Part shown: positions 1 to 64,000 of the stretch, one piece after another | How positions within the stretch are numbered: the first letter of the stretch is position 1 | How the letters are laid out: every line of letters starts with the position of its first letter | Assembly: GCA_044356215.1 (NCBI GenBank) | Contig: JBIKWQ010000003.1 | Span: 953 to 64,952, forward strand | Reading direction: 5' to 3' | From: Bdellovibrionota bacterium | GTDB lineage: Bacteria; Bdellovibrionota_C; UBA2361; OMII01 | Length of the DNA stretch: 64,000 nucleotides | Notes under the pieces: generated by a model | What the model saw: the letters and a program-made list of their open reading frames with translations, nothing else | The model's database searches: none | What the model was told of the DNA's origin: nothing | Made by a program: the position numbers and the translations under genes

Positions 1-2345
1 TCCGCGAATACCGGAGGGGATACTCCGATACGAGCCGCCGCGTACTTAAGGTGCACGCGTAGACGTGGGAATAAGAGATCATATCCACGCTCAAAAGCGA
101 GAACTAATCCGAGCGGGCCACGACACAACGCGCGGATCTCGTCGATCTGGTCCGCGCTCACCCGAGACGCCGTAAGCAGACTCTCACGAGCTATAAAGAC
201 CTCTGGCATCAGCACCAGCGACATCCGCTCAATAAGTTCGTCCTCGAGCATAGGAGCCTCATGGGCCTTTAATATGAACTCATCCAAGGCGATAAAGTGG
301 ACGCGCTCAAATGATTCCCTAATAAACCGCACAAAAGTGGGGGGAAGATCGCTGAGCTCCTCGATATTAGATAGATCTTCGTGAATAGCGTTTACTAGTG
401 GCTGCAGTTCCACTCCCGCCAGCAGCAAATCAGCCATTTGAAACGCCTCCGATGAGAGACAGTTCCTAAGAGCATCACGCAGCGTCATGCGTGGATCCGT
501 CAATTCGAAGAAAGCTCTCTCGACCCTATTCCTCTGGTCATAAGTTAAACCACTTAAGAAATCTAAAACTGGGCGATCAAGTTCACCTACATCTGCATCC
601 TGGTCGATTAACTGCGCTAAGCTTACAGCGTCCTCCTCGTCATCCGCGCGACTCTTGTACTCCCACTGCCACACCGTTGGCTCGGGTTCGACTCCGCGAA
701 ATCGCGCTAAGACATCAATAGTTAATGACCAGCGGCCGTTTCCGCCCATATACCTATCGATTAATACGACGCGTCCCTGCTCGCTTAAAGAAGGAGACAC
801 CCGCTCTAATCTTCTCTTTATGACATCTTCCAAATTATCACCAAAGACTATCTGGTAAGCTTGCTGAACCGCCAAACACTCTCTCGGCTCTCGAAAATGG
901 AGTGGGGCTATGATCTCAAATAGATCTCCAGACACCGCGATCCGCTCCGCTATCACAAGCGCCACGCGGCGAGGATCAAATACGCGCCTCGAGATAAAAA
1001 GCCGGGGATCAAGCTCGTACCCGTAAACCTCTTGTAGGGCTCTGTTTGTGGAGTTAAAACGCTCGCTCGATAAGGCATCTACCCTCTCGGCTATTAATTC
1101 AAATGAATTAAGCACTCTGTGATGAATCGACATCCGATCACGCCACATCCGGCGCTTCTTGAAATGCCTTAAGAATGGTCCGATTCCTTGAGTGTGGTCA
1201 CGATCCACGGAATCTCGCGGATCGCTTAATGTGTCCTCGATCTCGTCTAGGTGCGTCTTTGGGAAGAGTATATGATGAATAGTCTCCGCCTCGAGATGTG
1301 GTGACCAGCCCTTTAAAACATCCGCGAGTCGCTCCTGATCAGCCTGAGAGAATATCCTCCTGACATGGGCCTCTAGCCCCTCGTCGCTATCTAAGGCATC
1401 TGGCCCAGCTAATTCAAGATACATCCGCTTAACAAGCGACATCTCCTCTACGCTCCGGCCCAAGAAGAGATATCGTAGCGCCCTCGCGTCATCACGGGCT
1501 CTAAAGGCCTGCGCGCGCTTCTGCTCTACTACCTCATTCTTACCGATACTCTTGCGAGCTGGCGCTTTAGCCTCACTAGTCTGCGCGTTTAAAAGGGCGT
1601 GCGCCTGCTTTGCTAGGCTTTTGAAGGGGATCTTTAAGAATTCATCACGAACAGCGACTAGCTGACTCTCTGTGCAATCAAGTAGGATATCAGCGATTCG
1701 TTGCTCCTTGTCAGCGTGAGGCCCGTTGTAAAGCACCCAAAGACTCTCAGCTACTTTTTCAACATCCATCCCGTGGGCTATCCGAGCGATCCGCTCCTCT
1801 CCTTCATGGCCAACTCGCTTTATGATCTGGTAAGAGATCTCAGGTCGCTCTCCTCGATCTCTAATCGGAGTGTAATAGTGCTCTGTAAAGAAATCGTTCG
1901 CTCGGTCTAGAATCTCCTTGGACTCTCGCGGAGATCTATCGGACAAAACCACATTAAATGCGCTTAAATAAAGATCTATATCAGTTTCGCGGCTCTTCTG
2001 AGCGAGTTGATAGATCTGATGAGCTAAAGCTTCCGCCAACTCTTGATGCTTCGCCTCATACTCTTGGCGCTCTTGGCGCGATCTTCTGCGCGGTGGATCC
2101 TGAGGAACAGGTGGAGCCTTCGCGATCTCTCGGATTCTATCTAGACCACCCTTAACTGAGAGTGGTCGATAGAACTGATCAAAGACCTCTCCTTCATACT
2201 GTAATCTGGCCGCGGAGGCCGCCTCTCGCTCGCGCTCTAAAGCCTCCTCGGCCTCTCTTCTCGCGAGATCTTCCACAGGGCCACTCTTAGGGGCGAGGAT
2301 CCCTTTCTTAAAAACGATCTTCTTGTCGCCTGATCCGTCTACCAT
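1..2345 (-). CDS. large hypothetical protein, N-terminal part (at least 780 aa in window; C-terminus lies beyond the window start); partner of the upstream tandem AAA+ ATPase
   Basis: The reverse-strand frame is open without stops from ATG at 2345-2343 through position 1. A GAGG Shine-Dalgarno lies about 9 nt upstream, and the start is 44 bp after the ATPase stop. My own translation begins MVDGSGDKKIVFKKGILAPKSGPVEDLARREAEEALERE. The ORF is missing from the supplied track because its stop codon is outside the window. The small plus-strand ORFs at 491-2155 sit inside it. I recognised no family. Confidence 0.6.
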   Translation of the reverse strand, partial: MVDGSGDKKIVFKKGILAPKSGPVEDLARREAEEALEREREAASAARLQYEGEVFDQFYRPLSVKGGLDRIREIAKAPPVPQDPPRRRSRQERQEYEAKHQELAEALAHQIYQLAQKSRETDIDLYLSAFNVVLSDRSPRESKEILDRANDFFTEHYYTPIRDRGERPEISYQIIKRVGHEGEERIARIAHGMDVEKVAESLWVLYNGPHADKEQRIADILLDCTESQLVAVRDEFLKIPFKSLAKQAHALLNAQTSEAKAPARKSIGKNEVVEQKRAQAFRARDDARALRYLFLGRSVEEMSLVKRMYLELAGPDALDSDEGLEAHVRRIFSQADQERLADVLKGWSPHLEAETIHHILFPKTHLDEIEDTLSDPRDSVDRDHTQGIGPFLRHFKKRRMWRDRMSIHHRVLNSFELIAERVDALSSERFNSTNRALQEVYGYELDPRLFISRRVFDPRRVALVIAERIAVSGDLFEIIAPLHFREPRECLAVQQAYQIVFGDNLEDVIKRRLERVSPSLSEQGRVVLIDRYMGGNGRWSLTIDVLARFRGVEPEPTVWQWEYKSRADDEEDAVSLAQLIDQDADVGELDRPVLDFLSGLTYDQRNRVERAFFELTDPRMTLRDALRNCLSSEAFQMADLLLAGVELQPLVNAIHEDLSNIEELSDLPPTFVRFIRESFERVHFIALDEFILKAHEAPMLEDELIERMSLVLMPEVFIARESLLTASRVSADQIDEIRALCRGPLGLVLAFERGYDLLFPRLRVHLKYAAARIGVSPPVFA

Positions 2346-2389
2346 TAATTGAAACCTCGTCGCCGCCAGCCAAACGCTCTTCAGTTAAA

Positions 2390-4582
2390 CTAGGCGTACT
2401 CCATTTCCATCCAAGCGCGCTCTCGTCGATCTCTATCGGGATCCTCAACGATATCCTGTAATATTAAACGCCCGAGTCTCGCGTATATTACATCAATCGT
2501 GGCGTTTTTTCCGTCTAGATGGAGTGGATCAAGGAAATCCGGATGGAATCTAAGCATATGATCCATTACCGCTCGATCGTGCTCTGATTTGGCGATCATA
2601 GCCCAAACGTTCTTTCCTACCCAGGCAAAATCCGCTGAATTCCAATCTAGCATCCGTTGAACGTAGTGTCCGATAGAGAGCAATTCCTCTGGAGCTGGTG
2701 GGCGCTCGAATTGATACGTTCCCTGGCTATTACGCATCCTATCAGCTATCCAAACCAAGTTATTAACCAACTGAGGAAGACAGTGTTTAGAGAGTACGCG
2801 CCTCTCAAGGGTTGAATCTAGGTAGCTCATCCGCATCGGATGAACACGTCGTAAGAATGCATCATCTAGTCTGCGATTGAAGTTTTTGGTGAAAATCACC
2901 AGAAGATTATCTACGTTACAGTCTATCGGAGGACGAGATTCCAACCAGATTCGGGCATCTTGGATCGGTCCTAGAAAGAACGTATCGATATGACCATCTA
3001 CTTTATCGATCTCATCTATTAGTAAGATCACCGGCTGATTCTGAGATTTCAAAAAGGCTCGCGACAGGATTCCAAGATTCATCAACTTCTCTTTGGCTTG
3101 CGTCTCCTGGCCCGCCATCGATGACGCGATCGCCAAAGCTGAGGGAACCTCGATCAGATGCGCAGTGTTCATCCCATTGTAACAGCTAAGACACATCAAC
3201 TCCGCGCCCGTCGCTTTAGCCAGGCATTTCGCCAAAAAGCTCTTACCGCAACCAGAGGGTCCCTCAAGGAGGATCGCTCGTACCCTGTCAGATGGAGATG
3301 TTAAAAGTAACGACATCTGAGTAGCTGTAAAGCGCGCGCATTGATATCCAACCGCGGCCAATCGCCGAGACATCTCCTCTGGATCAGAGAACTGAGTGAG
3401 CCCTATCTTTTCGGGCTTATAGGCTCTCCCGCGACGCTTCGCGTCTGGATCATCAATCACACCCTCTAACAGCCACCGACCTAAGCGGGCATAGATCTGC
3501 TCAATCGTCGCGTTTCTGTTGTCTGGCACCAATGGATCGGTGAAATCAGGATGATAACGCAGAAGCTGCTCAAAGACTGTGCGGTCATGCTCAGACTTTG
3601 CCAACATATAGAAGAGATTCTTCCCTACGAAGGCGTAATCGATCAGATCCCAGCTTAAAAGATGTGTTAAATAATGTGCCGCTTTTAACAACTCCTCAGG
3701 AGCCGGCGGCCGCTCGAAAGGATAGCTACCATCTGAGCCGCGCATTAAATCAGCTACGCGAATGAGATTCTCCGCTAATTTTGGCTTACAGTGCGGCGCT
3801 AAAACTCTGCGCTCTAAAGCGGAATCCATGAACTTCATGCGCAACGGATGCACGCGTCGCAGTAGCGCCTCGTTAATTGGGCGCTCGAAGTTCTTGGTGA
3901 ACATGATTAAAAGATTGTCTAAGTTAGCGTCGATCGCCTCACCAGACTCACGCCAAACTCTACCATCTTGAATCGGCCCCAAGAAAAACGTATCGATCGC
4001 CACATCAACTTTATCTAACTCGTCGATCAGCAATATAACCGGCTTCTGTCGCGACATCGCGAAGGCCTTAGAGATCGGCCCAAGATTCATCAAGTCATCG
4101 ACTTTCTGGTCAGAAGCGCGGCCTGTCATCGCGTTTACCATTCCCAGTGTCGACGGCATCTCGATTAAGTGTTGCAGGTTCATCCCCTTGAAACACTGGA
4201 TACACATCAACTCGGCGCCAGTAATCTTGGCTAACGATTTAGCCATGAAGCTCTTACCGCAACCGGATGGTCCCTCTAACAAGATACACTTAACACTGTT
4301 AACTCTGGTGTTGAGCAACAGCGACATCTGAACAGCGTAAAACGGTAAACAGTGATAGCCGACCTCTCCTAACTTAATCTCAAGCTCCTCAGGGGTTCCA
4401 ACGTCCTTAAATCCGACCTTTTCTGGAGCGTAATTAGAGTGGAAATTGGGGTTAACGATCCCAAGCTCGCTACCATCAGTCTTGGGCTCAAGATCATTAG
4501 CCGCGCCGCGATTACGGAACGTAATCTTGCGTTGTGGGGCTCCTGCGGTGCTTTCAGAGTTGTTGTCGTCTTCTAACGCCAT
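2390..4582 (-). CDS. tandem-duplicated AAA+ ATPase (MoxR/CbbQ/NorQ-like AAA_5 type; two complete ATPase units)
   Basis: 730 aa. Two roughly 365-aa halves are clearly homologous to each other. Each half has a Walker A motif (LLEGPSGCGKSF[ML]AK), a Walker B motif (ILLIDE[LI]DKVD) and a sensor region (NLL[IV][MI]FTKNF). The start is ATG at 4582-4580. Confidence 0.8.
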   Translation of the reverse strand: MALEDDNNSESTAGAPQRKITFRNRGAANDLEPKTDGSELGIVNPNFHSNYAPEKVGFKDVGTPEELEIKLGEVGYHCLPFYAVQMSLLLNTRVNSVKCILLEGPSGCGKSFMAKSLAKITGAELMCIQCFKGMNLQHLIEMPSTLGMVNAMTGRASDQKVDDLMNLGPISKAFAMSRQKPVILLIDELDKVDVAIDTFFLGPIQDGRVWRESGEAIDANLDNLLIMFTKNFERPINEALLRRVHPLRMKFMDSALERRVLAPHCKPKLAENLIRVADLMRGSDGSYPFERPPAPEELLKAAHYLTHLLSWDLIDYAFVGKNLFYMLAKSEHDRTVFEQLLRYHPDFTDPLVPDNRNATIEQIYARLGRWLLEGVIDDPDAKRRGRAYKPEKIGLTQFSDPEEMSRRLAAVGYQCARFTATQMSLLLTSPSDRVRAILLEGPSGCGKSFLAKCLAKATGAELMCLSCYNGMNTAHLIEVPSALAIASSMAGQETQAKEKLMNLGILSRAFLKSQNQPVILLIDEIDKVDGHIDTFFLGPIQDARIWLESRPPIDCNVDNLLVIFTKNFNRRLDDAFLRRVHPMRMSYLDSTLERRVLSKHCLPQLVNNLVWIADRMRNSQGTYQFERPPAPEELLSIGHYVQRMLDWNSADFAWVGKNVWAMIAKSEHDRAVMDHMLRFHPDFLDPLHLDGKNATIDVIYARLGRLILQDIVEDPDRDRRERAWMEMEYA

Positions 4583-4613
4583 AATCTTCTTCTTCAGTCC
4601 CTATATGATGTAA

Positions 4614-4630
4614 GTCCACAATAAGTGGAC
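4614..4630. promoter_or_regulatory. palindrome GTCCAC-N5-GTGGAC 32-48 bp upstream of the ATPase start; candidate operator
   Basis: Perfect 6-bp inverted repeat with a 5-bp spacer, read directly from the sequence. It lies in the promoter region of the minus-strand ATPase gene. Confidence 0.25.
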
Positions 4631-4763
4631 AAATGCTTCTTATTACTTTGCAGGGCGGGATATATATCTGTAATTATTGAACTTATCTTTTAGTTGGCGC
4701 ATAACTACAACTCCCTTTCATTTTAGCTGAAGCGAACAGACTCGTTCTTGAGATGATATCATC

Positions 4764-5108
4764 ATGACTGATAATCCAAATACCGCGCGTACAGACCGCC
4801 CCTACCGTTCTAAGAGAACCCAGAGGGGAGAGGCGGAGCTAATGACCTTTGGTATAGTGGTAGTGCTAGCCATTCTGTTCTCAGGCACCGTTTGGGTTCT
4901 TAATTGGGTCAAGCACAACAAGCACTCAGAGCGCGAAGCGCGAAAGCTTGCCGCTATCCTTGAGAAGAAGAAAAGTCAATTCTCAGGGCGTCGCGACCCC
5001 GCTGAGTATCTAGTCTTCTGCGACAAACCAGCGTGGTCTCTTCTTCAGACTAAATACAACTGCGAAGTCCTTCCAGAATCGTATGGGGAGCTGTTTTTGA
5101 TGCCCTAG
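4764..5108 (+). CDS. small hypothetical membrane protein (one predicted TM helix)
   Basis: 114-aa ORF with a hydrophobic stretch FGIVVVLAILFSGTVWVLNWV. It is followed within a few bp by a GC hairpin (GCTCGG..CCGAGC). I recognised no homology, so the coding status is uncertain. Confidence 0.3.
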   Translation: MTDNPNTARTDRPYRSKRTQRGEAELMTFGIVVVLAILFSGTVWVLNWVKHNKHSEREARKLAAILEKKKSQFSGRRDPAEYLVFCDKPAWSLLQTKYNCEVLPESYGELFLMP

Positions 5109-5202
5109 GCTCGGCTCCGAGCGTCAAAAGCTCGGTATCTCGATGTTTTGTTAGTAACGGCGCGTTCGCGCTGTTACCGATAGGGTGTCGCAGTTCTTTA
5201 TC

Positions 5203-5288
5203 ACCACAGAGGACGCAGAGGACACAGAGAACGGCCATTTTATCGGCAATTATAAGGTTTTCTCTGTGTCCTCTGCGTCCTCTGTGGT
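5203..5288. repeat. perfect 29-bp inverted repeat (ACCACAGAGGACGCAGAGGACACAGAGAA / reverse complement) around a 27-nt loop; large hairpin or cruciform-capable element
   Basis: Arms at 5203-5231 and 5260-5288 are exact reverse complements. No confident CDS overlaps them. A 29-mer inverted repeat is far beyond chance expectation in 64 kb. Confidence 0.6.
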
Positions 5289-5389
5289 AAAAAATATTTT
5301 ACTAATTGTCTCAGCAACTTACCAAAAACACTGCGACGCCCTGTGTTACCGAGCAAATAATCGCTTAGGCGAGGTCTTGCCTCGGCGCT

Positions 5390-5431
5390 AAGGCAAACAT
5401 CGCCGCAGCGATGTTTTGCCTTTCTTTATTC
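5390..5431 (+). terminator. rho-independent terminator (about 13-bp stem, 4-nt loop, then a TCTTTATT U-rich tail)
   Basis: The hairpin is AAGGCAAACATCGC-cgca-GCGATGTTTTGCCTT followed by tttctttatt. On the minus strand it has no U-tail, so it should act in the plus direction. It sits in a region with no confident CDS. Confidence 0.5.
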
Positions 5432-6152
5432 TAGCCCAGAATCTTCGATGCTGCTCTCCGCATTCTCAGCCGCACCCAGAGCCACCGGCGGAGGGGGGTC
5501 CGCAATCGGGACTTGATTCGCTACCGTCCCCTGCTCATGTGGTGTTATCACGACCAACACAATCGGCAGGCACGGTAAGTCCACCAACGCTGTCGCGTTT
5601 CGCTGCTCTACATAATTTGAGATTAACCACTGGAAATCGGGGTCGCCCAGTTCTTGAGAAAAAATAGCTCTAGCCATATATAACGCTCCTCCATGATCGC
5701 CGCGCCGAATCAACTACCTCCAAACGCGACAAGCGCTCACAACGTTTAACCACCTACTCTTCCACTAATCGTCGTTAGGCGGTATTTTGCGACACCAATC
5801 CTTGTGTCATGCGCCAAAAATTTACTTCTAAAACCAGGCTTAGAGGATCCGATCCCGCCGCCTTAAAGAGTTATTCGGCCTCAGTGCCTCCGCACTTAAG
5901 CTATTAGAAGTTCTAGCGGAAAATACCAAAACAGCAGAACCACCTGTAACCATTACACAAAATAGGTAGTATGGAAGATTCCAGTAGATAATAATTCTGC
6001 TTTAACCACGTTTAAATTACCGTGGCGCTGTGGGGCCATTTCTCCACTTTTCCAAGGGATAGATTGCATCAAACACCCCTAACCCTTGAGAAATATCCAT
6101 CAGAACCGTACACTGACCGTCCTCAGAAAAATGCCCTAAATCAAAGAAGTAA

Positions 6153-7481
6153 ATGCCCAGGAAAGATATTGAACCAGCAGTAGAGAGCGGAAACAACAAG
6201 GACCGTAGCTCACCGGCTATTTACGAGGCTGAACAGCATACGATCAAGAAGGGCGATATTGACGAAGATGCCCGCAAGGTTGTTTACCGATTGCAGCGCG
6301 CTGGATTCAAAGCATACATAGTCGGTGGTGGCGTTCGCGACATCCTCCTTGGTAAAACACCCAAAGACTTTGATATCTCAACTGACGCGACTCCGCGGCA
6401 GATAAAAGCTCTTTTTAGAAACTGTCGCATTATCGGTCGCCGCTTTAAATTAGCTCACATATTCTTCGGCAGCGGAAAGATCCTTGAGGTATCAACTTTC
6501 CGCGATACCGCAGATATTCCAGAGCCCGCCGAACCTGATACGAGCGCGGGGACAGTCGCGACTCCGATGGTTACAAACGATAATATTTACGGGACTGAGC
6601 AGACCGATGCCTTACGCAGAGATCTAACGATAAACGGTCTATTTCTTGATGTATCGACGATGCAGATCATTGATTACGTTGATGGGATGCTGGATCTACA
6701 ACAGGGAACTATTCGAATCATCGGCGACCCAGACCTTAGGTTTAGCGAAGATCCTGTTCGTATGCTCCGCGCTGTTCGACACTCCGCTAGAAATGGATTT
6801 CACATCGAGCCTGGTTGCTGGTCCTCTATCTTGAGGAACTCTCAATTGATCGCGCAGTGCTCACAGGTGCGCGTATTTGATGAGCTACGCAAAGATGTAA
6901 GCTCCGGATGTTTCTTAACGATCCTCTCGCTGCTTGGGGAAACAGGTCTACTTGAGTACATCCTACCCGAGCTATTAGAGAACAATAGTCGCTTACTTTC
7001 CGCTGAAAGTGATTGTAGCGTTTGTCTCGAAAAGGTCGATGATTTAGTGAATGAGGGCGGAGAGGTTTCAGCTACCACCGTCTTCGCTATTTTAGCGATG
7101 TTCATTGCGGGGGATTCGATCTGGCTGCGTGACCTTGCTGAATCTATTCCTAGCGCGCCTGATCTCGGTCAGAGATTAGGCGCGTGCTTCACACGGCTAA
7201 CAGTGCCGCGCAAAGAGCGTGAGCGGATTCAGATCCTATTAAGTATGTGGGGACGACTGCGAGATGCGTCTCCGAAATCTTTCAAGCCTGGCTCCTACAA
7301 GCGCTCGGCCCTTCTGCCCGACTTAATATCACTAGTCGAGATTACCCAGTTTACTCGAGAGGATTCCCAGAGACTGAACTTGTTAAAGGAGATGGCCGAT
7401 AGAGAATCGGATCAGCATAATCATTCCGAATACGAACGGAAATCAACCCCGGCAAGACGTAGGCAAAGCGGACCTAGATAG
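6153..7481 (+). CDS. pcnB: poly(A) polymerase I (class II nucleotidyltransferase)
   Basis: It carries the [17 protein letters not shown] nucleotidyltransferase motif and the PcnB-diagnostic [20 protein letters not shown] segment. The length is 442 aa. Confidence 0.8.
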
Positions 7482-7485
7482 TTTT

Positions 7486-8217
7486 ATGTCGTCAATCACT
7501 CTTCAAACTAACAACGTGACCAAAAGCTATGGTGGGCGTAAGGTTGTAAACGGCGTATCAGTTTCAGTTAAATCTGGAGAGATAGTCGGTCTCCTGGGAC
7601 CAAACGGCGCGGGCAAAACAACCACCTTCTACATGTGTGTTGGACTAACCGCTCCTGACAGCGGAAGCGTTACATTAGCGGACCGCGATATCACTCGTGA
7701 GCCGATGTACTCACGCGCCCGCCTGGGGATCGGTTATCTGCCGCAAGAAGCCTCAGTTTTTCGCAAACTATCAGTGCGCGATAATATATTAGCTATCCTG
7801 GAGACGATGGATTTTGATTCCAAAGACGCTAGGGAAAGCCGACTACGGGAGCTTCTTGATGAGCTTGGGCTAAAGCACGTTGAGCACAGCATGGCGAGCG
7901 CCCTCTCTGGAGGTGAACGTCGCAGAGTCGAGATTAGCCGATGTTTAGCGCGCAATCCGATGTTCATCTTGCTCGATGAGCCGTTCGCTGGAATCGATCC
8001 ATTAGCGATTAAGGATATCCAAGATATCGTGTCGGCGCTGAAGAACAAAGGAATCGGGGTTTTGATTACTGACCACAACGTGCGAGAGACTCTCGGCATC
8101 TGCCACCGCTCTTACATACTGGTTGATGGCAAGGTTCTTGAGGAGGGAACGCCAGAGCACATCGCCTCATCAGAGAAGGCTCGTCGTTATTATTTGGGCG
8201 GTGATTTTAAACTCTAG
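7486..8217 (+). CDS. lptB: LPS export ABC transporter ATP-binding protein
   Basis: It has Walker A (GPNGAGKTT), the ABC signature ([11 protein letters not shown]) and Walker B (ILLDEP). It is 243 aa and lies directly upstream of rpoN, which is the conserved lptB-rpoN arrangement. Confidence 0.9.
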
Positions 8218-8422
8218 GGATCAGGGGTGAAACCCGTCTATCGGGACCCTCTATCTATACTATTGAAAACACCCATTATTTCAGATGCTTAGAGCGGACC
8301 GGCATCACATGGGACACTTTTTGCATAAGTATTTCACTTTAGCCGCCCCTTCTGGCTCACTTCGATCATCTATATCTCTAAGAATGAGTTAAAGTGGTTT
8401 AGCACTGAAGCAAACTGGCGTT

Positions 8423-9892
8423 ATGGGCTTAGAGAACAAGTTACTTCAAAAAATGGGGCAATCGCTCTTGATGACCCCACAGCTTCAGCAAGCTATCAAG
8501 CTGCTTCAGCTTGGACGCTTAGAGTATCAAGACGCGATCGAACGTGAGCTTTTAGAGAACCCATTCCTTGAAGAGATGCCAGAGGAGTTTGAGGGACGAG
8601 GGACACCACAATCTCCAGATCAGAATGATCCAGCCCCCACGGTTCTATCCGGGCCGCTGCAGAGCAATGAATCTACGCAAACCAGATCAGACTCACCCGA
8701 GCCACGTGCCGACTGGGATGACTACGCCGACTCCTTCACGGACTATCAGGGGTCCGCCTCAATTAAGGGGCACTCAAATTTCGACGATCGTCAACCGCCC
8801 GAGGTGGTTTCCACTCAATCAGAGACACTAGAGGCACATCTCCTCAGCCAGGTAAGAATGCAGGAGTTGACGAATCAAGACGCTCTGATAGCCAGACACA
8901 TCGCAGGAAACCTAAATCGTGATGGCTTATTAGAATGCGGCTATGGGGAGATAGCTGACGCCTGCTCTTGCGCGGCTGAGGATGTTATAGCGATCGCTGA
9001 CATAATGAGATTTATGGACCCTATCGGGTGCTGCACACGCTCACTTCAAGAGTGTTTATTAACTCAGATCGAGGCTATGGGATTGGCGGATGGTTTAGAG
9101 TTTAGGTTAATCAGGGATCACTTAGATAAACTAGAGAAACGGAAATACGAGGCGATCGCTAAGACCGAGGGTGTAACTCTTGATGCGATCAGTCGCGCCA
9201 TCAACACAATTAAATCGCTTGAGCCTCGACCTGGCCGACAATTCTCTGAGGAAACTGTGCGCTACATAGTACCAGACGCTTACGTTATTAAGGTAGGCAA
9301 TGACTTTGTTGTCTCATTAAACGAGGACGGCGTACCTAAGTTAAGGATTAATTCAACTTACTCCGATTTACTCAAGAATCCGGCCTATTCATCAGGTGAT
9401 AACAAAACCTACCTAAGCGAAAGAGCTCGCGCGGCTTCATGGTTAATTAAGAGCATTCAACAGCGTCAACAAACGATCTATCGGGTCACCGAAAGTATCG
9501 TTAAATTTCAGCGCGCTTTCTTCGAGAACGGGGTGTCTCACCTTAAACCTCTGGTATTGAAGGACGTCGCGGATGATATCGGGATGCACGAATCTACAGT
9601 TAGTAGAGTAACGACAGAAAAGTACATTCACACACCGCAAGGAACTTTTGAACTTAAATTCTTCTTTACCTCAAGTATTAAAACAGCTTCCGGAGGGGAT
9701 GTTTCCTCCTCTTCTGTAAAAGAGGAGATCAAGCAGATTATAGCCCAAGAATCACCTAGCAATCCGATTAGCGACCAACAAATTGTAACAATTTTAAAAG
9801 CTAAAAAGATCGATATCGCTCGGCGCACAGTCGCTAAGTATCGAGAGACGCTAGGAATTCCTTCTTCATCATTACGAAAGACGATCTTGTAG
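8423..9892 (+). CDS. rpoN: RNA polymerase sigma-54 factor
   Basis: It has the N-terminal Gln/Leu-rich region, a C-terminal HTH and the RpoN box (ARRTVAKYR). The length is 489 aa. Confidence 0.95.
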   Translation: MGLENKLLQKMGQSLLMTPQLQQAIKLLQLGRLEYQDAIERELLENPFLEEMPEEFEGRGTPQSPDQNDPAPTVLSGPLQSNESTQTRSDSPEPRADWDDYADSFTDYQGSASIKGHSNFDDRQPPEVVSTQSETLEAHLLSQVRMQELTNQDALIARHIAGNLNRDGLLECGYGEIADACSCAAEDVIAIADIMRFMDPIGCCTRSLQECLLTQIEAMGLADGLEFRLIRDHLDKLEKRKYEAIAKTEGVTLDAISRAINTIKSLEPRPGRQFSEETVRYIVPDAYVIKVGNDFVVSLNEDGVPKLRINSTYSDLLKNPAYSSGDNKTYLSERARAASWLIKSIQQRQQTIYRVTESIVKFQRAFFENGVSHLKPLVLKDVADDIGMHESTVSRVTTEKYIHTPQGTFELKFFFTSSIKTASGGDVSSSSVKEEIKQIIAQESPSNPISDQQIVTILKAKKIDIARRTVAKYRETLGIPSSSLRKTIL

Positions 9893-10106
9893 CTGATTAT
9901 GAAATATCCAATAAGCATGAGAGAAAAAATGCAGTCGATAAAAATTAACGCTGCTGCTGCCACTTTCCGTGCTATCATTAAATGAGCGAGGCGATTGCTC
10001 ACCTCCAAGGGGAGCAGATAAATCAGATGAATCTACAAACGCCGTTTAAAGACATCTATCCGCGCCCCTCTCTCATGGCGCAAAGATCTTCACTCTGTTA
10101 CGATCT

Positions 10107-10448
10107 ATGTCTAAGCTTACCGAAGGAGGAAGGATGAGCGAACCAAAGAAAGCAGTACACGTTAATATAGCTTTTTTAAACCTCGACTCGACTGAGGCGA
10201 TCAAACAGTACGCCACAGATAAAGTCAGCAACTGTGTGCGCAAATTCGCGCATCAGGACACCGAGGCTCACGTTGTGCTCAAAGTAGAGAAGTCCAGACA
10301 GATAGCGGAGCTATCGATGCACCTATCAGGTCATGATTTCTTTGTTAAGGAGGAGAGCCAAAACCTATACGCCTCGATCGATATGTTGACCGATGCGTTG
10401 AGCAATCAACTGCGAAAACACAAAGAAAAAGTCACTAGTCACCATTGA
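10107..10448 (+). CDS. hpf: ribosome hibernation promoting factor / sigma-54 modulation protein
   Basis: It lies immediately downstream of rpoN. The core VHVNIAFLNLDSTEAIKQYATDKVSNCVRKF matches the HPF/YfiA fold. The true start may be the internal Met (MSEPKK, about 10134). Confidence 0.8.
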   Translation: MSKLTEGGRMSEPKKAVHVNIAFLNLDSTEAIKQYATDKVSNCVRKFAHQDTEAHVVLKVEKSRQIAELSMHLSGHDFFVKEESQNLYASIDMLTDALSNQLRKHKEKVTSHH

Positions 10449-11341
10449 GCGCCGAAAATCTCGTCGAACACTTTGACTCACTAGTACTCGTTACGGGTGT
10501 ATCTGGAGCTGGCAAATCTACCGCCATGCACCTACTCTCGGATACGGGTTACTATGTGGTCGACAACCTGCCAGTGCCACTTCTTGAGAGCTTCCTTGAG
10601 TTTTCTGGAGCGGCTGGAGCGCGCTACCGCAAAACCGCACTCCTCCTTGATGTTGATACCGCGGATAGTCAGCGTCTTTTGATGCCACTACTTGAAGCGA
10701 GAAAGGCTACCGGGGGCAAGGTTAGGCTAGTTTTCCTGGATGCCGAAACATCTGTTGTCGTGAGGAGGTATAGCGAAACGCGCAGGCCTCATCCGGCCTT
10801 CGATCCCGCGCAAGATGACTCGATTCAGGACGCTATTTTTCGAGAACGTGAGCGGCTGCAGGCGATCAAAGAACGGGCCGATCTAGTGCTCGATACATCC
10901 GACTGCACAGTGCATGAACTCAAGAGGCAACTAAGAGAATTCCTCTCTAGCCTTGGGGTCTCGGGTGGCTACGCCATGAGGGTCAACTTCCTCTCTTTTG
11001 GATTCAAGTACGGCGCCCCGATCGATTGCGATCTTATAGCGGATGTTAGATTCCTTACGAATCCCCATTTTGTTGACTCTTTACGAGATCTTACCGGAAC
11101 TGACGATTCGGTAAGGGAATATGTTTTTAAATCACCAGACGCGGCGGAGTTTGTAAATCGCTACAGCGATCTACTTAAGTTTCTCCTGCCCAAATATCAA
11201 TTCGAGGGAAAAGCCTATCTAAATATAGGTATCGGATGTACCGGGGGAAAGCACAGATCAGTGGCGATCGCTGAGGCTCTCGTCAAAACGCTAGACATGC
11301 TGCCTTATTTGGTAAGCGTTAGACATCGCGACATCGGGTGA
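10445..11341 (+). CDS. rapZ: RNase adapter protein RapZ (YhbJ)
   Basis: It has an N-terminal P-loop ([13 protein letters not shown]) and is 298 aa. It sits in the conserved rpoN-hpf-rapZ neighbourhood and overlaps the hpf stop by 4 nt. Confidence 0.85.
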
Positions 11342-11444
11342 CACAAATCCAACGGATTTCTGCCTCTTTTTACTTGCTCAAATCACTTTATCAGGCTTAT
11401 TCTTCCGAAAACCAAGTTTTGGAATAAACCGCAAAGGAGACACA

Positions 11445-12620
11445 ATGGCACTTAAGGACTTTTTATTCACTTCTGAATCTGTAGGCGAAGGACACCCTGA
11501 TAAAGTTGCCGATCAACTGAGCGATACTGTACTAGACGAGTTTCTAAAGCACGATCCGAAGTCACGCGTAGCGTGCGAGGCGCTAGTAAAGAACGATGTA
11601 GTTATCTTGGCCGGAGAGATCACCTCCTCACACACAATCAACTATGAGAGGTTAGCTAGATCGGTTATCGCCGATATCGGCTACACAGAGCCAGCTCTTG
11701 GATTCGATTCACAGAGCTGCTCAGTAATGACCTTCATGAGCCAGCAGTCGAGCGATATCAGCATGGGAGTGAATGAGCATGAGGGGTTGCATAAGGAGCA
11801 AGGAGCAGGAGATCAGGGCTTAATGTTTGGGTTCGCGTGCGACGAGACACCTGAGCTAATGCCGCTTCCAATAGCGCTCTCTCATCAGATCATGAGAGCT
11901 CTCTCGAGAGCTCGTAGAAGTGAAAGCGGATCATTTTTAAAGCCTGACGCTAAAAGCCAGGTAACGGTTGAGTACAGAGATGGACGACCTTATGCGGTCA
12001 ATACAGTTGTAGTGTCATCGCAGCACGCCGAGGAAACCTCCTTAAAGCAGGTTGAGGAGTACATCGTCGACGAGATAGTTAAAAATGTGATCCCGAAAAA
12101 TCTACTCACCGATAAGACTAAATATATGATTAATCCTACTGGCCGATTCGTTGTTGGCGGTCCAGTTGGAGATTGCGGTCTAACTGGCCGTAAGATCATC
12201 GTTGACTCATACGGCGGATATAGCCGCCACGGTGGTGGAGCTTTCTCAGGTAAGGATCCGTCAAAGGTTGATCGTTCCGCCGCGTATGCAGCGCGTTACA
12301 TCGCTAAGAATGTCGTGGCCGCTGGATTAGCCGAGCGGTGCGAGGTGCAGGTAGCTTACGCGATCGGAGTAGCTAAGCCGGTGTCTGTTTACGTGAACAC
12401 CTTCGGAACCGGCAAGGTTAATGAAGAGACGATCGTTAAGGCTATCGACCGAGTCTTTGACCTGACTCCGCGTGGAATTATTGAGACTTTGGACCTATTA
12501 AAGCCGATCTACAGAGCCACAGCAGCTTATGGTCACTTCGGAAGAGAGCCCGGCCAAGACGGAAGCTTCTCGTGGGAGAGGACTAACAAGGTGGAAGAGC
12601 TGAAGGCCGCGTTAAAGTAG
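11445..12620 (+). CDS. metK: S-adenosylmethionine synthetase
   Basis: It has the canonical N-terminus [17 protein letters not shown] and the [19 protein letters not shown] loop. It is 391 aa with a good RBS (AAGGAGA). Confidence 0.95.
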
Positions 12621-12645
12621 CCTTAAATTCAGCAATTGCGGGTCT

Positions 12646-12671
12646 GAAAATGGCGCAGATGCGCCATTTTC
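12646..12671 (+). terminator. probable metK terminator hairpin (GAAAATGGCGCA..TGCGCCATTTTC)
   Basis: An 11-12 bp perfect stem lies 25 nt after the metK stop. It is followed by atcttcctt. The U-tract is partly inside the stem, so the call is moderate. Confidence 0.45.
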
Positions 12672-12885
12672 ATCTTCCTTAGCTGCTAAAGCTAGGCTAA
12701 CTAAACCTGACGCGTGTGATTTGCTGATTTCAAGGGATCTTTGTGTCCCTCGATTCCTCTAGCGACTTTTTTCCCACGAATTCTTAAAGAGGATGTTTTG
12801 GAGAGAAGCCTTCTTCGGAAAGGCTTGGCGATTTGTGTAATGCTGATCGGCACTTATATTTTAGCGTGAAATAATCGGGGTTGAC

Positions 12886-13179
12886 ATGGAAGTGGCCGCA
12901 AAAGATGGAATCAACTGGGTGCTTGCTGAGTACACGCTTAAGTTTAAAGCCTCACTTAAAAGAGGGGATCGGATAACAGTTACCTGCGAGCTAAAGCCAG
13001 TGGAGGGTAGTCGGTCTCGATTCGGCTTTCATCAGACGATTGTTCGAGATGGAAAAACCGCCGCTGAGGGTGATTTCACCGCCACTTGCGTTCCTGTAGC
13101 CGGTGGTCGGCCATTTATCCCGGAAGCTGTGCTTAGTAGATTTGCAGTAACTACTCAGCAAATTATGCCTCGACTATAA
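12886..13179 (+). CDS. hotdog-fold (4HBT/YbgC-like) acyl-CoA thioesterase, apparently 5'-truncated
   Basis: The 97 aa align to only the C-terminal two-thirds of YbgC-type thioesterases. The N-terminal catalytic segment is absent. An in-frame stop sits 4 codons upstream of the ATG, and no other upstream frame supplies the missing part. Confidence 0.45.
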   Translation: MEVAAKDGINWVLAEYTLKFKASLKRGDRITVTCELKPVEGSRSRFGFHQTIVRDGKTAAEGDFTATCVPVAGGRPFIPEAVLSRFAVTTQQIMPRL

Positions 13180-13809
13180 CCTATCCACCATCACGATTTC
13201 ACGATTCGAGCCACGCTTTTCCCGCAGCACCTCGGCCACATCGTTGATACTTAGTCCACGCGATCTAAGAAGCACCATTAAATGAAAGAGCAGATCCGCT
13301 GACTCGCTGAGCAACCTCGAGTCATCAGAGTTCTTAGCCTCTATTACCACCTCAATGGCCTCTTCCCCGACCTTCTGAGCTAGTCGATCTATCCCAGCAT
13401 CAAAAAGCGCGCTGGTATATGAGTCCTTTTTAGGACTGCTTTGACGGTCAGCTATAACACGACCTAGCTCAGCTAAAAACACGACCCCTTCTCCTAGCTT
13501 CTCCCCAAAGCAGGTATCAGAGCCCGTATGACACGTTGGTCCATCAGGTATTGCCTTAAATAAAATAGCATCGTTATCGCAATCCACACTGTGAGAAACC
13601 AAGTTGAGGTAGTTTCCTGAGGTTTCTCCCTTAATCCACAAGCGTCCCTTCGACCTACTAAAAAAAGTGACTCTTTTTGAAGCGACTGTAAGCTGGTAAG
13701 CCTCAAGGTTCATATACCCCAACATAAGAACCTCTTGTGTTACCGCGTGCTGTACTATCGCGGGCAATAAACTCTCTGGGGTTAGAAAATTGGGGTTGTT
13801 TTCGTTCAT
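13174..13809 (-). CDS. hisI: bifunctional phosphoribosyl-AMP cyclohydrolase / phosphoribosyl-ATP pyrophosphatase
   Basis: It has an N-terminal HisI domain (CDNDAILFKAIPDGPTCHTGSDTCF) and a C-terminal HisE domain. It is the last gene of the his operon. Confidence 0.9.
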   Translation of the reverse strand: MNENNPNFLTPESLLPAIVQHAVTQEVLMLGYMNLEAYQLTVASKRVTFFSRSKGRLWIKGETSGNYLNLVSHSVDCDNDAILFKAIPDGPTCHTGSDTCFGEKLGEGVVFLAELGRVIADRQSSPKKDSYTSALFDAGIDRLAQKVGEEAIEVVIEAKNSDDSRLLSESADLLFHLMVLLRSRGLSINDVAEVLREKRGSNREIVMVDRL

Positions 13810-14561
13810 CTTCGCACCTCTATGCCCTCTTTAGCTAAAAACTCCTTTACCTCACAAACCGACGTAATACCGTCATGAAACAACCCAGCTACTAAGGCCG
13901 CGTCGATATCAGAGCATCTGAAGAGATCTAGAAAATCCTTTAAATCTCCCGCTCCACCAGAAGCGATTACCGGCACATTCACCATCGTCGCAATATCTCT
14001 TAAAAGCCGCAGATCATAACCAGAACGGGTTCCATCGCGGTCCATAGAAGTTAACAGGATCTCTCCGGCTCCACGTTTTGTGACCTCATTCGCCCAGCTT
14101 CTTGTTGATAGTCCTGTGGCGACTTTACCACCTCTGGCGAATACGCAATCATCACCATCAACTAGTTTTGAATCGATAGCCACAACTACACACTGACTAC
14201 CGAACTCCCTGGCTAATGTGTCTATTAAATCAGGATTACTTATCGCACTTGAATTAACAGATACCTTATCAGCACCAGCGCTTAAGAGACGTGACACGTC
14301 ACTAGCTGACGAAATCCCTCCTCCAACTGTAAAGGGGATCGCAATCGCTTTAGCTACAGATCTGACCACATCAATTGTGGTTGAGCTTTCCTCTTCGCTT
14401 GCCGAGATATCAAGGAATACCAACTCATCAGCCCCCTCCTCTGAATAGCGGTGAGCAAGCTGAACCGGATCTCCCACATCCCTAAGATCAACAAAACGGG
14501 TCCCCTTAACCGTTCGTCCACCCTTGATATCGAGGCACGGGATTATTCGCTTAGCTACCAT
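13806..14561 (-). CDS. hisF: imidazole glycerol phosphate synthase cyclase subunit
   Basis: A (beta/alpha)8 protein with RIIPCLDIKGGRTVKG at the N-terminus and VIASGGAG further on. It overlaps hisIE and hisA. Confidence 0.95.
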   Translation of the reverse strand: MVAKRIIPCLDIKGGRTVKGTRFVDLRDVGDPVQLAHRYSEEGADELVFLDISASEEESSTTIDVVRSVAKAIAIPFTVGGGISSASDVSRLLSAGADKVSVNSSAISNPDLIDTLAREFGSQCVVVAIDSKLVDGDDCVFARGGKVATGLSTRSWANEVTKRGAGEILLTSMDRDGTRSGYDLRLLRDIATMVNVPVIASGGAGDLKDFLDLFRCSDIDAALVAGLFHDGITSVCEVKEFLAKEGIEVRR

Positions 14562-15292
14562 ATAAATTCCCCTGCTTGATCAAGTTTTAGACTTCCTGAA
14601 TAGAGTGCTTTTCCAACAATTACTTCACCTACTCCGAGATCTCTTAAGCGTTTAAGATCCGAAATATCTCGCACCCCTCCACTGGCGATCAGATTGATTC
14701 CTTGATAGCAGGAAAGTATCTCTCGATACGTCTCTATCCCTGGTCCACCCATCATTCCATCCTTACTTATATCGGTTGACATAACTGACCGAATTCCAAG
14801 ATTCCAGTAACCACTGAAGGCCTGATCAAAAGAGAGCCCAGACTCTTTGGTCCAGCCACTTACTCTTACAGTGCCTTCTAAGAGATCAAATCCTAGTATA
14901 CACCGCTCAGATCCTACCTCTTTAATCCATTCCTCGACCTCTTCACGTCTCTCAACCGCAGCTGAGCCGATAACCACATAAGCTGCACCTAGCTTAAGGA
15001 CCTCTCTTACTGATTCTATAGTTCTTATTCCTCCGCTGTAATCAACAGAGAGATTAGTCTCGGCGGTTATCTCCTGTAATACGCCTAAGTGCGCCGGCGC
15101 ACCTTGTTTTGCTCCTGTTAGATCCACCAGATGCAATCGAGTGAACCCCAGCCGCTCAAATCTCTTTGCCGTAGTGACGGGACACGCATCTACTACCTCT
15201 ACTTGATTAAAGTTACCTTGCCTAAGTCTAACGCACTTACCATCAATCAGATCTATCGCTGGAATTATTCGCGTTTTCATGACGACCTCCAC
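14555..15292 (-). CDS. hisA: ProFAR isomerase
   Basis: It starts IIPAIDLIDGKCVRL and carries ASGGVRDISDLKRL, which is the HisA signature. Confidence 0.9.
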   Translation of the reverse strand: MEVVMKTRIIPAIDLIDGKCVRLRQGNFNQVEVVDACPVTTAKRFERLGFTRLHLVDLTGAKQGAPAHLGVLQEITAETNLSVDYSGGIRTIESVREVLKLGAAYVVIGSAAVERREEVEEWIKEVGSERCILGFDLLEGTVRVSGWTKESGLSFDQAFSGYWNLGIRSVMSTDISKDGMMGGPGIETYREILSCYQGINLIASGGVRDISDLKRLRDLGVGEVIVGKALYSGSLKLDQAGEFIW

Positions 15293-15870
15293 TCTAAAAA
15301 GTTTCTTATAATTAATTCGCCTGTCGTTCCGCTCTTCTCAGGATGAAACTGAACTCCCACGAAGTTCCGCTTACAGATAGCGGCTGAGAAATCTTCCTCA
15401 TAATTACATACTGCTATTGCGTCAGCGGACACATCAACTCGGTAGCTGTGAACGAAGTAGAAATAATCGTCCTGTTTAACGCCTGCAAAGAGCGGGTGCT
15501 GCTTGTGTGAAACCCGACTCCAACCCATGTGGGGAACCTTGCGTGGAATGGTAAAGCGCTTAACTTGTGCCTTAACTATCCCAAGACACGCCGTGGAGTC
15601 GCCCTCTTCTGACTCCTCGCACATTAACTGCATCCCGAGACATATCCCGAGAAAAGGCGCCTTAATATCGCGTAAAATTCGATCTAGGCCCCGCTCTCTT
15701 AGATAAGCCATCGCGCTTCTCGCCTCACCTACTCCGGGAAAGATCACCCGGTCGGCGGATACTATCTCCTGCTCACTATCGCTAATCTTATAAGTTATAC
15801 CTAACCTATCAAGCGCGGTTGCTACTGATGAAATATTTCCCGCGTTGTACTTAACTATCACTACACTCAT
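15277..15870 (-). CDS. hisH: imidazole glycerol phosphate synthase glutamine amidotransferase subunit
   Basis: It is a class I glutamine amidotransferase with a GICLGMQ catalytic Cys motif and the His at HPEKS. Confidence 0.9.
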   Translation of the reverse strand: MSVVIVKYNAGNISSVATALDRLGITYKISDSEQEIVSADRVIFPGVGEARSAMAYLRERGLDRILRDIKAPFLGICLGMQLMCEESEEGDSTACLGIVKAQVKRFTIPRKVPHMGWSRVSHKQHPLFAGVKQDDYFYFVHSYRVDVSADAIAVCNYEEDFSAAICKRNFVGVQFHPEKSGTTGELIIRNFLEWRSS

Positions 15871-16970
15871 AGGACACCCTTAGTACTCGGGACATCATAT
15901 CCACTGCCATCAATCGCGCAGGCGGATCGCAGAGCCCTTCCGACACCTTTAAAAACAGCTTCCGCTTTGTGGTGCTCGTTCTCACCCCTAACTGATATGT
16001 GAAGTGCGCACCTTAAAGAACTAGTAAGTGACTCAAAGAAATGGGGTATCAGCTCTGTCGGTAGATCCCCTATCCGTTCGCGCATAAACTCTCCGCTCCA
16101 AACGAACTTAGGTCTGTTTGATAGATCAAGCGCGACCTCAGCAATAGATTCATCCATAGGCGCGAGGAATCCAAAACGACTAATCCCCCGTTTATCACCG
16201 AGAGCTTCACGGATCGCTTCACCCAGAACTATCCCCACGTCTTCAACTAGGTGATGCTCATCAACGTGTAGATCTCCCTTGGCATCGATTACAAGATCGA
16301 AACCAGCATGAGCCGCCAAGAGATCAAGCATGTGATCAAGAAACCCCAGACCGGTACTAATCCTCCGATTAGCCGAGCCAGCGAGGGCCAATTCGAGTGA
16401 AATCGAGGTTTCATTAGTAACTCGGCTGACTACCGCTCGGCGCCACTGGCCTAAAACAAACTTTGCTACTTCACTCCATGATGTTGTGGCCAACACCTCT
16501 CCGATTCCTCGCTTTTCCGCGAACAGGATTCCGGAAGCTCCAAGATTCTTCGCCAAAGCGATGTCAGTATCTCGGTCTCCCACCACAAAAGAGCGAGCTA
16601 GGTCGTATTCTCCAGCCATATATTTGCCGAGCAACGCTGTCCCTGGCTTGCGTGTTGGTAGGTTATCCTCCGGGAAAGATCGATCGATCAATATATCAGC
16701 AAAAACAACTCCCTCTCCAGAAAGTATCGAGAGCATCTTATTGTGCGCCGGCTCAAATGACTCATAAGGAAAAGAAGGCGTTCCCAATCCGTCCTGATTT
16801 GTAACCATTACAAGTTTGTACCCTGTTAGACGTGCGATTAGACTCAACGCGCCAATCGCTCCAGGTATGAAATTAAGCTTATCTAGTGAATCAACCTGCT
16901 TATTATCAGCAGGCTCCACTATCACCGTGCCGTCTCGATCTAAAAATATCGCTCTCTTTTTCACGCCCAC
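15867..16970 (-). CDS. hisB: bifunctional histidinol-phosphatase / imidazoleglycerol-phosphate dehydratase
   Basis: The N-terminal domain is HAD-like (FLDRDGTV). The C-terminal domain is an IGPD with HHxxE motifs (DEHHLVED, ENEHHKAEAVFK). The length is 367 aa. Confidence 0.9.
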   Translation of the reverse strand: MGVKKRAIFLDRDGTVIVEPADNKQVDSLDKLNFIPGAIGALSLIARLTGYKLVMVTNQDGLGTPSFPYESFEPAHNKMLSILSGEGVVFADILIDRSFPEDNLPTRKPGTALLGKYMAGEYDLARSFVVGDRDTDIALAKNLGASGILFAEKRGIGEVLATTSWSEVAKFVLGQWRRAVVSRVTNETSISLELALAGSANRRISTGLGFLDHMLDLLAAHAGFDLVIDAKGDLHVDEHHLVEDVGIVLGEAIREALGDKRGISRFGFLAPMDESIAEVALDLSNRPKFVWSGEFMRERIGDLPTELIPHFFESLTSSLRCALHISVRGENEHHKAEAVFKGVGRALRSACAIDGSGYDVPSTKGVL

Positions 16971-17995
16971 CTCCTTATTACCTCAATCAGCTCGTCGTTT
17001 TCTCTCGGTGTTCCCACTGTAATTCTTAAACATCCATCACAGAGCGGTTCCTTGGAGCGATCACGAACAATTATCCCGGAGCTCTGAAGACCCTTAAACA
17101 ACTCACAAGGCCTCTCGCACCTAACTAATAGAAAATTAGCTTCCGATGGAAACACCTCTAATATCCCCGCGATCTTATCCGTTAGCTCACTTCTTAGTCG
17201 CTCTCGTTCCTCAATAATTGATCTCACCTGGCTCTTAAACGATTCGATATCCAATAAACGCTTGATAGCGGCACTCTGAGAGAGTTGGTTAACGTTGTAA
17301 GGTAGCTTGATCCGGTTTAAAACTCCTATTAATTCACGACTCGCCAGAGCCATTCCGACCCGTGCGCCTGCTAAACACCACGCCTTAGACATAGTTTGCA
17401 GCACCACCAGACGATCACGGCTCTCTAGCAACCCGACGGCACTCGGCCCGGATGCAAAATCTATATACGCCTCATCAACTACTACTAGTCCAGGAAAGAG
17501 ATCTAACACACGTTGAATATCCGCTAGTGGTAGCTGATTTCCTGTCGGATTGTTTGGAGAGCAGAGAAAGAGTGCTTTAGCTCCATTATCAGCAGCTATC
17601 TTAATCAACTCAAAATCAAGCGAGAAATCCTTTTTTAACGGAGCAGAGAAGACCCCTACTCCATTTGTCCGTGCGGCGACTCCATACATCCCATAAGTAG
17701 GTGGCGTAATCGCTATCGCTTCTCCAGGACTAGCAACCGCTCTAATTATTAGATCGATCGCCTCATCGCTACCGTTGCCGACAAACACCTGACTCTTTTC
17801 TACACCTCGGATCTTGGCGATAATCGAGCGCAACTCATCGCTTCGCGGGTCTGGATACCGATTTAATCCGTCACCATATGGGTTCTCATTAGCGTCTAAA
17901 AAGACCCGAGCCTCACCCGAATACTCGTCACGAGCAGTTGAATACGGGGTTAGATTGAATATGTGCGGTCGTAATAGAGTTTTAAGCATATTCAC
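16961..17995 (-). CDS. hisC: histidinol-phosphate aminotransferase
   Basis: It is a class II PLP aminotransferase with the PNNPTG motif and the PLP lysine region (TMSKAWCLAGARVG). The length is 344 aa. Confidence 0.9.
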   Translation of the reverse strand: MNMLKTLLRPHIFNLTPYSTARDEYSGEARVFLDANENPYGDGLNRYPDPRSDELRSIIAKIRGVEKSQVFVGNGSDEAIDLIIRAVASPGEAIAITPPTYGMYGVAARTNGVGVFSAPLKKDFSLDFELIKIAADNGAKALFLCSPNNPTGNQLPLADIQRVLDLFPGLVVVDEAYIDFASGPSAVGLLESRDRLVVLQTMSKAWCLAGARVGMALASRELIGVLNRIKLPYNVNQLSQSAAIKRLLDIESFKSQVRSIIEERERLRSELTDKIAGILEVFPSEANFLLVRCERPCELFKGLQSSGIIVRDRSKEPLCDGCLRITVGTPRENDELIEVIRRWA

Positions 17996-18054
17996 CCTCC
18001 TGACGATAAATTACCGCACGTGCATGGGCTTCTAGCCCCTCCGCGCGCGCCATC

Positions 18055-18942
18055 TCACGCGATGACCTTCTCTATCGGTAAAACTAGAATTCCCTGCGCA
18101 CCCGCGATCTTAAGTTTCTCTATAAGTCCCCAGAAATCATCCTCGCCCACAACGGTATGGAGAGAACTCCAGCCAGGTGTAACGAGCGGTAATACACTGG
18201 GGCTCTTTAATCCTGGCAGAAGATTTACTATCTCTGGTATCGCTTCGTTTGGCGTGTTTAGTGTTATGTATTTAGTCTTGCGTGCCCGCGATACGGCGTC
18301 GATCCGAAACGCTAGTTGCTCTAAGATGGACACCTTTTCAGGGCTAAGCTCCGGAGAACTTATCAAGACTGCTTGCGAGCTAAAGATCGTCTCGACCTCA
18401 ACCAGGCCGTTACTGAGTAGAGTACTCCCAGAGCTAACTAGGTCACAGATCGCTTCTCCCAATCCGATACTTGGGGCGACCTCTACCGACCCGGAGATCT
18501 CCTGAATAGTAGCTGTAATACCTCGAGCCTTTAGAAAATCTCCCAAGATATTAGGATAAGACGTCGCTATGCATAGACCATTTAGTGACTCAATAGACCG
18601 GTATGAAGAGCCTTTTGGCACCGCGATCGACAATCTACACCGACCGAACCCAAGCTCCCTCACTATTTTAGCCAAACTCCTACCTTCAACGAGGACGTTT
18701 CGTCCAACTATCGCCGCGTCGATCACACCATCGTCGCAGTATCCGGGAACATCATCATCTCGCAGAAAGAGAACCTCTAATGGAAAATTAAAGGCTGGCG
18801 CCCTTAAGCTTGCCCCCATCTGCTCTAACTCAATACCGCACTCCGAGATTAGGGCGCGTGACGCGTCTGTTAGACGTCCCGATTTCTGAATAGCTATTCT
18901 AAGTAGGCTCACAATAACACCATGAATAAATATTAACCGCAC
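18055..18942 (-). CDS. hisG: ATP phosphoribosyltransferase, long form
   Basis: The segment LRIAIQKSGRLTDASRALISECGI matches the HisG N-terminus. It is the long form with a C-terminal regulatory domain. The real start may be GTG at 18912-18910 rather than ATG at 18942. Confidence 0.9.
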   Translation of the reverse strand: MRLIFIHGVIVSLLRIAIQKSGRLTDASRALISECGIELEQMGASLRAPAFNFPLEVLFLRDDDVPGYCDDGVIDAAIVGRNVLVEGRSLAKIVRELGFGRCRLSIAVPKGSSYRSIESLNGLCIATSYPNILGDFLKARGITATIQEISGSVEVAPSIGLGEAICDLVSSGSTLLSNGLVEVETIFSSQAVLISSPELSPEKVSILEQLAFRIDAVSRARKTKYITLNTPNEAIPEIVNLLPGLKSPSVLPLVTPGWSSLHTVVGEDDFWGLIEKLKIAGAQGILVLPIEKVIA

Positions 18943-19124
18943 CGCATTCCAGAGTCATATTAGACTTAGCGCGGATAGGCCCGAAAAAAAAAGAACTAGA
19001 TATGCTGAAAGGAAATGATATAAAGCGCGCTAGGCGCTATGGTGACGCGAATGAGAATGAGCTGTGAAATTTGAGAAGACGAAACTCATGGATGAGATAC
19101 TACGCTTTCTCGCGAGATAATCAA
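18943..19124 (-). promoter_or_regulatory. putative his leader region: sigma70-like promoter, His-enriched mini-ORF and a U10 tract
   Basis: A -35 TTGATT (19124-19119), a 16-nt spacer and a -10 TAGTAT (19102-19097) lie 7 nt before an ATG. The mini-ORF reads MSFVFSNFTAHSHSRHHSA. A U10 run (A-run on the plus strand, 18984-18993) lies between the mini-ORF and hisG. Confidence 0.35.
19030..19089 (-). CDS. candidate his leader peptide (19 aa, 4 His in the last 9 codons)
   Basis: It reads ATG AGT TTC GTC TTC TCA AAT TTC ACA GCT CAT TCT CAT TCG CGT CAC CAT AGC GCC TAG on the minus strand. It is not a classic run of seven His codons, so this is tentative. Confidence 0.3.
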   Translation of the reverse strand: MSFVFSNFTAHSHSRHHSA

Positions 19125-19197
19125 GTGAAAACTCTGGAACGTGACTAGATACGATTAACTAGTTGGCCGAAGCTCATCGCCGGTATAATTTATAGCA

Positions 19198-19656
19198 ATG
19201 ACAGGCAATATGCATATATCACTCAGAGAAGCCCAAGAATGCGACATGGACGCAGTATACTCTCTGTATCCTCACCTCCTAAGTGAGAACGATCCCTCAC
19301 CTGGCAGAGAGAAACTTCTTGAGTCGTGGAATAGATTAATTTCAAACCCAGCGATGACCTGCTTCATCGCAGAGGTTGACAAGAAGATTGTTGGCACATG
19401 CTGTCTGATCATTGTGCCTAATTTGACCCGCGGTGCTCGCCCCTACGCCCTAATAGAGACCGTAGTCGTGCACACTGAATTTCAAGGACGCGGGATTGGG
19501 CGCAAGATGATTGAGCACGCGATAGAAAAAGCTCGGAATGCCAGATGTTACAAGATTATGCTCCTTTCTGGTGTTGAGAATAAGAATCATGGCTTCTACG
19601 AGCGGCTAGGGTTTGATCGCAATATAAAAGTCGGCTTCGAGCTGCGGATGAGGTAG
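19198..19656 (+). CDS. GNAT family N-acetyltransferase
   Basis: It carries the acetyl-CoA binding motif A (VHTEFQGRGIGRKMIEHAIEKA). The length is 152 aa. Confidence 0.85.
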   Translation: MTGNMHISLREAQECDMDAVYSLYPHLLSENDPSPGREKLLESWNRLISNPAMTCFIAEVDKKIVGTCCLIIVPNLTRGARPYALIETVVVHTEFQGRGIGRKMIEHAIEKARNARCYKIMLLSGVENKNHGFYERLGFDRNIKVGFELRMR

Positions 19657-19666
19657 CTGAGGCAAG

Positions 19667-19684
19667 GCGGCGCGGGAGCGCCGC
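19667..19684. terminator. GC-rich stem-loop (GCGGCGC-ggga-GCGCCGC) between convergent genes; possible bidirectional terminator
   Basis: A 7-bp GC-only stem with a GGGA tetraloop lies 10 bp after the GNAT stop and 18 bp before the stop of the convergent gene. It has no U-tract. Confidence 0.25.
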
Positions 19685-19701
19685 GGTCCAAGGGAACCCT
19701 G

Positions 19702-20544
19702 CTAGGCTCTACGGCCTTCCAAATGAAAAACCCGTCGATAGCGCTCCTGCAGCTTTTTAGCCTTACTCTCCGAGTGCTCAACCCTCACGCTACACGACCA
19801 ACGACGACTGAGAAGAAGCTTGCGCAGCGACGCCCCTCCTTCGATCACTGTTCGGCTATCGTTTAATATACTCCTTAGTCTTAGCGCGAGCTCACGCGGA
19901 ATCTCCACTCTTAAAACGTATGGGCCGATCGTCGTGATATAAATATTCTCCTCTCCCTTAAATCCTCGCTCGGCAAATGTATAGTGAATTAAGTCCGACA
20001 CACGCGTCTTTACCCATGACTTCTCTATTGCTGAGGAACCGCCAAGAATTACATAGAGATTTCTTGATGACGCGTGAGTCGCCGCTTTAAACTGTTTTTC
20101 GACCTCCTCTTGAATAAGGGTAAACCATGCGGCAGGGCACCACTCATAGGTTACGCCATCAGAAACCTGTCTTCTAAGTGCTAGGGTCAATTGGACATAC
20201 ATCGCGTCCATACGGCAGAGATCATGAAACTTCCAGCGCCTCTTCTCTCCAACGGGTGGAAGCTCAAGAACCTCGGCTAGGTTTCGCACGTAATTTTTCT
20301 GAATATTGTAGGCTAGATCAGCCAGATCCTCGATCCATAAAAAACTAAGAGAGAAATTCTCGCCAACTTTTACAACACTCCCCAAAGCTTGGAGTTTACG
20401 AAGCTCATGGTAAACCCCTTGAATGGAGCACTCTCTTCCCTTGGCGAGTATGCGCGCGTGAAGGGTCTTAGCGCTTTGACGGGGCCGGTCCGCGAGAAAT
20501 CGAATTAGTAGCTCATCTAGATTATTTGTTCCGTGAGGGATCAT
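19702..20544 (-). CDS. hypothetical protein with N-terminal winged-helix-like segment; possible transcriptional regulator
   Basis: 280-aa ORF. The N-terminal segment KTLHARILAKGRECSIQGVYHELRKLQALGSVVKV looks like an HTH/wHTH. The rest is unrecognised. Confidence 0.5.
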   Translation of the reverse strand: MIPHGTNNLDELLIRFLADRPRQSAKTLHARILAKGRECSIQGVYHELRKLQALGSVVKVGENFSLSFLWIEDLADLAYNIQKNYVRNLAEVLELPPVGEKRRWKFHDLCRMDAMYVQLTLALRRQVSDGVTYEWCPAAWFTLIQEEVEKQFKAATHASSRNLYVILGGSSAIEKSWVKTRVSDLIHYTFAERGFKGEENIYITTIGPYVLRVEIPRELALRLRSILNDSRTVIEGGASLRKLLLSRRWSCSVRVEHSESKAKKLQERYRRVFHLEGRRA

Positions 20545-20564
20545 TTTAACGCATTTACTTGTTG

Positions 20565-20581
20565 TTAAAGTATTACTTTAA
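20565..20581. promoter_or_regulatory. perfect palindrome TTAAAGTA-t-TACTTTAA in the divergent promoter region
   Basis: 8-bp arms with a 1-bp spacer. It lies 21-37 bp upstream of the 19702-20544 gene start and about 75 bp upstream of the ACT-domain gene. Confidence 0.3.
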
Positions 20582-20657
20582 TACCTCACCCAAATCGAAA
20601 CAAGTGTGGTTCAGTGAGACATAATATTCTAGGTTTGTTGCTAGAGGAGAACATTCC

Positions 20658-21056
20658 ATGATTACCGACCTTAACCAACTTATGTCTGAGATGAATCCCG
20701 TCTTGACGGAATCAAACTACGCATTCTGCAGCTTGACTAAGTCTCAGCGAGAGGAACTTAAAGAAGACCCTCTATTAGAATTCAAGGAAAAAGAGGGAAT
20801 TACCGTCGTAATCACTCAAGCTGGCGCCGCCAAGTATGGATTCTCCTGGGAGTTCCCATCTCGCATGATAACGTTGCAAGTGTACTCGAGCCTTAACGCG
20901 GTGGGCTTTATGGCGGCTATCACCTCTCGTCTTGCCAGCCGCGGTATTAGCGTACAAGCCGTATCAGCTTTTCACCATGACTATTTATTTGTCCCGGAGA
21001 ATAGAGCTGAGGAGGCGTTGGAGGTGCTGCTGCAGTACAACACGGCTGCCTATTAA
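20658..21056 (+). CDS. ACT domain-containing small protein
   Basis: 132 aa. The C-terminal segment MITLQVYSSLNAVGFMAAITSRLASRGISVQAVSAFHHDYLFVPENRAEEALEVL has the beta-alpha-beta-beta-alpha-beta pattern of ACT regulatory domains. The RBS is GAGGAGA. Confidence 0.55.
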   Translation: MITDLNQLMSEMNPVLTESNYAFCSLTKSQREELKEDPLLEFKEKEGITVVITQAGAAKYGFSWEFPSRMITLQVYSSLNAVGFMAAITSRLASRGISVQAVSAFHHDYLFVPENRAEEALEVLLQYNTAAY

Positions 21057-21118
21057 ATCTTGCCAGCTTTGCTAATAACCGCTTAGGATTATCCAAGTTA
21101 TTACGGAACATTTGAGAT

Positions 21119-21829
21119 ATGCAGAAAAAATATGCAGTAATAATCGGCGCTAGTCGTGGAATAGGTCAAGCAATTGCTATTACACTCTCTAGTAAGGGCT
21201 TCAGCACTATCCTAGTTGGACGATCTAAAGACGGACTTGAGGAGACGGCTGCCATCTGCGCGAAGCACGCGGAATCCAAAATTATCGTTGGTGACATTAC
21301 TTCCAACATCTCAGAGATAGTTACCAATGTAAATTCGATTACATCATCTATCTCCGTCTTATGGCTAGGAGCGGCTGGATTCAGTGAAGAGCCGGTCTCT
21401 CAAATCGATGCGGTCTCTATACGCGAGCTAATCCGGTCCGGATTCGAGTCTCTAGTCGAGATGGTTCATTATCTCTACCCACTTCTAGCGGAGGGACGCG
21501 GTCATGTAATCGGCGCGTGCTCCGACTGGTCAGATTTTCTCTCCGGTGGACCGAGTGTCTTCGGATCAACTAAGGTCGCTCTCGCTGGATTCCTCGATAA
21601 ACTAAGAGTAGAAGCAAGACCTGATGGTGTCCAGGTCACCGCCTTAAAAATGGGTAATGTCTCAAACTCTCAGGGATTTAGACTTGGAGATACAGATCGC
21701 CAGATTCAAGAGACCGGAACCAGCTTAGTCGCGCTTGAGGATGTTTGCGCCGCGATTGAATTCATTATCTCACGAAAAACCGGCACCATCTCAGAGATGA
21801 CCCTGATCCCCGCTGATCTTGGTCGGTAA
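21119..21829 (+). CDS. short-chain dehydrogenase/reductase (SDR) family oxidoreductase
   Basis: It has the N-terminal cofactor motif AVIIGASRGIGQAIA and is 236 aa. The catalytic Tyr/Lys region is divergent (GSTKVALAGF). Confidence 0.75.
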   Translation: MQKKYAVIIGASRGIGQAIAITLSSKGFSTILVGRSKDGLEETAAICAKHAESKIIVGDITSNISEIVTNVNSITSSISVLWLGAAGFSEEPVSQIDAVSIRELIRSGFESLVEMVHYLYPLLAEGRGHVIGACSDWSDFLSGGPSVFGSTKVALAGFLDKLRVEARPDGVQVTALKMGNVSNSQGFRLGDTDRQIQETGTSLVALEDVCAAIEFIISRKTGTISEMTLIPADLGR

Positions 21830-23872
21830 TTAGAACCTCACCCGAACCCCCGCCATCGCTGATGCCCCTGGCAGCGGCGCTACGTCTTTAATAAAAGATA
21901 CATGATTTCTCGCCTTCTCAGAGAGTAGGTTCGTACCTCTAACAAATAACTCAACTCCTCCACCTACGTCCTTGCTTAAGTACAGATTCAACATCGTGTA
22001 ACCATCTGTTGATGTCTCGAAATCCGCGGTGCGATTCTGCGCGAAGACGTGCTGCGCCTCTATGCGGGCACGTAGGAGATCTTTGTTGTAATAGGTACTA
22101 CCTACGGTAAGCCTAAACGGAGTAATCCTTGGTAGAGCCTCATCATTGTCACGGTCTTGCGCCCACACATAATCAGGCTGAAGATCAAATGACAGCTCCT
22201 CACCCGGCCGATCAACTAAAAAGTAAGCGACCTGCGATTCAAATCCATAAAAATCGGCATTTACAGCCTGAAACGCATATACCGGCAGATCGTCTTCCTC
22301 TTTTCCTGTAGGATTAAGACTAATGTAATCCCAGAACCGATTGTAGAAGCCCCCGATAAATCCACGAACCCTACCCTCTTTCTTCCTCAGTGTCAGGTCT
22401 GTCCCTAAAGAGCGCTCTATACCAAGCTCAGCATCGCCTACCTCAAACGCCCCTGTAGCCACATGCGGACCGTTCGCAAATAGCTCTTGGCCCGTTGGCG
22501 CGCGCTCGGTGTGCGCTACAGAGAGAGCCAAAGCATAATCCGGCATAAAATCCCACACCGCCCCGGCGCTCTGACTAAACGTGTTCAGATCTACGTCAAG
22601 GTTATCCTCATCTGCTGATTCGAATCCAGTCGACGACAAACGATTCCAGTCGTAGCGACCGCCTAGTTGCAGCGTTAGCTTTTCGCTAACTAATAGCTCC
22701 TCTAAACCAAATAAAGAGTATGTTGTAGTATCAGTAGGCGGCTGGAAAGCTTCTTCACCGACTGCCTCAAAGCTACTATCCTGTAGTTGCAAACCCCAGG
22801 CACCTTTTACCGAAGACACCTCTCGGTGCGTTAAATCAAGTCTGGTATCAATTCCATTTTGGCGAAACTTTGTCCCTGTATCAGCCCCCTCGTACTCGGT
22901 GTGATCATAATCGACGATACCAGCGCGCACAGTCGCTGATTCAATAAACGCGCCGGTGTCGCGAACTCCTCCTCGTACATCAACGCGCCTCCTTCTTGCA
23001 TCAACGCTGATATCCGGTTCTCCATTTGGAACTCCATAAAGAGAGTTATACTCACTAACAGCGGCCCCCAAGAAGCCTTTATCAAAGATATAGCTACTAC
23101 CTAGAGTGATGTTATCGCTGTCAGTCGCGCTAAAAGGAACTTTACCTTTAGGTTCTGGATACTCGATCTCGTTATCATTTCGTTGCTGGGCGGTGCGGGC
23201 GAAGCCTGGAATATCATAATCGTCTGAGCGACGTTTAAATCCATCGAATTGAAATACAAACGGGCCCGCTGGCGCGTCCAAACTTAAAACTCCCGCTCTT
23301 GTGCGATCTACAGACTCTCCACGGATCTCCGCAGTTCCTGAGACTGGCTTATCGATCATCTTCTCAGCTATGCGGTTATCAAATACGTTAACAACTCCTC
23401 CAACAGCACTAGTGCCGTATAGAAGCGACGCGGGACCACGAACGACCTCGATACGATCAACTAAAGTAGACTCCACTGTTACCGCGTGATCAGGGCTGAC
23501 ATTTGAGATATCAAGAGTACCAACTCCGTTCTCAAGGATTCTTATGCGATCTCCCCCAATACCACGTATTACTGGACGCCCGGCTCCTGGACCGAAGCTT
23601 GATGAGGTAATTCCTGGCTCCTGCGCGAGCGTATCTCCTAAGTTGTTACGCGCCTTTTCATCTAGATCAATTCCAGTAAGTACCGAGACCGATTGAGCTG
23701 AGTTAAAAAGGGTATCTTGTAGCGCTGATGATTCAACCACCACTTTGTCTAAATGATACTCAGGATCTGAGTGCCCATGTATATCTTGATTATCAGCGTC
23801 GGCTGAGGAAACCGTAAGACATGCTATCGCTAAAAAATATGAAATATTCCGCAAATAAAAGTTATTCGTCAT
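21830..23872 (-). CDS. TonB-dependent outer-membrane receptor
   Basis: 680 aa. It has a signal peptide, a TonB-box-like DKVVVES, plug and beta-barrel regions, and a C-terminal aromatic residue (GVRVRF). It lies immediately downstream of a Fur-family regulator gene. Confidence 0.9.
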   Translation of the reverse strand: MTNNFYLRNISYFLAIACLTVSSADADNQDIHGHSDPEYHLDKVVVESSALQDTLFNSAQSVSVLTGIDLDEKARNNLGDTLAQEPGITSSSFGPGAGRPVIRGIGGDRIRILENGVGTLDISNVSPDHAVTVESTLVDRIEVVRGPASLLYGTSAVGGVVNVFDNRIAEKMIDKPVSGTAEIRGESVDRTRAGVLSLDAPAGPFVFQFDGFKRRSDDYDIPGFARTAQQRNDNEIEYPEPKGKVPFSATDSDNITLGSSYIFDKGFLGAAVSEYNSLYGVPNGEPDISVDARRRRVDVRGGVRDTGAFIESATVRAGIVDYDHTEYEGADTGTKFRQNGIDTRLDLTHREVSSVKGAWGLQLQDSSFEAVGEEAFQPPTDTTTYSLFGLEELLVSEKLTLQLGGRYDWNRLSSTGFESADEDNLDVDLNTFSQSAGAVWDFMPDYALALSVAHTERAPTGQELFANGPHVATGAFEVGDAELGIERSLGTDLTLRKKEGRVRGFIGGFYNRFWDYISLNPTGKEEDDLPVYAFQAVNADFYGFESQVAYFLVDRPGEELSFDLQPDYVWAQDRDNDEALPRITPFRLTVGSTYYNKDLLRARIEAQHVFAQNRTADFETSTDGYTMLNLYLSKDVGGGVELFVRGTNLLSEKARNHVSFIKDVAPLPGASAMAGVRVRF

Positions 23873-23900
23873 AAATTCTCCCCATTAAGATCTGTTCTGT

Positions 23901-24296
23901 TTAGCGACACTGCTTACAACTGCCGTAAAGCACCACTTCATGCCTGGTAATGGCGAACCCCGTCGGAACCCGAGCGTCTACACGCAATCCGCACCCAGGA
24001 ACATCAAAAACTTTTCCGCAATCATCGCAGTGAAAATGGTGGTGGTGATGATCAGCTTTAATTTTCGTCTCGTACCTATCTGACTCACCTGGAAGTGATA
24101 CAGCGACTATCTTTTGATCATCTTGCAGCGCACGGAGCGTTCGATAGACCGTGGCTACGCTAACTTTAGGTAGATCTTTAAGAGCCGCCTGATGCACCTC
24201 AGCGGGGCTCAAGGGGCGTCCTGACTGCTCAATAATCGACCAAACCAATCTTTTCTGCTTAGTGCTGCGAGTTTTAAGGTCCATAAATGTTACCAA
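23901..24296 (-). CDS. Fur family metalloregulator (Fur/Zur-like)
   Basis: It has a winged helix and the metal-site motif HHHHHFHCDDCGKVFDV...C..C. The track start at 24296 is TTG, and a more likely ATG is at 24284-24282 (MDLKT...). A 28-bp gap separates it from the downstream TonB receptor gene. Confidence 0.85.
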   Translation of the reverse strand: MVTFMDLKTRSTKQKRLVWSIIEQSGRPLSPAEVHQAALKDLPKVSVATVYRTLRALQDDQKIVAVSLPGESDRYETKIKADHHHHHFHCDDCGKVFDVPGCGLRVDARVPTGFAITRHEVVLYGSCKQCR

Positions 24297-24314
24297 TAGC
24301 GAGTTTTGCTATTG
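24294..24314. promoter_or_regulatory. palindrome CAATAGC-N7-GCTATTG at the 5' end of the Fur-family gene; candidate Fur/Zur-type autoregulatory box
   Basis: Perfect 7-bp inverted repeat with a 7-bp spacer. It overlaps the start region of the regulator gene. Confidence 0.35.
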
Positions 24315-24471
24315 ATAACGCATTAGCAGTAGGGGGTCAAGGGGGCTCGCTGAGGAAGCTTTACCCTGAATTACACACTTGCCCAACCGTTACTTTTAAC
24401 GTAATCATCATAAAAACAACCGTTACTTTAAACGGTTTTCCTTACATATCACCCGTCACTTATAGCATAAA

Positions 24472-25803
24472 ATGCTCCAACATATTGATATTACTAGAAC
24501 AGCATACCAAAAACTTGACACATGGCTAGAATCTAAATTTCGCAAGCCAATTCTTGTTCGAGGAGCCAGGCAGGTTGGAAAGTCTTTTACTGTAAGAACA
24601 TGGGGGCAAAAGAAAGCTGCCGCAGGTCAGTTTTTGGAGATTAATTTCGAAGAGCAACCCTCTTTAAAGTCTATATTTACCAAAGATCTAGTCATCCCAC
24701 GCATCCTGACTGAGCTGCAATTAGCTACAGGTATAAACCTTGAGAAGCCTGGAAGTATCCTTTTTATGGATGAGATCCAAGAGTGCCACGAAGCATTAAT
24801 GGCACTCAGATACTTTGCTGAGAAATATCCACAACTGCCGGTCCTCGCAGCAGGCTCGTTAGTAGATTTTGTTCTCAGTGAAATAGGATTTCCTGTGGGG
24901 CGCATAGATAACCTTGCGTTAACCCCGCTTTCTTTCTTTGAATTTCTCGCGGCCATTGGTAAACAGAAGCAGGTCGCGGAGCTTGCTACTGTATCTATTA
25001 CAACCGCCCTTCCTGAAGCATTACTACAAAGTCTCTTTTTAGATCTTCGATTGTATTTTCGCGTGGGGGGGATGCCTGAAGCTATAGCAGTCTATGCTAG
25101 TACTCACGACTTGAGTGAAGTTAGCAGGGTGCACTCTCGACTTATCAGAAACTACAGAGATGATTTTGCGAAGTATGCCAAGCAAAATGATTGGGAAGCG
25201 CTCAACATAGTATTTGATCGTCTCCCAGCCATGATTGGCCGTAACCGAATCAACTACTCTAAGTTTGATGCTCATATGCGCGGTGAAAAGATTCGTAGAG
25301 CGTTGACGCTACTTTCAACGGCAGGACTAGTTCACCGTGTTATTTCTTCTCAGGCGAACCAACCACCACTAAATGCTGAGAGTGACCCCCGTTTTTTTAA
25401 ACTGTTACTACTCGATATTGGATTGATGCAGGCTATGTTAGGTTTTGATTGGCGAAAAGTACGTCCTGATATGCCTGTTAATGAGATCCATGACGGTGCC
25501 TTTGCTGAGCAGTTTGTTGGCCAAGAGTTAATCTGTTCTGGAAGTAGTGACTCATTTTATCAACCTCATTACTGGTATCGCGGCGTAAAGGGTTCAGAGG
25601 CAGAGGTTGATTACGTCATTGTGCACAAAGGTTGTGTTACACCTGTTGAAGTTAAGTCTGGCTCGCGTGGTACACTGAAAAGTCTGGCGCTGTATCAAGA
25701 GAAATTCACTCCAGCGCAGTGCTTAGTACTTTCCATGCAGAACAGTGTTGAGCTTGAACGGATTAGATGGGTACCATTATTCTTAGCGAGTCGGCTGCTT
25801 TGA
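24472..25803 (+). CDS. AAA-superfamily ATPase (COG1373 / DUF4143-type)
   Basis: It has an N-terminal P-loop (ILVRGARQVGKSF), a Walker B (ILFMDEIQ), and a C-terminal region typical of this ATPase family. The length is 443 aa. Confidence 0.75.
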   Translation: MLQHIDITRTAYQKLDTWLESKFRKPILVRGARQVGKSFTVRTWGQKKAAAGQFLEINFEEQPSLKSIFTKDLVIPRILTELQLATGINLEKPGSILFMDEIQECHEALMALRYFAEKYPQLPVLAAGSLVDFVLSEIGFPVGRIDNLALTPLSFFEFLAAIGKQKQVAELATVSITTALPEALLQSLFLDLRLYFRVGGMPEAIAVYASTHDLSEVSRVHSRLIRNYRDDFAKYAKQNDWEALNIVFDRLPAMIGRNRINYSKFDAHMRGEKIRRALTLLSTAGLVHRVISSQANQPPLNAESDPRFFKLLLLDIGLMQAMLGFDWRKVRPDMPVNEIHDGAFAEQFVGQELICSGSSDSFYQPHYWYRGVKGSEAEVDYVIVHKGCVTPVEVKSGSRGTLKSLALYQEKFTPAQCLVLSMQNSVELERIRWVPLFLASRLL

Positions 25804-25905
25804 AACTTAGCTCGTCTGCTCCCTATTAAGGCTACTCACCGCGCTTCTCAAAAACGGTCAATCCCTGAATAAGCTTTACACGGCCATTATTTAAGGATTG
25901 GCCGC

Positions 25906-26343
25906 CTACCTATAATAATTCCCCAAAGTATTACCGTTATAATGGTAATGCCTATCAGACTCAGGCGGATTTCCTTGGTATCCTTCGTTCCTTAAATCTT
26001 CTCTCAGGGCGTCTAGCTCACGTTGGCGCTCAAAGATCTCCTCTTGGTTGGCGCGAATAATCTCTCCTTTGCGCTCAGCGACCTTAATATCGCTGTTGTA
26101 GTGATATAACGCTCCCAAAGCCAATCCCACCGGCAAACCGATCGCTCCTCCCATTAAGGCGCTCGCTCCTATGTCTCCATTTGAAATCACCGCGCCGATA
26201 ATCGCACCAGTTCCAGCTCCAGCCGCCGCACCCGCTAATCCTCCTGTAGCTACTGGGGCTGTGTACGAACTGCTGCATCCGGTGGCCCCGAGTAATAAAG
26301 CTCCGCTCACCGACAGTGATAAAAATGTTCTTAATAGTTTCAT
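25906..26343 (-). CDS. glycine-zipper outer-membrane lipoprotein (17-kDa antigen / SlyB-like)
   Basis: It has a lipoprotein signal (LLGATGCSS), a Gly-zipper block (GLAGAAAGAGTGAIIGAVISNGDIGASALMGGAIGLPVGLALGAL) and a charged C-terminal tail. Confidence 0.7.
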   Translation of the reverse strand: MKLLRTFLSLSVSGALLLGATGCSSSYTAPVATGGLAGAAAGAGTGAIIGAVISNGDIGASALMGGAIGLPVGLALGALYHYNSDIKVAERKGEIIRANQEEIFERQRELDALREDLRNEGYQGNPPESDRHYHYNGNTLGNYYR

Positions 26344-26694
26344 ACTAAAACTCTCTTAAAAGCGCCGAAGCGGTCTTTTAGAGTGTTATGGTGAATGGGC
26401 GGGGGAGTGTGACACGGAAAAGCTGGATATTTTAAACATTGATATATCAGAGGTTTAGGCTTGGCCATCATGCATCGGGGCGAGATTTGGCGCTCCAATT
26501 TAAGCCCGCTTAATTCCACCATATTCTATCAATTCACACAGATCTCACGCCCAAGGTGTGAATTTTCAATGAAAATCAACACCTTATACGTCCAAATTCT
26601 TGCGCTTCCCCAAAACCCCCTTTAGCATCAAGTATATAGGTCATTACACGCATCACATAGAGAATCCGATTAAAGCGCCCCCTACTGATATCTC

Positions 26695-29424
26695 ATGATT
26701 AAAAAGATCCCAAACGCCGAAAAGCTCCGCCTGCAAGAGGACGCCGACCGGTCTAAGAACTGGAAGCGTTGGGGTCCCTACCTCTCTGAGCGCCAGTGGG
26801 GAACGGTACGCGAAGACTACTCACCCGACGGATCTGTTTGGAATTACTTTACTCACGACCAGTCACGGAGCCGTGCTTACCGCTGGGGTGAGGATGGGCT
26901 GCTTGGGATCACTGATAGGCAGTGCCGCATCTGTTTCTCATTCGCGTTTTGGAACGGGCGTGACACCATCCTAAAAGAGCGGCTCTTCGGTCTAGGAGGA
27001 ACGGAAGGAAATCACGGCGAGGATGTAAAGGAGTGCTACTACTATTTAGACTCATCTCCTACTCACTCATACATGCGCGCTCTTTATAAGTATCCACAAA
27101 GAGCTTTCCCTTACGATCAATTGGTGCAGCAAAATAGATCGCGTGGACGTGGGGTTCCTGAGTTTGAGCTTGCAGACACCGGCATATTTGATAACCATGA
27201 ATACTTCGATCTAGAGATTGAGTACGCCAAAGCTGGTCCAGAAGATCTGCTGATACGTTTAACGGCGCGCAATAGAGACAACAAAGCCGCGCCACTTAGA
27301 ATTATCCCAACTATCTGGTTTCGAAATACGTGGGGCTGGGGCCGCACAGGAGAGGGATACACTACAAAACCATCTCTCTCCGCTATCTCCCCGGACCAGT
27401 TCCTACTACTTCACCCAAACCTAGATCCTTATATCTTTAGAGCTGAAGCTAGCGAATTGGCGTCACATCCTACACCTTTATTCACTGAAAATGAATCGAA
27501 TCGATTCCGGCTGTTCGGCGGCGAGAATCAGACCCCGTATGTTAAAGATGCTTTTCACTCTTATATAATCGAGGGAAAAAGCGATTCTGTAAATTCAAAG
27601 CTTAATGGGACAAAAGCCGGGTTGCTCTACTCAATCGAGATACCAGCACGTGGCTCTGTAAGCTTAAATTTCTCACTAAGACTATCTAGCGAACACAGCA
27701 AGGTTTTATCCGCTGATGAATTCGATCAGATCATTAGCTCTAGGCGCGAAGAGTGCCAGGAATTCTACGATTCCGTTGTTCCGCCGAATGCATCGCCGGA
27801 GCAACGAAAGATCCTCACTCAGGCATACGCGGGACTTCTCTGGACTAAGCAGTTTTACTATTACTCTGTGCGTGAGTGGCTTGAGGGGGATCCAACTCAG
27901 CCAACACCCGCTCCATCACGTCGGTCACTCAAAAATTCGGAGTGGGAACACCTATATAATAGAGACATAATCTCTGTTCCTGACAAATGGGAATACCCTT
28001 GGTACGCGGCTTGGGACCTCGCTTTCCACATGATCCCTTTCTGTAAGATCGATCCCGACTTCGCCAAGAGTCAGCTCCTACTATTCCTTCGCGAATGGTA
28101 CATGCATCCAAATGGACAGATACCAGCTTATGAGTTTGGATTCTCTAACGTAAACCCTCCAGTACACGCCTGGGCCTGTTGGCGTGTTTACCAGATCACA
28201 TCAAAAGATGGCGCGCCCGATCGACTCTTTCTTAAGCGCGCGTTTACAAAGCTTTTAATGAACTTTACCTGGTGGGTAAATCGCAAAGACTCTAGCGGGA
28301 GAAATCTATTCGCTGGGGGCTTCTTGGGACTTGATAATATCGGAGTATTCGATAGAAGCGCTCCGCTTCCAAAGGGAGGTAGTCTACAACAAGCTGACGC
28401 AACCGCGTGGATGGCTTTTTATTGCACGACAATGTTGTCGATGGCGCTTGAGCTAGCGACCGAGGACGAGGAGTATGAGGATCTAGCTTCAAAATTCTTT
28501 GAGCATTTTATCGCCATCTCATCAGCGATAAATAATTTCGGGGGAACCGGTCTTTGGGATGAGCTAGATGGTTTTTATTACGACCAGTTAGAGCTTGAGA
28601 CAACAACTATTCCACTAAGAGCTCGTTCATTAGTTGGAGTAATTCCGATGCTCGTGGTTGAGATCCTCAAAGACTCAAAGATCCGGGCTCTACCAGGATT
28701 TAAGAAACGGCTCGATTGGTTTATCGCTAATAACCCTGAACTAGCCAAACAGCTAGATACGTCGAGTCGCGCTCGACAGAGCGAAGATGGGTCCGGAGAT
28801 AAACTCTTATCGATCCCATCGACAAAGCAGCTAAGGCGGCTGTTAGCTTATGTTTTAGATGAGAAGGAATTTCTCTCACCTTATGGGATGCGCTCATTAT
28901 CAAGGATTCACGCTGAGTATCCCTACCGTCTGACCCTAGAGAATAAAGACTACGGGATCGACTACTGTCCTGGTGACTCAAACACCGATTTCTTCGGTGG
29001 CAACTCCAACTGGCGTGGCCCAGTGTGGTTCCCGATGAACGCGCTTTTGATTGAAGCCTTGGATAAATATCACGAGTTTTACGGGGATGATTTTAAAGTC
29101 GAGTGTCCGACAGGATCTGGCGTCTTTATGAATCTTAGCGAGGTAGCGACCGAGCTGTCACGTAGATTAACAGATCTTTTTATGCCTAATTCCGAGGGCT
29201 TTAGACCTTGCCACGGCGATTCACCGCTATACGCAACCGATAGAAACTGGCGCGATTTAGTGCTGTTTTACGAGCACTTTCACGGAGACACCGGCCGCGG
29301 AATAGGAGCCAGCCATCAGACTGGTTGGACGGCTTTAGTGACTGAGTGTATCGAAAGGCTAGGCTTCCCCGCTAAAGATTACTGTCGCAAAGTATCAACG
29401 CGAAAAACAGGGGAAGATAAATAA
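26695..29424 (+). CDS. large glycoside hydrolase, GH63-like (processing alpha-glucosidase / MGH family)
   Basis: 909 aa. The N-terminal beta-domain is followed by an (alpha/alpha)6-barrel region with many conserved Trp, Asp and Glu residues (e.g. [21 protein letters not shown]). I assigned the family from memory of these motifs, not from a search. Confidence 0.55.
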
Positions 29425-30265
29425 CGCTGGCCTGAAGTAGTAGCCTTGCATCACCTATAGAGCGTGTCCGCCACGATCTTATTCCAACCCCTAGCATCGC
29501 CACTCCGAGCGCTAGCATGCCGGCCGCGTAAACTACACCCGCCATCTGAAACATATATGGCAGCAGCGATACAGGTATCAAAAGCACCGAGAAACCGAGG
29601 ATCTGTCTAAAGGTGCGCACGCCATCTGGATAAACTACCGGCAACATCTTGAATCCACCACGCGCGTAGTCGTCTCGGTACATCCATGCTATCGCGTAAA
29701 AGTGCGGATGTTGCCAAACAAAAAGGATCAGAAAAATTATCCACGCCCCTAATCCAACCTCACCCGTTGCGGCTGCCCATCCCCCCATCGGAGGTAAGGC
29801 CCCTGGAATAGCCCCGATTACTGTATTCCACCACGTAATCCGTTTAAGTGGAGTGTAGACCACTACGTATAAAAAAGTCGTTAAGAGAGAGAGGAAGCCC
29901 GTTAGCAGGTTTACCTGCCAGATTAAGATAGACACTCCAAGGAGCGCCGTGATCCAACCGAAATTTAGCGCCTCATTAGGAGACAAGACTCCACGTTGAA
30001 TCGGTCTACTCTTGGTGCGATTCATCTCAAGATCGCAATCGCGCTCTAGGTAGTTATTTAGAGCGGCGGCACCAGCGGAGCTGATCGCTGTTCCCAAAAG
30101 CGCCATAAAGAAGGTCCATAAAGGCTCAACTGTCTGGGCACCCAAGAAATACCCCGCGGCGGTCATCAGAACGACCATTACTAAGATCCTTGGCTTACTA
30201 AGGGCGATAAAACCCGATAGCTTTGACCCATTTGATTTCGCGGAAATTGTCATATTAGAGATCAA
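29372..30265 (-). CDS. cyoE: protoheme IX farnesyltransferase (haem O synthase), UbiA family
   Basis: It has multiple TM helices and the UbiA Asp-rich motif NNYLERDCDLEMNRTKSRP. It is 297 aa. The 3' end overlaps the convergent GH63 gene by 53 bp. Confidence 0.85.
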   Translation of the reverse strand: MISNMTISAKSNGSKLSGFIALSKPRILVMVVLMTAAGYFLGAQTVEPLWTFFMALLGTAISSAGAAALNNYLERDCDLEMNRTKSRPIQRGVLSPNEALNFGWITALLGVSILIWQVNLLTGFLSLLTTFLYVVVYTPLKRITWWNTVIGAIPGALPPMGGWAAATGEVGLGAWIIFLILFVWQHPHFYAIAWMYRDDYARGGFKMLPVVYPDGVRTFRQILGFSVLLIPVSLLPYMFQMAGVVYAAGMLALGVAMLGVGIRSWRTRSIGDARLLLQASVIYLPLFFALILCDSNL

Positions 30266-30379
30266 CCAGTGCGAATCGTAGGCACTGGCGAGAGGGAAGT
30301 CAACTTGTCACCTGTTGCGGTGAGCTTTCTTAGGGAAAAGCACCAAAACCTCGCTTACGCGATGTTTTGCCTCGCCTCC

Positions 30380-31372
30380 TTAGGAAAGCGCCCTTATTCG
30401 TTCAATAACCTGGGTCGCCTCATCAAAGCTCAAGGTCTGGGCCGCGTCTGATTTAGCCTGCTCCGGCTTCTCATGCACTTCGAGTAGGGTCGCGTCAGCT
30501 CCCGCTATGACCCCAGCTAGAGCCATTTGGGCGACGTATTTTCTCACCCCTACCCCATGCGATGGATCTACTACTACCGGCAGGTGAGACTTGTCTTTTA
30601 GATATGGCACAGCGTTTAGATCTAAAACATTTCTGTAAGCTTTCTCAAATGTTCTTATCCCCCTCTCGCACAATAAGATCTTTTCATTGCCGTTAGAGAA
30701 AATATACTCAGCCGACTGCAATAACTCCTCGAGAGTTCCAGACATGCCCCGTTTTAGGAGAACCGGCTTATCAACTCGGCCTAGAGCATCTAATAAAGTA
30801 AAGTTCTGAGAGTTGCGCGCCCCGACCTGGTACATATCCACATATGGATAGATCATATCGATCTGACTCGCGTCTAGAACCTCGGTTACGATCTTTATCC
30901 CATTTTCGCGGGCGATATCAGACCACATCTTGAGTCCCTCTAAACCCAAGCCCCTAAATGAATAGGGAGAACTACGGGGCTTGAACACTCCGCCACGCAT
31001 TATGCGGGCACCAACACTAACAAGATGAGACATGCTAGTTCTAACTTGAGCCTCTCCCTCAATTGAGCAAGGGCCAGCTATAACCTGATGCTCACCAGCG
31101 CCTATCAGCACTCCATCGCCTAGATCGATTACCGTAGGTTTTACTTTCCACTGCCGGGAGACCAACTGATAAGGGTCACGGACGTAGTGCACATCCTTAA
31201 CCCCCTCGAGCCCTCCGATGACGCGGATATCGAACTCTGCTCCCCCAACGTACACTAAATAAAACCCCTCTTGGGTATTCACTTTAGTAGCGGTTCCGCC
31301 GTAAGTGCTTAAAGCATCCCTAATATCTTGAACCTGCTTCTCTGTTGCCGATTTCTGTAAGGTAATAATCAT
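30380..31372 (-). CDS. 3-deoxy-7-phosphoheptulonate (DAHP) synthase, type I-beta with N-terminal regulatory domain
   Basis: It has KDSA/AroA(G)-family motifs (GPCSIE, KPRSSPYSFRG, VDPSHG) after a roughly 80-aa N-terminal ferredoxin-like domain. It starts 2 bp after the trpA stop. Confidence 0.85.
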   Translation of the reverse strand: MIITLQKSATEKQVQDIRDALSTYGGTATKVNTQEGFYLVYVGGAEFDIRVIGGLEGVKDVHYVRDPYQLVSRQWKVKPTVIDLGDGVLIGAGEHQVIAGPCSIEGEAQVRTSMSHLVSVGARIMRGGVFKPRSSPYSFRGLGLEGLKMWSDIARENGIKIVTEVLDASQIDMIYPYVDMYQVGARNSQNFTLLDALGRVDKPVLLKRGMSGTLEELLQSAEYIFSNGNEKILLCERGIRTFEKAYRNVLDLNAVPYLKDKSHLPVVVDPSHGVGVRKYVAQMALAGVIAGADATLLEVHEKPEQAKSDAAQTLSFDEATQVIERIRALS

Positions 31373-31374
31373 AG

Positions 31375-32178
31375 CTACCTAACACCCACAACAAACTCTC
31401 TTACTACAGCGCGCAGACCGGAGTCATCACTTCTAGCGCTATCAGTCGGCGAAGCCGCTACGGCACTTAGTGCTCTTGTAAAAGCACTTCCGATAATGGC
31501 ACCGTTAGTATGTCTAGTTACACTATTAAAAGTCTCTCTGTCTCGCACGCCAAATCCAACGATAAGTGGGCTTTTTAGCCCCATAGCGGCGACCCTTTGA
31601 AAGAAATCATCGCGCTCCTGTGTGACCGATACCGCGCCTCCTGTTACCGCGTCTGATGATAAGAGATAAAGGAAAGCCGGATCCTCCTGATCAAAAGCCT
31701 TTATTCGCTCAGGAGTTGTTCTAGTAGTCACAAGAAATACTGGTTTAACTCCGTGGCGTTTAAAAAGCGGTTTGTACTCACTCTGATACCGATCAAATGG
31801 CATATCTGGGATAATCGCTCCATCGATGCCACACCGCGCCGCGTCACTTAAAAAACTCTCAAACCCGTACTGTTCGACGGGATTAATGTATCCCATCAGT
31901 AAAAGGGGGATACTAGTAACAGCGCGAACCTCACTTAGCTGTTTAAAAAGCACCTTAAGAGACATGCCATTTTTTAAAGCTATCTGACTGCTCTCTTGAA
32001 TCGTTGGACCATCTGAAACCGGATCTGAGAAGGGGAAACCGATCTCGACAAGATCTACACCACTATCACTTAACGCTGATAGTATCGGTAACGTGTCATT
32101 TAAACGTGGATATCCTGCTGTAAAGAAAATTGAGAGCGCTTTCGCTTTAAGCGCGCTATTAAAACGATTCTCTGTCAT
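31375..32178 (-). CDS. trpA: tryptophan synthase alpha chain
   Basis: Motifs LVEIGFPFSDPVSDGPTIQ and GFGV match the TrpA fold. It is 267 aa. Confidence 0.9.
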   Translation of the reverse strand: MTENRFNSALKAKALSIFFTAGYPRLNDTLPILSALSDSGVDLVEIGFPFSDPVSDGPTIQESSQIALKNGMSLKVLFKQLSEVRAVTSIPLLLMGYINPVEQYGFESFLSDAARCGIDGAIIPDMPFDRYQSEYKPLFKRHGVKPVFLVTTRTTPERIKAFDQEDPAFLYLLSSDAVTGGAVSVTQERDDFFQRVAAMGLKSPLIVGFGVRDRETFNSVTRHTNGAIIGSAFTRALSAVAASPTDSARSDDSGLRAVVREFVVGVR

Positions 32179-32182
32179 AAAA

Positions 32183-33373
32183 CTACTCTCCTATGCTCTC
32201 ACCAAAGGCCTCAAGATAAGTCGCCATATCCTTATCACCGCGTCCAGATAGAATCACAACTAATCTATCTCCTTCTTTTAAGCCGAGGCGATCTAACGCC
32301 GCTATCGCATGAGCTGTCTCAAGAGCGGGGATAATCCCCTCACTTCTCGCTAGTAATTTAGCCCCCTCTAGCGCCTCTTTATCTGTAACGCTTAGGTACG
32401 TGACCCGGCCAGTTCTCCAGAGATAGGCGTGTTGCGGCCCGATACCTGGATAATCTAAGCCCGCTGAGATAGAGTGCGCCTCCTCAACTTGACCATCTTC
32501 GGTCTGCATAAATACCGTCTTACTTCCGTGCAGCACTCCTGGCTTACCAAGCGCCAAGGTCGCGGCGGATCTGCCGCTAGACACTCCGCAACCAGCCGCC
32601 TCTACACCGATTAACTTAATCTCTGGGTCCTCAACGCAGTGATAAAATCCCCCCATCGCGTTACTTCCACCACCGACACACGCGATCACATGTGTCGGTT
32701 TGAGACCACCATCTGCCATACATTGCGCAAGTAGCTCAGCGCTTATAACTGATTGAAAGCGCGCCACCATATCTGGAAAAGGATGTGGTCCCACAACAGA
32801 GCCTATTATGTAATGAGTGTCGTGAGGGTTAGCGATCCAATCACGCATCGCCTCGTTAGTAGCGTCTTTAAGGGTTCGACTGCCGCTATTTACTGCTCGC
32901 ACTTCAGCCCCTAGCAGACGCATCCGGGCCACATTTAAAGCCTGGCGCGCCATATCTACAGCACCCATATACACAACACACGGTAGCCCCATTAACGCGC
33001 AAACTGTAGCGGTCGCTACGCCGTGTTGACCCGCTCCTGTCTCGGCGATAATTCTGGACCTTCCTAGCCTCTTAGCTAGGAGGATCTGCCCTATAGTATT
33101 GTTGATCTTGTGGGCTCCCGTGTGCAGAAGATCCTCGCGTTTTAAAAGGATCTCGGCTCCGAATCGTTCGGATAGATTCTTGGCCTTAAACAGCGGGGTG
33201 GGTCGTCCGGCGAAATTTTTTAGTAGATCATCTAACTCTGCTTTAAAATCAGGCCTCTCAATTATTGAGAGGTAGCGCTGCTGTAGCTCACGCACATTCG
33301 GGTACAACATCTCCGGTACGTAAGCCCCACCAAAATCACCAAAATATCCATCGTCACTTACCTGTAGCTTCAT
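32183..33373 (-). CDS. trpB: tryptophan synthase beta chain
   Basis: It has the PLP-lysine region LLHTGAHKINN, the GGGSNAMG loop and the HGSKT motif. It is 396 aa. Confidence 0.95.
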   Translation of the reverse strand: MKLQVSDDGYFGDFGGAYVPEMLYPNVRELQQRYLSIIERPDFKAELDDLLKNFAGRPTPLFKAKNLSERFGAEILLKREDLLHTGAHKINNTIGQILLAKRLGRSRIIAETGAGQHGVATATVCALMGLPCVVYMGAVDMARQALNVARMRLLGAEVRAVNSGSRTLKDATNEAMRDWIANPHDTHYIIGSVVGPHPFPDMVARFQSVISAELLAQCMADGGLKPTHVIACVGGGSNAMGGFYHCVEDPEIKLIGVEAAGCGVSSGRSAATLALGKPGVLHGSKTVFMQTEDGQVEEAHSISAGLDYPGIGPQHAYLWRTGRVTYLSVTDKEALEGAKLLARSEGIIPALETAHAIAALDRLGLKEGDRLVVILSGRGDKDMATYLEAFGESIGE

Positions 33374-33999
33374 ACCTTCCTCATTACATCTTTAACTAAC
33401 TGTAGCGATTTCACGCCTGGCGAGACCTCAACCCTAGAATTTATATCGATTCCAAGAAGCATCGAGTATTTATTAGCCAGCAACTTAACTTTATCGATGC
33501 TCGATGGGCCGATTCCACCAGCCAAAAAAAATGGGGTATCGCCTCTATACTTTGCTAGTTGGTCCCAGTTAAAACTCTCGCCGCTTCCTGGCTTAAAGCC
33601 GTCAAATATATAGAGGTCAGCTCCTTTAGGTGGTGATACTAACTCAGATCCGCTCTCTCCTACCGAAATAGCCTTAAAGATCTGACAGCTTGGTATAGCG
33701 CGCTTACAATCTGCGATATACAAACTATCCTCACTGCCGTGTAGCTGAACCGCCCAGAGCCGATACCTGCGCGCCGCAGCCTCTATTTCCTCTATATCGG
33801 TATCGCGAAACACACCGACTGTCCTAATAGTGGAGGGGATCCCCTGTAAAAGCGCGTCTCGCTTCTCTGCGGCCACGTACCTTGGGCTCTCAGGAACAAA
33901 TACAAAACCCAGATAATCCGCACCCGCGGCGGAAACCTCTTTAGAGTTCTCCAGATCACGCATTCCGCAAACTTTTACTAAGAGTCGCCTCGTTCTCAT
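33370..33999 (-). CDS. trpF: phosphoribosylanthranilate isomerase
   Basis: It starts KVCGMRDLENS, carries LAGGIGP, and is 209 aa. It overlaps trpB and trpC in operon fashion. Confidence 0.85.
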   Translation of the reverse strand: MRTRRLLVKVCGMRDLENSKEVSAAGADYLGFVFVPESPRYVAAEKRDALLQGIPSTIRTVGVFRDTDIEEIEAAARRYRLWAVQLHGSEDSLYIADCKRAIPSCQIFKAISVGESGSELVSPPKGADLYIFDGFKPGSGESFNWDQLAKYRGDTPFFLAGGIGPSSIDKVKLLANKYSMLLGIDINSRVEVSPGVKSLQLVKDVMRKV

Positions 34000-34814
34000 C
34001 TGATTTGCGCGCCCGCCCCTAAAAGAGATTCAGCCCGCGCGATAAACCTCGCGCACGCCTCCTGCGGTTCACCTTCTCGCATAAAGGTTTCTCCGATTAA
34101 AAAGCCTTTAAATCCGGCTTTTTTAAGCGCTACCAGGTCTTCTGGTTTTGAGATCCCACTTTCCGCCACTGCTACAGTAGTTTTTGGTATCTCAGATATT
34201 AATTGATGACTTAGGTCTATCGAGACATTAAAAGTCTTTAAGTCACGATTGTTCACGCCGACAAGAGATATCTCTTCACTAAAATGAGATTCAAGCTCTA
34301 CTTTCGAGTGCACCTCTAAAAGAACCTCTAATCCTAGTGAGCGAGCTTGCCGCGCCAACACCCCGCACTCTTTAGGTGTCAATGCGGCGGCGATTAGCAG
34401 GACAACATCAGCCCCGATCGCTTTAGCTTCAACTATCTGATACTCATCGATGATAAAATCTTTCCGCAGGATCGGCGCATAGTTGCACTTACGAGCTATC
34501 TTCAGATCCGCTGAGCTACCCCCAAAATACTCCTTGTCTGTTAAGACTGAGAGCGCGGAGGCCCCGGCCTGCATATACCCGATCGATATATCCTCTACTG
34601 ATATATGCTCTCGAATAACCCCCTTTGAAGGGGAACGTCTCTTTATCTCCGCTATGACTCCAACCAGATCTTCGCGACTTAAGTAGTGGCTTAAAGATAC
34701 AACTGGACTACTAAAATATATCTCTCGCTCAAGTAGCTTAGTGGGGAAAAGCTCTCTGCGCTCAAGCACCTCTCGTTTCTTAGTCGCTATAATCTTCTCT
34801 AAAATATTACTCAT
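33996..34814 (-). CDS. trpC: indole-3-glycerol phosphate synthase
   Basis: It has EIKRRSPSKG, ILRKDFIIDEYQI and VLLIAAAL motifs. It is 272 aa. Confidence 0.9.
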   Translation of the reverse strand: MSNILEKIIATKKREVLERRELFPTKLLEREIYFSSPVVSLSHYLSREDLVGVIAEIKRRSPSKGVIREHISVEDISIGYMQAGASALSVLTDKEYFGGSSADLKIARKCNYAPILRKDFIIDEYQIVEAKAIGADVVLLIAAALTPKECGVLARQARSLGLEVLLEVHSKVELESHFSEEISLVGVNNRDLKTFNVSIDLSHQLISEIPKTTVAVAESGISKPEDLVALKKAGFKGFLIGETFMREGEPQEACARFIARAESLLGAGAQIR

Positions 34815-34820
34815 AACTCT

Positions 34821-35816
34821 TTAAAGCTCCTGACATCTCCGCAACACCTTCAAGGCTCTTCCGGAATTTATTGACTCCTCGGCTATAGCTAAACACTCAC
34901 TGAGATTGCCTCTAGCTCCTTGATAGAACCAGATGGCGGATCCCGCATTAGCGACGACACACGATTTTTGGGCCCGATCAGAGGAATTTCTTAAGATACC
35001 CTCAATCAATTTGGCGCTTTCTATCGCTGAGGTTGGAGCGGCAATCTGAGCCGGAGATAATTTTGGACTACTCAAGTCACCTGGTCTAAGCTCAAAAGAT
35101 CCCGAAGAGGAAACTACTCTTGCTGTATCAGTAAGAGACAGCTCATCGTATCCATCTAAAGAATGAACTACTGCGAACTTTTTGTTTCTGCGATTAAGTA
35201 GGTAGCCATATAGCCTTTGAAGCTCAAGATTGTATACGCCAGTATATTGAAAATCGATCGTGGCCGGATTGATTAGTGGCCCAAGGGCATTAAATACCGT
35301 GCGAAATCCCAACTCTTTGCGAACTGGCGCCAAGCTCCTAAAAGCCTGATTAAATAGCAGAGCGTGGATAAAGCACACCCCAGCTTCTGCTAGGGATCGT
35401 TTAAGATGTTCCTGTTCTCCAGAAAGCTTAATCCCTAAAGCCTCCAATACATTTGAGGAGCCGCATGATGATGAGACTGCTATATTACCGTGCTTTGCTA
35501 CTTTATAGCCCGCGCCCGCGACAACAAAGGCCGCTGTCGTAGAGATGTTAAACGAGCTTTTTCCGTCACCACCCGTTCCGCACATGTCGATTAGCTCAGC
35601 GCAATCTAAATCAATAGGTGTAGCCAATTCAGCCGCTGCTGCTGAAAATCCATCAAGCAGATCGACGTCTAACCCCCGGGTAGCTAATGCTGTTAGTAGC
35701 GCCGCTAGATATGTTTCTGTGTAGCGACCGCTGGCGATGGCTAACATAAGCTCGCGGCTCTCAGCTACGGAGAGTCGTCTACCTGCGACTATCTCTTTAA
35801 GCGATACTAAACTCAT
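34821..35816 (-). CDS. trpD: anthranilate phosphoribosyltransferase
   Basis: It has CGTGGDG and KHGN.AVSS motifs. It is 331 aa. Confidence 0.9.
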   Translation of the reverse strand: MSLVSLKEIVAGRRLSVAESRELMLAIASGRYTETYLAALLTALATRGLDVDLLDGFSAAAAELATPIDLDCAELIDMCGTGGDGKSSFNISTTAAFVVAGAGYKVAKHGNIAVSSSCGSSNVLEALGIKLSGEQEHLKRSLAEAGVCFIHALLFNQAFRSLAPVRKELGFRTVFNALGPLINPATIDFQYTGVYNLELQRLYGYLLNRRNKKFAVVHSLDGYDELSLTDTARVVSSSGSFELRPGDLSSPKLSPAQIAAPTSAIESAKLIEGILRNSSDRAQKSCVVANAGSAIWFYQGARGNLSECLAIAEESINSGRALKVLRRCQEL

Positions 35817-36391
35817 AATGCCGCGATCCGCTCTATTATCTGAGCCCCTAGCGGCGTCAGAATAGATTCAGGGTGAAACTGAACACCATACACTCTATGG
35901 ACTCTATGCCTAAGCGCCATGATCAGACCCGAATCATCTTCTGCTGTAATCTGAAGTTCATTAGTGGGAAAATCCTCTTTATCGACTACCCAGGAGTGAT
36001 AGCGGCCAACGTCGAATCTCTCGGGAAGCTCACCTAAAATAGGATCATCTTTAAAGAAACGTTTAATCGATGTTGCTTTACCGTGAACAGGTGAGGCGAT
36101 ATTTCTCAGTTTGGCCCCATAAATCTCTCCGATGCACTGGTGACCCAAACAAACCCCAAATATCGTCTTCGTCGCACCAAAGCTACGAACTATATCAGGC
36201 ATCAATCCCGCTTCCATCGGTATCCCCGGCCCCGGCGAGAGAACGATCTTTTTAAAAGGCTCCACATCGGCGAGCGCAAGTTGATCATTTCTCTTAACGT
36301 GAACATTGACGTTACCCACACCCCGCAGCATGTGCACCAGGTTATAAGTAAATGAGTCGTAGTTATCTATTAGCAGGATCTCTTGCATCAC
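35813..36391 (-). CDS. trpG: anthranilate synthase component II (glutamine amidotransferase)
   Basis: It has the class I amidotransferase triad (GVCLGHQ, then the His at HPES). It is 192 aa. Confidence 0.9.
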   Translation of the reverse strand: MMQEILLIDNYDSFTYNLVHMLRGVGNVNVHVKRNDQLALADVEPFKKIVLSPGPGIPMEAGLMPDIVRSFGATKTIFGVCLGHQCIGEIYGAKLRNIASPVHGKATSIKRFFKDDPILGELPERFDVGRYHSWVVDKEDFPTNELQITAEDDSGLIMALRHRVHRVYGVQFHPESILTPLGAQIIERIAAL

Positions 36392-37827
36392 AGCACCTCT
36401 CCCCTTGTCGCGCTCTCCGCCTTATCTATAGCTAATCTAAGCGCCCTAAGCTTTATATGAGCCTCAGCCAATTCAGATTCCGGTTTTGAATCAAAGACGA
36501 TCCCCATTCCCGCTTGATACGCTAGTGTTTGACCGACACTTAAGAAAGATCGGATCATAATCCCAAGTACCACATCACCATTAAAGCCGATAAATCCAAC
36601 ACAGCCGCCGTAGTGACCACGCCCGTGGGGCTCAATTCGATCAAGTATAGTCATAGCGCTGTGCTTTGGAGCGCCTGAAAGAGTCCCTATCGGGAAGGTG
36701 TCACATATGACTCTTAGTACCGTCTCTACAGATCGGTCCGGAAGATTACCTAAAACTTTTGATACTAGATGAATTAGGTGCGAATAGAAGTGCGTCTCGC
36801 GATACGCTGCCACTCTTACCTCATTTGCGTAACGACTGAGATCGTTCCGCGCGAGATCTACAAGCATCGAGTGCTCGGCGTTCTCTTTCGGATCCTCTAA
36901 AAGGCGCTTAGCCTCTCTTAGATCTAGCTCATCATCACCACTTTTCTGGTATGTGCCAGCTATTGGGAATATTCCGGCGACCCCTTCGGTGATTGAGATC
37001 TGCGCCTCTGGCGACGAACCGATTAAGCGGTAAGAGCCGTAATCACAGTAAAAGAGATAAGGAGATGGGTTTATTGATCGAAGCGCCCGATAAACCTGAA
37101 AGTCATCTCCCTCGTATCTCCGTAGATAACGCCTGGATGGCACAATCTGAAACACATCCCCGCGGGCTATGTGGCGTTTGCAGGAATTGATGAGACCAAG
37201 AAAGTCCTGGTCACTCTGTACCGACACCTCATCACCCACGACTTTAAATGGATAAACCCGCGCGTCCCCGGTGAAAGCGGCTCTAATAAACTCCTCACGA
37301 GCTCGGCGTGTATCAGAATTATCTTGAGTTGTGTTCTCGAGTACATACGCCTCACCCTTGAATGGATTACACGCAATCACGTAACGGAAGAGTGAGAAGT
37401 GTGCGTCTGACACCTCGAATCCATCTGGCGCCTTAGCTGTAAATTTTATCTGCTCAAGATATGGGATCGCTGACCAGGAGATATGTCCAAAAACTCCGGG
37501 AGTAACTCCCTTAGGGATATCTCTATTAGAGGTATCTACCTCAATACCACGCATAAATCCGCCAAGAGCTTTTGCCAGGCCAGTTGCTGGCTCAATCTCA
37601 AACTTCACCTCTTCATTGTCCTCATAGCGAATCGAGCAGCTTCCCTTATCGATTACACATTCAGCGATCGGATCACAGCAGATAAACGAGCGGCAATCTC
37701 CAGGACCGTGATAATCCGAACTCTCGAACAAAAAGACTCGTGAGTAGCGGTCCCTTAGTCGGAGATAAATAGCGGCAGGCGTGGTTAAATCGAGGGGAAC
37801 TGTCGTGAAAGATGGGGAGATACGCAT
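36388..37827 (-). CDS. trpE: anthranilate synthase component I
   Basis: It has the chorismate-binding C-terminal domain (SPE..I.I.R, GAPK, GGCVGF). It is 479 aa with ATG at 37827. Confidence 0.9.
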   Translation of the reverse strand: MRISPSFTTVPLDLTTPAAIYLRLRDRYSRVFLFESSDYHGPGDCRSFICCDPIAECVIDKGSCSIRYEDNEEVKFEIEPATGLAKALGGFMRGIEVDTSNRDIPKGVTPGVFGHISWSAIPYLEQIKFTAKAPDGFEVSDAHFSLFRYVIACNPFKGEAYVLENTTQDNSDTRRAREEFIRAAFTGDARVYPFKVVGDEVSVQSDQDFLGLINSCKRHIARGDVFQIVPSRRYLRRYEGDDFQVYRALRSINPSPYLFYCDYGSYRLIGSSPEAQISITEGVAGIFPIAGTYQKSGDDELDLREAKRLLEDPKENAEHSMLVDLARNDLSRYANEVRVAAYRETHFYSHLIHLVSKVLGNLPDRSVETVLRVICDTFPIGTLSGAPKHSAMTILDRIEPHGRGHYGGCVGFIGFNGDVVLGIMIRSFLSVGQTLAYQAGMGIVFDSKPESELAEAHIKLRALRLAIDKAESATRGEVL

Positions 37828-38016
37828 AAAATATAAGCCAGGTTAGGACCAGTAGAATAAAAAGAGTAGCTAAAAAATATGAGGCGCCGGGAATATGTAG
37901 GGGCTAGGCCCACCAGGAGTGGGATGAGATATTGCCCCATTGGGACTTATTTTTATGAGCTTTTGCTGGCTGAACACTCATTTTTATAAGATACCTGGAG
38001 TTACAACGCTGGTCAA
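37828..38016 (-). promoter_or_regulatory. trp promoter and attenuator region
   Basis: A -35 TTGACC (38016-38011), a 17-nt spacer and a -10 TATCTT (37993-37988) lie 6 nt before the leader ATG, which implies a leaderless transcript. The trp-codon hairpin is CCCAC-uccug-GUGGG. A U6 tract (37876-37871) is followed by a second U5 tract before trpE. Confidence 0.5.
37904..37981 (-). CDS. trpL: trp operon leader peptide (25 aa, tandem Trp codons at the C-terminus)
   Basis: The minus strand reads ATG AGT GTT CAG CCA GCA AAA GCT CAT AAA AAT AAG TCC CAA TGG GGC AAT ATC TCA TCC CAC TCC TGG TGG GCC TAG, which is MSVQPAKAHKNKSQWGNISSHSWWA. It ends 77 nt upstream of trpE. A U6 run follows. Confidence 0.6.
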   Translation of the reverse strand: MSVQPAKAHKNKSQWGNISSHSWWA

Positions 38017-38022
38017 GAAATA

Positions 38023-39459
38023 TTAGGGGATGTCTTCTAGGAGCTTTAACAGGGAGCGAAATTTTATTAGGGGGCTATTGTGGCTCTCCAGATATGAAGC
38101 GGCTTTATCATCACTAAAAGGAGCATTTAAATCATCCCATATTGGCCAAATCAGCGATTTATACATGTGAACAGCCGCCGCTCTCATCGCTAAATGCTTT
38201 AGCTCCTCTCTTTGCTGAGGACCTTTCTCATATCCATTCATGAAACTATCAAATAGGCTTAAGTCTATCTCCCCATTCCTTGGCCATCTGCTCCAAATAT
38301 ATAGTATCCATCCTAGCATTACAGGCTCTGGAACGATCGCAACCCTTTCTAAATCCAGCATCGCTACTCTGCCGGAACCATTATTTCTATCGTACTGCCA
38401 GTTTCCTAAATGCGGATCTGAATGAGTCAAACAACACCTGTGATTCAGATTAAATGTATCTTCATACCAACTACATAATCTCGTGAAATTATGAGTATTA
38501 AAATTTAAGAGCTTGAGCGTGGCTTTTAGCTGCGGAGATCCTGACAGCTCCCGATTCAGCAACTCCTCTTCGTGGCTAAAGAGTCTTGCGACTGTCGCGC
38601 CTATTTTTCCTCCGCTGACGGTATTGCCTGTAAAGCCATCACTCGACACATATCCGAGACCTTCCACTTTTATATCAGCAATGCGCCGCATGAGTTCACC
38701 GGCTTTGCGCACAGCGCTGTGTAAAAGGCTCGCGTCTTCATCGCTCTTAGTGTTTTCAGCTCTTAGCAAGATCGCTCTAATCGTCTCTCCAGGTGCAAAA
38801 GTAAAAAAAGTATGCAAAAAAGGGGCGCTAGTAATCAGCTTACAATCGATCTGATCATGCACCCCATGCTGCTTAAAAAACTTTGATATCCTGTATCTCT
38901 GCTTGAGGCGCTCAAAGCTATCAGACTCAGATTTCTTGGCAACTAGCGCCACTATCTGCGACCTATCATCCCGTAATGCCCAGAAACTCATACCTTCGCC
39001 AATGATCTTGAAATCTAACGGTGACTCGTCCTGACTCCTAATAACGCCCCCTGGCAGCACCCTTTTACTAGTTACTTTAAGCAACTCATTTAGGGCCTTC
39101 TCGCGGAAATTATTGAAGCCGCCTCTTAGCTCGGTATTGTCCTTTAATGAGCCCCTCTTCAGCTCCGAGTCCATCGCCGCCAGGCTCAGCGGGAGTTCAT
39201 AAAGCGCCTGCTCGCATCCTTCTCCCGCGTCTGATATCAGATCTATTTTATCCAATACCCTGACTAAAAGCCGCTGCAACGGAGAATCTTGAGCATGTGC
39301 ACCAACAAACTCTTCCAAAGCCTTTCGAGTTAAAGCTACATCTGCAGCTAAACCTCTAAAGCTATTCTTTAAAAATGACTGTGGAGACAACCTACGCTGC
39401 TCATTTTCTAAATGGGGTATGAAGTCCGGTCTTACACCCGAACGCTGATCGAACGCCAT
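38023..39459 (-). CDS. protein-kinase-like fold phosphotransferase (APH/ChoK-type), function unknown
   Basis: 478 aa. It has a catalytic-loop-like THSDPHLGNW (HxDxxxxN) followed by LDLE (DxE metal site), and a helical N-terminal region. Confidence 0.5.
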   Translation of the reverse strand: MAFDQRSGVRPDFIPHLENEQRRLSPQSFLKNSFRGLAADVALTRKALEEFVGAHAQDSPLQRLLVRVLDKIDLISDAGEGCEQALYELPLSLAAMDSELKRGSLKDNTELRGGFNNFREKALNELLKVTSKRVLPGGVIRSQDESPLDFKIIGEGMSFWALRDDRSQIVALVAKKSESDSFERLKQRYRISKFFKQHGVHDQIDCKLITSAPFLHTFFTFAPGETIRAILLRAENTKSDEDASLLHSAVRKAGELMRRIADIKVEGLGYVSSDGFTGNTVSGGKIGATVARLFSHEEELLNRELSGSPQLKATLKLLNFNTHNFTRLCSWYEDTFNLNHRCCLTHSDPHLGNWQYDRNNGSGRVAMLDLERVAIVPEPVMLGWILYIWSRWPRNGEIDLSLFDSFMNGYEKGPQQREELKHLAMRAAAVHMYKSLIWPIWDDLNAPFSDDKAASYLESHNSPLIKFRSLLKLLEDIP

Positions 39460-39603
39460 AATCCACAGAAGCTCAAAAAATACACGCTCTCTGCTTCATT
39501 CTCGCGCTCTTTTTAATACTAATCAAAATTTCTGTGTCGGGTTTAGGGCGTCCTAGACCTTATGAGGGTGGGATAGTTTGTTTTGGATCTAAACACTACG
39601 CAG

Positions 39604-39975
39604 GTGATTTTTGAAAAAATCACTCGCAATAGCAGGGCGAGCGCAATCTTGGCGCCTGCAGATCAGTAGTAGCCCATTTGCGTCGTAAAAGACAAAAAAC
39701 ACTCGAGCCGCAGCGCAGGACTATCTAGTCGTTGAAAGGCGTAAGACTATTGGTGTGTGGGTCGATTTTTAAACGGACAGGAACGCAAATTACTGGCAAA
39801 AGAGCTACGGCTTGAGCGCTATGCGTGCTTCTTGAGATAGAATTAAGTGCATATTTCTGCTCGACGCCTTCACACGCTCGGCACGTAGGAGTTTGTTGTC
39901 TTCTACGGCTCAACTTGGCTCCGCCAAGATTGCGCTCGCCCAGCTATCCTAATTCATTTTTTTCAAAAATGAATT
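39604..39975. repeat. approximately 370-bp element bounded by roughly 50-bp inverted repeats (MITE-like); each arm is an A/T palindrome plus GGGCGAGCGCAATCTTGGCG
   Basis: An exact 20-mer inverted repeat lies at 39636-39655 and 39921-39940. The adjacent ATTTTTGAAAAAAT-containing palindromes are GTGATTTTTGAAAAAATCAC at 39604-39623 and CCTAATTCATTTTTTTCAAAAATGAATTAGG at 39945-39975. The arms are about 75% identical over about 50 bp. Confidence 0.45.
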
Positions 39976-39984
39976 AGGCTGGGT

Positions 39985-41085
39985 TTATACCCCAACCTTC
40001 CCCACATACCCAGTCATCTCAAGATAACCAAATATCCCCTCATCCTCCGAGGTTACCGGCCCCTCCCAGTATTTAACTCCGTGCGCTGATTGATCATCCA
40101 AACCACCGCCAACTTCGCATTGATTAACTCTGGCCTTCAAAACTGCATCGATCCCCTCTGACGGAACCACTACACGCCACTGTATCGGATAATCAGCTCC
40201 GCTCGCCGCGCTCTTCCAATTAACTAAAGGTGTAATCTCAAAATCACTCGCGCTAAGCGCGCGCGTCCCTGTAAGGCTCCTTATGCCACCGGAAGCGAAA
40301 TCCTGCACTCCGTTTTTATTCCTTAGCCTAAACAACATTAAGCTTCGGCCGTCTTTTAAATTCAGACCAAACCAATCCCACCCGACCTGATCAGAGCTAA
40401 GTGAGTTAGTCATAAACTCGTGATCCATCCAGACTAAGCCAGATAAATCCCTCAACTTCCCCGCTCCCTCTCGTAAAGTGGCGCTTACTGCGATTCGCGG
40501 CATCGAGTAATACATTGATGCGCATGACTGACAAGCAGCCTTTTTACTTAATCCAAGTTCACCCTGCAACCACGGCGGACTCAGATCCCCACTTAAGACC
40601 CGCAGCTCCAGATCGAAACCTCTCTCCCCGTCTCGCACTGCAAAACGCGCGAAAAAACGATTCCCCACTGAGTCTATCGTCCAGTCACCTGAGTGAGCCG
40701 CGAGAGAATCATTAGCCACAGATGATATGCCCAGCGCACCTCCACCGACTCTCTTTGCATGATATGTTTTCTGTTTTGAGATATCAGTTAAAGCGGCGTG
40801 CGCCATGTACTCACTTATTATCTTACCTGACTTGCGATCTGAGCGCCTAAAGAAAGTAAGTTGGAATCCATACAAAGGCTTATCCTCGAACAGCTTGGCT
40901 TCCTTACTGAAGAGATGTCCAGTGTAGTACCACCACTCAGTCTGATATTGGTCATGGGCTCCATGATCTCGTGGGAAACTCCATTCATACCCCTTCTCAG
41001 CATGTTTTAACTCCTGCGCTATGACTAACGGGAGAGCTAAGATAATCGCGAAAAAAGCCGATAATACCGAATAAATCTTACTCAT
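39985..41085 (-). CDS. secreted lipocalin-like / CrtC (hydroxyneurosporene synthase)-like protein, AttH family
   Basis: It has a signal peptide and the motifs FPRDHGAHDQYQTEWWYYTGHLF, which are typical of the CrtC/AttH family. It is 366 aa. The start overlaps the end of the FtsX permease gene by 8 nt. Confidence 0.7.
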   Translation of the reverse strand: MSKIYSVLSAFFAIILALPLVIAQELKHAEKGYEWSFPRDHGAHDQYQTEWWYYTGHLFSKEAKLFEDKPLYGFQLTFFRRSDRKSGKIISEYMAHAALTDISKQKTYHAKRVGGGALGISSVANDSLAAHSGDWTIDSVGNRFFARFAVRDGERGFDLELRVLSGDLSPPWLQGELGLSKKAACQSCASMYYSMPRIAVSATLREGAGKLRDLSGLVWMDHEFMTNSLSSDQVGWDWFGLNLKDGRSLMLFRLRNKNGVQDFASGGIRSLTGTRALSASDFEITPLVNWKSAASGADYPIQWRVVVPSEGIDAVLKARVNQCEVGGGLDDQSAHGVKYWEGPVTSEDEGIFGYLEMTGYVGKVGV

Positions 41086-43630
41086 CTTCTAGCCTACCTG
41101 AAGTAACTATCTTCCTAACCAGAAAGTAACTAACTAAACTTGCCACGATTGTTACCGCGATCAAGAAAGCCGCGGACTCAAGCGCGGGCTCAAGACTCAC
41201 TTTAAATACAAGACTCCATCCAAACACCAGCGGATTGATATAGTCCGTTAAACACCACCCTATCCCTATACCGGCCAACACTCCAACAAAAGTCGCCATT
41301 GCGGAGATAAGAGTCGTCTCAATAACTAGCGAGAGCATCAAGGTTTTAGGCGCTACACCGATGACCTCTGCTATCCTTAACTCGCGCCGCCTCTCCCAGA
41401 TATATTGAGCCCCTGTCGATACCAATCCTAACAGCGCTAAGACAAACACGATCCAACGCACACTCTCTGTTACTCTAAAGGTTCTGTTAAATAGTGTTTC
41501 AACTAGATCGAAGAGCTCGCGCTGATCGCGGATACCGAGTGTCACTGGCAATTGACGTTTTAGACGCGATTTAATCCCCTCTAGCTCAACCGGATCCTTT
41601 AGATCGATCGTTAAACTATCTGGATAGTGATTCGGATATATACTCTCAAAATCCTCCTGATCGATCACTATTAATGGCGCCTCTGTCCCAAACTCTTGAA
41701 CTACCCCAACAACCTCAAAATCCCTCCCTTCTAGATGTACACGGCCACCGATATCGAGCCTTAGCTTTCTCACCGCGTTTTCACTTATAAGCGCTCGTCC
41801 GCGCCACGATATGTTGTCGCTTAAGCAGTGGCCATTGGTGAATCTATAGACACCCCTTACACATTGAGTCTTGAGGTTAGCCCCTCCCACCACTGTAGGT
41901 ATACTAAATGAGCTAACAGTTGTCTCAAAGTACGGGACGACCGCTTTTACCCCTGACAGCCCCTCAATCTCTCTGGATATTACTGGTTCTACTCGCCCAT
42001 CGTTACCACTGCCTGGCAGTGCCGATGAGATAAAGATATCTCCCGCTAATCTGGTGCCGCACCAGCCTCTAAGAGTCTCTCTAAAGCTACTTACCATCAA
42101 GGCGAGCCCTACCATCAAAGATATCGATACGCTCGCCGCGACTGCGCTTAGAATAAAGTTAGCGCCTGACTCTCTTAAGACCGACGCCGCTAAACGAACA
42201 CTCAATCGGGCTCGAAAGGGCGCGATAAATCTCGGTATGAGCTGTAACGCTAACGGCAGAGTCATAGCGGCCCCTAACAGGATCGCGGCGATACTGAGAT
42301 AAGCTAACACTGGTCGCTCAAAATAGATCAGCGCGAGTAGAACAAAGAGCGCGCTGAGGATCCCAAAACTAGCCGCGGTAGCGGCGAAGTTAAAGCCTAT
42401 CTTATGAATCTGCCTCTGCTCACAACGAGTGCCACGATAAGGCGGAAGGACTAGAACCTTTCTAGATCCTACTAGCGCCGCTATGGCTCCCAAACAAGTC
42501 ATGACTAGCGTTACTAACGCCGTATTCCAAAGGGAATTAACCCCATGCGCTTGGTAGAGAGCCACATTATATATCTCTCCAGCCGTCGAGCTTAGAAACC
42601 CACTAATCCTCGTCACTATCGGAGCGCCTAAAGTTAGTCCAATAAGCGAACCAAAAAAGCTAACCAGGGCCGCTTCTATTACCACCAACGCTAAGCACTC
42701 TAAGGGGGATGTCCCGATAGTCCTTAAGATTGCAAGTTCTCTTATTAATCCGCGCAGAGCTATCTGAGTCGCCTGTGAAATCAGTATCGCGCAAACTAGC
42801 GCTGTGATCGCCGCCATAATTAAGATATTAAAGCGGTACGCTGAAAGAAGCTGTTCTCCGCGCTCAATCGGCGCCGCTACGGATTCAACTCGAACCGGCG
42901 TACTATCAGGCGAGCAAGATAAGAGCCAGCTCCTCGTTAAATCAACAAGCTCTCGGCTGAAGTTGTTCTTCTCCGCGCCTGCGGCATACTGATAGAATCT
43001 AAGAGCTAACGTATCAACGGCGCCTACTTGACCTAGATCTGATAACGCGATCGCGAGATCGCTCTGAGCCGGAATCGTGTCACCCTGGGTGGCGCGGTAT
43101 ACCTCCAACTCAAATTCACTATTACTTGTGGTCAGCGATATCGTCTTAGAATCCCCGACTCCTAATTCATCAGCTAGATCACTGGCGATGAGCCGTTTGG
43201 GGGCTGCGGCTTCGTCGCTCAGCTGACTAAATAGATACAGAGCCGCCACCCTAACGGCCTTTGTTTTACCAGCTACAGAAACTACCCCAGCCTCACGTTT
43301 CAGAGCCAATACTTCAGCCTTGCTCGACAATTCTCTTAAACACGACGCGTACCTGGAAATCTCTAAACTGCCCCCGACCGGCGATATCAATACGTGGTAT
43401 GGACGCTCACCTAACGAGATTCCTCGTTCAAATGAATCAATACTCGCTAAACTAACCCTTAAAACCGCGCTGACAAGAGTCGCCGCTAGAGCCACGGCGA
43501 TAAAAGCCATCGCTGAACGGGCGGGGTCGGTAACGATCCTGCGTAAACTAAAGCGGAACCATAACCACACCGCTGACTTGAACGCTGATCTAACACCTGC
43601 CGGCCGAGATCGCTCCTCGTCACGTCGCAT
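41078..43630 (-). CDS. ABC transporter permease with two FtsX domains (MacB/YbbP-like)
   Basis: 850 aa. It has two repeats of a 4-TM FtsX-type domain, each with a large extracytoplasmic domain. It overlaps the ATPase gene by 11 nt. Confidence 0.85.
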   Translation of the reverse strand: MRRDEERSRPAGVRSAFKSAVWLWFRFSLRRIVTDPARSAMAFIAVALAATLVSAVLRVSLASIDSFERGISLGERPYHVLISPVGGSLEISRYASCLRELSSKAEVLALKREAGVVSVAGKTKAVRVAALYLFSQLSDEAAAPKRLIASDLADELGVGDSKTISLTTSNSEFELEVYRATQGDTIPAQSDLAIALSDLGQVGAVDTLALRFYQYAAGAEKNNFSRELVDLTRSWLLSCSPDSTPVRVESVAAPIERGEQLLSAYRFNILIMAAITALVCAILISQATQIALRGLIRELAILRTIGTSPLECLALVVIEAALVSFFGSLIGLTLGAPIVTRISGFLSSTAGEIYNVALYQAHGVNSLWNTALVTLVMTCLGAIAALVGSRKVLVLPPYRGTRCEQRQIHKIGFNFAATAASFGILSALFVLLALIYFERPVLAYLSIAAILLGAAMTLPLALQLIPRFIAPFRARLSVRLAASVLRESGANFILSAVAASVSISLMVGLALMVSSFRETLRGWCGTRLAGDIFISSALPGSGNDGRVEPVISREIEGLSGVKAVVPYFETTVSSFSIPTVVGGANLKTQCVRGVYRFTNGHCLSDNISWRGRALISENAVRKLRLDIGGRVHLEGRDFEVVGVVQEFGTEAPLIVIDQEDFESIYPNHYPDSLTIDLKDPVELEGIKSRLKRQLPVTLGIRDQRELFDLVETLFNRTFRVTESVRWIVFVLALLGLVSTGAQYIWERRRELRIAEVIGVAPKTLMLSLVIETTLISAMATFVGVLAGIGIGWCLTDYINPLVFGWSLVFKVSLEPALESAAFLIAVTIVASLVSYFLVRKIVTSGRLEDE

Positions 43631-44303
43631 CTACTATCGCCCCATCTCGCATGCGAATAACTCTATTACATCTTGCTACCGCGCTCTCACTGTGAGTCGC
43701 CATTATTATCGGCGTCCCCTGGCGGTTCACATCTTGAAGTAAAGTGAGCACCGAGGCGCCAGAAACGGAATCAAGATTGCCCGTAGGTTCATCCGCAATT
43801 AGCAAAGCTGGAGGTCGCGCTACCGCTCTCGCAATCGCGACTCTCTGGGTCTCTCCGCCGGAGAGAGTCGCTGGCACAACCTTTAGCCGGTGAGACAGCC
43901 CCAAGGTACTCAAGATCTCATGAGATCTTCTAAGCGATTCTCTTTCTCCCCATCCATTCAAGATACAAGGCAGCATTACATTCTCCTCAACCGTCAAAGT
44001 TGATAGGAGATTAAAGCTCTGAAAAACATAACCTATCCGCGCACGTCGATACTCTCTTAGCTTCTTGTCGGTGAGATCTCTTAGCGACACCCCCTCAAAC
44101 ACGATCTCTCCAGAGCTGGGGATATCTATTAAACCTAGCAAGCTAAGCAGGGTGCTCTTACCACATCCAGAGGGTCCAATTAGCGCGATAAAATCCGGTC
44201 GGTTCACCACTAAAGAAACTGAGCGGACCGCGTTTACCTCGCGCTCCCCATCCTTGAAAACTCGGACCAACTCACGTGCCTCTAAAAGTGCGGCTTCAGC
44301 CAT
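43620..44303 (-). CDS. ABC transporter ATP-binding protein (MacB/LolD-type)
   Basis: It has Walker A (GPSGCGKST), the ABC signature (LSGGETQRVAIARA) and Walker B (LLIADEPTGNLD). It is 227 aa. Confidence 0.9.
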   Translation of the reverse strand: MAEAALLEARELVRVFKDGEREVNAVRSVSLVVNRPDFIALIGPSGCGKSTLLSLLGLIDIPSSGEIVFEGVSLRDLTDKKLREYRRARIGYVFQSFNLLSTLTVEENVMLPCILNGWGERESLRRSHEILSTLGLSHRLKVVPATLSGGETQRVAIARAVARPPALLIADEPTGNLDSVSGASVLTLLQDVNRQGTPIIMATHSESAVARCNRVIRMRDGAIVDAT

Positions 44304-45519
44304 CGCTATTAACCTTTTTTCCTGAGTGTCCAGGCAATCTAATGTGTCGTGCCACTGTGCGCATCACTGTCTGTTCTTTGGACATAGCGAAGATCCAACC
44401 ACCACAGATCTTAAATGAACTACCCTCGATTCCAAAGCGCTCTAGAGACGCTGATATACGCCTCTTCTCAATCGGCTGAGAGAGTTGATAAAGCGACGCG
44501 AATTTCTCAAAGCACTCAGCCGCGCTAAACCACCCCTTAAAGCGCTCCCGTGGCTCGCGCGCTCTTCGTATCAACTCAGCGAACTCAGAGAAGGCTCTGG
44601 CGTGAACCGCAACACGTCTCCCTTTAACCTCATAAAAGCCCATCAGATCTCTATGTTTGGGGGTTAATTTAAATGATCCCAACTTATCACGCGGCGCTCT
44701 CTCTAACTCACCTCTTAAGAACGAGCTTAAGTGTCGTCCGTGCAACTCAATCACTCGATTTAAAACACCACGCTCCTCTATAAAGACAAATTTACCCGAC
44801 GCCCTTAGACCTTTATTTTTAGAATTAAGTAGATCATAAGGAACCACCATCGGAAAGCTCCTTGGTACCCTACGAGCGCGCTTCGCCAAATTTACCAGCG
44901 CTTTAAATGATACAAGTAAACTACTCTCGCAACCTGGATATCTACGTTGAAGGAACCGCGAGCCAATGGCGATCTGCCTAAATGATTTAATAACAGATTC
45001 AGGAATCAGCAGAGGTCCATCGCGCCTAGCTATCTTAGCCTCTAAGCCGAGTCGGCCTTGGGATAAACTCACTCCGGCCAGCCCAGAAAGCTCTGGATCC
45101 GCTGGATGAAGGTAATCAGCGGCGGGAAGAAGTGAACCCAAGTAGTATGGTAGGCCAAACTTTTGAGGGGCTGGAATCGTGACTGTGATTAGAGATCCAG
45201 TTAATACACTCTTACCTTCTACAAGATACTGCCTCTCTGGGGTGGCGCCATCAAATAGCCACTGCTTAGTTTTCTCGATACTCTTATCGGCGATCCCTTG
45301 GCTCTCTTGAAGCATCCACTTCTGAAAGGTCTCGACCACGCACTCGAAAGCCGATTCTGAAACGAATAGTCCCTTAGGAACAACACGAATATCGTTCCTG
45401 CGAGCCTCAAACCCCTTGTTACCTTTGAGCGACTCAATGAATTTAACTAGCGACGCCTCGCGCGCCTGCTGCGCCTGTCCCTCTGCCATAAGAACCCCTT
45501 CCTTAGGGAAGGCCGGCAA
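44296..45519 (-). CDS. hypothetical basic protein, first gene of the ABC/CrtC-like cluster
   Basis: 407-aa ORF with no TM segment and a high Arg/Lys content. I recognised no family. It overlaps the downstream ATPase gene by 8 nt. The real start is probably the second Met (MAEGQAQQ, at 45489), because the first codons overlap the palindromic element. Confidence 0.5.
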   Translation of the reverse strand: MPAFPKEGVLMAEGQAQQAREASLVKFIESLKGNKGFEARRNDIRVVPKGLFVSESAFECVVETFQKWMLQESQGIADKSIEKTKQWLFDGATPERQYLVEGKSVLTGSLITVTIPAPQKFGLPYYLGSLLPAADYLHPADPELSGLAGVSLSQGRLGLEAKIARRDGPLLIPESVIKSFRQIAIGSRFLQRRYPGCESSLLVSFKALVNLAKRARRVPRSFPMVVPYDLLNSKNKGLRASGKFVFIEERGVLNRVIELHGRHLSSFLRGELERAPRDKLGSFKLTPKHRDLMGFYEVKGRRVAVHARAFSEFAELIRRAREPRERFKGWFSAAECFEKFASLYQLSQPIEKRRISASLERFGIEGSSFKICGGWIFAMSKEQTVMRTVARHIRLPGHSGKKVNSDG

Positions 45520-45699
45520 AACCTACCCGTAGCGAGAAAGTGGAGGTTGAGTTGATATTCGATTTTCGAGATGGGAAAAAACCGCAAGTGTATCCACTGT
45601 GATACATTGAGGATTTTTTCCCATCTCGAAAAGTCGAAGAGCAGCTCAAGATCCGCTTTCGCAGTAGGGAGGGGTTTTGCCGGCCTTCCTTAGGTTTCA
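45497..45699. repeat. nested palindromic element of about 200 bp (MITE-like): outer imperfect inverted repeat, a 19-bp perfect inner inverted repeat and a central 6-bp inverted repeat
   Basis: The outer arms GGAAGGCCGGCAAAACC (45507-45523) and GGTTTTGCCGGCCTTCC (45673-45689) are exact over 17 bp. The inner arms TTTTCGAGATGGGAAAAAA (45563-45581) and TTTTTTCCCATCTCGAAAA (45614-45632) are perfect. The centre is TGTATC-cactgt-GATACA. The motif CTTCCTTAGG occurs at both outer flanks. Confidence 0.45.
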
Positions 45700-45747
45700 A
45701 ACCCTCTATAAGTACCCTTTTTCGCGGCTTTCAGCTACAGTCACCTC

Positions 45748-46893
45748 GTGCAACAGCGCCTTAACTGCCAAATTGATGGTCGAGATTCCTGGTCCAAGGC
45801 CAGAGCTCTGACGATCTCTACTATCCATGGAACCGTAGAGACACCGATATTTATGCCGGTGGCTACCCAAGGCGCGCTGCGCCACATAGATCTCTCCTTC
45901 GCTGACGATCTCGGATACCAGGTATTGCTGGCAAACACATATCACCTAATGATCCGACCTGGCGTTGAACATTTTCAGAGTAACGGCGATCTGCATTCCT
46001 TTATGCGTTGGCCACGTTCTGTGCTAACCGATTCTGGAGGGTTCCAGCTCTTCTCACTTAGTAAGCAGATCCGCATAACCGAGGAAGGCGCCTCATTCAG
46101 AAGCTACACAGATGGCCGCAAGATGCTCCTATCGCCCGAAAGCAGCATCGCGACTCAACGAGCGATCGGCAGCGATATCATGATGGTATTAGATCACTGC
46201 ATCCCGTCGACCTCACCCATAACGGATCTGCGAAAGGCACTTCAGCTAACTACTCGGTGGGCCAAGAGATCTCTTGAGGCACGCGGAGAGTCCAGGCAGG
46301 CGCTCTTTGGAATAGTACAAGGTGGTTGCAACCAAGAGCTAAGGAGCGAGAGTGCCTCGGAGATAACTCAATTAGCTTTCGATGGGTTCGCGCTTGGCGG
46401 GTTAGCAGTCGGCGAGACTCGAGCCGAGAGGGAAGATACGATAGAGTTTGCGGCTCCCCTCTTACCAGATGACAGACCCCGCTATGTAATGGGAATAGGC
46501 ACCCCGATCGATCTCCTTGAGGCGGTGCGTCGCGGGGCGGATATGTTCGATTGCATCCTGCCGACTGCTTTGGCAACTCAAGGTGTAGCTTTTACGAGCC
46601 TAGGAAAAGTGGATCTAAGGAGAGGAGTTTACAAAAACGTAAATTCGCCACTTGATAAAGATTGCCCATGCCGAACATGTCAGAGATTCACGAGAGCCTA
46701 CCTGCATCATTTAGTTAAAGCGAAGGAATCGATCGTTCAACAGCACATCAGTGTCCATAACCTAACTTTCTACAGGTCTCTGATGCATAGAATGCGCCAG
46801 GCTATTCTTGGGAATAGCTTTAGCGAAATGTACGGCAAAGAGGCTGATAAGATAGCAGCGATGGATCTTGAGTTTCCAACGGTAACTGAATGA
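45748..46893 (+). CDS. tgt: queuine tRNA-ribosyltransferase
   Basis: It has the catalytic region VLTDSGGFQ and the zinc site (CPCRTCQRFTRAYLHHL). It is 381 aa. Confidence 0.9.
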   Translation: MQQRLNCQIDGRDSWSKARALTISTIHGTVETPIFMPVATQGALRHIDLSFADDLGYQVLLANTYHLMIRPGVEHFQSNGDLHSFMRWPRSVLTDSGGFQLFSLSKQIRITEEGASFRSYTDGRKMLLSPESSIATQRAIGSDIMMVLDHCIPSTSPITDLRKALQLTTRWAKRSLEARGESRQALFGIVQGGCNQELRSESASEITQLAFDGFALGGLAVGETRAEREDTIEFAAPLLPDDRPRYVMGIGTPIDLLEAVRRGADMFDCILPTALATQGVAFTSLGKVDLRRGVYKNVNSPLDKDCPCRTCQRFTRAYLHHLVKAKESIVQQHISVHNLTFYRSLMHRMRQAILGNSFSEMYGKEADKIAAMDLEFPTVTE

Positions 46894-47236
46894 CCGCAGC
46901 TCTCATATCACTCATGGCGGCCGCGACGATCTTTGGGACGAGCGGTTTGTTTGTAAAGTCACTTGGACTTTCCGCGCTTGTGATAGCGTCTTTTAGGTTA
47001 CTGACTCCTGCTCTCATCTTATTCGCCACGAGCCCAAAGCTGGGGCTATCAATAATTAAGTCTCCTAGCAGACCTCTTCTATTAGCATCTAACCTTACCG
47101 CGCTACGGGTATTTTTCTGGGTTGTCGCGTTGAAATACGCATCTATCAGTAAATCGGGATGTGCTGTATGTAATTATGCTAGGGGAGGAGCTGACTTATA
47201 GAACCGTTGTTGGTGGCACTTTGATTTTATTATCGG
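46890..47236 (+). pseudogene. EamA/DMT-family transporter fragment (N-terminal 3-4 helices, then a +1 frameshift into a C-terminal helix); pseudogene or half-size DMT with a frameshift
   Basis: The ORF 46890-47201 reads like an EamA N-terminus (...ALKYASISKS). The +1 frame is open from about 47135 to 47236 and reads ...LTYRTVVGGTLILLSAWYARYTRG*, which looks like an EamA C-terminal helix. Together they give about 115 aa, versus about 290 aa for a full 10-TM EamA protein. Confidence 0.4.
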
Positions 47237-47356
47237 CTTGGTATGCGAGGTACACCCGAGGATGAGGGGGGTAATCTAGCCATGTCGTCGTATACGGTGC
47301 CGCATAACGACGACATGCACGTTTCACTCAATAATTACTGGGGAGGTTTATGATTT

Positions 47357-47917
47357 CTATCTGGGCTTTCTCGAAAGTTGCCCCTTGTACTTTACTTGAT
47401 AGCATACGTAAAAATTACCAAGTCGTCTTCCACTCCCTCTCTCTCTACAACCAACATAGATGCTGTGTTCTGCCTTTGCAATTTCATCATTAAATTTGGC
47501 AATCTTCGTATCAAGGTTGAACACTCCACACGCAGCTGCCTGTCTGCCTCTTGGAGTTGGATCCCTGTCTGATGGCGCCGAAACTAGGTTAAAGGCAGGA
47601 GGGAGATCTTTATACCTAGACATTAGAAATCCCGTTCCTGGTCTTCCATTTACAGTACCGTTAGCAAGTATATCACTTGATCCACCGAGGCGAGGTCCTT
47701 CTACCTCTAGAGGGAGACTTTTGCCGAAATTTAATTTTCTAGCTTGGTTACAGAATCTACCATCGATTACCACCTGCCTTTTTACAAAATCGACACTCCC
47801 AGAAAAGCTCGCATTGCCATATTTTTGAGAATCTATCGTATCGATAGTATCCGGCCGTGATTGTGCAAAACAGTTTGAAGATAACAACATACAAACACTT
47901 ACAATTATCTTTTTCAC
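47357..47917 (-). CDS. secreted hypothetical protein (signal peptide)
   Basis: 186 aa with an N-terminal signal MKKIIVSVCMLLSSNCFAQ. There is no recognised domain. It sits in an AT-rich stretch (47202-48132). Confidence 0.5.
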   Translation of the reverse strand: MKKIIVSVCMLLSSNCFAQSRPDTIDTIDSQKYGNASFSGSVDFVKRQVVIDGRFCNQARKLNFGKSLPLEVEGPRLGGSSDILANGTVNGRPGTGFLMSRYKDLPPAFNLVSAPSDRDPTPRGRQAAACGVFNLDTKIAKFNDEIAKAEHSIYVGCRERGSGRRLGNFYVCYQVKYKGQLSRKPR

Positions 47918-48132
47918 AATACCTCCATATTTATCCGCTCTTATATAATGTAACTTATTGGCAGTATTTTACAAGTCAGTACTGGCCTTGTCAATTAAAT
48001 AATGCTCACATTTTACATTATTAGCTAGTATGTTGATTTAATTGGAATCTAGTGCGCGGGCTGACGGCTCTGAAGTATTTTGAGGTCGCGGTGTCCGAAC
48101 CTAAATTGAACCACGGCTGGTACATCCACAGC

Positions 48133-49233
48133 TCATTCAGCATCCCTACCAAAAAACTCCACCACCATCCTCTCAAGCCAGCTATCCCTCATGGTTAAAC
48201 TATCTATGAATCCTACATGACCTCCATAGCGAGGCGTCTCTAAAGTAATCAACCTAGAATTACTAGCCTGCTGATAAGGAAAACACTCCGGAGAAAGAAA
48301 CGGATCATCAAGAGCTGAAACCAGGAGTAGCGGCACCCTTACTGAATCCAGAAAACGGGAACCACTACACACGTCCCAGTAGTGGTCCACTGAATTAAAT
48401 CCATGTACTGGTGCTGTGTAACGGCTGTCGAACTCAGCGAATGAGGTGATATCATCAACGCCACTAGCGTCGATTAAATCTGGAAACATCGCAGCTTTCG
48501 ATTTAACTCTCTCCCGTAACGGGCGCATAAGATACTGCATGTACAAACGTCTAGATCGCCGCGCCAAGGTCAACGCCGACCCTCGCAGATCAAGTGGCGC
48601 CGATACCGAAACCGCCGCCATGATCTTGGCCGGTACCGACTTGCCTTGCTCACCCAGATACTTACACAGGATATTTCCGCCGATACTGATCCCGACTAAA
48701 AAGATCGAGGACTCCGGGTAGCACGCGTGCGCGTGGTCTACCACTGCCTTTAGGTCCTCGCTTTTCCCGCTATGATACCAAGATGGAAGCTTGTTCGGTT
48801 TAGATCCGCACCCGCGCATATTCCAGGTTAATGTCAGATAACCCGCTTGAGTTAGCGCCTTAGTTAGTCCAACTACATAACCACTATTAATCGATCCCTC
48901 CAGACCGTGGGTGATAATGGCTAGCCTATTATCCTTCCGATCGTTTAGGTCCCTCCCGAACCAGGCTAATTCAAGAGAGTCCCCGTCACTTAAATCAAGT
49001 GATTCTAATTGGGGGTGTAATTTATGGCTTTTGGGGCGAAACAGCGCCGGAAATATCGTCTGAATTGAGGGGGAGCGGAGCCAGACTGGGGGAGAAAATG
49101 TAGAGACTTCTAATGCAGGCATACCGCATAAGCTAAAAGGGGCTTCCGGATTCTGACCGTTACCCACAAGTAGTATTCGAGAGGAAAGATGCGTTGATAA
49201 TAATCTTGGAATTAGATCCGTCCTGCCAGGCAT
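48133..49233 (-). CDS. alpha/beta-fold hydrolase, YheT-like (COG0429)
   Basis: It has the HGLEGS motif, an RGCGSKPN loop and a nucleophile elbow GISIGGN. The real start is probably the internal MPALEVS. Confidence 0.75.
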   Translation of the reverse strand: MPGRTDLIPRLLSTHLSSRILLVGNGQNPEAPFSLCGMPALEVSTFSPPVWLRSPSIQTIFPALFRPKSHKLHPQLESLDLSDGDSLELAWFGRDLNDRKDNRLAIITHGLEGSINSGYVVGLTKALTQAGYLTLTWNMRGCGSKPNKLPSWYHSGKSEDLKAVVDHAHACYPESSIFLVGISIGGNILCKYLGEQGKSVPAKIMAAVSVSAPLDLRGSALTLARRSRRLYMQYLMRPLRERVKSKAAMFPDLIDASGVDDITSFAEFDSRYTAPVHGFNSVDHYWDVCSGSRFLDSVRVPLLLVSALDDPFLSPECFPYQQASNSRLITLETPRYGGHVGFIDSLTMRDSWLERMVVEFFGRDAE

Positions 49234-49382
49234 GGCTCGACATCTCTAATACTTCACTTTTCCCCTCCCCCTCTTTTCTCTCGCCGCTCTCTTTGTACAA
49301 AAAGGACCTGCTGAGCTTTTTCATTTAAACACCCGGATTAGGGGCGAGCGATAAACCCGCGCCCTATCCGGCTGCAACCGCT

Positions 49383-50465
49383 CTACCAGGCCAACGATCC
49401 CGCTGTCTGATACTCAGTTACTCGAGTCTCGAAGAAGTTCTTCTCCTTCCCTAGATCGATCGTCTCACTCATCCAAGGGAATGGGTTCTTCGATCCATAC
49501 TGGGTCTTTAAGCCGATGCGCTCTAATCTGCGATCTGCGATGTACTGAACGTAATCACGGAACATCGGAGCAGTTAGACCAAGGATACCACGCGGCAAGC
49601 AATCAGAGGCGTACTGATACTCAAGCTCAACCGCCTGCTTAATCTTGTTGGTGATATGCTCCTGGAACTCAGGAGACCACAGCTCTGGGTTTTCAGCCTT
49701 AATGCTGTTGATCAGATCAATACCGAAGTTTAAGTGGATCGTCTCATCGCGCAAGATGTACTGGAACTGCTCCCCGATTCCGGTCATCTTATTCTGACGG
49801 TGGAACGAGAGAATCATCACGAATCCGCTGTAGAAGAAGATACCTTCCATGATTACATAGAAGCCGATCAGGTTCTCAAGGAACTTCTGAGCGCCCTCCT
49901 TTGTTGCTGTCGAGAAATCAGGACGCAGAACATCTTCGGTGAGCTGCATCTCGAATTTATCCTTCTCATTAATTGAGTTTACCTCGTTGTACATGTTGAA
50001 CACCTCGCCCTGATCAAGAGAGAGTGACTCTACGATGTAGTGGAAGGTGTGCGTATGAACCGCCTCCTCAAAAGCCTGACGCAAGAGGTACTGACGGCAC
50101 TCAGGATTTGTCACATGCTTGAAGATAGCCAATGTGATGTTGTTACCTACAAGACTCTCCGCTGTACTGAAGAATCCCAAGTTACGAAGGATCACACGAC
50201 GCTCATCAGCCGATAACTTATCAGACTTCCAGAGCTCGATATCCTTGCCCATCGGAACTTCGCTCGGCAGCCAGTTATTGGCGCAACCATTCAGATAGTG
50301 CTCCCACGCCCACTTATACTTAAGCGGCATTAGCTGATTAACATCTACCTTAGCGCAATTAATTATGCGCTTATCTGACGCCTTAATGCGCTCACTGTTC
50401 TCGCTATCGTCAGATCCGTTGTTCCCAGCGCTTCCTGTGCTACCTGCATCATCAAAATTTAACAT
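49383..50465 (-). CDS. nrdB: ribonucleotide reductase class Ia beta subunit
   Basis: It has ferritin-like di-iron ligand motifs ([10 protein letters not shown]) and a C-terminal tail. It is 360 aa and lies immediately downstream of nrdA. Confidence 0.9.
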
Positions 50466-50516
50466 AATAACCTCTCTTAATTTTTACTAATTATACCAAT
50501 TACTACTTAATAACTA

Positions 50517-53500
50517 TTACTGACAACTCTCACAGTCACCATCTAGCCCGCACACCTTAGGTACAGATGGCTTTGCTACCGTGACCGCCGCTTTTGTAGC
50601 TGGCTCTGAGACTTGCGCCTCATCGACAGCCTTACGCTCCACTACAACTTCAGCTGAGGCCGACTTGTTCTTCATCCAGCGTGGTTGCAAACCGCGCTTG
50701 TTGATATCAGTTGTCGACTTCTCAATCTGAGTCGCTCCGAGCGAACGGAGGTAATAAGTTGTCTTAAGACCCTTTCTCCAGGCGCTCATGTACATCTCGT
50801 GGAGCTTCTTACCGCTAGGCTCAGCAATGTACAGATTTAGCGACTGACCCATATCGATCCACTTCTGGCGACGGCTACCACACTCGATTAGCCATTCTGG
50901 CTCGATCTCAAAAGCTGTCAGGTAGACCTTCTTGAGCTCATCAGGGATACGCTCGATCTCCTGAATTGAGCCGTCGAAGTACTTTAGATCATCGATCATA
51001 TCCTCATCCCAGATGTTGAGCTTCTTTAGCTCATCAACTAGGAACTCGTTATGAACGATAAACTCACCAGACAGGTTCGACTTAGCGTAGAGATGCTTGT
51101 AGTTAGGCTCGATCGACTGGCTAACTCCTGTAATGTTGGAGATAGTCGCCGTTGGAGCGATCGCCATCGTGTTGCTGTTACGCACGCCGTGCTTCTTAAC
51201 AGCCTCACGCACCTTGCTCCAGTCGAGCTTTGTCGATGTGTCGACGTCTACATTATCGCTACCACGCTCATCTACTAGGATCTTGATGGTATCGATCGGC
51301 AACAAGCCACGATCCCACTTTGATCCCTTATATGAAGAGTAAGCACCGCGCTCAGCAGCCAACTCAGTCGAAGCCAAGATCGCGTAGTACGAGATAGCCT
51401 CCATGCTGATATCAGCGAACTTCACCGCCTCTGGGCTCGCGTAGCTAATGCGCTGCGCGTAGAGAGCATCCTGGAATCCCATGATACCTAAACCGATCGG
51501 ACGGTGCTTGAGATTTGAGCTACGCGCCTCAGCAGTCGGATAGAAGTTGATATCGATTACGTTATCAAGCATCCGCACCGCGGTCTTAACGGTCTTACCG
51601 ATCAGTTCGATATCAAGACCCTCTTTGCCCACGTGTCTGACCAGATTGACAGAACCTAGGTTACACACTGCAGTCTCATCGGCTGATGTGTTTAGTAGGA
51701 TCTCTGTGCAGAGGTTTGAGCTGTGCACAACACCTACGTGATCCTGAGGCGATCTTAGGTTCGATGGATCCTTGAAGGTAATCCATGGATGACCTGTCTC
51801 GAAGACCATGCTTAGCATCTTACGCCAGAGCGTTAGAGCCTCGATCCTCTTGAAGAGCTTGATCTCACCCCGCTCTGCTTTAGCCTCATACTCCGCGTAG
51901 CGATCCTCGAACTTCTTGCCATACAAGTCGTGAAGATCTGGTACATCACTTGGGCTAAACAACGTCCACATCCCGTTCTGAGCAACACGCTTCATGAAGA
52001 GATCCGGGATCCAGTTAGCCGTGTTCATATCGTGAGTACGACGACGCTCATCACCGGTATTCTTGCGAAGCTCGAGGAAATCCTCGATATCAAGATGCCA
52101 AGTCTCTAGGTAAGCGCACATAGCTCCCTTACGCTTGCCACCCTGATTAACAGCTACCGCAGTGTCATTAGCTACCTTAAGGAAAGGTATAACACCCTGA
52201 CTCCTGCCGTTAGTTCCCTTAATCCGAGCTCCCGTAGCGCGCACGTTAGTCCAATCGTTTCCTAGTCCCCCTGCCCACTTTGAGAGTTGCGCATCATCGG
52301 CAACACACTTAAAGATGTGCTGAAGATCATCCATCACGGTTGTGAGGTAGCACGAGCTTAGCTGCGGATGTAGAGTTCCGGCGTTAAACAACGTTGGGGT
52401 ACTTGATGTGAAGAGGAACTTGGAGAGCACATCGTAGAACTCAATAGCGCGCTCATTCTTCTTAGCGCCCTCGTTAACACTCAATCCCATCGCTACGCGC
52501 ATCCAGAAGATCTGAGGTGTCTCTAGTCGCACATCCTCGTGGTGGATCAGATAGCGATCGTAAAGGGTCTGCAAACCGAGGTACTGAAACTGAAGATCGC
52601 GCTCGAGCTTAATCGCCTTGGCTAGCTTATCTAAATCGAAATCTAGTAGCTCTGGCGCCATGCGCTCCACTGAAACACCCTTCTTTAAGCACGCCTTGAA
52701 GTAATCTTGGTGGGCCTTCTCAAGGTTCTTATTGTAACCATCGACGTTCATAGTCTCGCGATAGATGATATCGAGAAGCAGACGCGCCGCTACTAAGGAG
52801 TATGCTGGATCCTTCTCAATCTTCGACCTCGCCGCCATGATGTTGGCTTGATCGATCTCCTCTAGCTTAATTCCCTGGTAGAAGTTCTTGATAGACTCTT
52901 GAAGGATCTCCTCGCCAGAAACTAGATTCTCTAGCCCCGCGCAAGCGTACTGAATACGCGAACGCAACTGACCTTCGGTAATCTGAAGCTCTTCTCCCTT
53001 CGCTCCCGAAACCTTAAAGGTCTGGCCGGCATCAACTGGAGCGACTAACTCGCGAACCTCAACCTTAGCTGTCGCTGGCTGCTCAGTCTCTAGCATCCGC
53101 TGCGCGGCGCGCTGAGCTCGATAAATGATAAAGTCCTTGGCTACCTGATAGTACCCCTCGGCCATCATCTGGCGCTCGACTTCGTCCTGAATCAACTCTA
53201 CATGTAACTCAGTGCCTTCGCGCGATAGCTGCTTAGCGCGAGCTACTACTTTGTTAGTTAAAAGGTTAACGGAGTCGATAACCTCTTGTGATGTTGGACC
53301 ATCGATCTTCATTGACGCCCGAAAAGCGCGCTCGAGCGCTGAAGCGATCTTCATCGGATTAAAACGAACTACTGTTGAACCATCACGGCGGGTGATCTTT
53401 AAGCTGCGAGGGGAGTCATCGCGAGCGGACTTGTGCTCATCGCGGTAGATGATGTAGTTGCGCGCCACATCATAGAGCTCTGCCTGCATTAACTTAACTT

Positions 53501-53828
53501 CTACAGTGTCCTGGATCCCCTCTACGGTAACGCAGGCACCCTTGGCGGCTTCGATAGCTACTGCCTCAACTACCTCGTTGGTTACCTGTTGGGCCACGCT
53601 GTAAAGATTCTGCGGAAGGGGCGCGCTTGGGGCTATCGAGTTGGTGGCGCGCAGAGCAAGCTCAATCGCTCTAAAGATCCTAGAACGGCGGAAAGGAACT
53701 AGCTGACCATCCCTTTTTACTACCGTACAGTTCTCTAGCTCAGCCGCAGATATCGCCTGAACCCCCTTCTTGGCTAAGAGTCCGTTTAACTGTCCACTCC
53801 CTTGCATCTCTCCCGCTGCTACTGTCAT
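50517..53828 (-). CDS. nrdA: ribonucleotide reductase class Ia alpha subunit with two (possibly three) N-terminal ATP-cone domains
   Basis: 1103 aa. Two VxKRDG...IIYR ATP-cone units are present (VVKRDGQLVPF... and ITRRDGSTVVRF...). It has the catalytic Cys/Glu region (NLCTEI) and a C-terminal CxxC tail (CESCQ). Confidence 0.95.
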   Translation of the reverse strand: MTVAAGEMQGSGQLNGLLAKKGVQAISAAELENCTVVKRDGQLVPFRRSRIFRAIELALRATNSIAPSAPLPQNLYSVAQQVTNEVVEAVAIEAAKGACVTVEGIQDTVEVKLMQAELYDVARNYIIYRDEHKSARDDSPRSLKITRRDGSTVVRFNPMKIASALERAFRASMKIDGPTSQEVIDSVNLLTNKVVARAKQLSREGTELHVELIQDEVERQMMAEGYYQVAKDFIIYRAQRAAQRMLETEQPATAKVEVRELVAPVDAGQTFKVSGAKGEELQITEGQLRSRIQYACAGLENLVSGEEILQESIKNFYQGIKLEEIDQANIMAARSKIEKDPAYSLVAARLLLDIIYRETMNVDGYNKNLEKAHQDYFKACLKKGVSVERMAPELLDFDLDKLAKAIKLERDLQFQYLGLQTLYDRYLIHHEDVRLETPQIFWMRVAMGLSVNEGAKKNERAIEFYDVLSKFLFTSSTPTLFNAGTLHPQLSSCYLTTVMDDLQHIFKCVADDAQLSKWAGGLGNDWTNVRATGARIKGTNGRSQGVIPFLKVANDTAVAVNQGGKRKGAMCAYLETWHLDIEDFLELRKNTGDERRRTHDMNTANWIPDLFMKRVAQNGMWTLFSPSDVPDLHDLYGKKFEDRYAEYEAKAERGEIKLFKRIEALTLWRKMLSMVFETGHPWITFKDPSNLRSPQDHVGVVHSSNLCTEILLNTSADETAVCNLGSVNLVRHVGKEGLDIELIGKTVKTAVRMLDNVIDINFYPTAEARSSNLKHRPIGLGIMGFQDALYAQRISYASPEAVKFADISMEAISYYAILASTELAAERGAYSSYKGSKWDRGLLPIDTIKILVDERGSDNVDVDTSTKLDWSKVREAVKKHGVRNSNTMAIAPTATISNITGVSQSIEPNYKHLYAKSNLSGEFIVHNEFLVDELKKLNIWDEDMIDDLKYFDGSIQEIERIPDELKKVYLTAFEIEPEWLIECGSRRQKWIDMGQSLNLYIAEPSGKKLHEMYMSAWRKGLKTTYYLRSLGATQIEKSTTDINKRGLQPRWMKNKSASAEVVVERKAVDEAQVSEPATKAAVTVAKPSVPKVCGLDGDCESCQ

Positions 53829-53991
53829 ACCGCCCTTATTCCCTTTCTATCGTTTTATCAGTCCTTGTTAGCACCTGATATCAACTAGTTAACGCCGCTT
53901 TAGACAATGAGGTACCGTTCGCTTATTTCTAAGCGTTTTTCGGACCCACCGTTGCACTTCTAAATGTAATATTAGTTTTTAGAGCAACCAA

Positions 53992-54040
53992 CTACTATAT
54001 GTAGTAGCCACTCAACGAACCAACCACAATATATATGTAC
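53992..54040 (-). promoter_or_regulatory. two NrdR-box-like AT-core palindromes upstream of nrdA
   Basis: Box A is CTACTATATGTAGTAG (53992-54007). It is a 6-bp-arm palindrome resembling the NrdR consensus acaCwAtATaTwGtgt. Box B is CACAATATATATGTAC (54025-54040), which is an imperfect match. The centres are about 33 bp apart, roughly 170-210 bp upstream of the nrdA start. Confidence 0.3.
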
Positions 54041-54318
54041 GAGGTTGGCAATAAAGTTGTCCATACGAAAATGTATGCTTACCGCAAAAAAAATATTTTT
54101 GCGGGCTAAGCTCCACTAAGAACTACGCTTTTCAAAATGAAACTGCTTTCTATCTTTGTGCGGCCTACCAGAAAGGCCTCTCTGAATCCTAATCCGCTCG
54201 ATTAAGTCACTAATATAGCTACATTTTTATCTTTTTATGGATCTAGCGGATATGTACACCTAATATTTTTCAAATTTAGTTTGAAAACCAGGTCTATTGG
54301 CATTACCTCTCTTTTGTG

Positions 54319-54789
54319 TCACCGCTGCGGCGATAGCTCCTTGGCCCGCTCGAAACCGAAGTTCTCGAGGTACCACAAGATCCCCTCGACATTTGACTCA
54401 TCTGATCCGTGACACGCGCACGATACGTACTGAATCACATCATCAAAGCTGGCCGTTAGATCTTTAAAACCCAGCCACTGATAAACCTCAACTATTCGCG
54501 AGATCCACTCAGACAAGCTGAAATCACTACATTGCGCGCGCTCAAAGAGATCCGGTAACGCCGAACTTGCGGTCGGTGTCCCCTTACATTCTTTGTAAGT
54601 GTAGCGCGCGAACTTTGAGGCTAGCTCCGCTGAGATAACGCTAAAGGCCTCTCTTTGATAAGTGTTAAGTCGCGCAAGCGAGAAAGAAGTCTCTAATATC
54701 TCTAACGAGTCCATTCGGCTCTCTCTCATAAATCGCGCGGCAAAAACGTACGGACAACTTGTTCTATCGACGAAAACGCCGCGGCTCAA
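54319..54789 (-). CDS. hypothetical protein
   Basis: 156-aa ORF between metH and nrdA. A likely real start is an internal Met (MDSLEILE...). I recognised no family. Confidence 0.4.
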   Translation of the reverse strand: MSRGVFVDRTSCPYVFAARFMRESRMDSLEILETSFSLARLNTYQREAFSVISAELASKFARYTYKECKGTPTASSALPDLFERAQCSDFSLSEWISRIVEVYQWLGFKDLTASFDDVIQYVSCACHGSDESNVEGILWYLENFGFERAKELSPQR

Positions 54790-54805
54790 TCAGACACCGA
54801 ACTCC

Positions 54806-57800
54806 CTAATATCCCAGATTAGGCGCCAACCAACGCTCGGCTTCCTCTATTGATATCCCTTTTCGCTTAGCGTAATCCATAACTTGATCGCGGTCGATCT
54901 TACCAACATTGAAATACTTCGCTTGCGCGTTAGCGAAGTAATAACCAGAAACGCTACTCGCTGGAGTCATCGCGAAATTCTCTGTAAGCGATAATCCGAT
55001 AGCATCTTTCACCTTTAAAAGATCCCAAATCTTGGACTTCTCTGTGTGATCTGGACACGCCGGATATCCCGGCGCTGGGCGGATTCCTCGATATTCCTCA
55101 TTAATTAACTGCTCAACTGACAAAGCTTCATCCTTGCCGTAGCTCCACAACTTGCGCGCCTCTTGGTGCGCGTATTCAGCAAGAGCCTCAGCAAATCGGT
55201 CGCCAATAGCCTTCACCATAATCGATTGATAATCATCACCGCGTTGCTCATACTCACCAGCAAGCCTCTCTACACCGTGACAAACAACGGCGAAGGCGCC
55301 GATATAGTCGGTTATCTTATGCTCCTTAGGCGCCACATAATCCGCTAAGCAGAGGTTATGCAAGCCTTGCCGCTCCCTCTGCTGACGCAGGAAACACAAC
55401 CTCTCCACCTCGTGCAGACACCTCTCATCGTCATAGATCACGATATCATCGTGATCTCCGCGCGCCGGGAAAAATCCCAATACAGCCTCAAGCCTAAAAC
55501 TCTTATCCTTGATGATTTGCTCTATTAAGACATTCGCCTCATGAAAGATCTCTCGCGCCTGCTCGCCATAAGATTTGTTACTTAAAATACTTGGATACGA
55601 TCCTTTAAGTTCCCAGGTCCAGAAAAGCGGGGACCAATCAAAAAGCTTGTATACCTCGCGAAGATCTATCTCGCGATAAACTTTCACCCCCAGAGCCTCG
55701 GGAGCTGCGATAGAGTCCACACTACACTTAAACTTATTCTCTCTAGCGCGCTCTATCGACACAAATGACTGCTCCTCACGTCCCGCCGCGAAAACCCGTC
55801 GTTGCTCTTCCTGAGCTACTTTTAAATTCCTTACGTAATCACCGCGGCGCTCTTTGCTGATGAGGTTAGCGCACACCTCTACCGCGAGAGACGCGTCCGC
55901 TACATGCGCAACCGCGCCAGTGTAATTAGGCGCCAATTTAATAGCTGTATGTGGACGAGATGTAGTCGCTCCGCCAATTAGAACTGGGATATTAACCCCC
56001 TCGCGCTCAAACTCCTTTAAGTTGTTAGCCATCTCATCTAACGACGGGGTGATCAGACCACTCATACCGATTAGGTCTGCGTTGTGCTCGCGCGCGGCTT
56101 TTAGGATCTCGTTACACTGAACCATTACCCCGAGGTCGACTACTTTGTATCCGTTACAAGCTAAAACGACCCCTACTATATTCTTACCGATATCGTGCAC
56201 ATCGCCCTTAACTGTAGCGATCACAAACGTCTTCTGTTGCGCGCTACTGCCCAGAGCCGCTTTTTCCGCCTCCATGAAAGGCTCAAGGTAGGCGACCGCC
56301 TTCTTCATCACCCGAGCGCTCTTGACCACCTGTGGCAGGAACATCTTTCCAGCGCCGAAGAGATCTCCAACATGCTTCATCCCATCCATTAGCGGCCCCT
56401 CAATAACCGCTAAGGGCTTCCCAAGAGCTACACGCGCCTCCTCAGTATCGACTTCGATAAAATCAACTATACCTTTTACTAGAGCATGCGAGACGCGTTC
56501 CGCTAGAGGTAGCTGGCGCCACGCGACGACGGATTCAGCCTCTCGCTCCTTTGATTGACCTTTAAATCTCTCGGCGTATTGGATTAAAGCTTCAGTAGCG
56601 TCACTATCTCGGCACAGAATCACATCTTCTACCCGCTTCAAAAGCTCTGGCTCTATCTCCTCATACACCTCAAGCATACCGGCGTTGACTATACCCATAT
56701 CGAGGCCAGCTTTTATGGCGTGATATAAAAACACCGCGTGCATTGCCTCACGCACTCGATTATTTCCCCTAAAAGAGAAAGAAACGTTGCTGATTCCTCC
56801 ACTTGTTAAACACCCGGGGCAGGTAGCTTTTATCTCGCGTACAGCCTCGATAAAATCGAGCGCGTATGAATTATGCTCCTCTATGCCCGTAGCCACGGTC
56901 AGCACATTCGGATCGAATATAATATCGTGCGGAGCTATCCCAACTTCCTCTGTCAGTATCCTAAAAGCGCGTTGCGATATCCTGACTTTATCCTCTAGAG
57001 TCGCCGCTTGCCCTCGCTCATCGAAGGCCATCACCACCATCGCCGCTCCATAGCGCGCTATGGTCCCAGCCTGCTCCTTAAAACGCTCCTCTCCCTCTTT
57101 AAGGCTAATAGAATTAACGATCGCCTTACCCTGAACGCACTGCAGTCCCGCCTCAAGCACCGACCACTTCGAGCTATCGATCATGATAGGAACTCGAGCT
57201 ATGTCAGGCTCACTGGCTATGAGGTTCAAGAAGCGGCGCATGCACGCCTCACTATCTAAAAGTCCCTCATCAAAATTTACATCGATAATATTAGCGCCAT
57301 TCTCAACTTGCTGCCTGGCTATCGCTAGCGCCTCCTCGAATTTATCCTGTTCGATTAGAGCTTTGAATTTAGGCGAACCCGTCACGTTAGAGCGCTCGCC
57401 CACTAAGATAAACGGATTGTCTGGAGCGATTACTAACGGTTCAAGTCCCGCGAGGGCCAAGCGACCGCTTGCCGCTGGTGTAATTCGCGGTTTCAAATCT
57501 GCCACCCTAGAACGGATCGCCTCGATATGTTCAGGTGTTGTACCACAACACCCTCCGACTATATTTAACAGCCCCTCATCGGCGACCGCTCCTAAAGCAT
57601 TAGAGGTATCAACTGGGGTCTCATCGTACCCGGTCTCACTTAGTGGATTCGGCAGTCCGGCGTTTGGGTAGCAGCTGATAAAGCAATCAGCGACCGAGGC
57701 CAAATCCCTCAAGTAAGGTCGCATCTCATGGGCTCCGAGAGCGCAGTTTATTCCTACGCTAATCGGTCGAGCATGTTGAACTGAATACCAGAATGCCCTA

Positions 57801-58501
57801 GCAGTCTGCCCCGATAGTGTCCTTCCGGATTGGTCAGTGATCGTAACCGATATCATCACCGGCATCCGTTTTCCGATCTGCTCAAAAACTCGCTCTGTGG
57901 CGCTAATCGCCGCTTTCGCGTTTAAGGTGTCGAATATCGTCTCCACCAACAGGATATCCACACCCTCTTCCACGAGAACCAAAGCCTGCTCGTAGTAGCT
58001 ATCCTCTAACTGCTTGTAGGTTACGGCCCTAAAGGCAGGGTTGTTTACATCTGGCGAGAGCGACGCAGTGCGGTTGGTTGGCCCTATCGCGCCCGCGACA
58101 AATATACGCCGAGATGGTTGCTTTTGCTTGACTAACGCGACCGCCTCTTTAGCCAATCGCGCCCCCATGCGGTTTAGATCTTGGACATACTTCTCAAGGG
58201 CGTAGTCGGCCTGCGCTATCGATGTTGATGAGAAGGTATTCGTCTCTATTACATCTGAACCAGCAAGGAGATACTTAGTGTGAATTTCACGAACAATCTC
58301 CGGCCTAGTGATATTTAATAGGTCGTTATTACCTTTAAGGAGCTGCGGGTGATTCGCTAAAGCCTGGTCTCTAAAATCTCCTTCTTCAAGTCGATACCCT
58401 TGAATCATAGTACCCATGCCGCCGTCTAAAATGACGTGGCGCTCACGCAAGAGGTCGGTAATATCGGCGAAGGAGTCGGTGTATTTCATGTAACTACTCA
58501 C
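54806..58501 (-). CDS. metH: cobalamin-dependent methionine synthase
   Basis: 1231 aa with Hcy-binding, pterin-binding, B12-binding (DxHxxG: GDVHDIGKN) and AdoMet-activation domains. Confidence 0.95.
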
Positions 58502-58640
58502 CGGAGTTTTTGGATCGTTGCAGTCATTATATCGCTAAATAGAGGCGCCGTTAGATTAGCAGATGAGATCAGACCTTTCAAACCAGAGACTTAAGCGTAA
58601 CTCTTGCCTCCGGCGCAAATAAATCGGATCTTACGACAGT

Positions 58641-59762
58641 ATGAATAAAAACAGCTCTTTTAGCCTAAAAACGCTTACTATCTCGGCACTGCTCGGAGCA
58701 GTCATCGTTTTACTGTCATACGTATTTTTCAGGCGAGTCGCATATCAACCAACAAATCTAGCTAAACCCCGCCCTATCGCCAGCCGCGCAGATCTCGGCG
58801 ATGACGAAACCTCCACTATCAAGCTATTTGAAAACGCCCAAGCCTCGGTGGTCTATATAACGAGCTTGTCGGTAGAGCGTGATTTTATCAGCATGAACGT
58901 CTTTGAGATCCCGCAAGGAGCCGGTTCGGGTTTTATCTGGGACAGCTCTGGTCACATAGTCACAAATTTCCACCTTATTCAAAACGCGCAAGCTGCCACG
59001 GTAACTCTCTCTGATCAATCTATCCATCAGGCGAAGCTAATTGGGGCGGAACCTGATAAAGATATCGCCGTTCTGAAGATAGAAGGCGCTGACTTACGTT
59101 TCATTCCGATACCTATTGGGACATCAAAGGATCTCCGTGTCGGTCAAAAGGTCTTCGCTATCGGTAATCCTTTCGGCTTTGATCACACATTGACTACGGG
59201 AATAATAAGTGGACTCGGTCGTGAGATCAGGTCTGTTACTGAACGACCGATTCAGGGAGTGATTCAAACAGACGCCGCAATTAATCCAGGGAACTCAGGC
59301 GGACCGCTGCTCGATAGCTCTGGACGCTTAATCGGTATGAATACCGCGATAGTTAGCCCATCAGGGGCGTATTCAGGGATCGGATTTGCGGTGCCTGTTG
59401 ATACTATTAATCGAATCGTTCCTCAGATCATAAAAACCGGTAAAGCGACCAAGCCAGGCCTCGGTATTCGTGTGATTGAGAGCGATCTAGCCCGCAAACA
59501 CGGGGTGATCGGCGCGATCGTCGCTAATGTTTTACCTGGATCACCCGCAGAGAAGATCGGCTTAGAGGGGATTCACCGCTTAGCGAACGGGGCTATAGAG
59601 CTAGGCGATGTGATAACAGCGATAGATGATCTACCTGTTGAGGATGGAAACGATCTCCTAAGGGTACTAGACGAAAAAGCGCCTGGGGATAAAGTAACTC
59701 TACAGATAAATCGACGCGGCAAGTCCCGCGCCGAGACGGCGCGGTTAGGGATCATTGAATAA
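58641..59762 (+). CDS. periplasmic serine endoprotease, DegS/HhoB-like (trypsin domain plus one PDZ)
   Basis: It has an N-terminal TM/signal and the catalytic triad context (HxxTN, D, GNSGGPL), followed by one PDZ domain. It is 373 aa. Confidence 0.9.
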   Translation: MNKNSSFSLKTLTISALLGAVIVLLSYVFFRRVAYQPTNLAKPRPIASRADLGDDETSTIKLFENAQASVVYITSLSVERDFISMNVFEIPQGAGSGFIWDSSGHIVTNFHLIQNAQAATVTLSDQSIHQAKLIGAEPDKDIAVLKIEGADLRFIPIPIGTSKDLRVGQKVFAIGNPFGFDHTLTTGIISGLGREIRSVTERPIQGVIQTDAAINPGNSGGPLLDSSGRLIGMNTAIVSPSGAYSGIGFAVPVDTINRIVPQIIKTGKATKPGLGIRVIESDLARKHGVIGAIVANVLPGSPAEKIGLEGIHRLANGAIELGDVITAIDDLPVEDGNDLLRVLDEKAPGDKVTLQINRRGKSRAETARLGIIE

Positions 59763-59814
59763 AACCTGCGCTCATGATTTTTAATAAAAATCATTATGAA
59801 TTGCTCGGTTTAGT

Positions 59815-60165
59815 TTAACCCAAAAGCTTCTCGACCTCCTGAAGATCTATCGGCTTAGTCAGATGGCCGTCGCATCCAGACTCCCCACTTTTTATCTTAT
59901 CTTGCTCAGATCCCCACCCCGTTACCGCTATTATTCGCGGAGTCTTTCCGTTTGGCATCTCACGTATATAGCGCGCCACCTCATATCCATTCATCCCCGG
60001 TAGACCGATATCAAGAAAAACAAACTCAGGCATCTCTCTTTTGACACACTCGATAGCCTCAAGACCGGTATGAGCCACGACCGCTGAGTGCCCAAGAAGC
60101 TCAAGAAACAACTGAAAGCTTACAGCGCCATCAACATTATCATCTACGACTAATATCTTCCTCAT
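59815..60165 (-). CDS. single-domain response regulator (CheY-like receiver)
   Basis: The receiver starts MRKILVVDDN, has the phospho-acceptor Asp in FVFLDIGLP and a conserved K (HLTKP). I preferred the ATG at 60165 with a GGTGAG RBS over the track start at 60282, which would overlap the kinase gene by 100 bp. Confidence 0.8.
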   Translation of the reverse strand: MRKILVVDDNVDGAVSFQLFLELLGHSAVVAHTGLEAIECVKREMPEFVFLDIGLPGMNGYEVARYIREMPNGKTPRIIAVTGWGSEQDKIKSGESGCDGHLTKPIDLQEVEKLLG

Positions 60166-60181
60166 CGCATAACTCACCGAA

Positions 60182-63100
60182 CTAGACCTGATCCTTTGAA
60201 GCAGGAAGTCTGACAGTAAATGTACTGCCCTTACCCAACCCATCGCTTTCCCCGTGAACATGCCCACCGTGCATCTGCACAACCCTCCTTACCAAGGCAA
60301 GCCCAATACCGAGTCCTCCTTGAGTGCGATCTAACGGGGAATATACCTGACTGAACATCTCAAATATCTCAGATAACTTATCAGGCGGAATGCCTATTCC
60401 TGTATCCACAACTCGAATAACGATCTCATTTCCATCGAGGTCCGCGATTAAAGAGATCTTCCCACCTGGTGGTGTATACTTGGCAGCGTTAATCAGTAGA
60501 TTGCTGAGAACCTGCGACAATCTAGCAAGGTCACCCTTTAAATAGACCTCTTCCCTTGGCAGCCTTACAGCAAGCTGATGCATCGCCGCCTCGATAGCCG
60601 GCCTGCTACTTTCCAGCGCCGAGTCAACTACCGCTTTAAGAGTTATCTTCTCAATACGGAGCTCAAGTCGACCGAGGCTAATTCGCGATATATCAAGTAG
60701 ATCCTCGATAAGCCGGACCATATGGAGAAGCTGCCTGCTCATCATCTCTCGAGCTTGTATTGCCGTTGGTCCAGACGGATCGCGTTTTATGATCTCAAGT
60801 CCAGTTCTTATTGGAGCCAGGGGATTCCTTAGCTCGTGCGCCAGGGTAGCTATAAACTCATCCTTCTTCCTGGCCTCTGAGTTTAGCTTCTCGCGGATCA
60901 TTCTTTGCTCGTGGATATCAGCGTGAATACCCACAGCTCTGATAGCCTTACCCTGCGAATCTCGTTCGACTACTCGCCCTCGATCCAAGATCCATATCCA
61001 CGCGCCAGACTTAGAACGCAGTCGATGCTCTACCTCGTACACAGACGTTAGCCCCTCGAGGTGCTTCTTTAACTCCCTCTCTACCCTCGCTCTATCATCG
61101 GGATGCACGAGCTCCTCCCAAGCCCTAACGTGCGGCTCGATCTCATCTGGTCTGTAGCCGATCATACTGGCCCAAGTTCCCCCAAAATTCACTACCCCGG
61201 TGGGTATGTGCCAATCCCACAACCCGAGGTTTCCTGCCTCTAGCGCCAGATTGAGTCGCTCCTGAGATCTCTTTACCTCCTCCTCGATCTTTTTCCTCTC
61301 AGTGATATCAATCACAACACCGATCATGCGAGTAGCGTGACCATCCTTATCGTATGACAACTCTCCCTGGTCCGAGTTCCACCGCACTTCACCAGATAAA
61401 TGAATTATTCGATACTCGTACTTAAAAGATCGCTCCTTATCAGCTATTAATTTATTCAGGCGCGCGGCAACCATCTCAACATCATCGGGGTGAACCCGTT
61501 TCCTCCACCCCTCATAGCTCCCCTCAAAGGTACCCACGCTAAGACCAAAGATCTCCTCTAATTGAGGCGTCCAAATCACCGTCCCTGTCTGAGGATTCCA
61601 GTCGAATACTCCTATCCTTCCGGCTCGCTCAGCGTATTGTAACCGCTCTGTAGTGGTCGTCAGTTGTTCCAGAAACGCTTTGCGCTCAATCAGCGTGGCC
61701 GCTAGCCGGACTAAAACATCTAGGTGATCCCGCTCTGACTGAGTTGGCTTCTGTTTGATCGTAGTGTGATGTATCGCCAAGGCACCCCAGACCTCTCCAT
61801 TAGATAAAATGATAGGCCTAATCCAGCACGAGCGGTAACCAGCCTCCCTTACTCTCTCGATAAATCCCGACGCAGAAATATCTGATATATCCGATATCAG
61901 CACCTCCTCGCGTTTCTCGATAACATCAGAAACTACCTTAAGATCTGCTATCGAAAATGGCTTAGAGAAGAGTTTCTCTACCACCGGACTCGACATCCTC
62001 ATTAAGGGTGTTAACATTTTCGCTCCGCTGGCTTTCAGTATGCAACTCTCAGCCCCCGGAAAAATTCCCTCTACTGCCACTGTAAATGAATTGAGAACTT
62101 TTTCTAATGACTCTGCTGGACTATCTACATCCAGTATCGCGCGGTGCGCTCGGTGCTCTTCCATCGAGCGACGATCCTCGGTGATATCGTCAGTAACTAT
62201 ATTAACCCCAATAATTCGATCCTCTGGGGTGATTAATGGATAAAAATTAGTACTCCAAGTTCGTATTGAGCCCGGAGTGATGGGGCATTCTCCAGACATC
62301 TCTACATTCAATACAGCACCCCTAGTCGCGATCGCCTTTTGAAGATGGAGATCAAACACATCAGCGATCATTGGAACTAATTCGCGAATTGACTTCCCGA
62401 TAAAATCCTCAGGACGCTTGCCGAAGTAATCAGCCATCACCTTATTAACGCGCACCCATCGGCGCTGCTCATCAACTACCGCCAAACCTACGGGCGCATA
62501 TGTGTATACTGACTCAAGCTCCTGTAGCTGATTTCGCGAGGCTATAGTCGCTTGCTGCAGGGCGGCTTCCGCTTCCTTGCGGCGCGTTATATCAACAGTA
62601 ACTCCCGGGAATCTCGCTGGCTTGCCTGATGTGTCGGCCAAAACTTTTCCCGTAGCAGAGACCCATCTAACCTGACCATTTTTACCTACTACTCGATACT
62701 CCTCCGAGTAGACCTCCCCAGACTGCAAGGCCATCTGAATTCGCTGTTGTATACGCTCGCGATCCTCTGGGTAGATGTGGTCCAAAAACTTGGCTACAGA
62801 AGCTCCTCGAAGATAGTCCGTTGGCATCCCATAGAAATCAATTAGGACGGGATCGCCGTAAACAACATCTCGCTGGATATTCCACTCCCACGTCGCCAGG
62901 GAACCGGTGGCTAAGGCGGCGGATAAGCGCTCGCGAGCCTCAACAAGCTTGCTCTCATTCTCTTTTAGCTGGGTAATCTCCTCAGCCTGAATCGCGAACA
63001 TGTCGGTATTTTTAGCGCCATCATGAATCGGAAAAACACACGCTGAAAACCACTGCCTTTGACCCGGCTTCTCCGTCTGAAACTCAAAACGCACCGGAGC

Positions 63101-63595
63101 GTTTCTGGCTTGGCTTTCAAGACACTGCTCATACCAGATCGACTCAACAGGTTGTTGCGCATGTGGTGTTGTACTAGACCCGCTACGGCCCTCAAGCCCC
63201 CGAGATAGAAATCTGCTCGCTGCCTGGTTGTCATAAATGTGGTCGAGCTGATCACCGTTAAGCTTAACTATGGCTACTAGAGACGTTGTTGCTGCCAGAA
63301 ACTCCTCTAGGTCAATCGCTAAGTCGGCCCCTCTCTTTCCTCTTTTTTCTTTAATACTAATAAGCGCCCCATTCCGGTGGCGCTTTGAATATAGCCCGTA
63401 CCTGGCCCCTGCCAAAACTCCTGTAAATAACGCGATAGTTGCCAGAAATAGTGGAAGAAAGCTCACCAATTCGGAGTTAACGATCAGCCAGGCAAAGATC
63501 CCGGAGAAGATCGAAACAAGTAGCAGCGCCGCGGCGGTGCCAGAGAACTTAAACGGCCTGCGATGCTCTAGTTCATAGTTTTCGCTAATCTGCAT
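60182..63595 (-). CDS. membrane-anchored multi-PAS sensor histidine kinase
   Basis: 1137 aa. It has two N-terminal TM helices, then several PAS/PAC-like repeats and a GAF-like region. The HisKA domain carries the H-box ATLAHELRNPLAPI, and the HATPase_c domain carries the G2 box GGLGIGLALV. Confidence 0.9.
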   Translation of the reverse strand: MQISENYELEHRRPFKFSGTAAALLLVSIFSGIFAWLIVNSELVSFLPLFLATIALFTGVLAGARYGLYSKRHRNGALISIKEKRGKRGADLAIDLEEFLAATTSLVAIVKLNGDQLDHIYDNQAASRFLSRGLEGRSGSSTTPHAQQPVESIWYEQCLESQARNAPVRFEFQTEKPGQRQWFSACVFPIHDGAKNTDMFAIQAEEITQLKENESKLVEARERLSAALATGSLATWEWNIQRDVVYGDPVLIDFYGMPTDYLRGASVAKFLDHIYPEDRERIQQRIQMALQSGEVYSEEYRVVGKNGQVRWVSATGKVLADTSGKPARFPGVTVDITRRKEAEAALQQATIASRNQLQELESVYTYAPVGLAVVDEQRRWVRVNKVMADYFGKRPEDFIGKSIRELVPMIADVFDLHLQKAIATRGAVLNVEMSGECPITPGSIRTWSTNFYPLITPEDRIIGVNIVTDDITEDRRSMEEHRAHRAILDVDSPAESLEKVLNSFTVAVEGIFPGAESCILKASGAKMLTPLMRMSSPVVEKLFSKPFSIADLKVVSDVIEKREEVLISDISDISASGFIERVREAGYRSCWIRPIILSNGEVWGALAIHHTTIKQKPTQSERDHLDVLVRLAATLIERKAFLEQLTTTTERLQYAERAGRIGVFDWNPQTGTVIWTPQLEEIFGLSVGTFEGSYEGWRKRVHPDDVEMVAARLNKLIADKERSFKYEYRIIHLSGEVRWNSDQGELSYDKDGHATRMIGVVIDITERKKIEEEVKRSQERLNLALEAGNLGLWDWHIPTGVVNFGGTWASMIGYRPDEIEPHVRAWEELVHPDDRARVERELKKHLEGLTSVYEVEHRLRSKSGAWIWILDRGRVVERDSQGKAIRAVGIHADIHEQRMIREKLNSEARKKDEFIATLAHELRNPLAPIRTGLEIIKRDPSGPTAIQAREMMSRQLLHMVRLIEDLLDISRISLGRLELRIEKITLKAVVDSALESSRPAIEAAMHQLAVRLPREEVYLKGDLARLSQVLSNLLINAAKYTPPGGKISLIADLDGNEIVIRVVDTGIGIPPDKLSEIFEMFSQVYSPLDRTQGGLGIGLALVRRVVQMHGGHVHGESDGLGKGSTFTVRLPASKDQV

Positions 63596-63732
63596 ATAGT
63601 TTTCGCCCCTACGTGTGACTATATCACGTGGTGATAACTTGCGCGCTGAGGGGGACTCTAGGCTAGAGAGTTAGCGTGAATAAATACTCGGGAATATGAT
63701 GTATGATCGGGATCATGTAATAAAGGGCCTCC

Positions 63733-64000
63733 CTAAGCCCCCCAATACCTCTGCCTCCTAAACCACACAGAGATCTTGGTGCTCTTGCCAAGATCACTGG
63801 CAACGCTTACATCACCTCCAAAAAGGCGAGCCAACCGCCGGACGGCGTCGACTCCTATACCACGTCCAGATAGACTCGTTACCTTACTACACGATGAGAA
63901 TCCTGGCTCACAGATAAGCATCAAAGCTTCCTCCCGTGTGAGTCCCTCAGGCACTGACAGGCCCCTTGAGCGCGCGATTGCTACTAATTTTTCAGGATCA
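63733..64000 (-). CDS. C-terminal HATPase domain of a CheA-family histidine kinase (5' part beyond the window end)
   Basis: The frame is open to the window edge (...DPEKLVAIARSRGLSVPEGLTREEALMLICEPGFSSCSKVTSLSGRGIGVDAVRRLARLFGG...). It matches the CheA HATPase G1/G2 region. The protein stops about 40 aa after the G2 box, with no CheW-like P5 domain. Confidence 0.55.
   Translation of the reverse strand, partial: DPEKLVAIARSRGLSVPEGLTREEALMLICEPGFSSCSKVTSLSGRGIGVDAVRRLARLFGGDVSVASDLGKSTKISVWFRRQRYWGA

What the first reader, a model, noticed from the sequence alone, without database searches (positions are those of the whole stretch)
38023..45519. Minus-strand cluster: hypothetical protein, ABC ATPase, double-FtsX permease and CrtC/AttH-like lipocalin, followed by a kinase-fold protein
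Four genes overlap start-to-stop by 8-11 nt (44296-45519, 43620-44303, 41078-43630, 39985-41085). They are followed, after a repeat-containing spacer, by a PKL-fold phosphotransferase. The ATPase, double-FtsX permease and CrtC-like trio resembles the poorly understood AttE-AttFG-AttH arrangement. The leading 407-aa basic protein and the trailing kinase-like protein are not part of any described version that I know. The cluster is bracketed by two inverted-repeat elements. This is a plausible envelope lipid or isoprenoid export and modification system of unknown substrate.
Basis: partly seen in the sequence, partly recalled or inferred. Interest (0 to 1): 0.55.

Follow-up and report, generated by a model that had tools for sequence, protein, structure and literature searches.

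The report
AttEFGH-type lipid ABC module plus unrelated neighbours
The cluster is a known but functionally unsolved three-gene membrane-lipid transporter module (ATPase, fused FtsX permease, secreted AttH lipocalin) in an uncultured freshwater Bdellovibrionota genome. The two "extra" genes are a resident conserved gene and a strain-variable accessory kinase gene, not dedicated parts of the system.

Summary
The ORFs, the 8/11/8-nt overlaps, the domain calls and both inverted repeats are real. The ATPase, double-FtsX permease and CrtC/AttH lipocalin form a bona fide AttE-AttFG-AttH-type module. The same overlapping trio occurs on Agrobacterium, Burkholderia and Microvirga plasmids, and the literature describes it as M. 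tuberculosis Rv0986-8 and Nitrosomonas NE1404-6.

The five-gene system is not supported.
- **397-aa protein.** The true start is the ATG at 45489. It belongs to a conserved, very basic family with no confident fold match. It keeps its place between nrdAB/tgt and trpE in relatives that lack the transporter, and distant members sit in unrelated contexts.
- **Kinase-like gene.** It is absent, with its 525-nt spacer, from the nearest transporter-bearing relative. In otherwise ~99%-identical strains it is an island of deep divergence (dS 0.90 against 0.02-0.05 in the flanks). One haplotype carries it broken.
- **Inverted repeats.** Both are unrelated foldback insertions missing from that relative, so they do not delimit a mobile unit.

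The best mechanism, by analogy with YbbAP-TesA, is a Type VII ABC extractor handing a hydrophobic, probably isoprenoid, substrate to periplasmic AttH. This is a new member of a known kind, of modest interest.

The parts
45504..45692 (.). About 190-nt near-perfect foldback (hairpin) element in the tgt/hyp397 divergent intergenic region. It is an insertion relative to the sister genome L032. Its 3' end abuts and partly pairs with the Shine-Dalgarno sequence of the 397-aa gene.
   Evidence: 63-nt arms plus an inner 32-nt pair. (dG -104 kcal/mol, z -13). (about 190 nt absent from L032). (no copy in any fetched locus).
44296..45489 (-). 397-aa conserved, very basic (pI 10.1) cytoplasmic protein of unknown function, here called hyp397. 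It is a resident gene of this clade and is translationally coupled to the ATPase gene by an 8-nt overlap. The finder's TTG at 45519 is probably not the start.
43620..44303 (-). ABC ATPase of the Type VII (MacB/LolD/YbbA) class; AttE-like.
   Evidence: ABC_tran 1.3e-32. (best NCBIfam hits YbbA, DarD, FtsE and LolD, all below equivalog cut-offs). (PDB hits: an uncharacterised ABC ATPase 5xu1 3.8e-53, MacB 1.7e-52, YbbA 3.1e-50, LolD 7e-49).
41078..43630 (-). 850-aa fused double-FtsX permease (AttFG-like). It has about 10 predicted TM helices and two large extracytoplasmic domains (about residues 58-266 and 512-719; the second is a MacB_PCD).
   Evidence: FtsX x2, MacB_PCD. (hydropathy). (collinear with the Agrobacterium and Microvirga AttFG-type permeases: 22-25% identity, E 1e-11 and 4e-21).
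39985..41085 (-). 366-aa secreted AttH/CrtC-like protein with two lipocalin-like domains. It has an N-terminal signal peptide (MSKIYSVLSAFFAIILALPLVIA|QE).
   Evidence: CrtC 1.1e-36, Lipocalin_9 1.2e-33. (2ICH 'putative AttH' 1.3e-41). (one N-terminal hydrophobic segment). (conserved trio).
39460..39984 (-). 525-nt spacer. It contains a terminator-like hairpin directly after attH (39948-39978 and 39976-39998). It then has a ~360-nt foldback element spanning 39608-39968 (47-nt arms 39608-39654 and 39922-39968). About 150 nt of kinase-gene leader follow. The spacer is part of the ~1.96-kb kinase cassette that L032 lacks.
   Evidence: (terminator-like site). (z -7.4). (99% identical in L028/L029/L031). 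(absent from L032/L033). (no Rfam family).
38023..39459 (-). 478-aa APH-fold kinase-like protein. It has a ~140-aa helical N-terminal extension, intact HxDxxxxN (HSDPHLGN) and a D-L-E metal-binding motif. It is a strain-variable accessory gene and an island of deep allelic divergence.
   Evidence: APH 26.7 bits, above the 23.2 cut-off. (motifs kept in both alleles). (only two database relatives). (dS 0.90 against 0.02-0.05 in the flanks). (broken in L043). (absent in L032/L033).
37988..38016 (-). Promoter-like TTGACC-17-TATCTT just after the kinase stop codon and upstream of trpE. It is conserved in L032, where it follows attH directly. It marks the downstream edge of the inserted cassette.
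   Evidence: site. (alignment with the L032 attH-trpE spacer).

Best explanation
The region is a composite of three things with different histories.

**(1) The functional core is a three-gene AttE/AttFG/AttH-type Type VII ABC module.** It has a MacB/LolD-class ATPase. It has a single-chain permease with two FtsX modules, about 10 TM helices and two periplasmic domains. It has a signal-peptide-bearing AttH protein built of two lipocalin-like barrels. Inferred mechanism, by analogy with YbbAP-TesA and LolCDE-LolA:
- ATP binding and hydrolysis in the cytoplasm is mechanotransmitted to the periplasmic domains.
- These lift a hydrophobic molecule out of the outer leaflet of the inner membrane.
- The molecule is presented to AttH, which either carries it onward or, like its CrtC, kievitone-hydratase and Hgs relatives, adds water to an isoprenoid double bond.

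**(2) The 397-aa gene is a resident, strongly constrained, basic cytoplasmic protein of this Bdellovibrionota clade.** The transporter module sits directly behind it and is translationally coupled to it. The protein does not depend on the transporter.

**(3) The kinase-like gene is an accessory cassette.** With its 525-nt foldback-containing leader it forms a ~1.96-kb cassette lodged exactly between the attH stop codon and the trp promoter. It is present, replaced by a deeply divergent allele, broken or absent in different strains.

**Shown:** gene content, homology, synteny, insertion boundaries, divergence pattern. **Inferred:** substrate class, hand-off to AttH, any hydratase activity.
For: **Trio.**
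- Domains; ATPase class; 10-TM, two-loop topology.
- AttH matches 2ICH.
- The same overlapping ATPase / FtsX permease / lipocalin trio is on Agrobacterium pAt, Burkholderia and Microvirga plasmids.
- Permease homology.
- Literature: attE-H operon and M. tuberculosis Rv0986-8 (PMC3982062); NE1406/AttH fold with ABC association (PMC2954199); a Type VII ABC with a periplasmic partner extracting hydrophobic compounds (PMC12646458); AttH-like proteins as isoprenoid hydratases (bioRxiv 10.1101/2025.10.20.683597; PMC4717167).

**hyp397 is independent of the transporter.**
- Synteny table of 27 genome loci.
- A neighbour-joining tree places the transporter in only one subclade.
- Unrelated genes fill the slot elsewhere.
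- Distant family members sit in unrelated contexts.
- It is the most conserved gene of the region (96% aa, dN 0.017, against 75-92% aa for its neighbours).

**The kinase is accessory.**
- Absent in L032/L033 and L014.
- Flanks are ~99% identical but the gene body only ~70% identical in L028-L031.
- dS 0.90, dN/dS 0.32.
- A 118-nt deletion splits it in L043.
- It has only two database relatives.
Against: - No substrate, binding or activity evidence exists for this or any AttEFGH module.
- Physical contact between the permease and AttH was not modelled (no multimer tool).
- In the L001-L004 relatives, ATPase and permease occur without an adjacent attH. AttH is therefore not an obligatory neighbour even in this clade.
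- The 8-nt hyp397/ATPase overlap is kept in every transporter-bearing locus examined. A functional link in those genomes cannot be excluded.
- The permease shows no sequence-detectable match to any YbbP chain. The YbbAP analogy is architectural only.
Confidence: 0.7

Rival explanations
1. One reading: all five genes form one dedicated envelope lipid or isoprenoid export-and-modification system. The 397-aa protein is a new cytoplasmic component and the kinase modifies the substrate.
For: All five genes are on the same strand. The first four overlap start-to-stop. The hyp397/ATPase overlap recurs in all transporter-bearing relatives. The attH / 525-nt spacer / kinase arrangement recurs in L028-L031.
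Against: hyp397 persists without the transporter in most relatives and in unrelated contexts further out. The kinase is absent from L032/L033 and L014, broken in L043, and separated by a terminator-like hairpin and a foldback insertion. L028-L031 are the same population (about 99% identity in the flanks), so they are not independent evidence of synteny. Neither gene accompanies the trio in the Agrobacterium, Burkholderia or Microvirga records.
Confidence: 0.08
2. The segment is a mobile or horizontally acquired island delimited by the two inverted-repeat elements.
For: Two long inverted repeats flank the four-gene block. The transporter has a patchy distribution on the hyp397 tree. The M. tuberculosis trio is reported as horizontally acquired (PMC3982062).
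Against: The two repeats share no sequence. Each is a self-contained foldback. L032/L033 carry the same operon in the same place with neither repeat. No transposase or integrase ORF lies between them. GC content is unremarkable.
Confidence: 0.04
3. The ATPase-permease pair is a MacB-, Bce- or Lol-type efflux or trafficking pump for peptides, antibiotics or lipoproteins, and AttH is a bystander.
For: ATPase similarity to MacB, LolD and BceA is as strong as to YbbA. L001-L004 have the pair without an adjacent attH.
Against: No adaptor (HlyD/MacA), BceS-type kinase or LolA/B gene is in the cluster. The permease/attH 8-nt overlap is conserved across three proteobacterial classes and in this clade. 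BceB lacks the first periplasmic domain (PMC12646458), whereas this permease has two large loops.
Confidence: 0.12
4. The kinase-like gene is a small-molecule resistance or detoxification phosphotransferase (APH/MPH-like), maintained as a strain-specific accessory trait.
For: The Pfam APH hit is above the gathering score and the catalytic motifs are intact in both alleles. The presence, absence, broken and divergent-allele pattern is typical of accessory genes.
Against: There is no match to any NCBIfam resistance model or to any PDB kinase sequence at E<=10. It has an unusual ~140-aa helical N-terminal extension. The AF2 model was too poor (pLDDT 46.6) to classify it.
Confidence: 0.25

Closest known systems
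Agrobacterium attE-attF/attG-attH operon (pAt plasmids) and its counterparts M. tuberculosis Rv0986-Rv0987-Rv0988 and Nitrosomonas NE1404-NE1406
   Same: Same three-gene order and overlapping junctions. A ~220-245-aa MacB-class ATPase, a ~800-850-aa fused double-FtsX permease, and a ~355-370-aa AttH protein with CrtC-N plus Lipocalin_9 domains (PMC3982062; PMC2954199).
   Different: It is divergent: AttH 30-37% identity, permease 22-25%. It is chromosomal, in an uncultured Bdellovibrionota lineage. It is translationally coupled upstream to an unrelated resident gene. No GDSL hydrolase is adjacent, unlike pAt. The function of the known systems is itself unresolved (adhesion and virulence phenotypes only).
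E. coli YbbAP-TesA (Type VII ABC transporter-lipid hydrolase complex; PMC12646458)
   Same: Same architecture: a separate MacB-class ATPase, a single-chain permease with a ~10-helix double-FtsX fold and two periplasmic domains, and a secreted partner protein acting on hydrophobic molecules. The ATPase matches YbbA at 3.1e-50. YbbA is the top NCBIfam hit.
   Different: The partner is a two-lipocalin AttH protein, not a GDSL esterase. The ATPase scores 208 bits against the 336-bit YbbA equivalog cut-off. The permease has no phmmer match to any YbbP chain even at E<=10. It is not an orthologue.
CrtC carotenoid 1,2-hydratase, kievitone hydratase and archaeal Hgs (AttH-like hydratases)
   Same: Shares the Pfam CrtC N-terminal lipocalin domain. 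The family adds water to isoprenoid C=C bonds without cofactors (PMC4717167; bioRxiv 10.1101/2025.10.20.683597).
   Different: The protein here is secreted and is coupled to an ABC transporter. No carotenoid or GDGT genes are in the neighbourhood examined. The catalytic His/Trp/Tyr/Asp positions were not checked.
APH / choline-kinase-type phosphotransferases (Pfam PF01636)
   Same: The Pfam hit is above the gathering score. It has an HxDxxxxN catalytic loop and a D-x-E metal-binding motif.
   Different: It is 478 aa with a ~140-aa helical N-terminal extension. No subfamily assignment is possible. It has only two database relatives, both from the same population.

Membership tests
AttE/AttFG/AttH-type ABC module | MacB/LolD/YbbA-class (Type VII) ABC ATPase encoded first | tested here: met
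   ABC_tran 1.3e-32. Top NCBIfam hits YbbA, DarD, FtsE and LolD. PDB hits MacB, YbbA and LolD at 1e-49 to 1e-53.
AttE/AttFG/AttH-type ABC module | Single ~800-850-aa permease with two FtsX modules, homologous to AttF+AttG | tested here: met
   FtsX x2 plus MacB_PCD. About 10 TM segments and two ~200-aa loops. Collinear BLASTP with the Agrobacterium pAt permease (E 1e-11) and the Microvirga permease (E 4e-21).
AttE/AttFG/AttH-type ABC module | AttH protein (CrtC-N plus Lipocalin_9 double barrel) encoded immediately downstream, overlapping the permease gene | tested here: met
   Pfam hits. 2ICH 'putative AttH' at 1.3e-41. 8-nt overlap. Same arrangement in L034-L036.
AttE/AttFG/AttH-type ABC module | AttH is exported to the periplasm | tested here: met
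   A single N-terminal hydrophobic segment (residues 4-22) followed by an A-Q-E cleavage-like site. This rests on inspection, not on a dedicated predictor.
YbbAP-TesA | ATPase is a YbbA equivalog | tested here: not met
   NF007879 YbbA scores 208.5 bits against a 336-bit cut-off.
YbbAP-TesA | Permease is a YbbP orthologue | tested here: not met
   phmmer against all PDB chains at E<=10 returns only FtsX, YtrF, LolC and LolF. YbbA chains of the same entries are in the copy searched.
YbbAP-TesA | Periplasmic GDSL/SGNH hydrolase partner (TesA) | tested here: not met
   No SGNH/GDSL protein was found among the ORFs examined between 33996 and 53828. The partner position is occupied by AttH.
CrtC carotenoid 1,2-hydratase | CrtC N-terminal lipocalin domain | tested here: met
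   PF07143 at 1.1e-36, residues 49-225.
CrtC carotenoid 1,2-hydratase | Catalytic His239/Trp241/Tyr266/Asp268 (R. gelatinosus numbering; PMC4717167) | not tested
A W-M-D-H-E motif at about residues 218-222 was seen by eye only.
CrtC carotenoid 1,2-hydratase | Embedded in a carotenoid biosynthesis gene cluster | tested here: not met
   The neighbours are trpEGDC, tgt, an alpha/beta hydrolase and nrdAB. No crt genes lie within 33996-53828.
APH phosphotransferase family (PF01636) | Pfam score above gathering threshold, plus the HxDxxxxN catalytic loop and a downstream Asp motif | tested here: met
   26.7 bits against a 23.2 cut-off. HSDPHLGN and MLDLER are conserved in both alleles.
APH phosphotransferase family (PF01636) | Assignable to a characterised subfamily (aminoglycoside, macrolide, choline, homoserine or MTR kinase) | tested here: not met
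   No NCBIfam hit. No PDB sequence hit at E<=10. The AF2 model had pLDDT 46.6 and was unusable.
MITE / foldback mobile element (both inverted-repeat elements) | Terminal inverted repeats, and presence/absence polymorphism between related genomes | tested here: met
   (inverted repeats and folds). (both absent in L032/L033).
MITE / foldback mobile element (both inverted-repeat elements) | Multiple copies at different genomic sites | tested here: not met
   Each is unique in the 64-kb window. The only copies in the fetched loci are at the same site. None were found in viral contigs. The whole genome was not available.
MITE / foldback mobile element (both inverted-repeat elements) | Target-site duplication | tested here: inconclusive
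   CCTAAGGAAGG occurs at both ends of the 45504-45692 element but overlaps the arms themselves.

The most novel reading that the evidence does not exclude
The 397-aa protein may be a new kind of cytoplasmic partner or regulator of a Type VII ABC ATPase in the genomes where the two genes are translationally coupled. Supporting facts: the family has 170 clusters, no confident fold match, only weak BECR/RelE-like domain resemblance, pI 10.1, and it is the most constrained gene in the region. Alternatively, and independently, the orphan kinase may be a target of balancing or diversifying selection. That would fit a strain-specific effector, immunity or resistance determinant of a possibly predatory bacterium, kept as deeply divergent alleles at a fixed chromosomal slot.
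Probability: 0.12. Interest if true: 0.55.

Novelty: new member of a known kind. Interest (0 to 1): 0.3.

Why it matters
AttEFGH-type modules are widespread and include the virulence-linked M. tuberculosis Rv0986-8, yet no substrate is known. The 2025 YbbAP-TesA structure gives a concrete template: an extractor plus a periplasmic partner. Placing AttH in the partner role yields a testable model. This locus adds a divergent Bdellovibrionota example but no new principle.

The by-products may be more useful.
- A strongly conserved, basic protein family of about 400 aa with no confident fold match, restricted as far as seen to this lineage.
- A clean natural example of a gene-sized island of ancient allelic divergence (dS about 30 times that of the flanks), with presence, absence and pseudogene variants, in a freshwater population.

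Tried and rejected
- **Rfam** at E<=1 over 37000-47000 gave only a spurious plant miRNA hit on the hairpin.
- **PADLOC defence models** gave nothing for hyp397, AttH or the kinase.
- **Internal repeats in hyp397.** hhalign of sub-alignments found none.
- **Kinase.** There was no PDB sequence hit at E<=10. The AF2 model from 3 sequences had pLDDT 46.6 and was not used for fold search. A profile re-search and a metagenome scan returned only the same population.
- **Foldback elements.** Exact-pattern scans of viral contigs and of all fetched loci found no extra copies. Calling them 'MITE' therefore remains an inference from presence/absence polymorphism.
- **DGR-type hypervariation of the kinase** was considered and rejected. 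Divergence spans about 1.27 kb, includes heavy synonymous change (dS 0.90), and shows mosaic tracts typical of recombination.
- **The TTG at 45519 as the hyp397 start** was rejected on homologue alignment and because it lies inside the hairpin.

Full report
**Observation.** The minus strand carries ORFs at 44296-45519, 43620-44303, 41078-43630, 39985-41085 and 38023-39459, exactly as described. I read the junctions directly. ATGGCTGA is shared by the first two genes (8 nt). The second and third overlap by 11 nt and the third and fourth by 8 nt. Pfam gives the following:
- ABC_tran for the 227-aa protein.
- Two FtsX modules plus a MacB periplasmic core domain for the 850-aa protein.
- CrtC-N plus Lipocalin_9 for the 366-aa protein.
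- A weak APH hit, above threshold, for the 478-aa protein.
- Nothing for the leading ORF.

The flanks are housekeeping genes. Downstream lie trpE-trpG-trpD-trpC. Upstream lie a divergent tgt, then an alpha/beta hydrolase and nrdB-nrdA. One correction: homologues of the leading protein all start at the position of the ATG at 45489 (397 aa). The TTG at 45519 lies inside an upstream hairpin.

**Source organism.** Twenty-seven genome loci encoding the 397-aa protein all come from uncultured freshwater MAGs labelled Bdellovibrionota, Bdellovibrionales, delta-proteobacteria or 'Pseudomonadota'.

**The core trio.** The 366-aa protein matches the crystal structure 2ICH ('putative AttH', NE1406) at 1.3e-41. 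It has an N-terminal signal peptide. A tblastn search of plasmids finds 138 records. Three were inspected: Agrobacterium fabrum pAt (the original att locus), Burkholderia sp. YI23 and Microvirga ossetica. In each, the homologue is the third gene of an overlapping ATPase / ~800-850-aa FtsX permease / lipocalin trio. The window's permease aligns collinearly with the Agrobacterium and Microvirga permeases. Hydropathy gives about ten TM segments and two ~200-residue external loops.

The literature already describes this trio. It is known as attE-H in Agrobacterium and as the horizontally acquired, virulence-associated Rv0986-Rv0988 of M. tuberculosis (PMC3982062). The NE1406 structure paper notes the systematic association of the family with LolD-like ABC ATPases and proposes a lipid role (PMC2954199).

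**Mechanism.** The ATPase belongs to the Type VII (MacB/LolD/YbbA) class. The closest characterised architecture is E. coli YbbAP-TesA. [quoted passage not shown] They present them to a periplasmic partner enzyme (PMC12646458). Here the partner position is held by AttH. Characterised relatives of AttH (CrtC, kievitone hydratase, archaeal Hgs) hydrate isoprenoid double bonds (PMC4717167; bioRxiv 10.1101/2025.10.20.683597).

I therefore favour an extractor-plus-AttH model, with AttH acting as carrier or hydratase. This is inference. The permease is not a YbbP orthologue (no phmmer match at E<=10). The ATPase scores below the YbbA equivalog cut-off. No interaction or activity was tested.

Synteny is decisive.
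- The backbone nrdA-nrdB-(variable)-hyp397-(variable)-trpEGD is conserved.
- The transporter follows hyp397 only in one subclade: the window, L032/L033, L001-L004 and L014. L026, which was left out of the tree, also carries it.
- In L007-L010, L012, L013, L016 and L024, trpE follows directly.
- In L005, L017 and L019-L023, unrelated genes follow.
- Distant family members lie beside GcpE/CrcB, aminotransferase/glycosyltransferase genes, or the MsbA-KdtA-LpxK genes.

Between the window and L032, hyp397 is the most constrained gene of the region (96% aa, dN 0.017, against 75-92% aa for its neighbours). It is thus a resident gene with its own, unknown, probably nucleic-acid-related function. The 8-nt coupling to the ATPase is kept wherever the transporter is present. 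That leaves a small chance of a secondary functional link.

**The kinase-like gene.** Both alleles keep HSDPHLGN and the D-L-E motif. The protein has no NCBIfam, PDB or PADLOC match. It has only two relatives among 5.8 billion proteins, even with a profile and a metagenome scan.

In L032/L033 (hyp397 96% identical) the operon runs hyp397-ATPase-permease-attH and then, after 209 nt, trpE. The 525-nt spacer and the kinase gene are missing. Homology resumes right after the kinase stop codon at the conserved trp promoter.

In L028-L031 the flanks are about 99% identical to the window, and the spacer has 5 mismatches in 560 nt. The gene body from about 39290 to 38020 has 17-64 differences per 100 nt. 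Codons 56 to the end give dS 0.90 and dN/dS 0.32, against dS 0.02-0.05 in attH and trpEGD. That is an old allele moved by recombination rather than recent hypermutation.

A third haplotype (L043) has the window-type allele split by a ~118-nt deletion, plus a mosaic tract. The kinase gene is therefore a dispensable, strain-variable cassette and not a component of the transporter.

**The inverted repeats.** The 45504-45692 element is a ~190-nt near-perfect hairpin (dG -104 kcal/mol, z -13). It is inserted just upstream of the hyp397 Shine-Dalgarno sequence and is absent from L032. The spacer element (arms 39608-39654 and 39922-39968) is a ~360-nt foldback (z -7.4) that travels with the kinase cassette. 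The two share no sequence. Each is single-copy in all the data available. They do not delimit a unit, because L032 has the operon without either.

**Verdict.** The AttEFGH reading of the trio is confirmed. The extended five-gene system and the 'bracketing' are not supported. This is a new member of a known kind, of modest interest (0.3). The side observations may deserve their own follow-up: a conserved family of unknown fold, and a deep-divergence accessory kinase.

Noticed in passing
window 38020-39290 (kinase gene body) vs L028-L031, L043: This is a gene-sized island of ancient allelic divergence. dS is 0.90 inside against 0.02-0.05 in the flanking genes of otherwise ~99%-identical strains. 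Mosaic tracts are present. One haplotype (L043) carries a ~118-nt deletion (window 38557-38439) that splits the ORF.
   Followed up: yes
window 44296-45489; L032 10001-11194: hyp397 is the most conserved gene in the region between the window and its sister genome (96% aa, dN 0.017, dS 0.25). By comparison trpE is 92%, the ATPase 90%, trpD 86%, AttH 81% and the permease 75%. It keeps linkage to nrdA-nrdB in every subclade of the hyp397 tree.
   Followed up: partly
L001-L004 (e.g. L003 3283-11739): In the 70-74%-identity relatives the ATPase and permease follow hyp397 but no attH is adjacent. L003 instead has a 1669-aa DUF11/DUF7927 repeat surface protein. L002 has an EamA transporter and L004 an Lnb_N protein. 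The partner of the Type VII pump may differ there.
   Followed up: partly
L034 6996-7643 (Agrobacterium fabrum pAt): An SGNH/GDSL hydrolase gene lies convergent to, and immediately after, attH in the original att locus. TesA, the periplasmic partner of YbbAP, belongs to the same enzyme family. This hints that AttEFGH and YbbAP-TesA systems may be functionally related.
   Followed up: no
window 5197-5294: Another long intergenic inverted repeat (35-nt arms, 94% complementary, 28-nt loop), unrelated in sequence to the two near the cluster. Long palindromic elements may be common in this genome.
   Followed up: no
window 45495-45512: The Shine-Dalgarno region of hyp397 (AAGGAAGGGG) can pair with the CCTTCC at the 3' end of the inserted hairpin element. 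The insertion may therefore affect translation initiation of hyp397 and the coupled transporter genes.
   Followed up: no
window 47357-47917 (minus) and 46890-47201 (plus): A 186-aa ORF has no Pfam hit. A 103-aa ORF has only a sub-threshold EamA hit and may be a remnant of the EamA transporter gene seen at the corresponding place in L002. Both lie between tgt and the alpha/beta hydrolase gene.
   Followed up: no

Follow-up and report, generated by a model that had tools for sequence, protein, structure and literature searches.

In the 64-kb stretch of DNA analysed here (the window), an AttH/CrtC-like gene and a kinase-like gene, both on the minus strand, are separated by an interval in which a 20-nt sequence occurs twice in opposite orientations. 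The locus raises the question of whether this interval is a miniature transposable element (MITE), a long structured RNA or a double operator, the three options put forward in the original prediction. The location that had been read from the sequence, between a CrtC-like and a kinase-like gene, was borne out, with an AttH/CrtC-lipocalin protein encoded on one side and a protein with a weak match to APH-type kinases on the other. We conclude with high confidence that positions 39590-39987 constitute a non-autonomous MITE, which derives from an insertion sequence (IS) of the IS630 family through the loss of about 900 bp of internal sequence and which is most likely an immobile fossil. The features on which the following account relies are given below with their window positions; names of the type L019 designate metagenome contigs or loci.

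39985-41085, minus strand: AttH/CrtC-lipocalin protein, in the upstream operon together with an ABC ATPase and a MacB/FtsX-type permease
38023-39459, minus strand: kinase-like protein of 478 aa with a weak APH-type kinase match, followed by the trp operon (trpE, trpG and the further genes)
39590-39987, plus strand (the orientation of the ancestral transposase gene): whole element, 398 bp, starting with TAAACAC and ending with GGGTTTA
39590-39700, plus strand: left terminal inverted repeat, a B-type arm on the side of the kinase-like gene, assigned from the table of arms and the match to the IS
39604-39623, strandless: A/T palindrome GTGATTTTTGAAAAAATCAC, module 1 of the left repeat; the same module is found in all family arms
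39635-39654, plus strand: left 20-mer GGGCGAGCGCAATCTTGGCG, which makes up the conserved core of the repeat
39757-39837, plus strand: remnant of a dead transposase N-terminus, VGRFLNGQERKLLAKELRLERYACFLR followed by a stop, homologous to the transposase starts of L019 and L035 and also aligned at the DNA level
39868/39869, strandless: deletion junction, at which about 900 bp are gone (L019 IS positions ~265-1159)
39869-39987, plus strand: right end of the IS, an A-type arm on the attH side
39884-39907: module 3 of the right arm
39908-39935: module 2 of the right arm
39922-39941, minus strand: right 20-mer
39948-39978: A/T palindrome CCTAATTCATTTTTTTCAAAAATGAATTAGG with 14-nt arms that are 100% complementary, module 1 of the right repeat
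39985-39987, minus strand: stop codon TAA of the AttH-like gene, formed by the outermost three bases of the element (terminus TAAACCC as read on this strand)
59760-59809, plus strand: relic of the family, about 50 bp, TAAAACCTGCGCTCATGATTTTTAATAAAAATCATTATGAATTGCTCGGTTTA

Terminal repeats and fold of the element

The 20-mer inverted repeat exists as described, its two sites being shifted by one base from the positions first assigned to them. The window (64 kb) has two exact occurrences, 39635-39654 on the plus strand and 39922-39941 on the minus strand, and the repeat exceeds chance, as had been argued, because none of 100 dinucleotide-preserving shuffles produced a match even when up to three mismatches were permitted. 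Likewise, the A/T palindromes expected on the outer side of both 20-mers are present (39604-39623 and 39948-39978). The proposed arms of about 50 bp could be recognized as well (39608-39654 and 39922-39968, 47 nt, 81% complementary), and complementarity in fact reaches further inwards, through a second pair of arms (39671-39700 and 39891-39920, 30 nt, 80% complementary), to a length of about 105 nt on each side. In a similar manner, the extent of 39604-39975 initially given to the element was roughly correct, and comparison with other copies widens it to 39590-39987, the interval also delimited when a profile of 335-bp family copies was run against the window with nhmmer (E=3e-92).

When the region 39595-39985 was folded as a single strand, one long rod was obtained, with z = -6.9 for the plus strand and z = -7.5 for the minus strand. 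The interior, 39701-39887, folded alone, behaved like shuffled sequence (z = +0.66 and +0.40), and, as it displays no excess folding, the rod signal stems entirely from the terminal repeats. The rod and the exact 20-mer are two terminal repeats of about 105 nt that face each other across a short element. The option of a long structured RNA gained no support: besides the interior without excess folding and a conservation among strains that is no better than that of the flanks, Rfam gave no match with E<=1 in 38500-41000 and none at the gathering score in the whole window, and a search for tRNA and tmRNA genes with ARAGORN found nothing.

Each terminal repeat of the family, of about 105 bp, is built from three palindromic modules, namely an A/T-rich hairpin (module 1), the palindrome GCGCAATCTTGGC-NNN-GCCAAGTTGCGC, which overlaps the 20-mer (module 2), and a palindrome of the type GCCGYAG...CTRCGGC (module 3). 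To our knowledge, repeats of this length composed of three palindromes are longer and more structured than the usual ends of IS630-family elements. Across the 67 arm sequences that differ from one another, six versions of the outer stem of module 1 were found, all perfectly complementary: CTCATTCA/TGAATGAG, GCGAGTGA/TCACTCGC, GCGAATGA/TCATTCGC, GCGCATGA/TCATGCGC, CTCAGTCA/TGACTGAG and the version found in the window, CTAATTCA/TGAATTAG. Between the left and the right end of the element five of the eight stem positions of module 1 differ, each end still being a perfect palindrome, and module 3 varies in a similar paired fashion. At least four further double changes that keep complementarity were detected among the copies, one of them between strains of the window organism that are about 99% identical. 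These paired changes could result from selection for hairpins at the transposon ends or, equally, from self-correction by template switching, as quasi-palindromes tend to correct themselves in this way without any selection. Were they selected, the ends would act as folded single strands of DNA or RNA, in a hairpin-dependent recognition or regulation of the IS630-type transposase or as terminators for the host at gene ends, a scenario that we regard as unlikely.

The two ends of the window copy are not equally preserved. Its left terminus is degenerate (TAAACACTACGCAGG versus the family consensus TAAACCCTGCGCGAG), and the left repeat has lost its second palindromic module, located after the 20-mer.

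A dispersed family and its full-length relatives

The multi-copy nature anticipated for a mobile element was confirmed by scanning a metagenome collection with the 20-mer, which retrieved at least 120 stretches; in all, at least 120 family arms are distributed over at least 107 metagenome loci, and about a dozen of the 20-mer matches listed are chance occurrences in GC-rich coding DNA. Two types of end were distinguished, an A-type, in which TAAACCCAGCCTCATTCATTTTTGAAAAAAATGAATGAGAATTGCT is followed by the 20-mer and TAGCCAAGTTGCGCCGTAGAAGACAACAAACT..., and a B-type, in which TAAACCCTGCGCGAGTGATTTTTGAAAAAAATCACTCGCAATAGCA is followed by the 20-mer and TAGCCAAGTTGCGCCGTAGAAGACAAAAAAC.... Among the matches listed, the similarity between copies ceases exactly at TAAACCC in both end types, beyond which the DNA is unique, and the flanks are distinct in 106 of the 108 arms for which at least 14 nt of flank are available. 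Again among the matches listed, TA begins every one of the 110 typed termini, and it is preceded by an A in 75 of 106 instances. Nine complete copies are bounded by TA...TA and show no direct repeat longer than this dinucleotide. For many of the arms a contig end is reached after about 55-75 nt, as is typical of a repeat at which assemblies break.

The contigs that host these copies have a G+C content of 46-56%. Several of them (L026, L037, L083 and L091) match other regions of the window collinearly, with a nucleotide identity of 65-77%, which indicates that the family lives in a group of related freshwater bacteria; most metagenome copies belong to related bacteria (about 65-77% nucleotide identity in shared genes) and not to the species of the window. 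The 64-kb window itself contains a single full copy of the family and one relic of about 50 bp, at 59760-59809, detected by blastn (E=1e-5) and nhmmer (E=0.015). This relic consists of a terminus, an A/T hairpin and the opposite terminus, and its TAA is the stop codon of the ORF at 58641-59762, a second case in the window of an element end that provides a stop codon. No match was found when viral contigs were searched with the 20-mer or when the full IS was compared with a plasmid collection at the DNA level, and the end sequences were not encountered in the literature searched.

A relation to gene ends was also seen beyond the window. Of the 100 arms for which 330 nt of flank or more are available (loci L017-L136), 23 have an ORF of at least 100 codons that runs into the element, and of these ORFs 4 end at the terminal TAA and 19 end 22-41 nt (in one case 167 nt) inside the element. 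Insertion at the extreme 3' end of genes is common, and the new stop codon often comes from the element. A preference of insertion for stop codons was considered and rejected, since the terminal TAA coincides with the end of a long ORF in only 4 of the 100 arms.

The origin of the family became apparent from its full-length members. In L019, positions 25-1302 form an element of 1278 bp, running from TAAACCC to GGGTTTA, in which an A-type and a B-type end enclose one transposase ORF of 309 aa with matches to the Pfam families DDE_3 (1.1e-29) and HTH_33 (2.9e-13), as well as to HTH_32 and HTH_23. The typical size of IS630-family elements is about 1.1-1.4 kb. L035 holds a second full-length copy, the transposase of which is 74% identical to that of L019 at the amino acid level, and decayed or partial versions of the transposase are found beside arms in L087, L028, L104, L056 and L027. 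Protein matches in the plasmid collection were all below 60% identity, the best ones being all annotated as 'IS630 family transposase', and the closest of them is encoded by pALVIN01 of Allochromatium vinosum (48% identity). Both full-length genes that were read are disrupted, and no intact transposase gene of the family was seen: the gene of L019 (L019:124-1151) is frameshifted by a 2-nt insertion after codon ~45, and that of L035 (L035:1790-2860) contains an in-frame internal stop (SAVY-stop-ADG). Either the sampled copies are dead, or the frameshift is part of the expression of the gene.

The relation between the window element and this IS is direct. In a blastn comparison, positions 1-260 of the L019 IS align with 39590-39864 (76% identity) and positions 1160-1278 with 39869-39987 (92% identity), so that the window copy preserves ~275 bp from the start of the IS, among them the 5' leader and the first ~27 codons of the transposase gene, and 119 bp from its end, and the ~900 bp in between are missing. 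The ends of the window element align with the ends of the IS in L019, and also with those of L035 and L104. The only coding trace in the 398-bp element is the remnant of 27 codons closed by a stop, whose homologue is the N-terminal end of the transposases of L019 (VSRFLTKQERKALEQELRLERYARFLRQ) and L035; an intact transposase gene is absent. Shortened copies of about 335 bp are abundant in the family (L017, L032, L039, L046, L057, L132 and L135), and their deletion differs from that of the window copy, which implies that miniature derivatives arose at least twice.

Taken as a whole, these findings favor the MITE among the options first listed, on account of the dispersed copies (on at least 107 contigs), the full-length IS with the same ends and the window copy as its deletion derivative. 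The window element is shorter than about 600 bp, has no intact transposase gene, shares its ends with a full-length IS and belongs to a family present at many sites. On the side of its full-length relatives, a transposase with HTH and DDE_3 domains and a length of 1278 bp with one transposase gene are those of IS630.

A further long imperfect palindrome was noted in the window at 45504-45692, where arms of 63 nt (76% complementary) surround arms of 32 nt (84% complementary) in a divergent intergenic region between the ORFs 44296-45519 (minus strand) and 45748-46893 (plus strand). Pieces of it recur with 85-87% identity at unrelated loci (L127:5960-6024 and L129:2250-2320), and it is therefore probably a member of a second dispersed repeat family.

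The insertion site and the alternative explanations

Strains about 99% identical to the window are represented by ten metagenome contigs (L001-L010) with identical or near-identical flanking proteins. All strain contigs that span the site (L002, L006-L009 and, partly, L003) carry the element at the same place and in the same orientation. Five substitutions in 398 bp were counted in the element among these strains, and the flanking genes are 99-100% identical; the element is thus no better conserved than its flanks and shows nothing that would point to a particular constraint. A mirrored pair in the A/T palindrome on the attH side accounts for two of these substitutions (CTAATTCA...TGAATTAG in the window versus CTCATTCA...TGAATGAG in the other strains); being so close, the strains are uninformative for covariation. 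Three strain contigs end exactly at the 20-mer core, and since the repeat is multi-copy these breaks are explained without resorting to an inversion. In one strain contig, L010, the first 47 bases correspond to a 35-nt inverted repeat (94% complementary) on CACAGAGGACGCAGAGGACACAGA, which lies in the window at 5197-5294, and this segment (L010:1-47) is joined directly to the interior of the MITE, at position ~39811 of the window. The junction reflects either a chimeric contig of low coverage (1.9x) or an event in that strain, namely a rearrangement or an insertion.

In more distant relatives (L013-L015, with an AttH protein 81% identical, and L016, with 62%) the gene order is kept, and both the element and the kinase-like gene are absent. 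The gap between attH and the trp genes is 209 and 332 bp in the relatives, attH being directly followed by the trp promoter and leader, versus 2157 bp in the window, which shows that the element and the kinase-like gene are both additions in the window lineage. The site reads GGGATA-TA-GAGG in L013 and GGGGTA-TA-AACCC...GTGTT-TA-GATCC in the window, with the similarity ending right after TA, and the attH stop codon is TAG in the element-free L013 versus TAA at 39987-39985 in the window. The AttH-like protein found only two loci in the genome collection, both in Bdellovibrionota MAGs, 39% identical and devoid of the element. The sequence is neither single-copy everywhere nor present at the same site in all relatives. 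The search for empty sites, which had been recommended, gave a site in the relatives that lacks the element and, the kinase-like gene being also absent there, recovered no clean empty site with both flanks. For this reason the duplication of TA is proposed by analogy with IS630/Tc1-mariner elements, which are mobilised in trans and duplicate a TA target; the outermost TA at each side of the element is probably the duplicated target.

Based on this analogy, we hypothesize that a transposase supplied in trans would bind both terminal repeats, excise the element and paste it at a TA dinucleotide, which would be duplicated in the process. The window copy probably inserted at the TA within the AttH-like gene's stop codon and now supplies the TAA of that gene; its left end has decayed since, and the copy is fixed at this site in all sampled strains. 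Due to its degenerate left end and to its fixation in all sampled strains, the window copy is considered an immobile fossil, and it is probably an old insertion with no selected function.

A take-over by the host, which would be compatible with a MITE origin, might nevertheless have turned the element into a terminator or insulator between the attH operon and the kinase-like gene, or into a structured 5' leader of the latter. Its location between two genes of the same strand and its contribution to the attH stop codon would suit such a role, as would the complementarity-preserving double change between strains in the A/T hairpin on the attH side and the terminator-like hairpin that the attH 3' end forms with the element terminus, with a T-rich stretch after it (39998-39976, minus strand). 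However, one terminator-like site in 39300-40200 compares with a mean of 0.9 in shuffles, between strains the element has diverged no more slowly than its flanks, and the same hairpins with the same compensatory pattern occur in all family copies, which makes them a property of the transposon and not of this locus; we therefore consider a take-over unlikely. The hairpin itself is made of 8 bp between GGTTGGGG, from the attH 3' end, and ACCCAGCC, from the MITE terminus, and is followed by AATTCATTTT, the site having been created by the insertion. A scan of 39300-40200 for promoters gave no sigma-70-like site. The double operator suggested at the outset, in which the palindromes would bind a dimeric regulator of the flanking genes, could invoke the similar core (TGATTTTTGAAAAAATCA and TCATTTTTGAAAAAAATGA) of two A/T-rich palindromes separated by about 340 bp. 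Yet five of eight positions in their outer stems differ from one end to the other, and the stems remain complementary although they vary from copy to copy, which agrees better with a structural function or one at transposon ends than with an operator that the host would recognize by its sequence; the same palindromes are found at about 100 unrelated loci as transposon ends, so that this option was abandoned as highly improbable.

Another possibility is that the 20-bp inverted repeats serve as recombination sites of an invertible switch, flipping a segment of 267 bp. It is true that a short segment located upstream of a variable gene is enclosed by exact repeats and that three strain contigs end at them, but all spanning contigs display one orientation, the segment is a transposase remnant without any promoter-like site, and the multi-copy repeat accounts for the contig breaks; an invertible switch is in our opinion extremely improbable. 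The joint absence of the element and the kinase-like gene from the relatives, together with the variability of this gene between strains in DNA otherwise about 99% identical, would agree with their joint arrival as a cassette, the MITE or its parent IS carrying or capturing the gene. Against it, no element end was found between 37800 and 39590 by nhmmer or by blastn with the IS and the MITE, the kinase-like gene lies outside the terminal repeats, and no such neighbor accompanies the other ~100 copies listed. We know of no IS630-type element that moves flanking DNA with a single end, and a common cassette is judged to be quite improbable. A retron and an integron cassette were also considered and discarded, as neither a reverse transcriptase nor a recombinase is present and the distribution is multi-copy. 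The interpretation as an IS630-derived MITE is consequently retained.

The kinase-like gene deserves some description of its own. Its variable segment (38007-39293) displays 64% amino acid identity, together with indels, between strains with otherwise ~99% identical DNA, and the 99-100% identical flanks of this segment take in codons 1-55 as well as the leader and the MITE, a variation that looks like allelic replacement under diversifying pressure. Two relatives of the protein were matched among 5.8 billion proteins; the motif HSDPHLGNW, resembling a catalytic loop, is kept, and no match was obtained against PADLOC, NCBIfam or PDB sequences. The block missing in the relatives with 81% and 62% identical AttH (about 38027-39984, 1.96 kb) comprises the kinase-like gene, a leader of 130 bp and the MITE, and the stop codon of the kinase-like gene abuts the -35 region of the trp promoter. 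This promoter (about 37988-38016, TTGACC-N17-TATCTT) precedes a trp leader peptide, MSVQPAKAHKNKSQWGNISSHSWWA (37904-37981, minus strand), upstream of trpE, with tandem Trp codons near its end, and L013 conserves ...SWWA followed by a stop; to judge from its sequence, the leader is a putative attenuator of classical arrangement.

Relation to known elements

The identification of the element explains at once the inverted repeat, the apparent 'structured RNA' signal (z of about -7), why contigs of several assemblies break at this locus, and where the attH stop codon comes from. It also defines an undescribed IS of the IS630 family with at least two independent miniature derivatives, the 398-bp type of the window and the ~335-bp type. 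The family is spread through uncultured freshwater bacteria and fragments their metagenome assemblies, and a profile of it would make such assemblies easier to close and would keep its copies from being miscalled as RNA genes. Its biology is otherwise ordinary, the notable trait being the unusually long modular terminal repeats.

The family is thus an undescribed member of a well-known kind, the MITEs of the IS630 family. As in IS630 elements, the full-length copies in L019 and L035 have a single transposase gene of the HTH and DDE_3 type, terminal inverted repeats and TA at their ends; they are set apart by modular repeats of about 105 bp, and the window element by the lack of a transposase gene, of which it keeps a remnant of 27 codons. 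REPINs and REP doublets, associated with RAYT, and palindromes derived from IS200/IS605 are likewise dispersed intergenic hairpins with modules that keep their complementarity, but these are associated with Y1 (HUH) transposases and have no long terminal repeats matching those of a DDE IS, whereas the transposase here is of the DDE_3 type and the window element is a deleted copy of the IS that encodes it. The Correia elements of Neisseria and other TA-target MITEs are short, non-coding and multi-copy, possess terminal inverted repeats and often reside in intergenic regions or at gene ends. Correia-type elements can fold as a long hairpin when transcribed, and effects on transcription have been shown for Correia; they measure about 100-155 bp and have no firmly identified parent IS. 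The family described here has no sequence relationship with Correia elements, which are also shorter, and, in contrast to them, its parent IS has been found and the deletion junction can be mapped.

Follow-up and report, generated by a model that had tools for sequence, protein, structure and literature searches.

What is the nested palindrome of about 200 bp that separates two divergent genes in a 64,000-nt stretch of a Bdellovibrionota genome (contig JBIKWQ010000003.1; this whole stretch is referred to below as the window)? A sequence-only reading had described three levels of inverted repeats upstream of tgt and likened them to miniature mobile elements of the Correia, ERIC or RUP type. On one side the palindrome faces tgt (45748..46893, + strand), the identity of which as queuine tRNA-ribosyltransferase gene is confirmed by a Pfam TGT match with E = 1e-134, and on the other an orphan ORF of 397 aa (44296..45489, - strand), the first gene of an ABC-transporter run that includes ABC_tran and FtsX/MacB_PCD genes. 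This ORF has no match in Pfam, NCBIfam or PDB. Gene calls in two independent assemblies place its ATG at 45489-45487. The suggestion that the palindrome overlaps the first codons of a 407-aa ORF is therefore true for a mechanically assigned TTG start at 45519, but not for the likely ATG start at 45489, which yields 397 aa.

All repeats named in the sequence-only reading, whether outer, inner, central or flanking, are present at the coordinates given there. The outer 17-mer GGAAGGCCGGCAAAACC occurs exactly at 45507-45523 (+) and 45673-45689 (-) (2 matches compared to 0.09 expected by chance), and the inner 19-mer TTTTCGAGATGGGAAAAAA occurs exactly at 45563-45581 and 45614-45632 with 32 nt between the arms (2 matches compared to 0.01 expected). 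The inner arms (45563..45632, +) enclose an apical stem-loop, TGTATC-CACTGT-GATACA, that corresponds to the central TGTATC-N6-GATACA repeat at 45589-45606. An 11-bp direct repeat, CCTTCCTTAGG, is located at 45497-45507 and 45684-45694. The arms as a whole are also largely complementary: 45504-45566 pairs with 45630-45692 at 76%, and 45563-45594 with 45601-45632 at 84%. One long imperfect hairpin spans 45502-45694, and the three palindrome levels are well-paired segments within this single continuous structure. The folding check proposed with the original description returned a very stable hairpin for both strands (RNA fold prediction, 200 shuffles): -122 kcal/mol with z = -14.1 for the + strand and -106 kcal/mol with z = -10.7 for the - strand. 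None of the 200 shuffled sequences equalled this folding.

Such a stable fold in a divergent intergenic region could in principle represent a fixed host regulatory structure shared by tgt and the 397-aa ORF, such as an operator, an attenuator, a small RNA or a 6S-like RNA. Comparison with Rfam 15 produced no match in the window at gathering threshold; the only models that matched the region were generic long-hairpin miRNA models from plants and animals, with 45 bits versus a threshold of 230, and we consider these matches spurious. The 299-bp variant of the same family (see below) has no Rfam match either, and a scan for tRNA and tmRNA gave no match. The argument against a fixed regulatory structure is made by the distribution of the palindrome: more than 40 copies are found at loci that are unrelated to each other and cover every gene context, and an otherwise identical strain lacks it with exact boundaries. 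Copy number and empty site refute this explanation, and we regard it as very improbable.

The copies were identified by a metagenome scan that returned 73 loci; in all, 86 matching intervals were counted in 74 loci. Apart from many partial copies, 42 are complete; they have 41 different pairs of flanks and are all intergenic, which answers the call for a search for additional genomic copies. Of these, 25 belong to a 183-bp class with a mean pairwise identity of 96.8%. The remaining size classes (251/252, 275/276, 299, 259, 222, 65 and 57 bp) have the same ends. The longer variants carry hairpin modules of 69 bp and about 47 bp within the part that is equivalent to 45563..45632. We considered whether these modules are independent nested repeats, and rejected this idea since they are found essentially only within family members. 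Back-to-back copies, truncated copies and seven solo ends of 22 nt with YTAR flanks are further signs of activity; the solo ends might stem from an internal pseudo-end, CCTCC|CTAC. Many copies are located at contig ends.

A scan of 596 Gb of reference genomes with the bare 17-mer, for which about 70 chance matches are estimated, returned a single genuine hit among the matches listed, the remainder being almost all due to chance; this hit is located in a Bdellovibrionota MAG from Lake Mendota. Viral contigs contained only two chance matches, and a blastn search of a plasmid collection in distant mode gave only noise at E = 7. The host is an uncultured freshwater lineage, probably within the Bdellovibrionota. 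The family appears not to have been described before, and a full-text literature search found no description of MITEs in Bdellovibrionota.

Alignment of the 42 copies, together with the sequence gap described in the next paragraph, delimits the element in the window to 183 bp at 45507..45689 (+). We call the orientation with the A-end TACCCGTAGCGAG on the left and the B-end on the right the + orientation. The window copy differs from the 183-bp consensus at one position. Its left terminal inverted repeat (TIR) is the 17-mer GGAAGGCCGGCAAAACC at 45507..45523 (+), which is conserved in all copies, and the right TIR at 45673..45689 (-) is the exact complement. The element is non-coding: the only internal ORF is a mechanically called frame of 65 aa at 45503-45700 (-).

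Comparison with closely related strains provided two pairs of filled and empty sites. In the first pair, a contig (L001) matches the window with 100% identity over 8,553 bp, except that exactly 187 bp are missing. This segment corresponds to the element plus one copy of a 4-bp duplication, and one TTAG remains at the junction CCCCTTCCTTAGGTTTC. This empty allele is known from one short-read assembly (Logan; SRR11638223). The same site is occupied in a 98.5% identical strain (L149) and in one further locus (L002), so that the presence/absence comparison proposed in the sequence-only reading has a positive outcome. In the second pair, the window provides the empty site: CTAG at 20641..20644 is filled in a 98.8% identical strain (L085) by a 252-bp copy at positions 1036-1287 of that contig, with CTAG on either side. 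This case is unambiguous. The 252-bp copy is positioned directly upstream of AGGAG-N8-ATG. The L085 contig also contains an extra segment of 1.08 kb that we considered as a possible IS, and dismissed because it contains no transposase-like ORF. The two filled/empty pairs demonstrate that the element is mobile. Short (below about 500 bp) and non-coding, with TIRs, a target-site duplication (TSD) defined by filled and empty sites, and copies at many unrelated loci, the palindrome is a copy of a multicopy, non-autonomous transposable element (MITE) that is self-complementary along its entire length. The idea of a miniature mobile element was thus borne out by copy number and by an element-free, otherwise identical contig.

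The empty site also defines the TSD. The single TTAG in L001, together with the YTAR flanks of the family, identifies the left and right copies in the window as TTAG at 45503..45506 and 45690..45693. The longer motif CTTCCTTAGG at both outer flanks had been proposed as a TSD-like repeat; a real duplication does exist at this position, but it comprises 4 bp. In the 11-bp direct repeat CCTTCCTTAGG, the left copy (45497..45507) is made up of host CCTTCC, the TSD and the element's first G, and the right copy (45684..45694) of CCTTCC from the end of the element, the TSD and a host G. CCTTCC is both the complement of the Shine-Dalgarno (SD) sequence of the neighbouring gene and the terminus of the element itself. 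The 11-bp repeat is therefore a 4-bp duplication extended by chance likeness between a ribosome-binding site and the end of the element. This pair of repeats probably lends itself to precise deletion. A recent precise loss is the best reading of the allele without the element in the otherwise identical strain, because a strain that has diverged by 1.5% carries the element at the same site. We infer the direction of this polymorphism from that comparison; the loss would likely have proceeded by slippage across the hairpin between the fortuitous 11-bp repeats.

Across the family the flanking sequences follow a position-specific Y-T-A-R pattern, with T and A present at 67-73 of the 78 half-sites. 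Identical tetramers flank 21 of the 42 copies, among them the non-canonical pairs CAAG/CAAG and CTAT/CTAT. The tetramers differ in the other half, and this must be attributed to mutations after insertion or to recombination among copies. Given its strong palindromic structure, its intergenic position and the strand asymmetry in its pairing, the repeat might also be a REP/BIME-like or IS200/IS605-type palindrome, moved by a tyrosine transposase (Y1/RAYT) via single-stranded DNA. Elements of these types are not known to combine terminal inverted repeats with target duplications. The presence of 17-bp TIRs, a 4-bp duplication and two filled/empty pairs makes this assignment hardly credible.

Which transposase may then move the element? 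The most likely candidate is an IS5-type DDE transposase that acts in trans. Like the MITE, IS5 recognizes the target 5'-YTAR-3' and duplicates 4 bp (PMC5009759). The two also have GGAAGG termini in common: the E. coli IS5 ends read GGAAGGTGCGAA, and those of IS5A from E. coli K-12 read GGAAGGTGCGAATAAG and GGAAGGTGCGAACAAG. The match is limited to these first six nucleotides, beyond which the ends are unrelated. The elements also differ in size and content, since IS5 measures 1,195 bp and includes a transposase, whereas the MITE comprises 183 bp, has no transposase gene and is wholly self-complementary. An enzyme of the IS5 type would bind the GGAAGG... ends, excise the element and insert it at YTAR, thereby duplicating the target (TTAG at this locus). 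A tblastn search that used E. coli InsH as the query gave no match in the window or in any of the more than 150 loci, which consist of host genome fragments; inspection of the ORFs adjoining the solo ends revealed no transposase, and no full-length IS with the same TIRs and a DDE (DDE_Tnp_1) transposase was found in the genome fragments searched.

The lack of a partner IS in these loci, and a likeness to IS5 ends that spans only six nucleotides, would also be compatible with mobilisation by another family, either IS701 or one that has not yet been described. Members of the IS701 family share a conserved duplication of exactly 4 bp, and their ends carry the signature ---YACT-Y--YR (PMC2266710, Table 1). 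The ends of the MITE, GGAAGGCCGGCA, do not conform to this signature, and IS5 is documented to use a YTAR target and to have GGAAGG termini. We therefore consider a family other than IS5 unlikely.

The right end of the element is 58 nt from the start of tgt, and its left end is 17 nt upstream of the ATG of the 397-aa ORF, the SD sequence of which (GGAAGGGG) is the complement of 45495-45502. The element came to lie downstream of the promoter region of this ORF and upstream of its ribosome-binding site. If transcribed from the upstream promoter, the element would extend the 5' leader by a hairpin that is self-contained and has a folding energy of about -100 kcal/mol. Sequestration of the SD sequence by the element was considered and is predicted to be absent: the calculated probability that the SD is unpaired is 0.58 with the element and 0.60 without it. 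Since the SD is predicted to be equally accessible in both alleles, the host probably just tolerates the insertion without gaining a function from it. A promoter scan detected no promoter-like site in or beside the element. In a terminator scan, the terminator-like hits were limited to one site inside the ORF and a small hairpin, CCTTCC-CTAA-GGAAGG, located at the left junction. Any effect of the element on expression is accordingly hypothetical. The explanation that best accommodates the entire locus is a copy of a non-autonomous MITE that is most likely mobilised by an IS5-type enzyme, that is probably tolerated where it inserted, and the precise loss of which would have produced the element-free allele. 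We assign a probability of roughly 0.9 to this explanation.

The MITE might in addition act at the level of single strands, with the hairpin of one strand under selection as an RNA. Such an RNA could be a substrate for RNase III, a stability element in mRNA that crosses the insertion, or a small RNA borne by the element itself. To judge from Correia elements, the inner stem of 26 bp would be of sufficient length for RNase III. Fold predictions give the + strand of the element the greater stability in all 42 copies, with a mean difference of 13 kcal/mol. Among transitions that affect Watson-Crick pairs in 24 distinct 183-bp copies, those that produce G.U pairs on the + strand outnumber those that produce A.C mismatches by 13 to 2 (p = 0.004). 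A larger set gave 15 G.U and 9 A.C changes, of which all nine A.C changes are singletons and 10 of the 15 G.U changes are common to several copies (Fisher p = 0.0015). All these figures rest on low numbers of events and on copies that share descent, and more than one metagenome contributed some of the loci. Covariation analysis found one compensatory pair, with copies too alike to support or reject a selected structure. The orientation of the element relative to flanking genes shows no bias, with 6 sense and 5 antisense copies in tandem contexts; near start codons, the mRNA would contain the + strand of 6 copies and the - strand of 9-11. Together with the lack of a promoter-like site in or beside the element and of a matching Rfam family, these observations make a selected RNA hairpin unlikely.

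An extended target, YTAR-G-K-W-A-R, resembles both the GGAAGG end of the element and Shine-Dalgarno sequences. It is conceivable, but in our view quite improbable, that the persistence or spread of the family depends on the folding of one specific strand, either as a mobile structured RNA or as a strand-specific single-stranded DNA intermediate on an IS5-type cut-and-paste element, and that the extended target steers copies to positions 5' of ribosome-binding sites, from where they could modulate many operons. The pairing bias of one strand and the landing beside ribosome-binding sites are the only aspects of this family that could lead further.

The palindrome is a genuine element, but of a commonplace kind, and does not change what is known about the workings of such elements. 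Contigs with 100% identity across the 8.5 kb compared differ in its presence, which makes it of practical use as a strain-level marker. It also explains assembly breaks in host genomes, because many copies are found at contig ends. Finally, the locus provides a clean natural example for the probable precise loss of a long hairpin that is flanked by 11-bp repeats of chance origin.

How does this family compare with the miniature elements to which it had been likened? Correia, ERIC and RUP elements all insert at TA. The proposed membership in one of these families does not hold, as the target here is YTAR with a 4-bp duplication; the element is not a member of any of them, a distinction drawn from the general descriptions of these families. 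ERIC elements (IRU) of enterobacteria and Vibrio resemble the MITE as imperfect whole-element palindromes of 100-200 bp that are intergenic, multicopy and present in size variants with internal insertions. ERIC measures about 127 bp, targets TA and can, as may the MITE, be co-transcribed as an RNA hairpin. The two differ in sequence, in host lineage and in target, which is TA for ERIC and YTAR with a 4-bp duplication for the MITE. Correia elements (CREE/NEMIS) of Neisseria have TIRs like the MITE and also insert near genes, often in 5' leaders. They carry 26-bp TIRs with promoter elements in their ends and duplicate TA, in contrast to the 4-bp YTAR duplication of the MITE, in which the scan found no promoter-like site. 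For Correia elements, cleavage of RNA hairpins by RNase III and an influence on the expression of neighbouring genes are documented; for the MITE they serve as an analogy only. RUP from Streptococcus pneumoniae, a 107-bp element that depends on the IS630-type transposase of IS630-Spn1 and targets TA, has a different target and different ends. Like the MITE, it is short and non-autonomous, is bounded by TIRs and is thought to be mobilised in trans by a resident IS.

All repeats that a sequence-only reading had reported upstream of tgt could be recovered. Two exact inverted copies of GGAAGGCCGGCAAAACC form the outer inverted repeat (45507–45523 and 45673–45689; 0.09 by chance in the 64-kb window), two exact copies of TTTTCGAGATGGGAAAAAA form the inner 19-bp repeat (45563–45581 and 45614–45632; 0.01 by chance), the central inverted repeat TGTATC-N6-GATACA lies at 45589–45606, and the outer-flank motif CCTTCCTTAGG is a direct repeat with starts at 45497 and 45684. 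The proposed three-level nesting was modified by a repeat finder, which assigned the levels to a single continuous imperfect palindrome (arms 45504–45566 and 45630–45692, 76% complementary; arms 45563–45594 and 45601–45632, 84% complementary). As single-stranded RNA, this region is predicted to form one long hairpin (+ strand, −122 kcal/mol and z = −14.1; − strand, −106 kcal/mol and z = −10.7), and no shuffle out of 200 was as good for either strand. Rfam contains no family that matches the palindrome region or any other part of the window; the only models to score were generic ones for long miRNA hairpins, whose 45 bits fall short of the threshold of 230. A tRNA scan of the window found none.

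To find further copies, as the same reading had proposed, we used the 17-mer GGAAGGCCGGCAAAACC alone against a reference-genome collection, where nearly all of the matches listed were chance matches. The sole genuine one among them was contig L076, part of a Bdellovibrionota MAG from Lake Mendota; this contig carries a 57-bp miniature form whose ends are the same. In the metagenome collection, a degenerate pattern for the ends, 22 nt long, identified 73 loci from a few freshwater samples. Pairing of the ends then established 42 complete copies, which occupy 41 distinct sites. All of them are intergenic, and their neighbouring genes are divergent, convergent or in tandem. Many additional copies lie at the ends of contigs, where a repeat that breaks assemblies should be found. 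The 183-bp form accounts for 25 copies, and the other size classes are 251/252, 275/276, 299, 259, 222, 65 and 57 bp. Longer forms extend the 183-bp core by a 69-bp hairpin module, which follows ...AACCGCA, and some copies have a second hairpin module, no longer than 47 bp, within the apical loop; both modules are essentially confined to family members. The 183-bp copies share a mean identity of 96.8%, with the window copy one position off their consensus, which indicates that the family is young. Contig L118, from the metagenome sample that supplied most copies, matches the end of the window at 84.5% identity (2–3800 versus 60198–63978) and carries a 184-bp copy at 14022–14205. Judged by this match, the family is common to at least two related species.

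Every copy starts with GGAAGGCCGG and finishes with CCGGCCTTCC, and YTAR tetranucleotides flank it (T in 67 of 78 and A in 73 of 78 half-sites). The flanking tetramers are identical in 21 of the 42 copies, including the non-canonical pairs CAAG/CAAG and CTAT/CTAT as well as seven TTAG/TTAG, and this identity argues for a 4-bp rather than a 2-bp duplication. The other half of the copies have non-identical tetramers, many of them CTAG on one side and CTGG, CCAG or CTAA on the other; either decay of CTAG or recombination among copies may account for them. The family consensus bounds the window copy at 45507–45689, with the target-site duplication (TSD) TTAG at 45503–45506 and 45690–45693. The suggestion that CCTTCCTTAGG resembles a TSD was therefore right about the existence of a duplication and wrong about its length, as only the 4 bp TTAG belong to it. 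The left 11-bp repeat copy is made of host CCTTCC (the complement of the Shine–Dalgarno sequence (SD) of ORF397, a 397-aa orphan ORF), the TSD and the first G of the element, and the right copy of the terminal CCTTCC of the element, the TSD and a host G. Past YTAR, the target preference continues as G-(G/T)-(A/T)-A-(A/G), with G at position +5 in 42 of 78 half-sites (p = 1e-8). This extended motif resembles the GGAAGG end of the element and also SD sequences; an ORF starts within 45 nt outward at 17 of the 41 distinct sites, several of which lie directly at an SD. Some copies abut the end of another copy, back-to-back in L083, L088 and L092.

Mobility is documented by comparison with related contigs. 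L001, an 8.5-kb contig from the Logan assembly of SRR11638223 that was retrieved by the exact ORF397 protein sequence, lacks exactly 187 bp in the alignment and retains a single CCTTCCTTAGG, with a tgt–ORF397 spacing of 71 nt versus 258 nt in the window; this gap aside, L001 and the window are 100% identical across all 8,553 bp. The element is present in the JGI contig L002, which differs from the window by a single mismatch and is cut off mid-hairpin, and also in L149, the same locus in a 98.5%-identical strain (differing by about 1.5–2%), at the same site and with the same TTAG. The difference at this site could come from independent insertion at a hot spot, or from replacement of the allele through recombination. 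Since the diverged L149 strain carries the element and L001 otherwise equals the window over 8.5 kb, an old insertion that was lost recently and precisely in L001 is the most parsimonious reading. Such a loss would probably proceed via slippage between the fortuitous 11-bp direct repeats across the 183-bp hairpin. Direct repeats around a hairpin are the classical slippage substrate in precise excision of Tn5 and Tn10. A second filled/empty pair is unambiguous. Window 20641–20644 is an empty target site, GTTG-CTAG-AGGAG...ATG, with a single CTAG directly upstream of AGGAG-N8-ATG, and at this site the 98.8%-identical contig L085 (1036–1287) reads GTTG-CTAG-[252-bp element]-CTAG-AGGAG...ATG.

We also observed other repeats and strain-level indels. 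A 525-bp intergenic region at 39460–39984 with 47-nt imperfect inverted repeats (39608–39654 and 39922–39968) is 74–83% similar to L076 (4987–5437) and to contig L142, and is probably a second repeat or MITE family unrelated to the element. Window 5177–5342, with 94–96% identity to L131 3098–3206 and L126 11023–11125, is a third dispersed repeat, common to the window and metagenome contigs. Window 46908–48123 (1.2 kb, with ORFs of 103 and 186 aa) is replaced by 188 bp in L149 (3052–3239), and L085 2207–3290 (1.08 kb, containing no transposase-like ORF) corresponds to 36 bp at window 19690–19725.

As to which transposase may move the element, we fetched the ends of E. coli K-12 IS5A as a reference (GGAAGGTGCGAATAAG and GGAAGGTGCGAACAAG); their first six bases are those of the element. 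According to 220 reconstructed events, IS5 generates a 4-bp duplication with the motif 5'-YTAR-3' (PMC5009759), and the IS5-family member IS711 targets YTAR and duplicates TA only (PMC2266754). Duplications made by IS701 are 4 bp long too (PMC2266710), but the element ends do not fit the signature ---YACT-Y--YR of its ends. Because of the YTAR target, the 4-bp duplication, the six shared bases and the IS701 misfit, mobilisation of IS5 type is the best inference from these sequences. It is no more than an inference, since a partner element was looked for and not found: tblastn detected no InsH homologue in the window or in any locus, with the host genomes present as fragments. Seven loci have one end of the element, cut off at exactly 22 nt (in most cases GGAAGGCCGGCAAAACCCCTCC), and then YTAR (L097 4199, L111 519, L146 3991/L116 1443, L122 8271, L151 5518, L144 5635 and L118 14773), often with a matching YTAR on the opposite side. 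The break falls at CCTCC|CTAC inside the arm, a mimic of the true end-plus-target CCTTCC|CTAG. These solo ends, which adjoin ordinary genes and no transposase, may result from use of this pseudo-end during excision or transposition, as footprints or micro-elements.

The + strand of the element gives the more stable fold in all 42 copies. In 24 distinct 183-bp copies, transitions at Watson–Crick pairs on this strand led to 13 G·U versus 2 A·C (p = 0.004), and with partial and long copies included to 15 versus 9; all nine A·C changes are private and 10 of the 15 G·U changes are common to several copies (p = 0.0015), numbers that are small and partly non-independent. This pattern hints at strand-specific selection on folding. 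The copies have no orientation bias relative to neighbouring genes.

On the right of the element, tgt starts with GTG at 45748 (Pfam TGT, E = 1e-134); on the left, ORF397 (44296–45489, − strand) encodes 397 aa from ATG at 45489. Gene calls on two independent public assemblies agree on this ATG, which is preceded by GGAAGGGG, and the 407-aa version is a mechanical listing from TTG at 45519. Therefore, the palindrome lies outside the coding sequence, and the reported overlap with the first codons of a 407-aa ORF is absent. Seen from the start codon of ORF397, the element lies 17 nt upstream and directly abuts the SD; from tgt, it lies 58 nt upstream. ORF397 has no relatives in Pfam, NCBIfam or PDB; its coding sequence runs into an ABC ATPase gene, overlapping the start, and an FtsX/MacB_PCD permease gene comes next, so that ORF397 is the uncharacterised gene at the head of a MacB-type transporter run. 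A promoter scan found no sigma-70-like promoter in the element or its surroundings, so transcription of ORF397 presumably begins in the 54-nt spacer that remains, or farther away, and crosses the element, which would place a hairpin of about −100 kcal/mol in its leader. In the predicted fold of this hypothetical leader, the element pairs with itself and the SD is unpaired with a probability of 0.58 with and 0.60 without the element. This unchanged predicted accessibility fits a tolerated insertion. That the element alters read-through or the decay of the mRNA, for instance through RNase III cutting the 26-bp inner stem, is speculation by analogy; RNase III cleavage of the hairpin has been reported for Correia elements.

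A full-text literature search found no description of a MITE in Bdellovibrio-like bacteria, and neither a plasmid collection nor viral contigs yielded similar DNA. The element therefore represents a new MITE family of a well-known kind. The comparison with Correia, ERIC and RUP elements made by the sequence-only reading is correct in kind, since these are likewise bacterial MITEs. However, both their targets and their ends are unlike those of the element, which consequently belongs to none of the three. In behaviour, it is most like an IS5-derived MITE.
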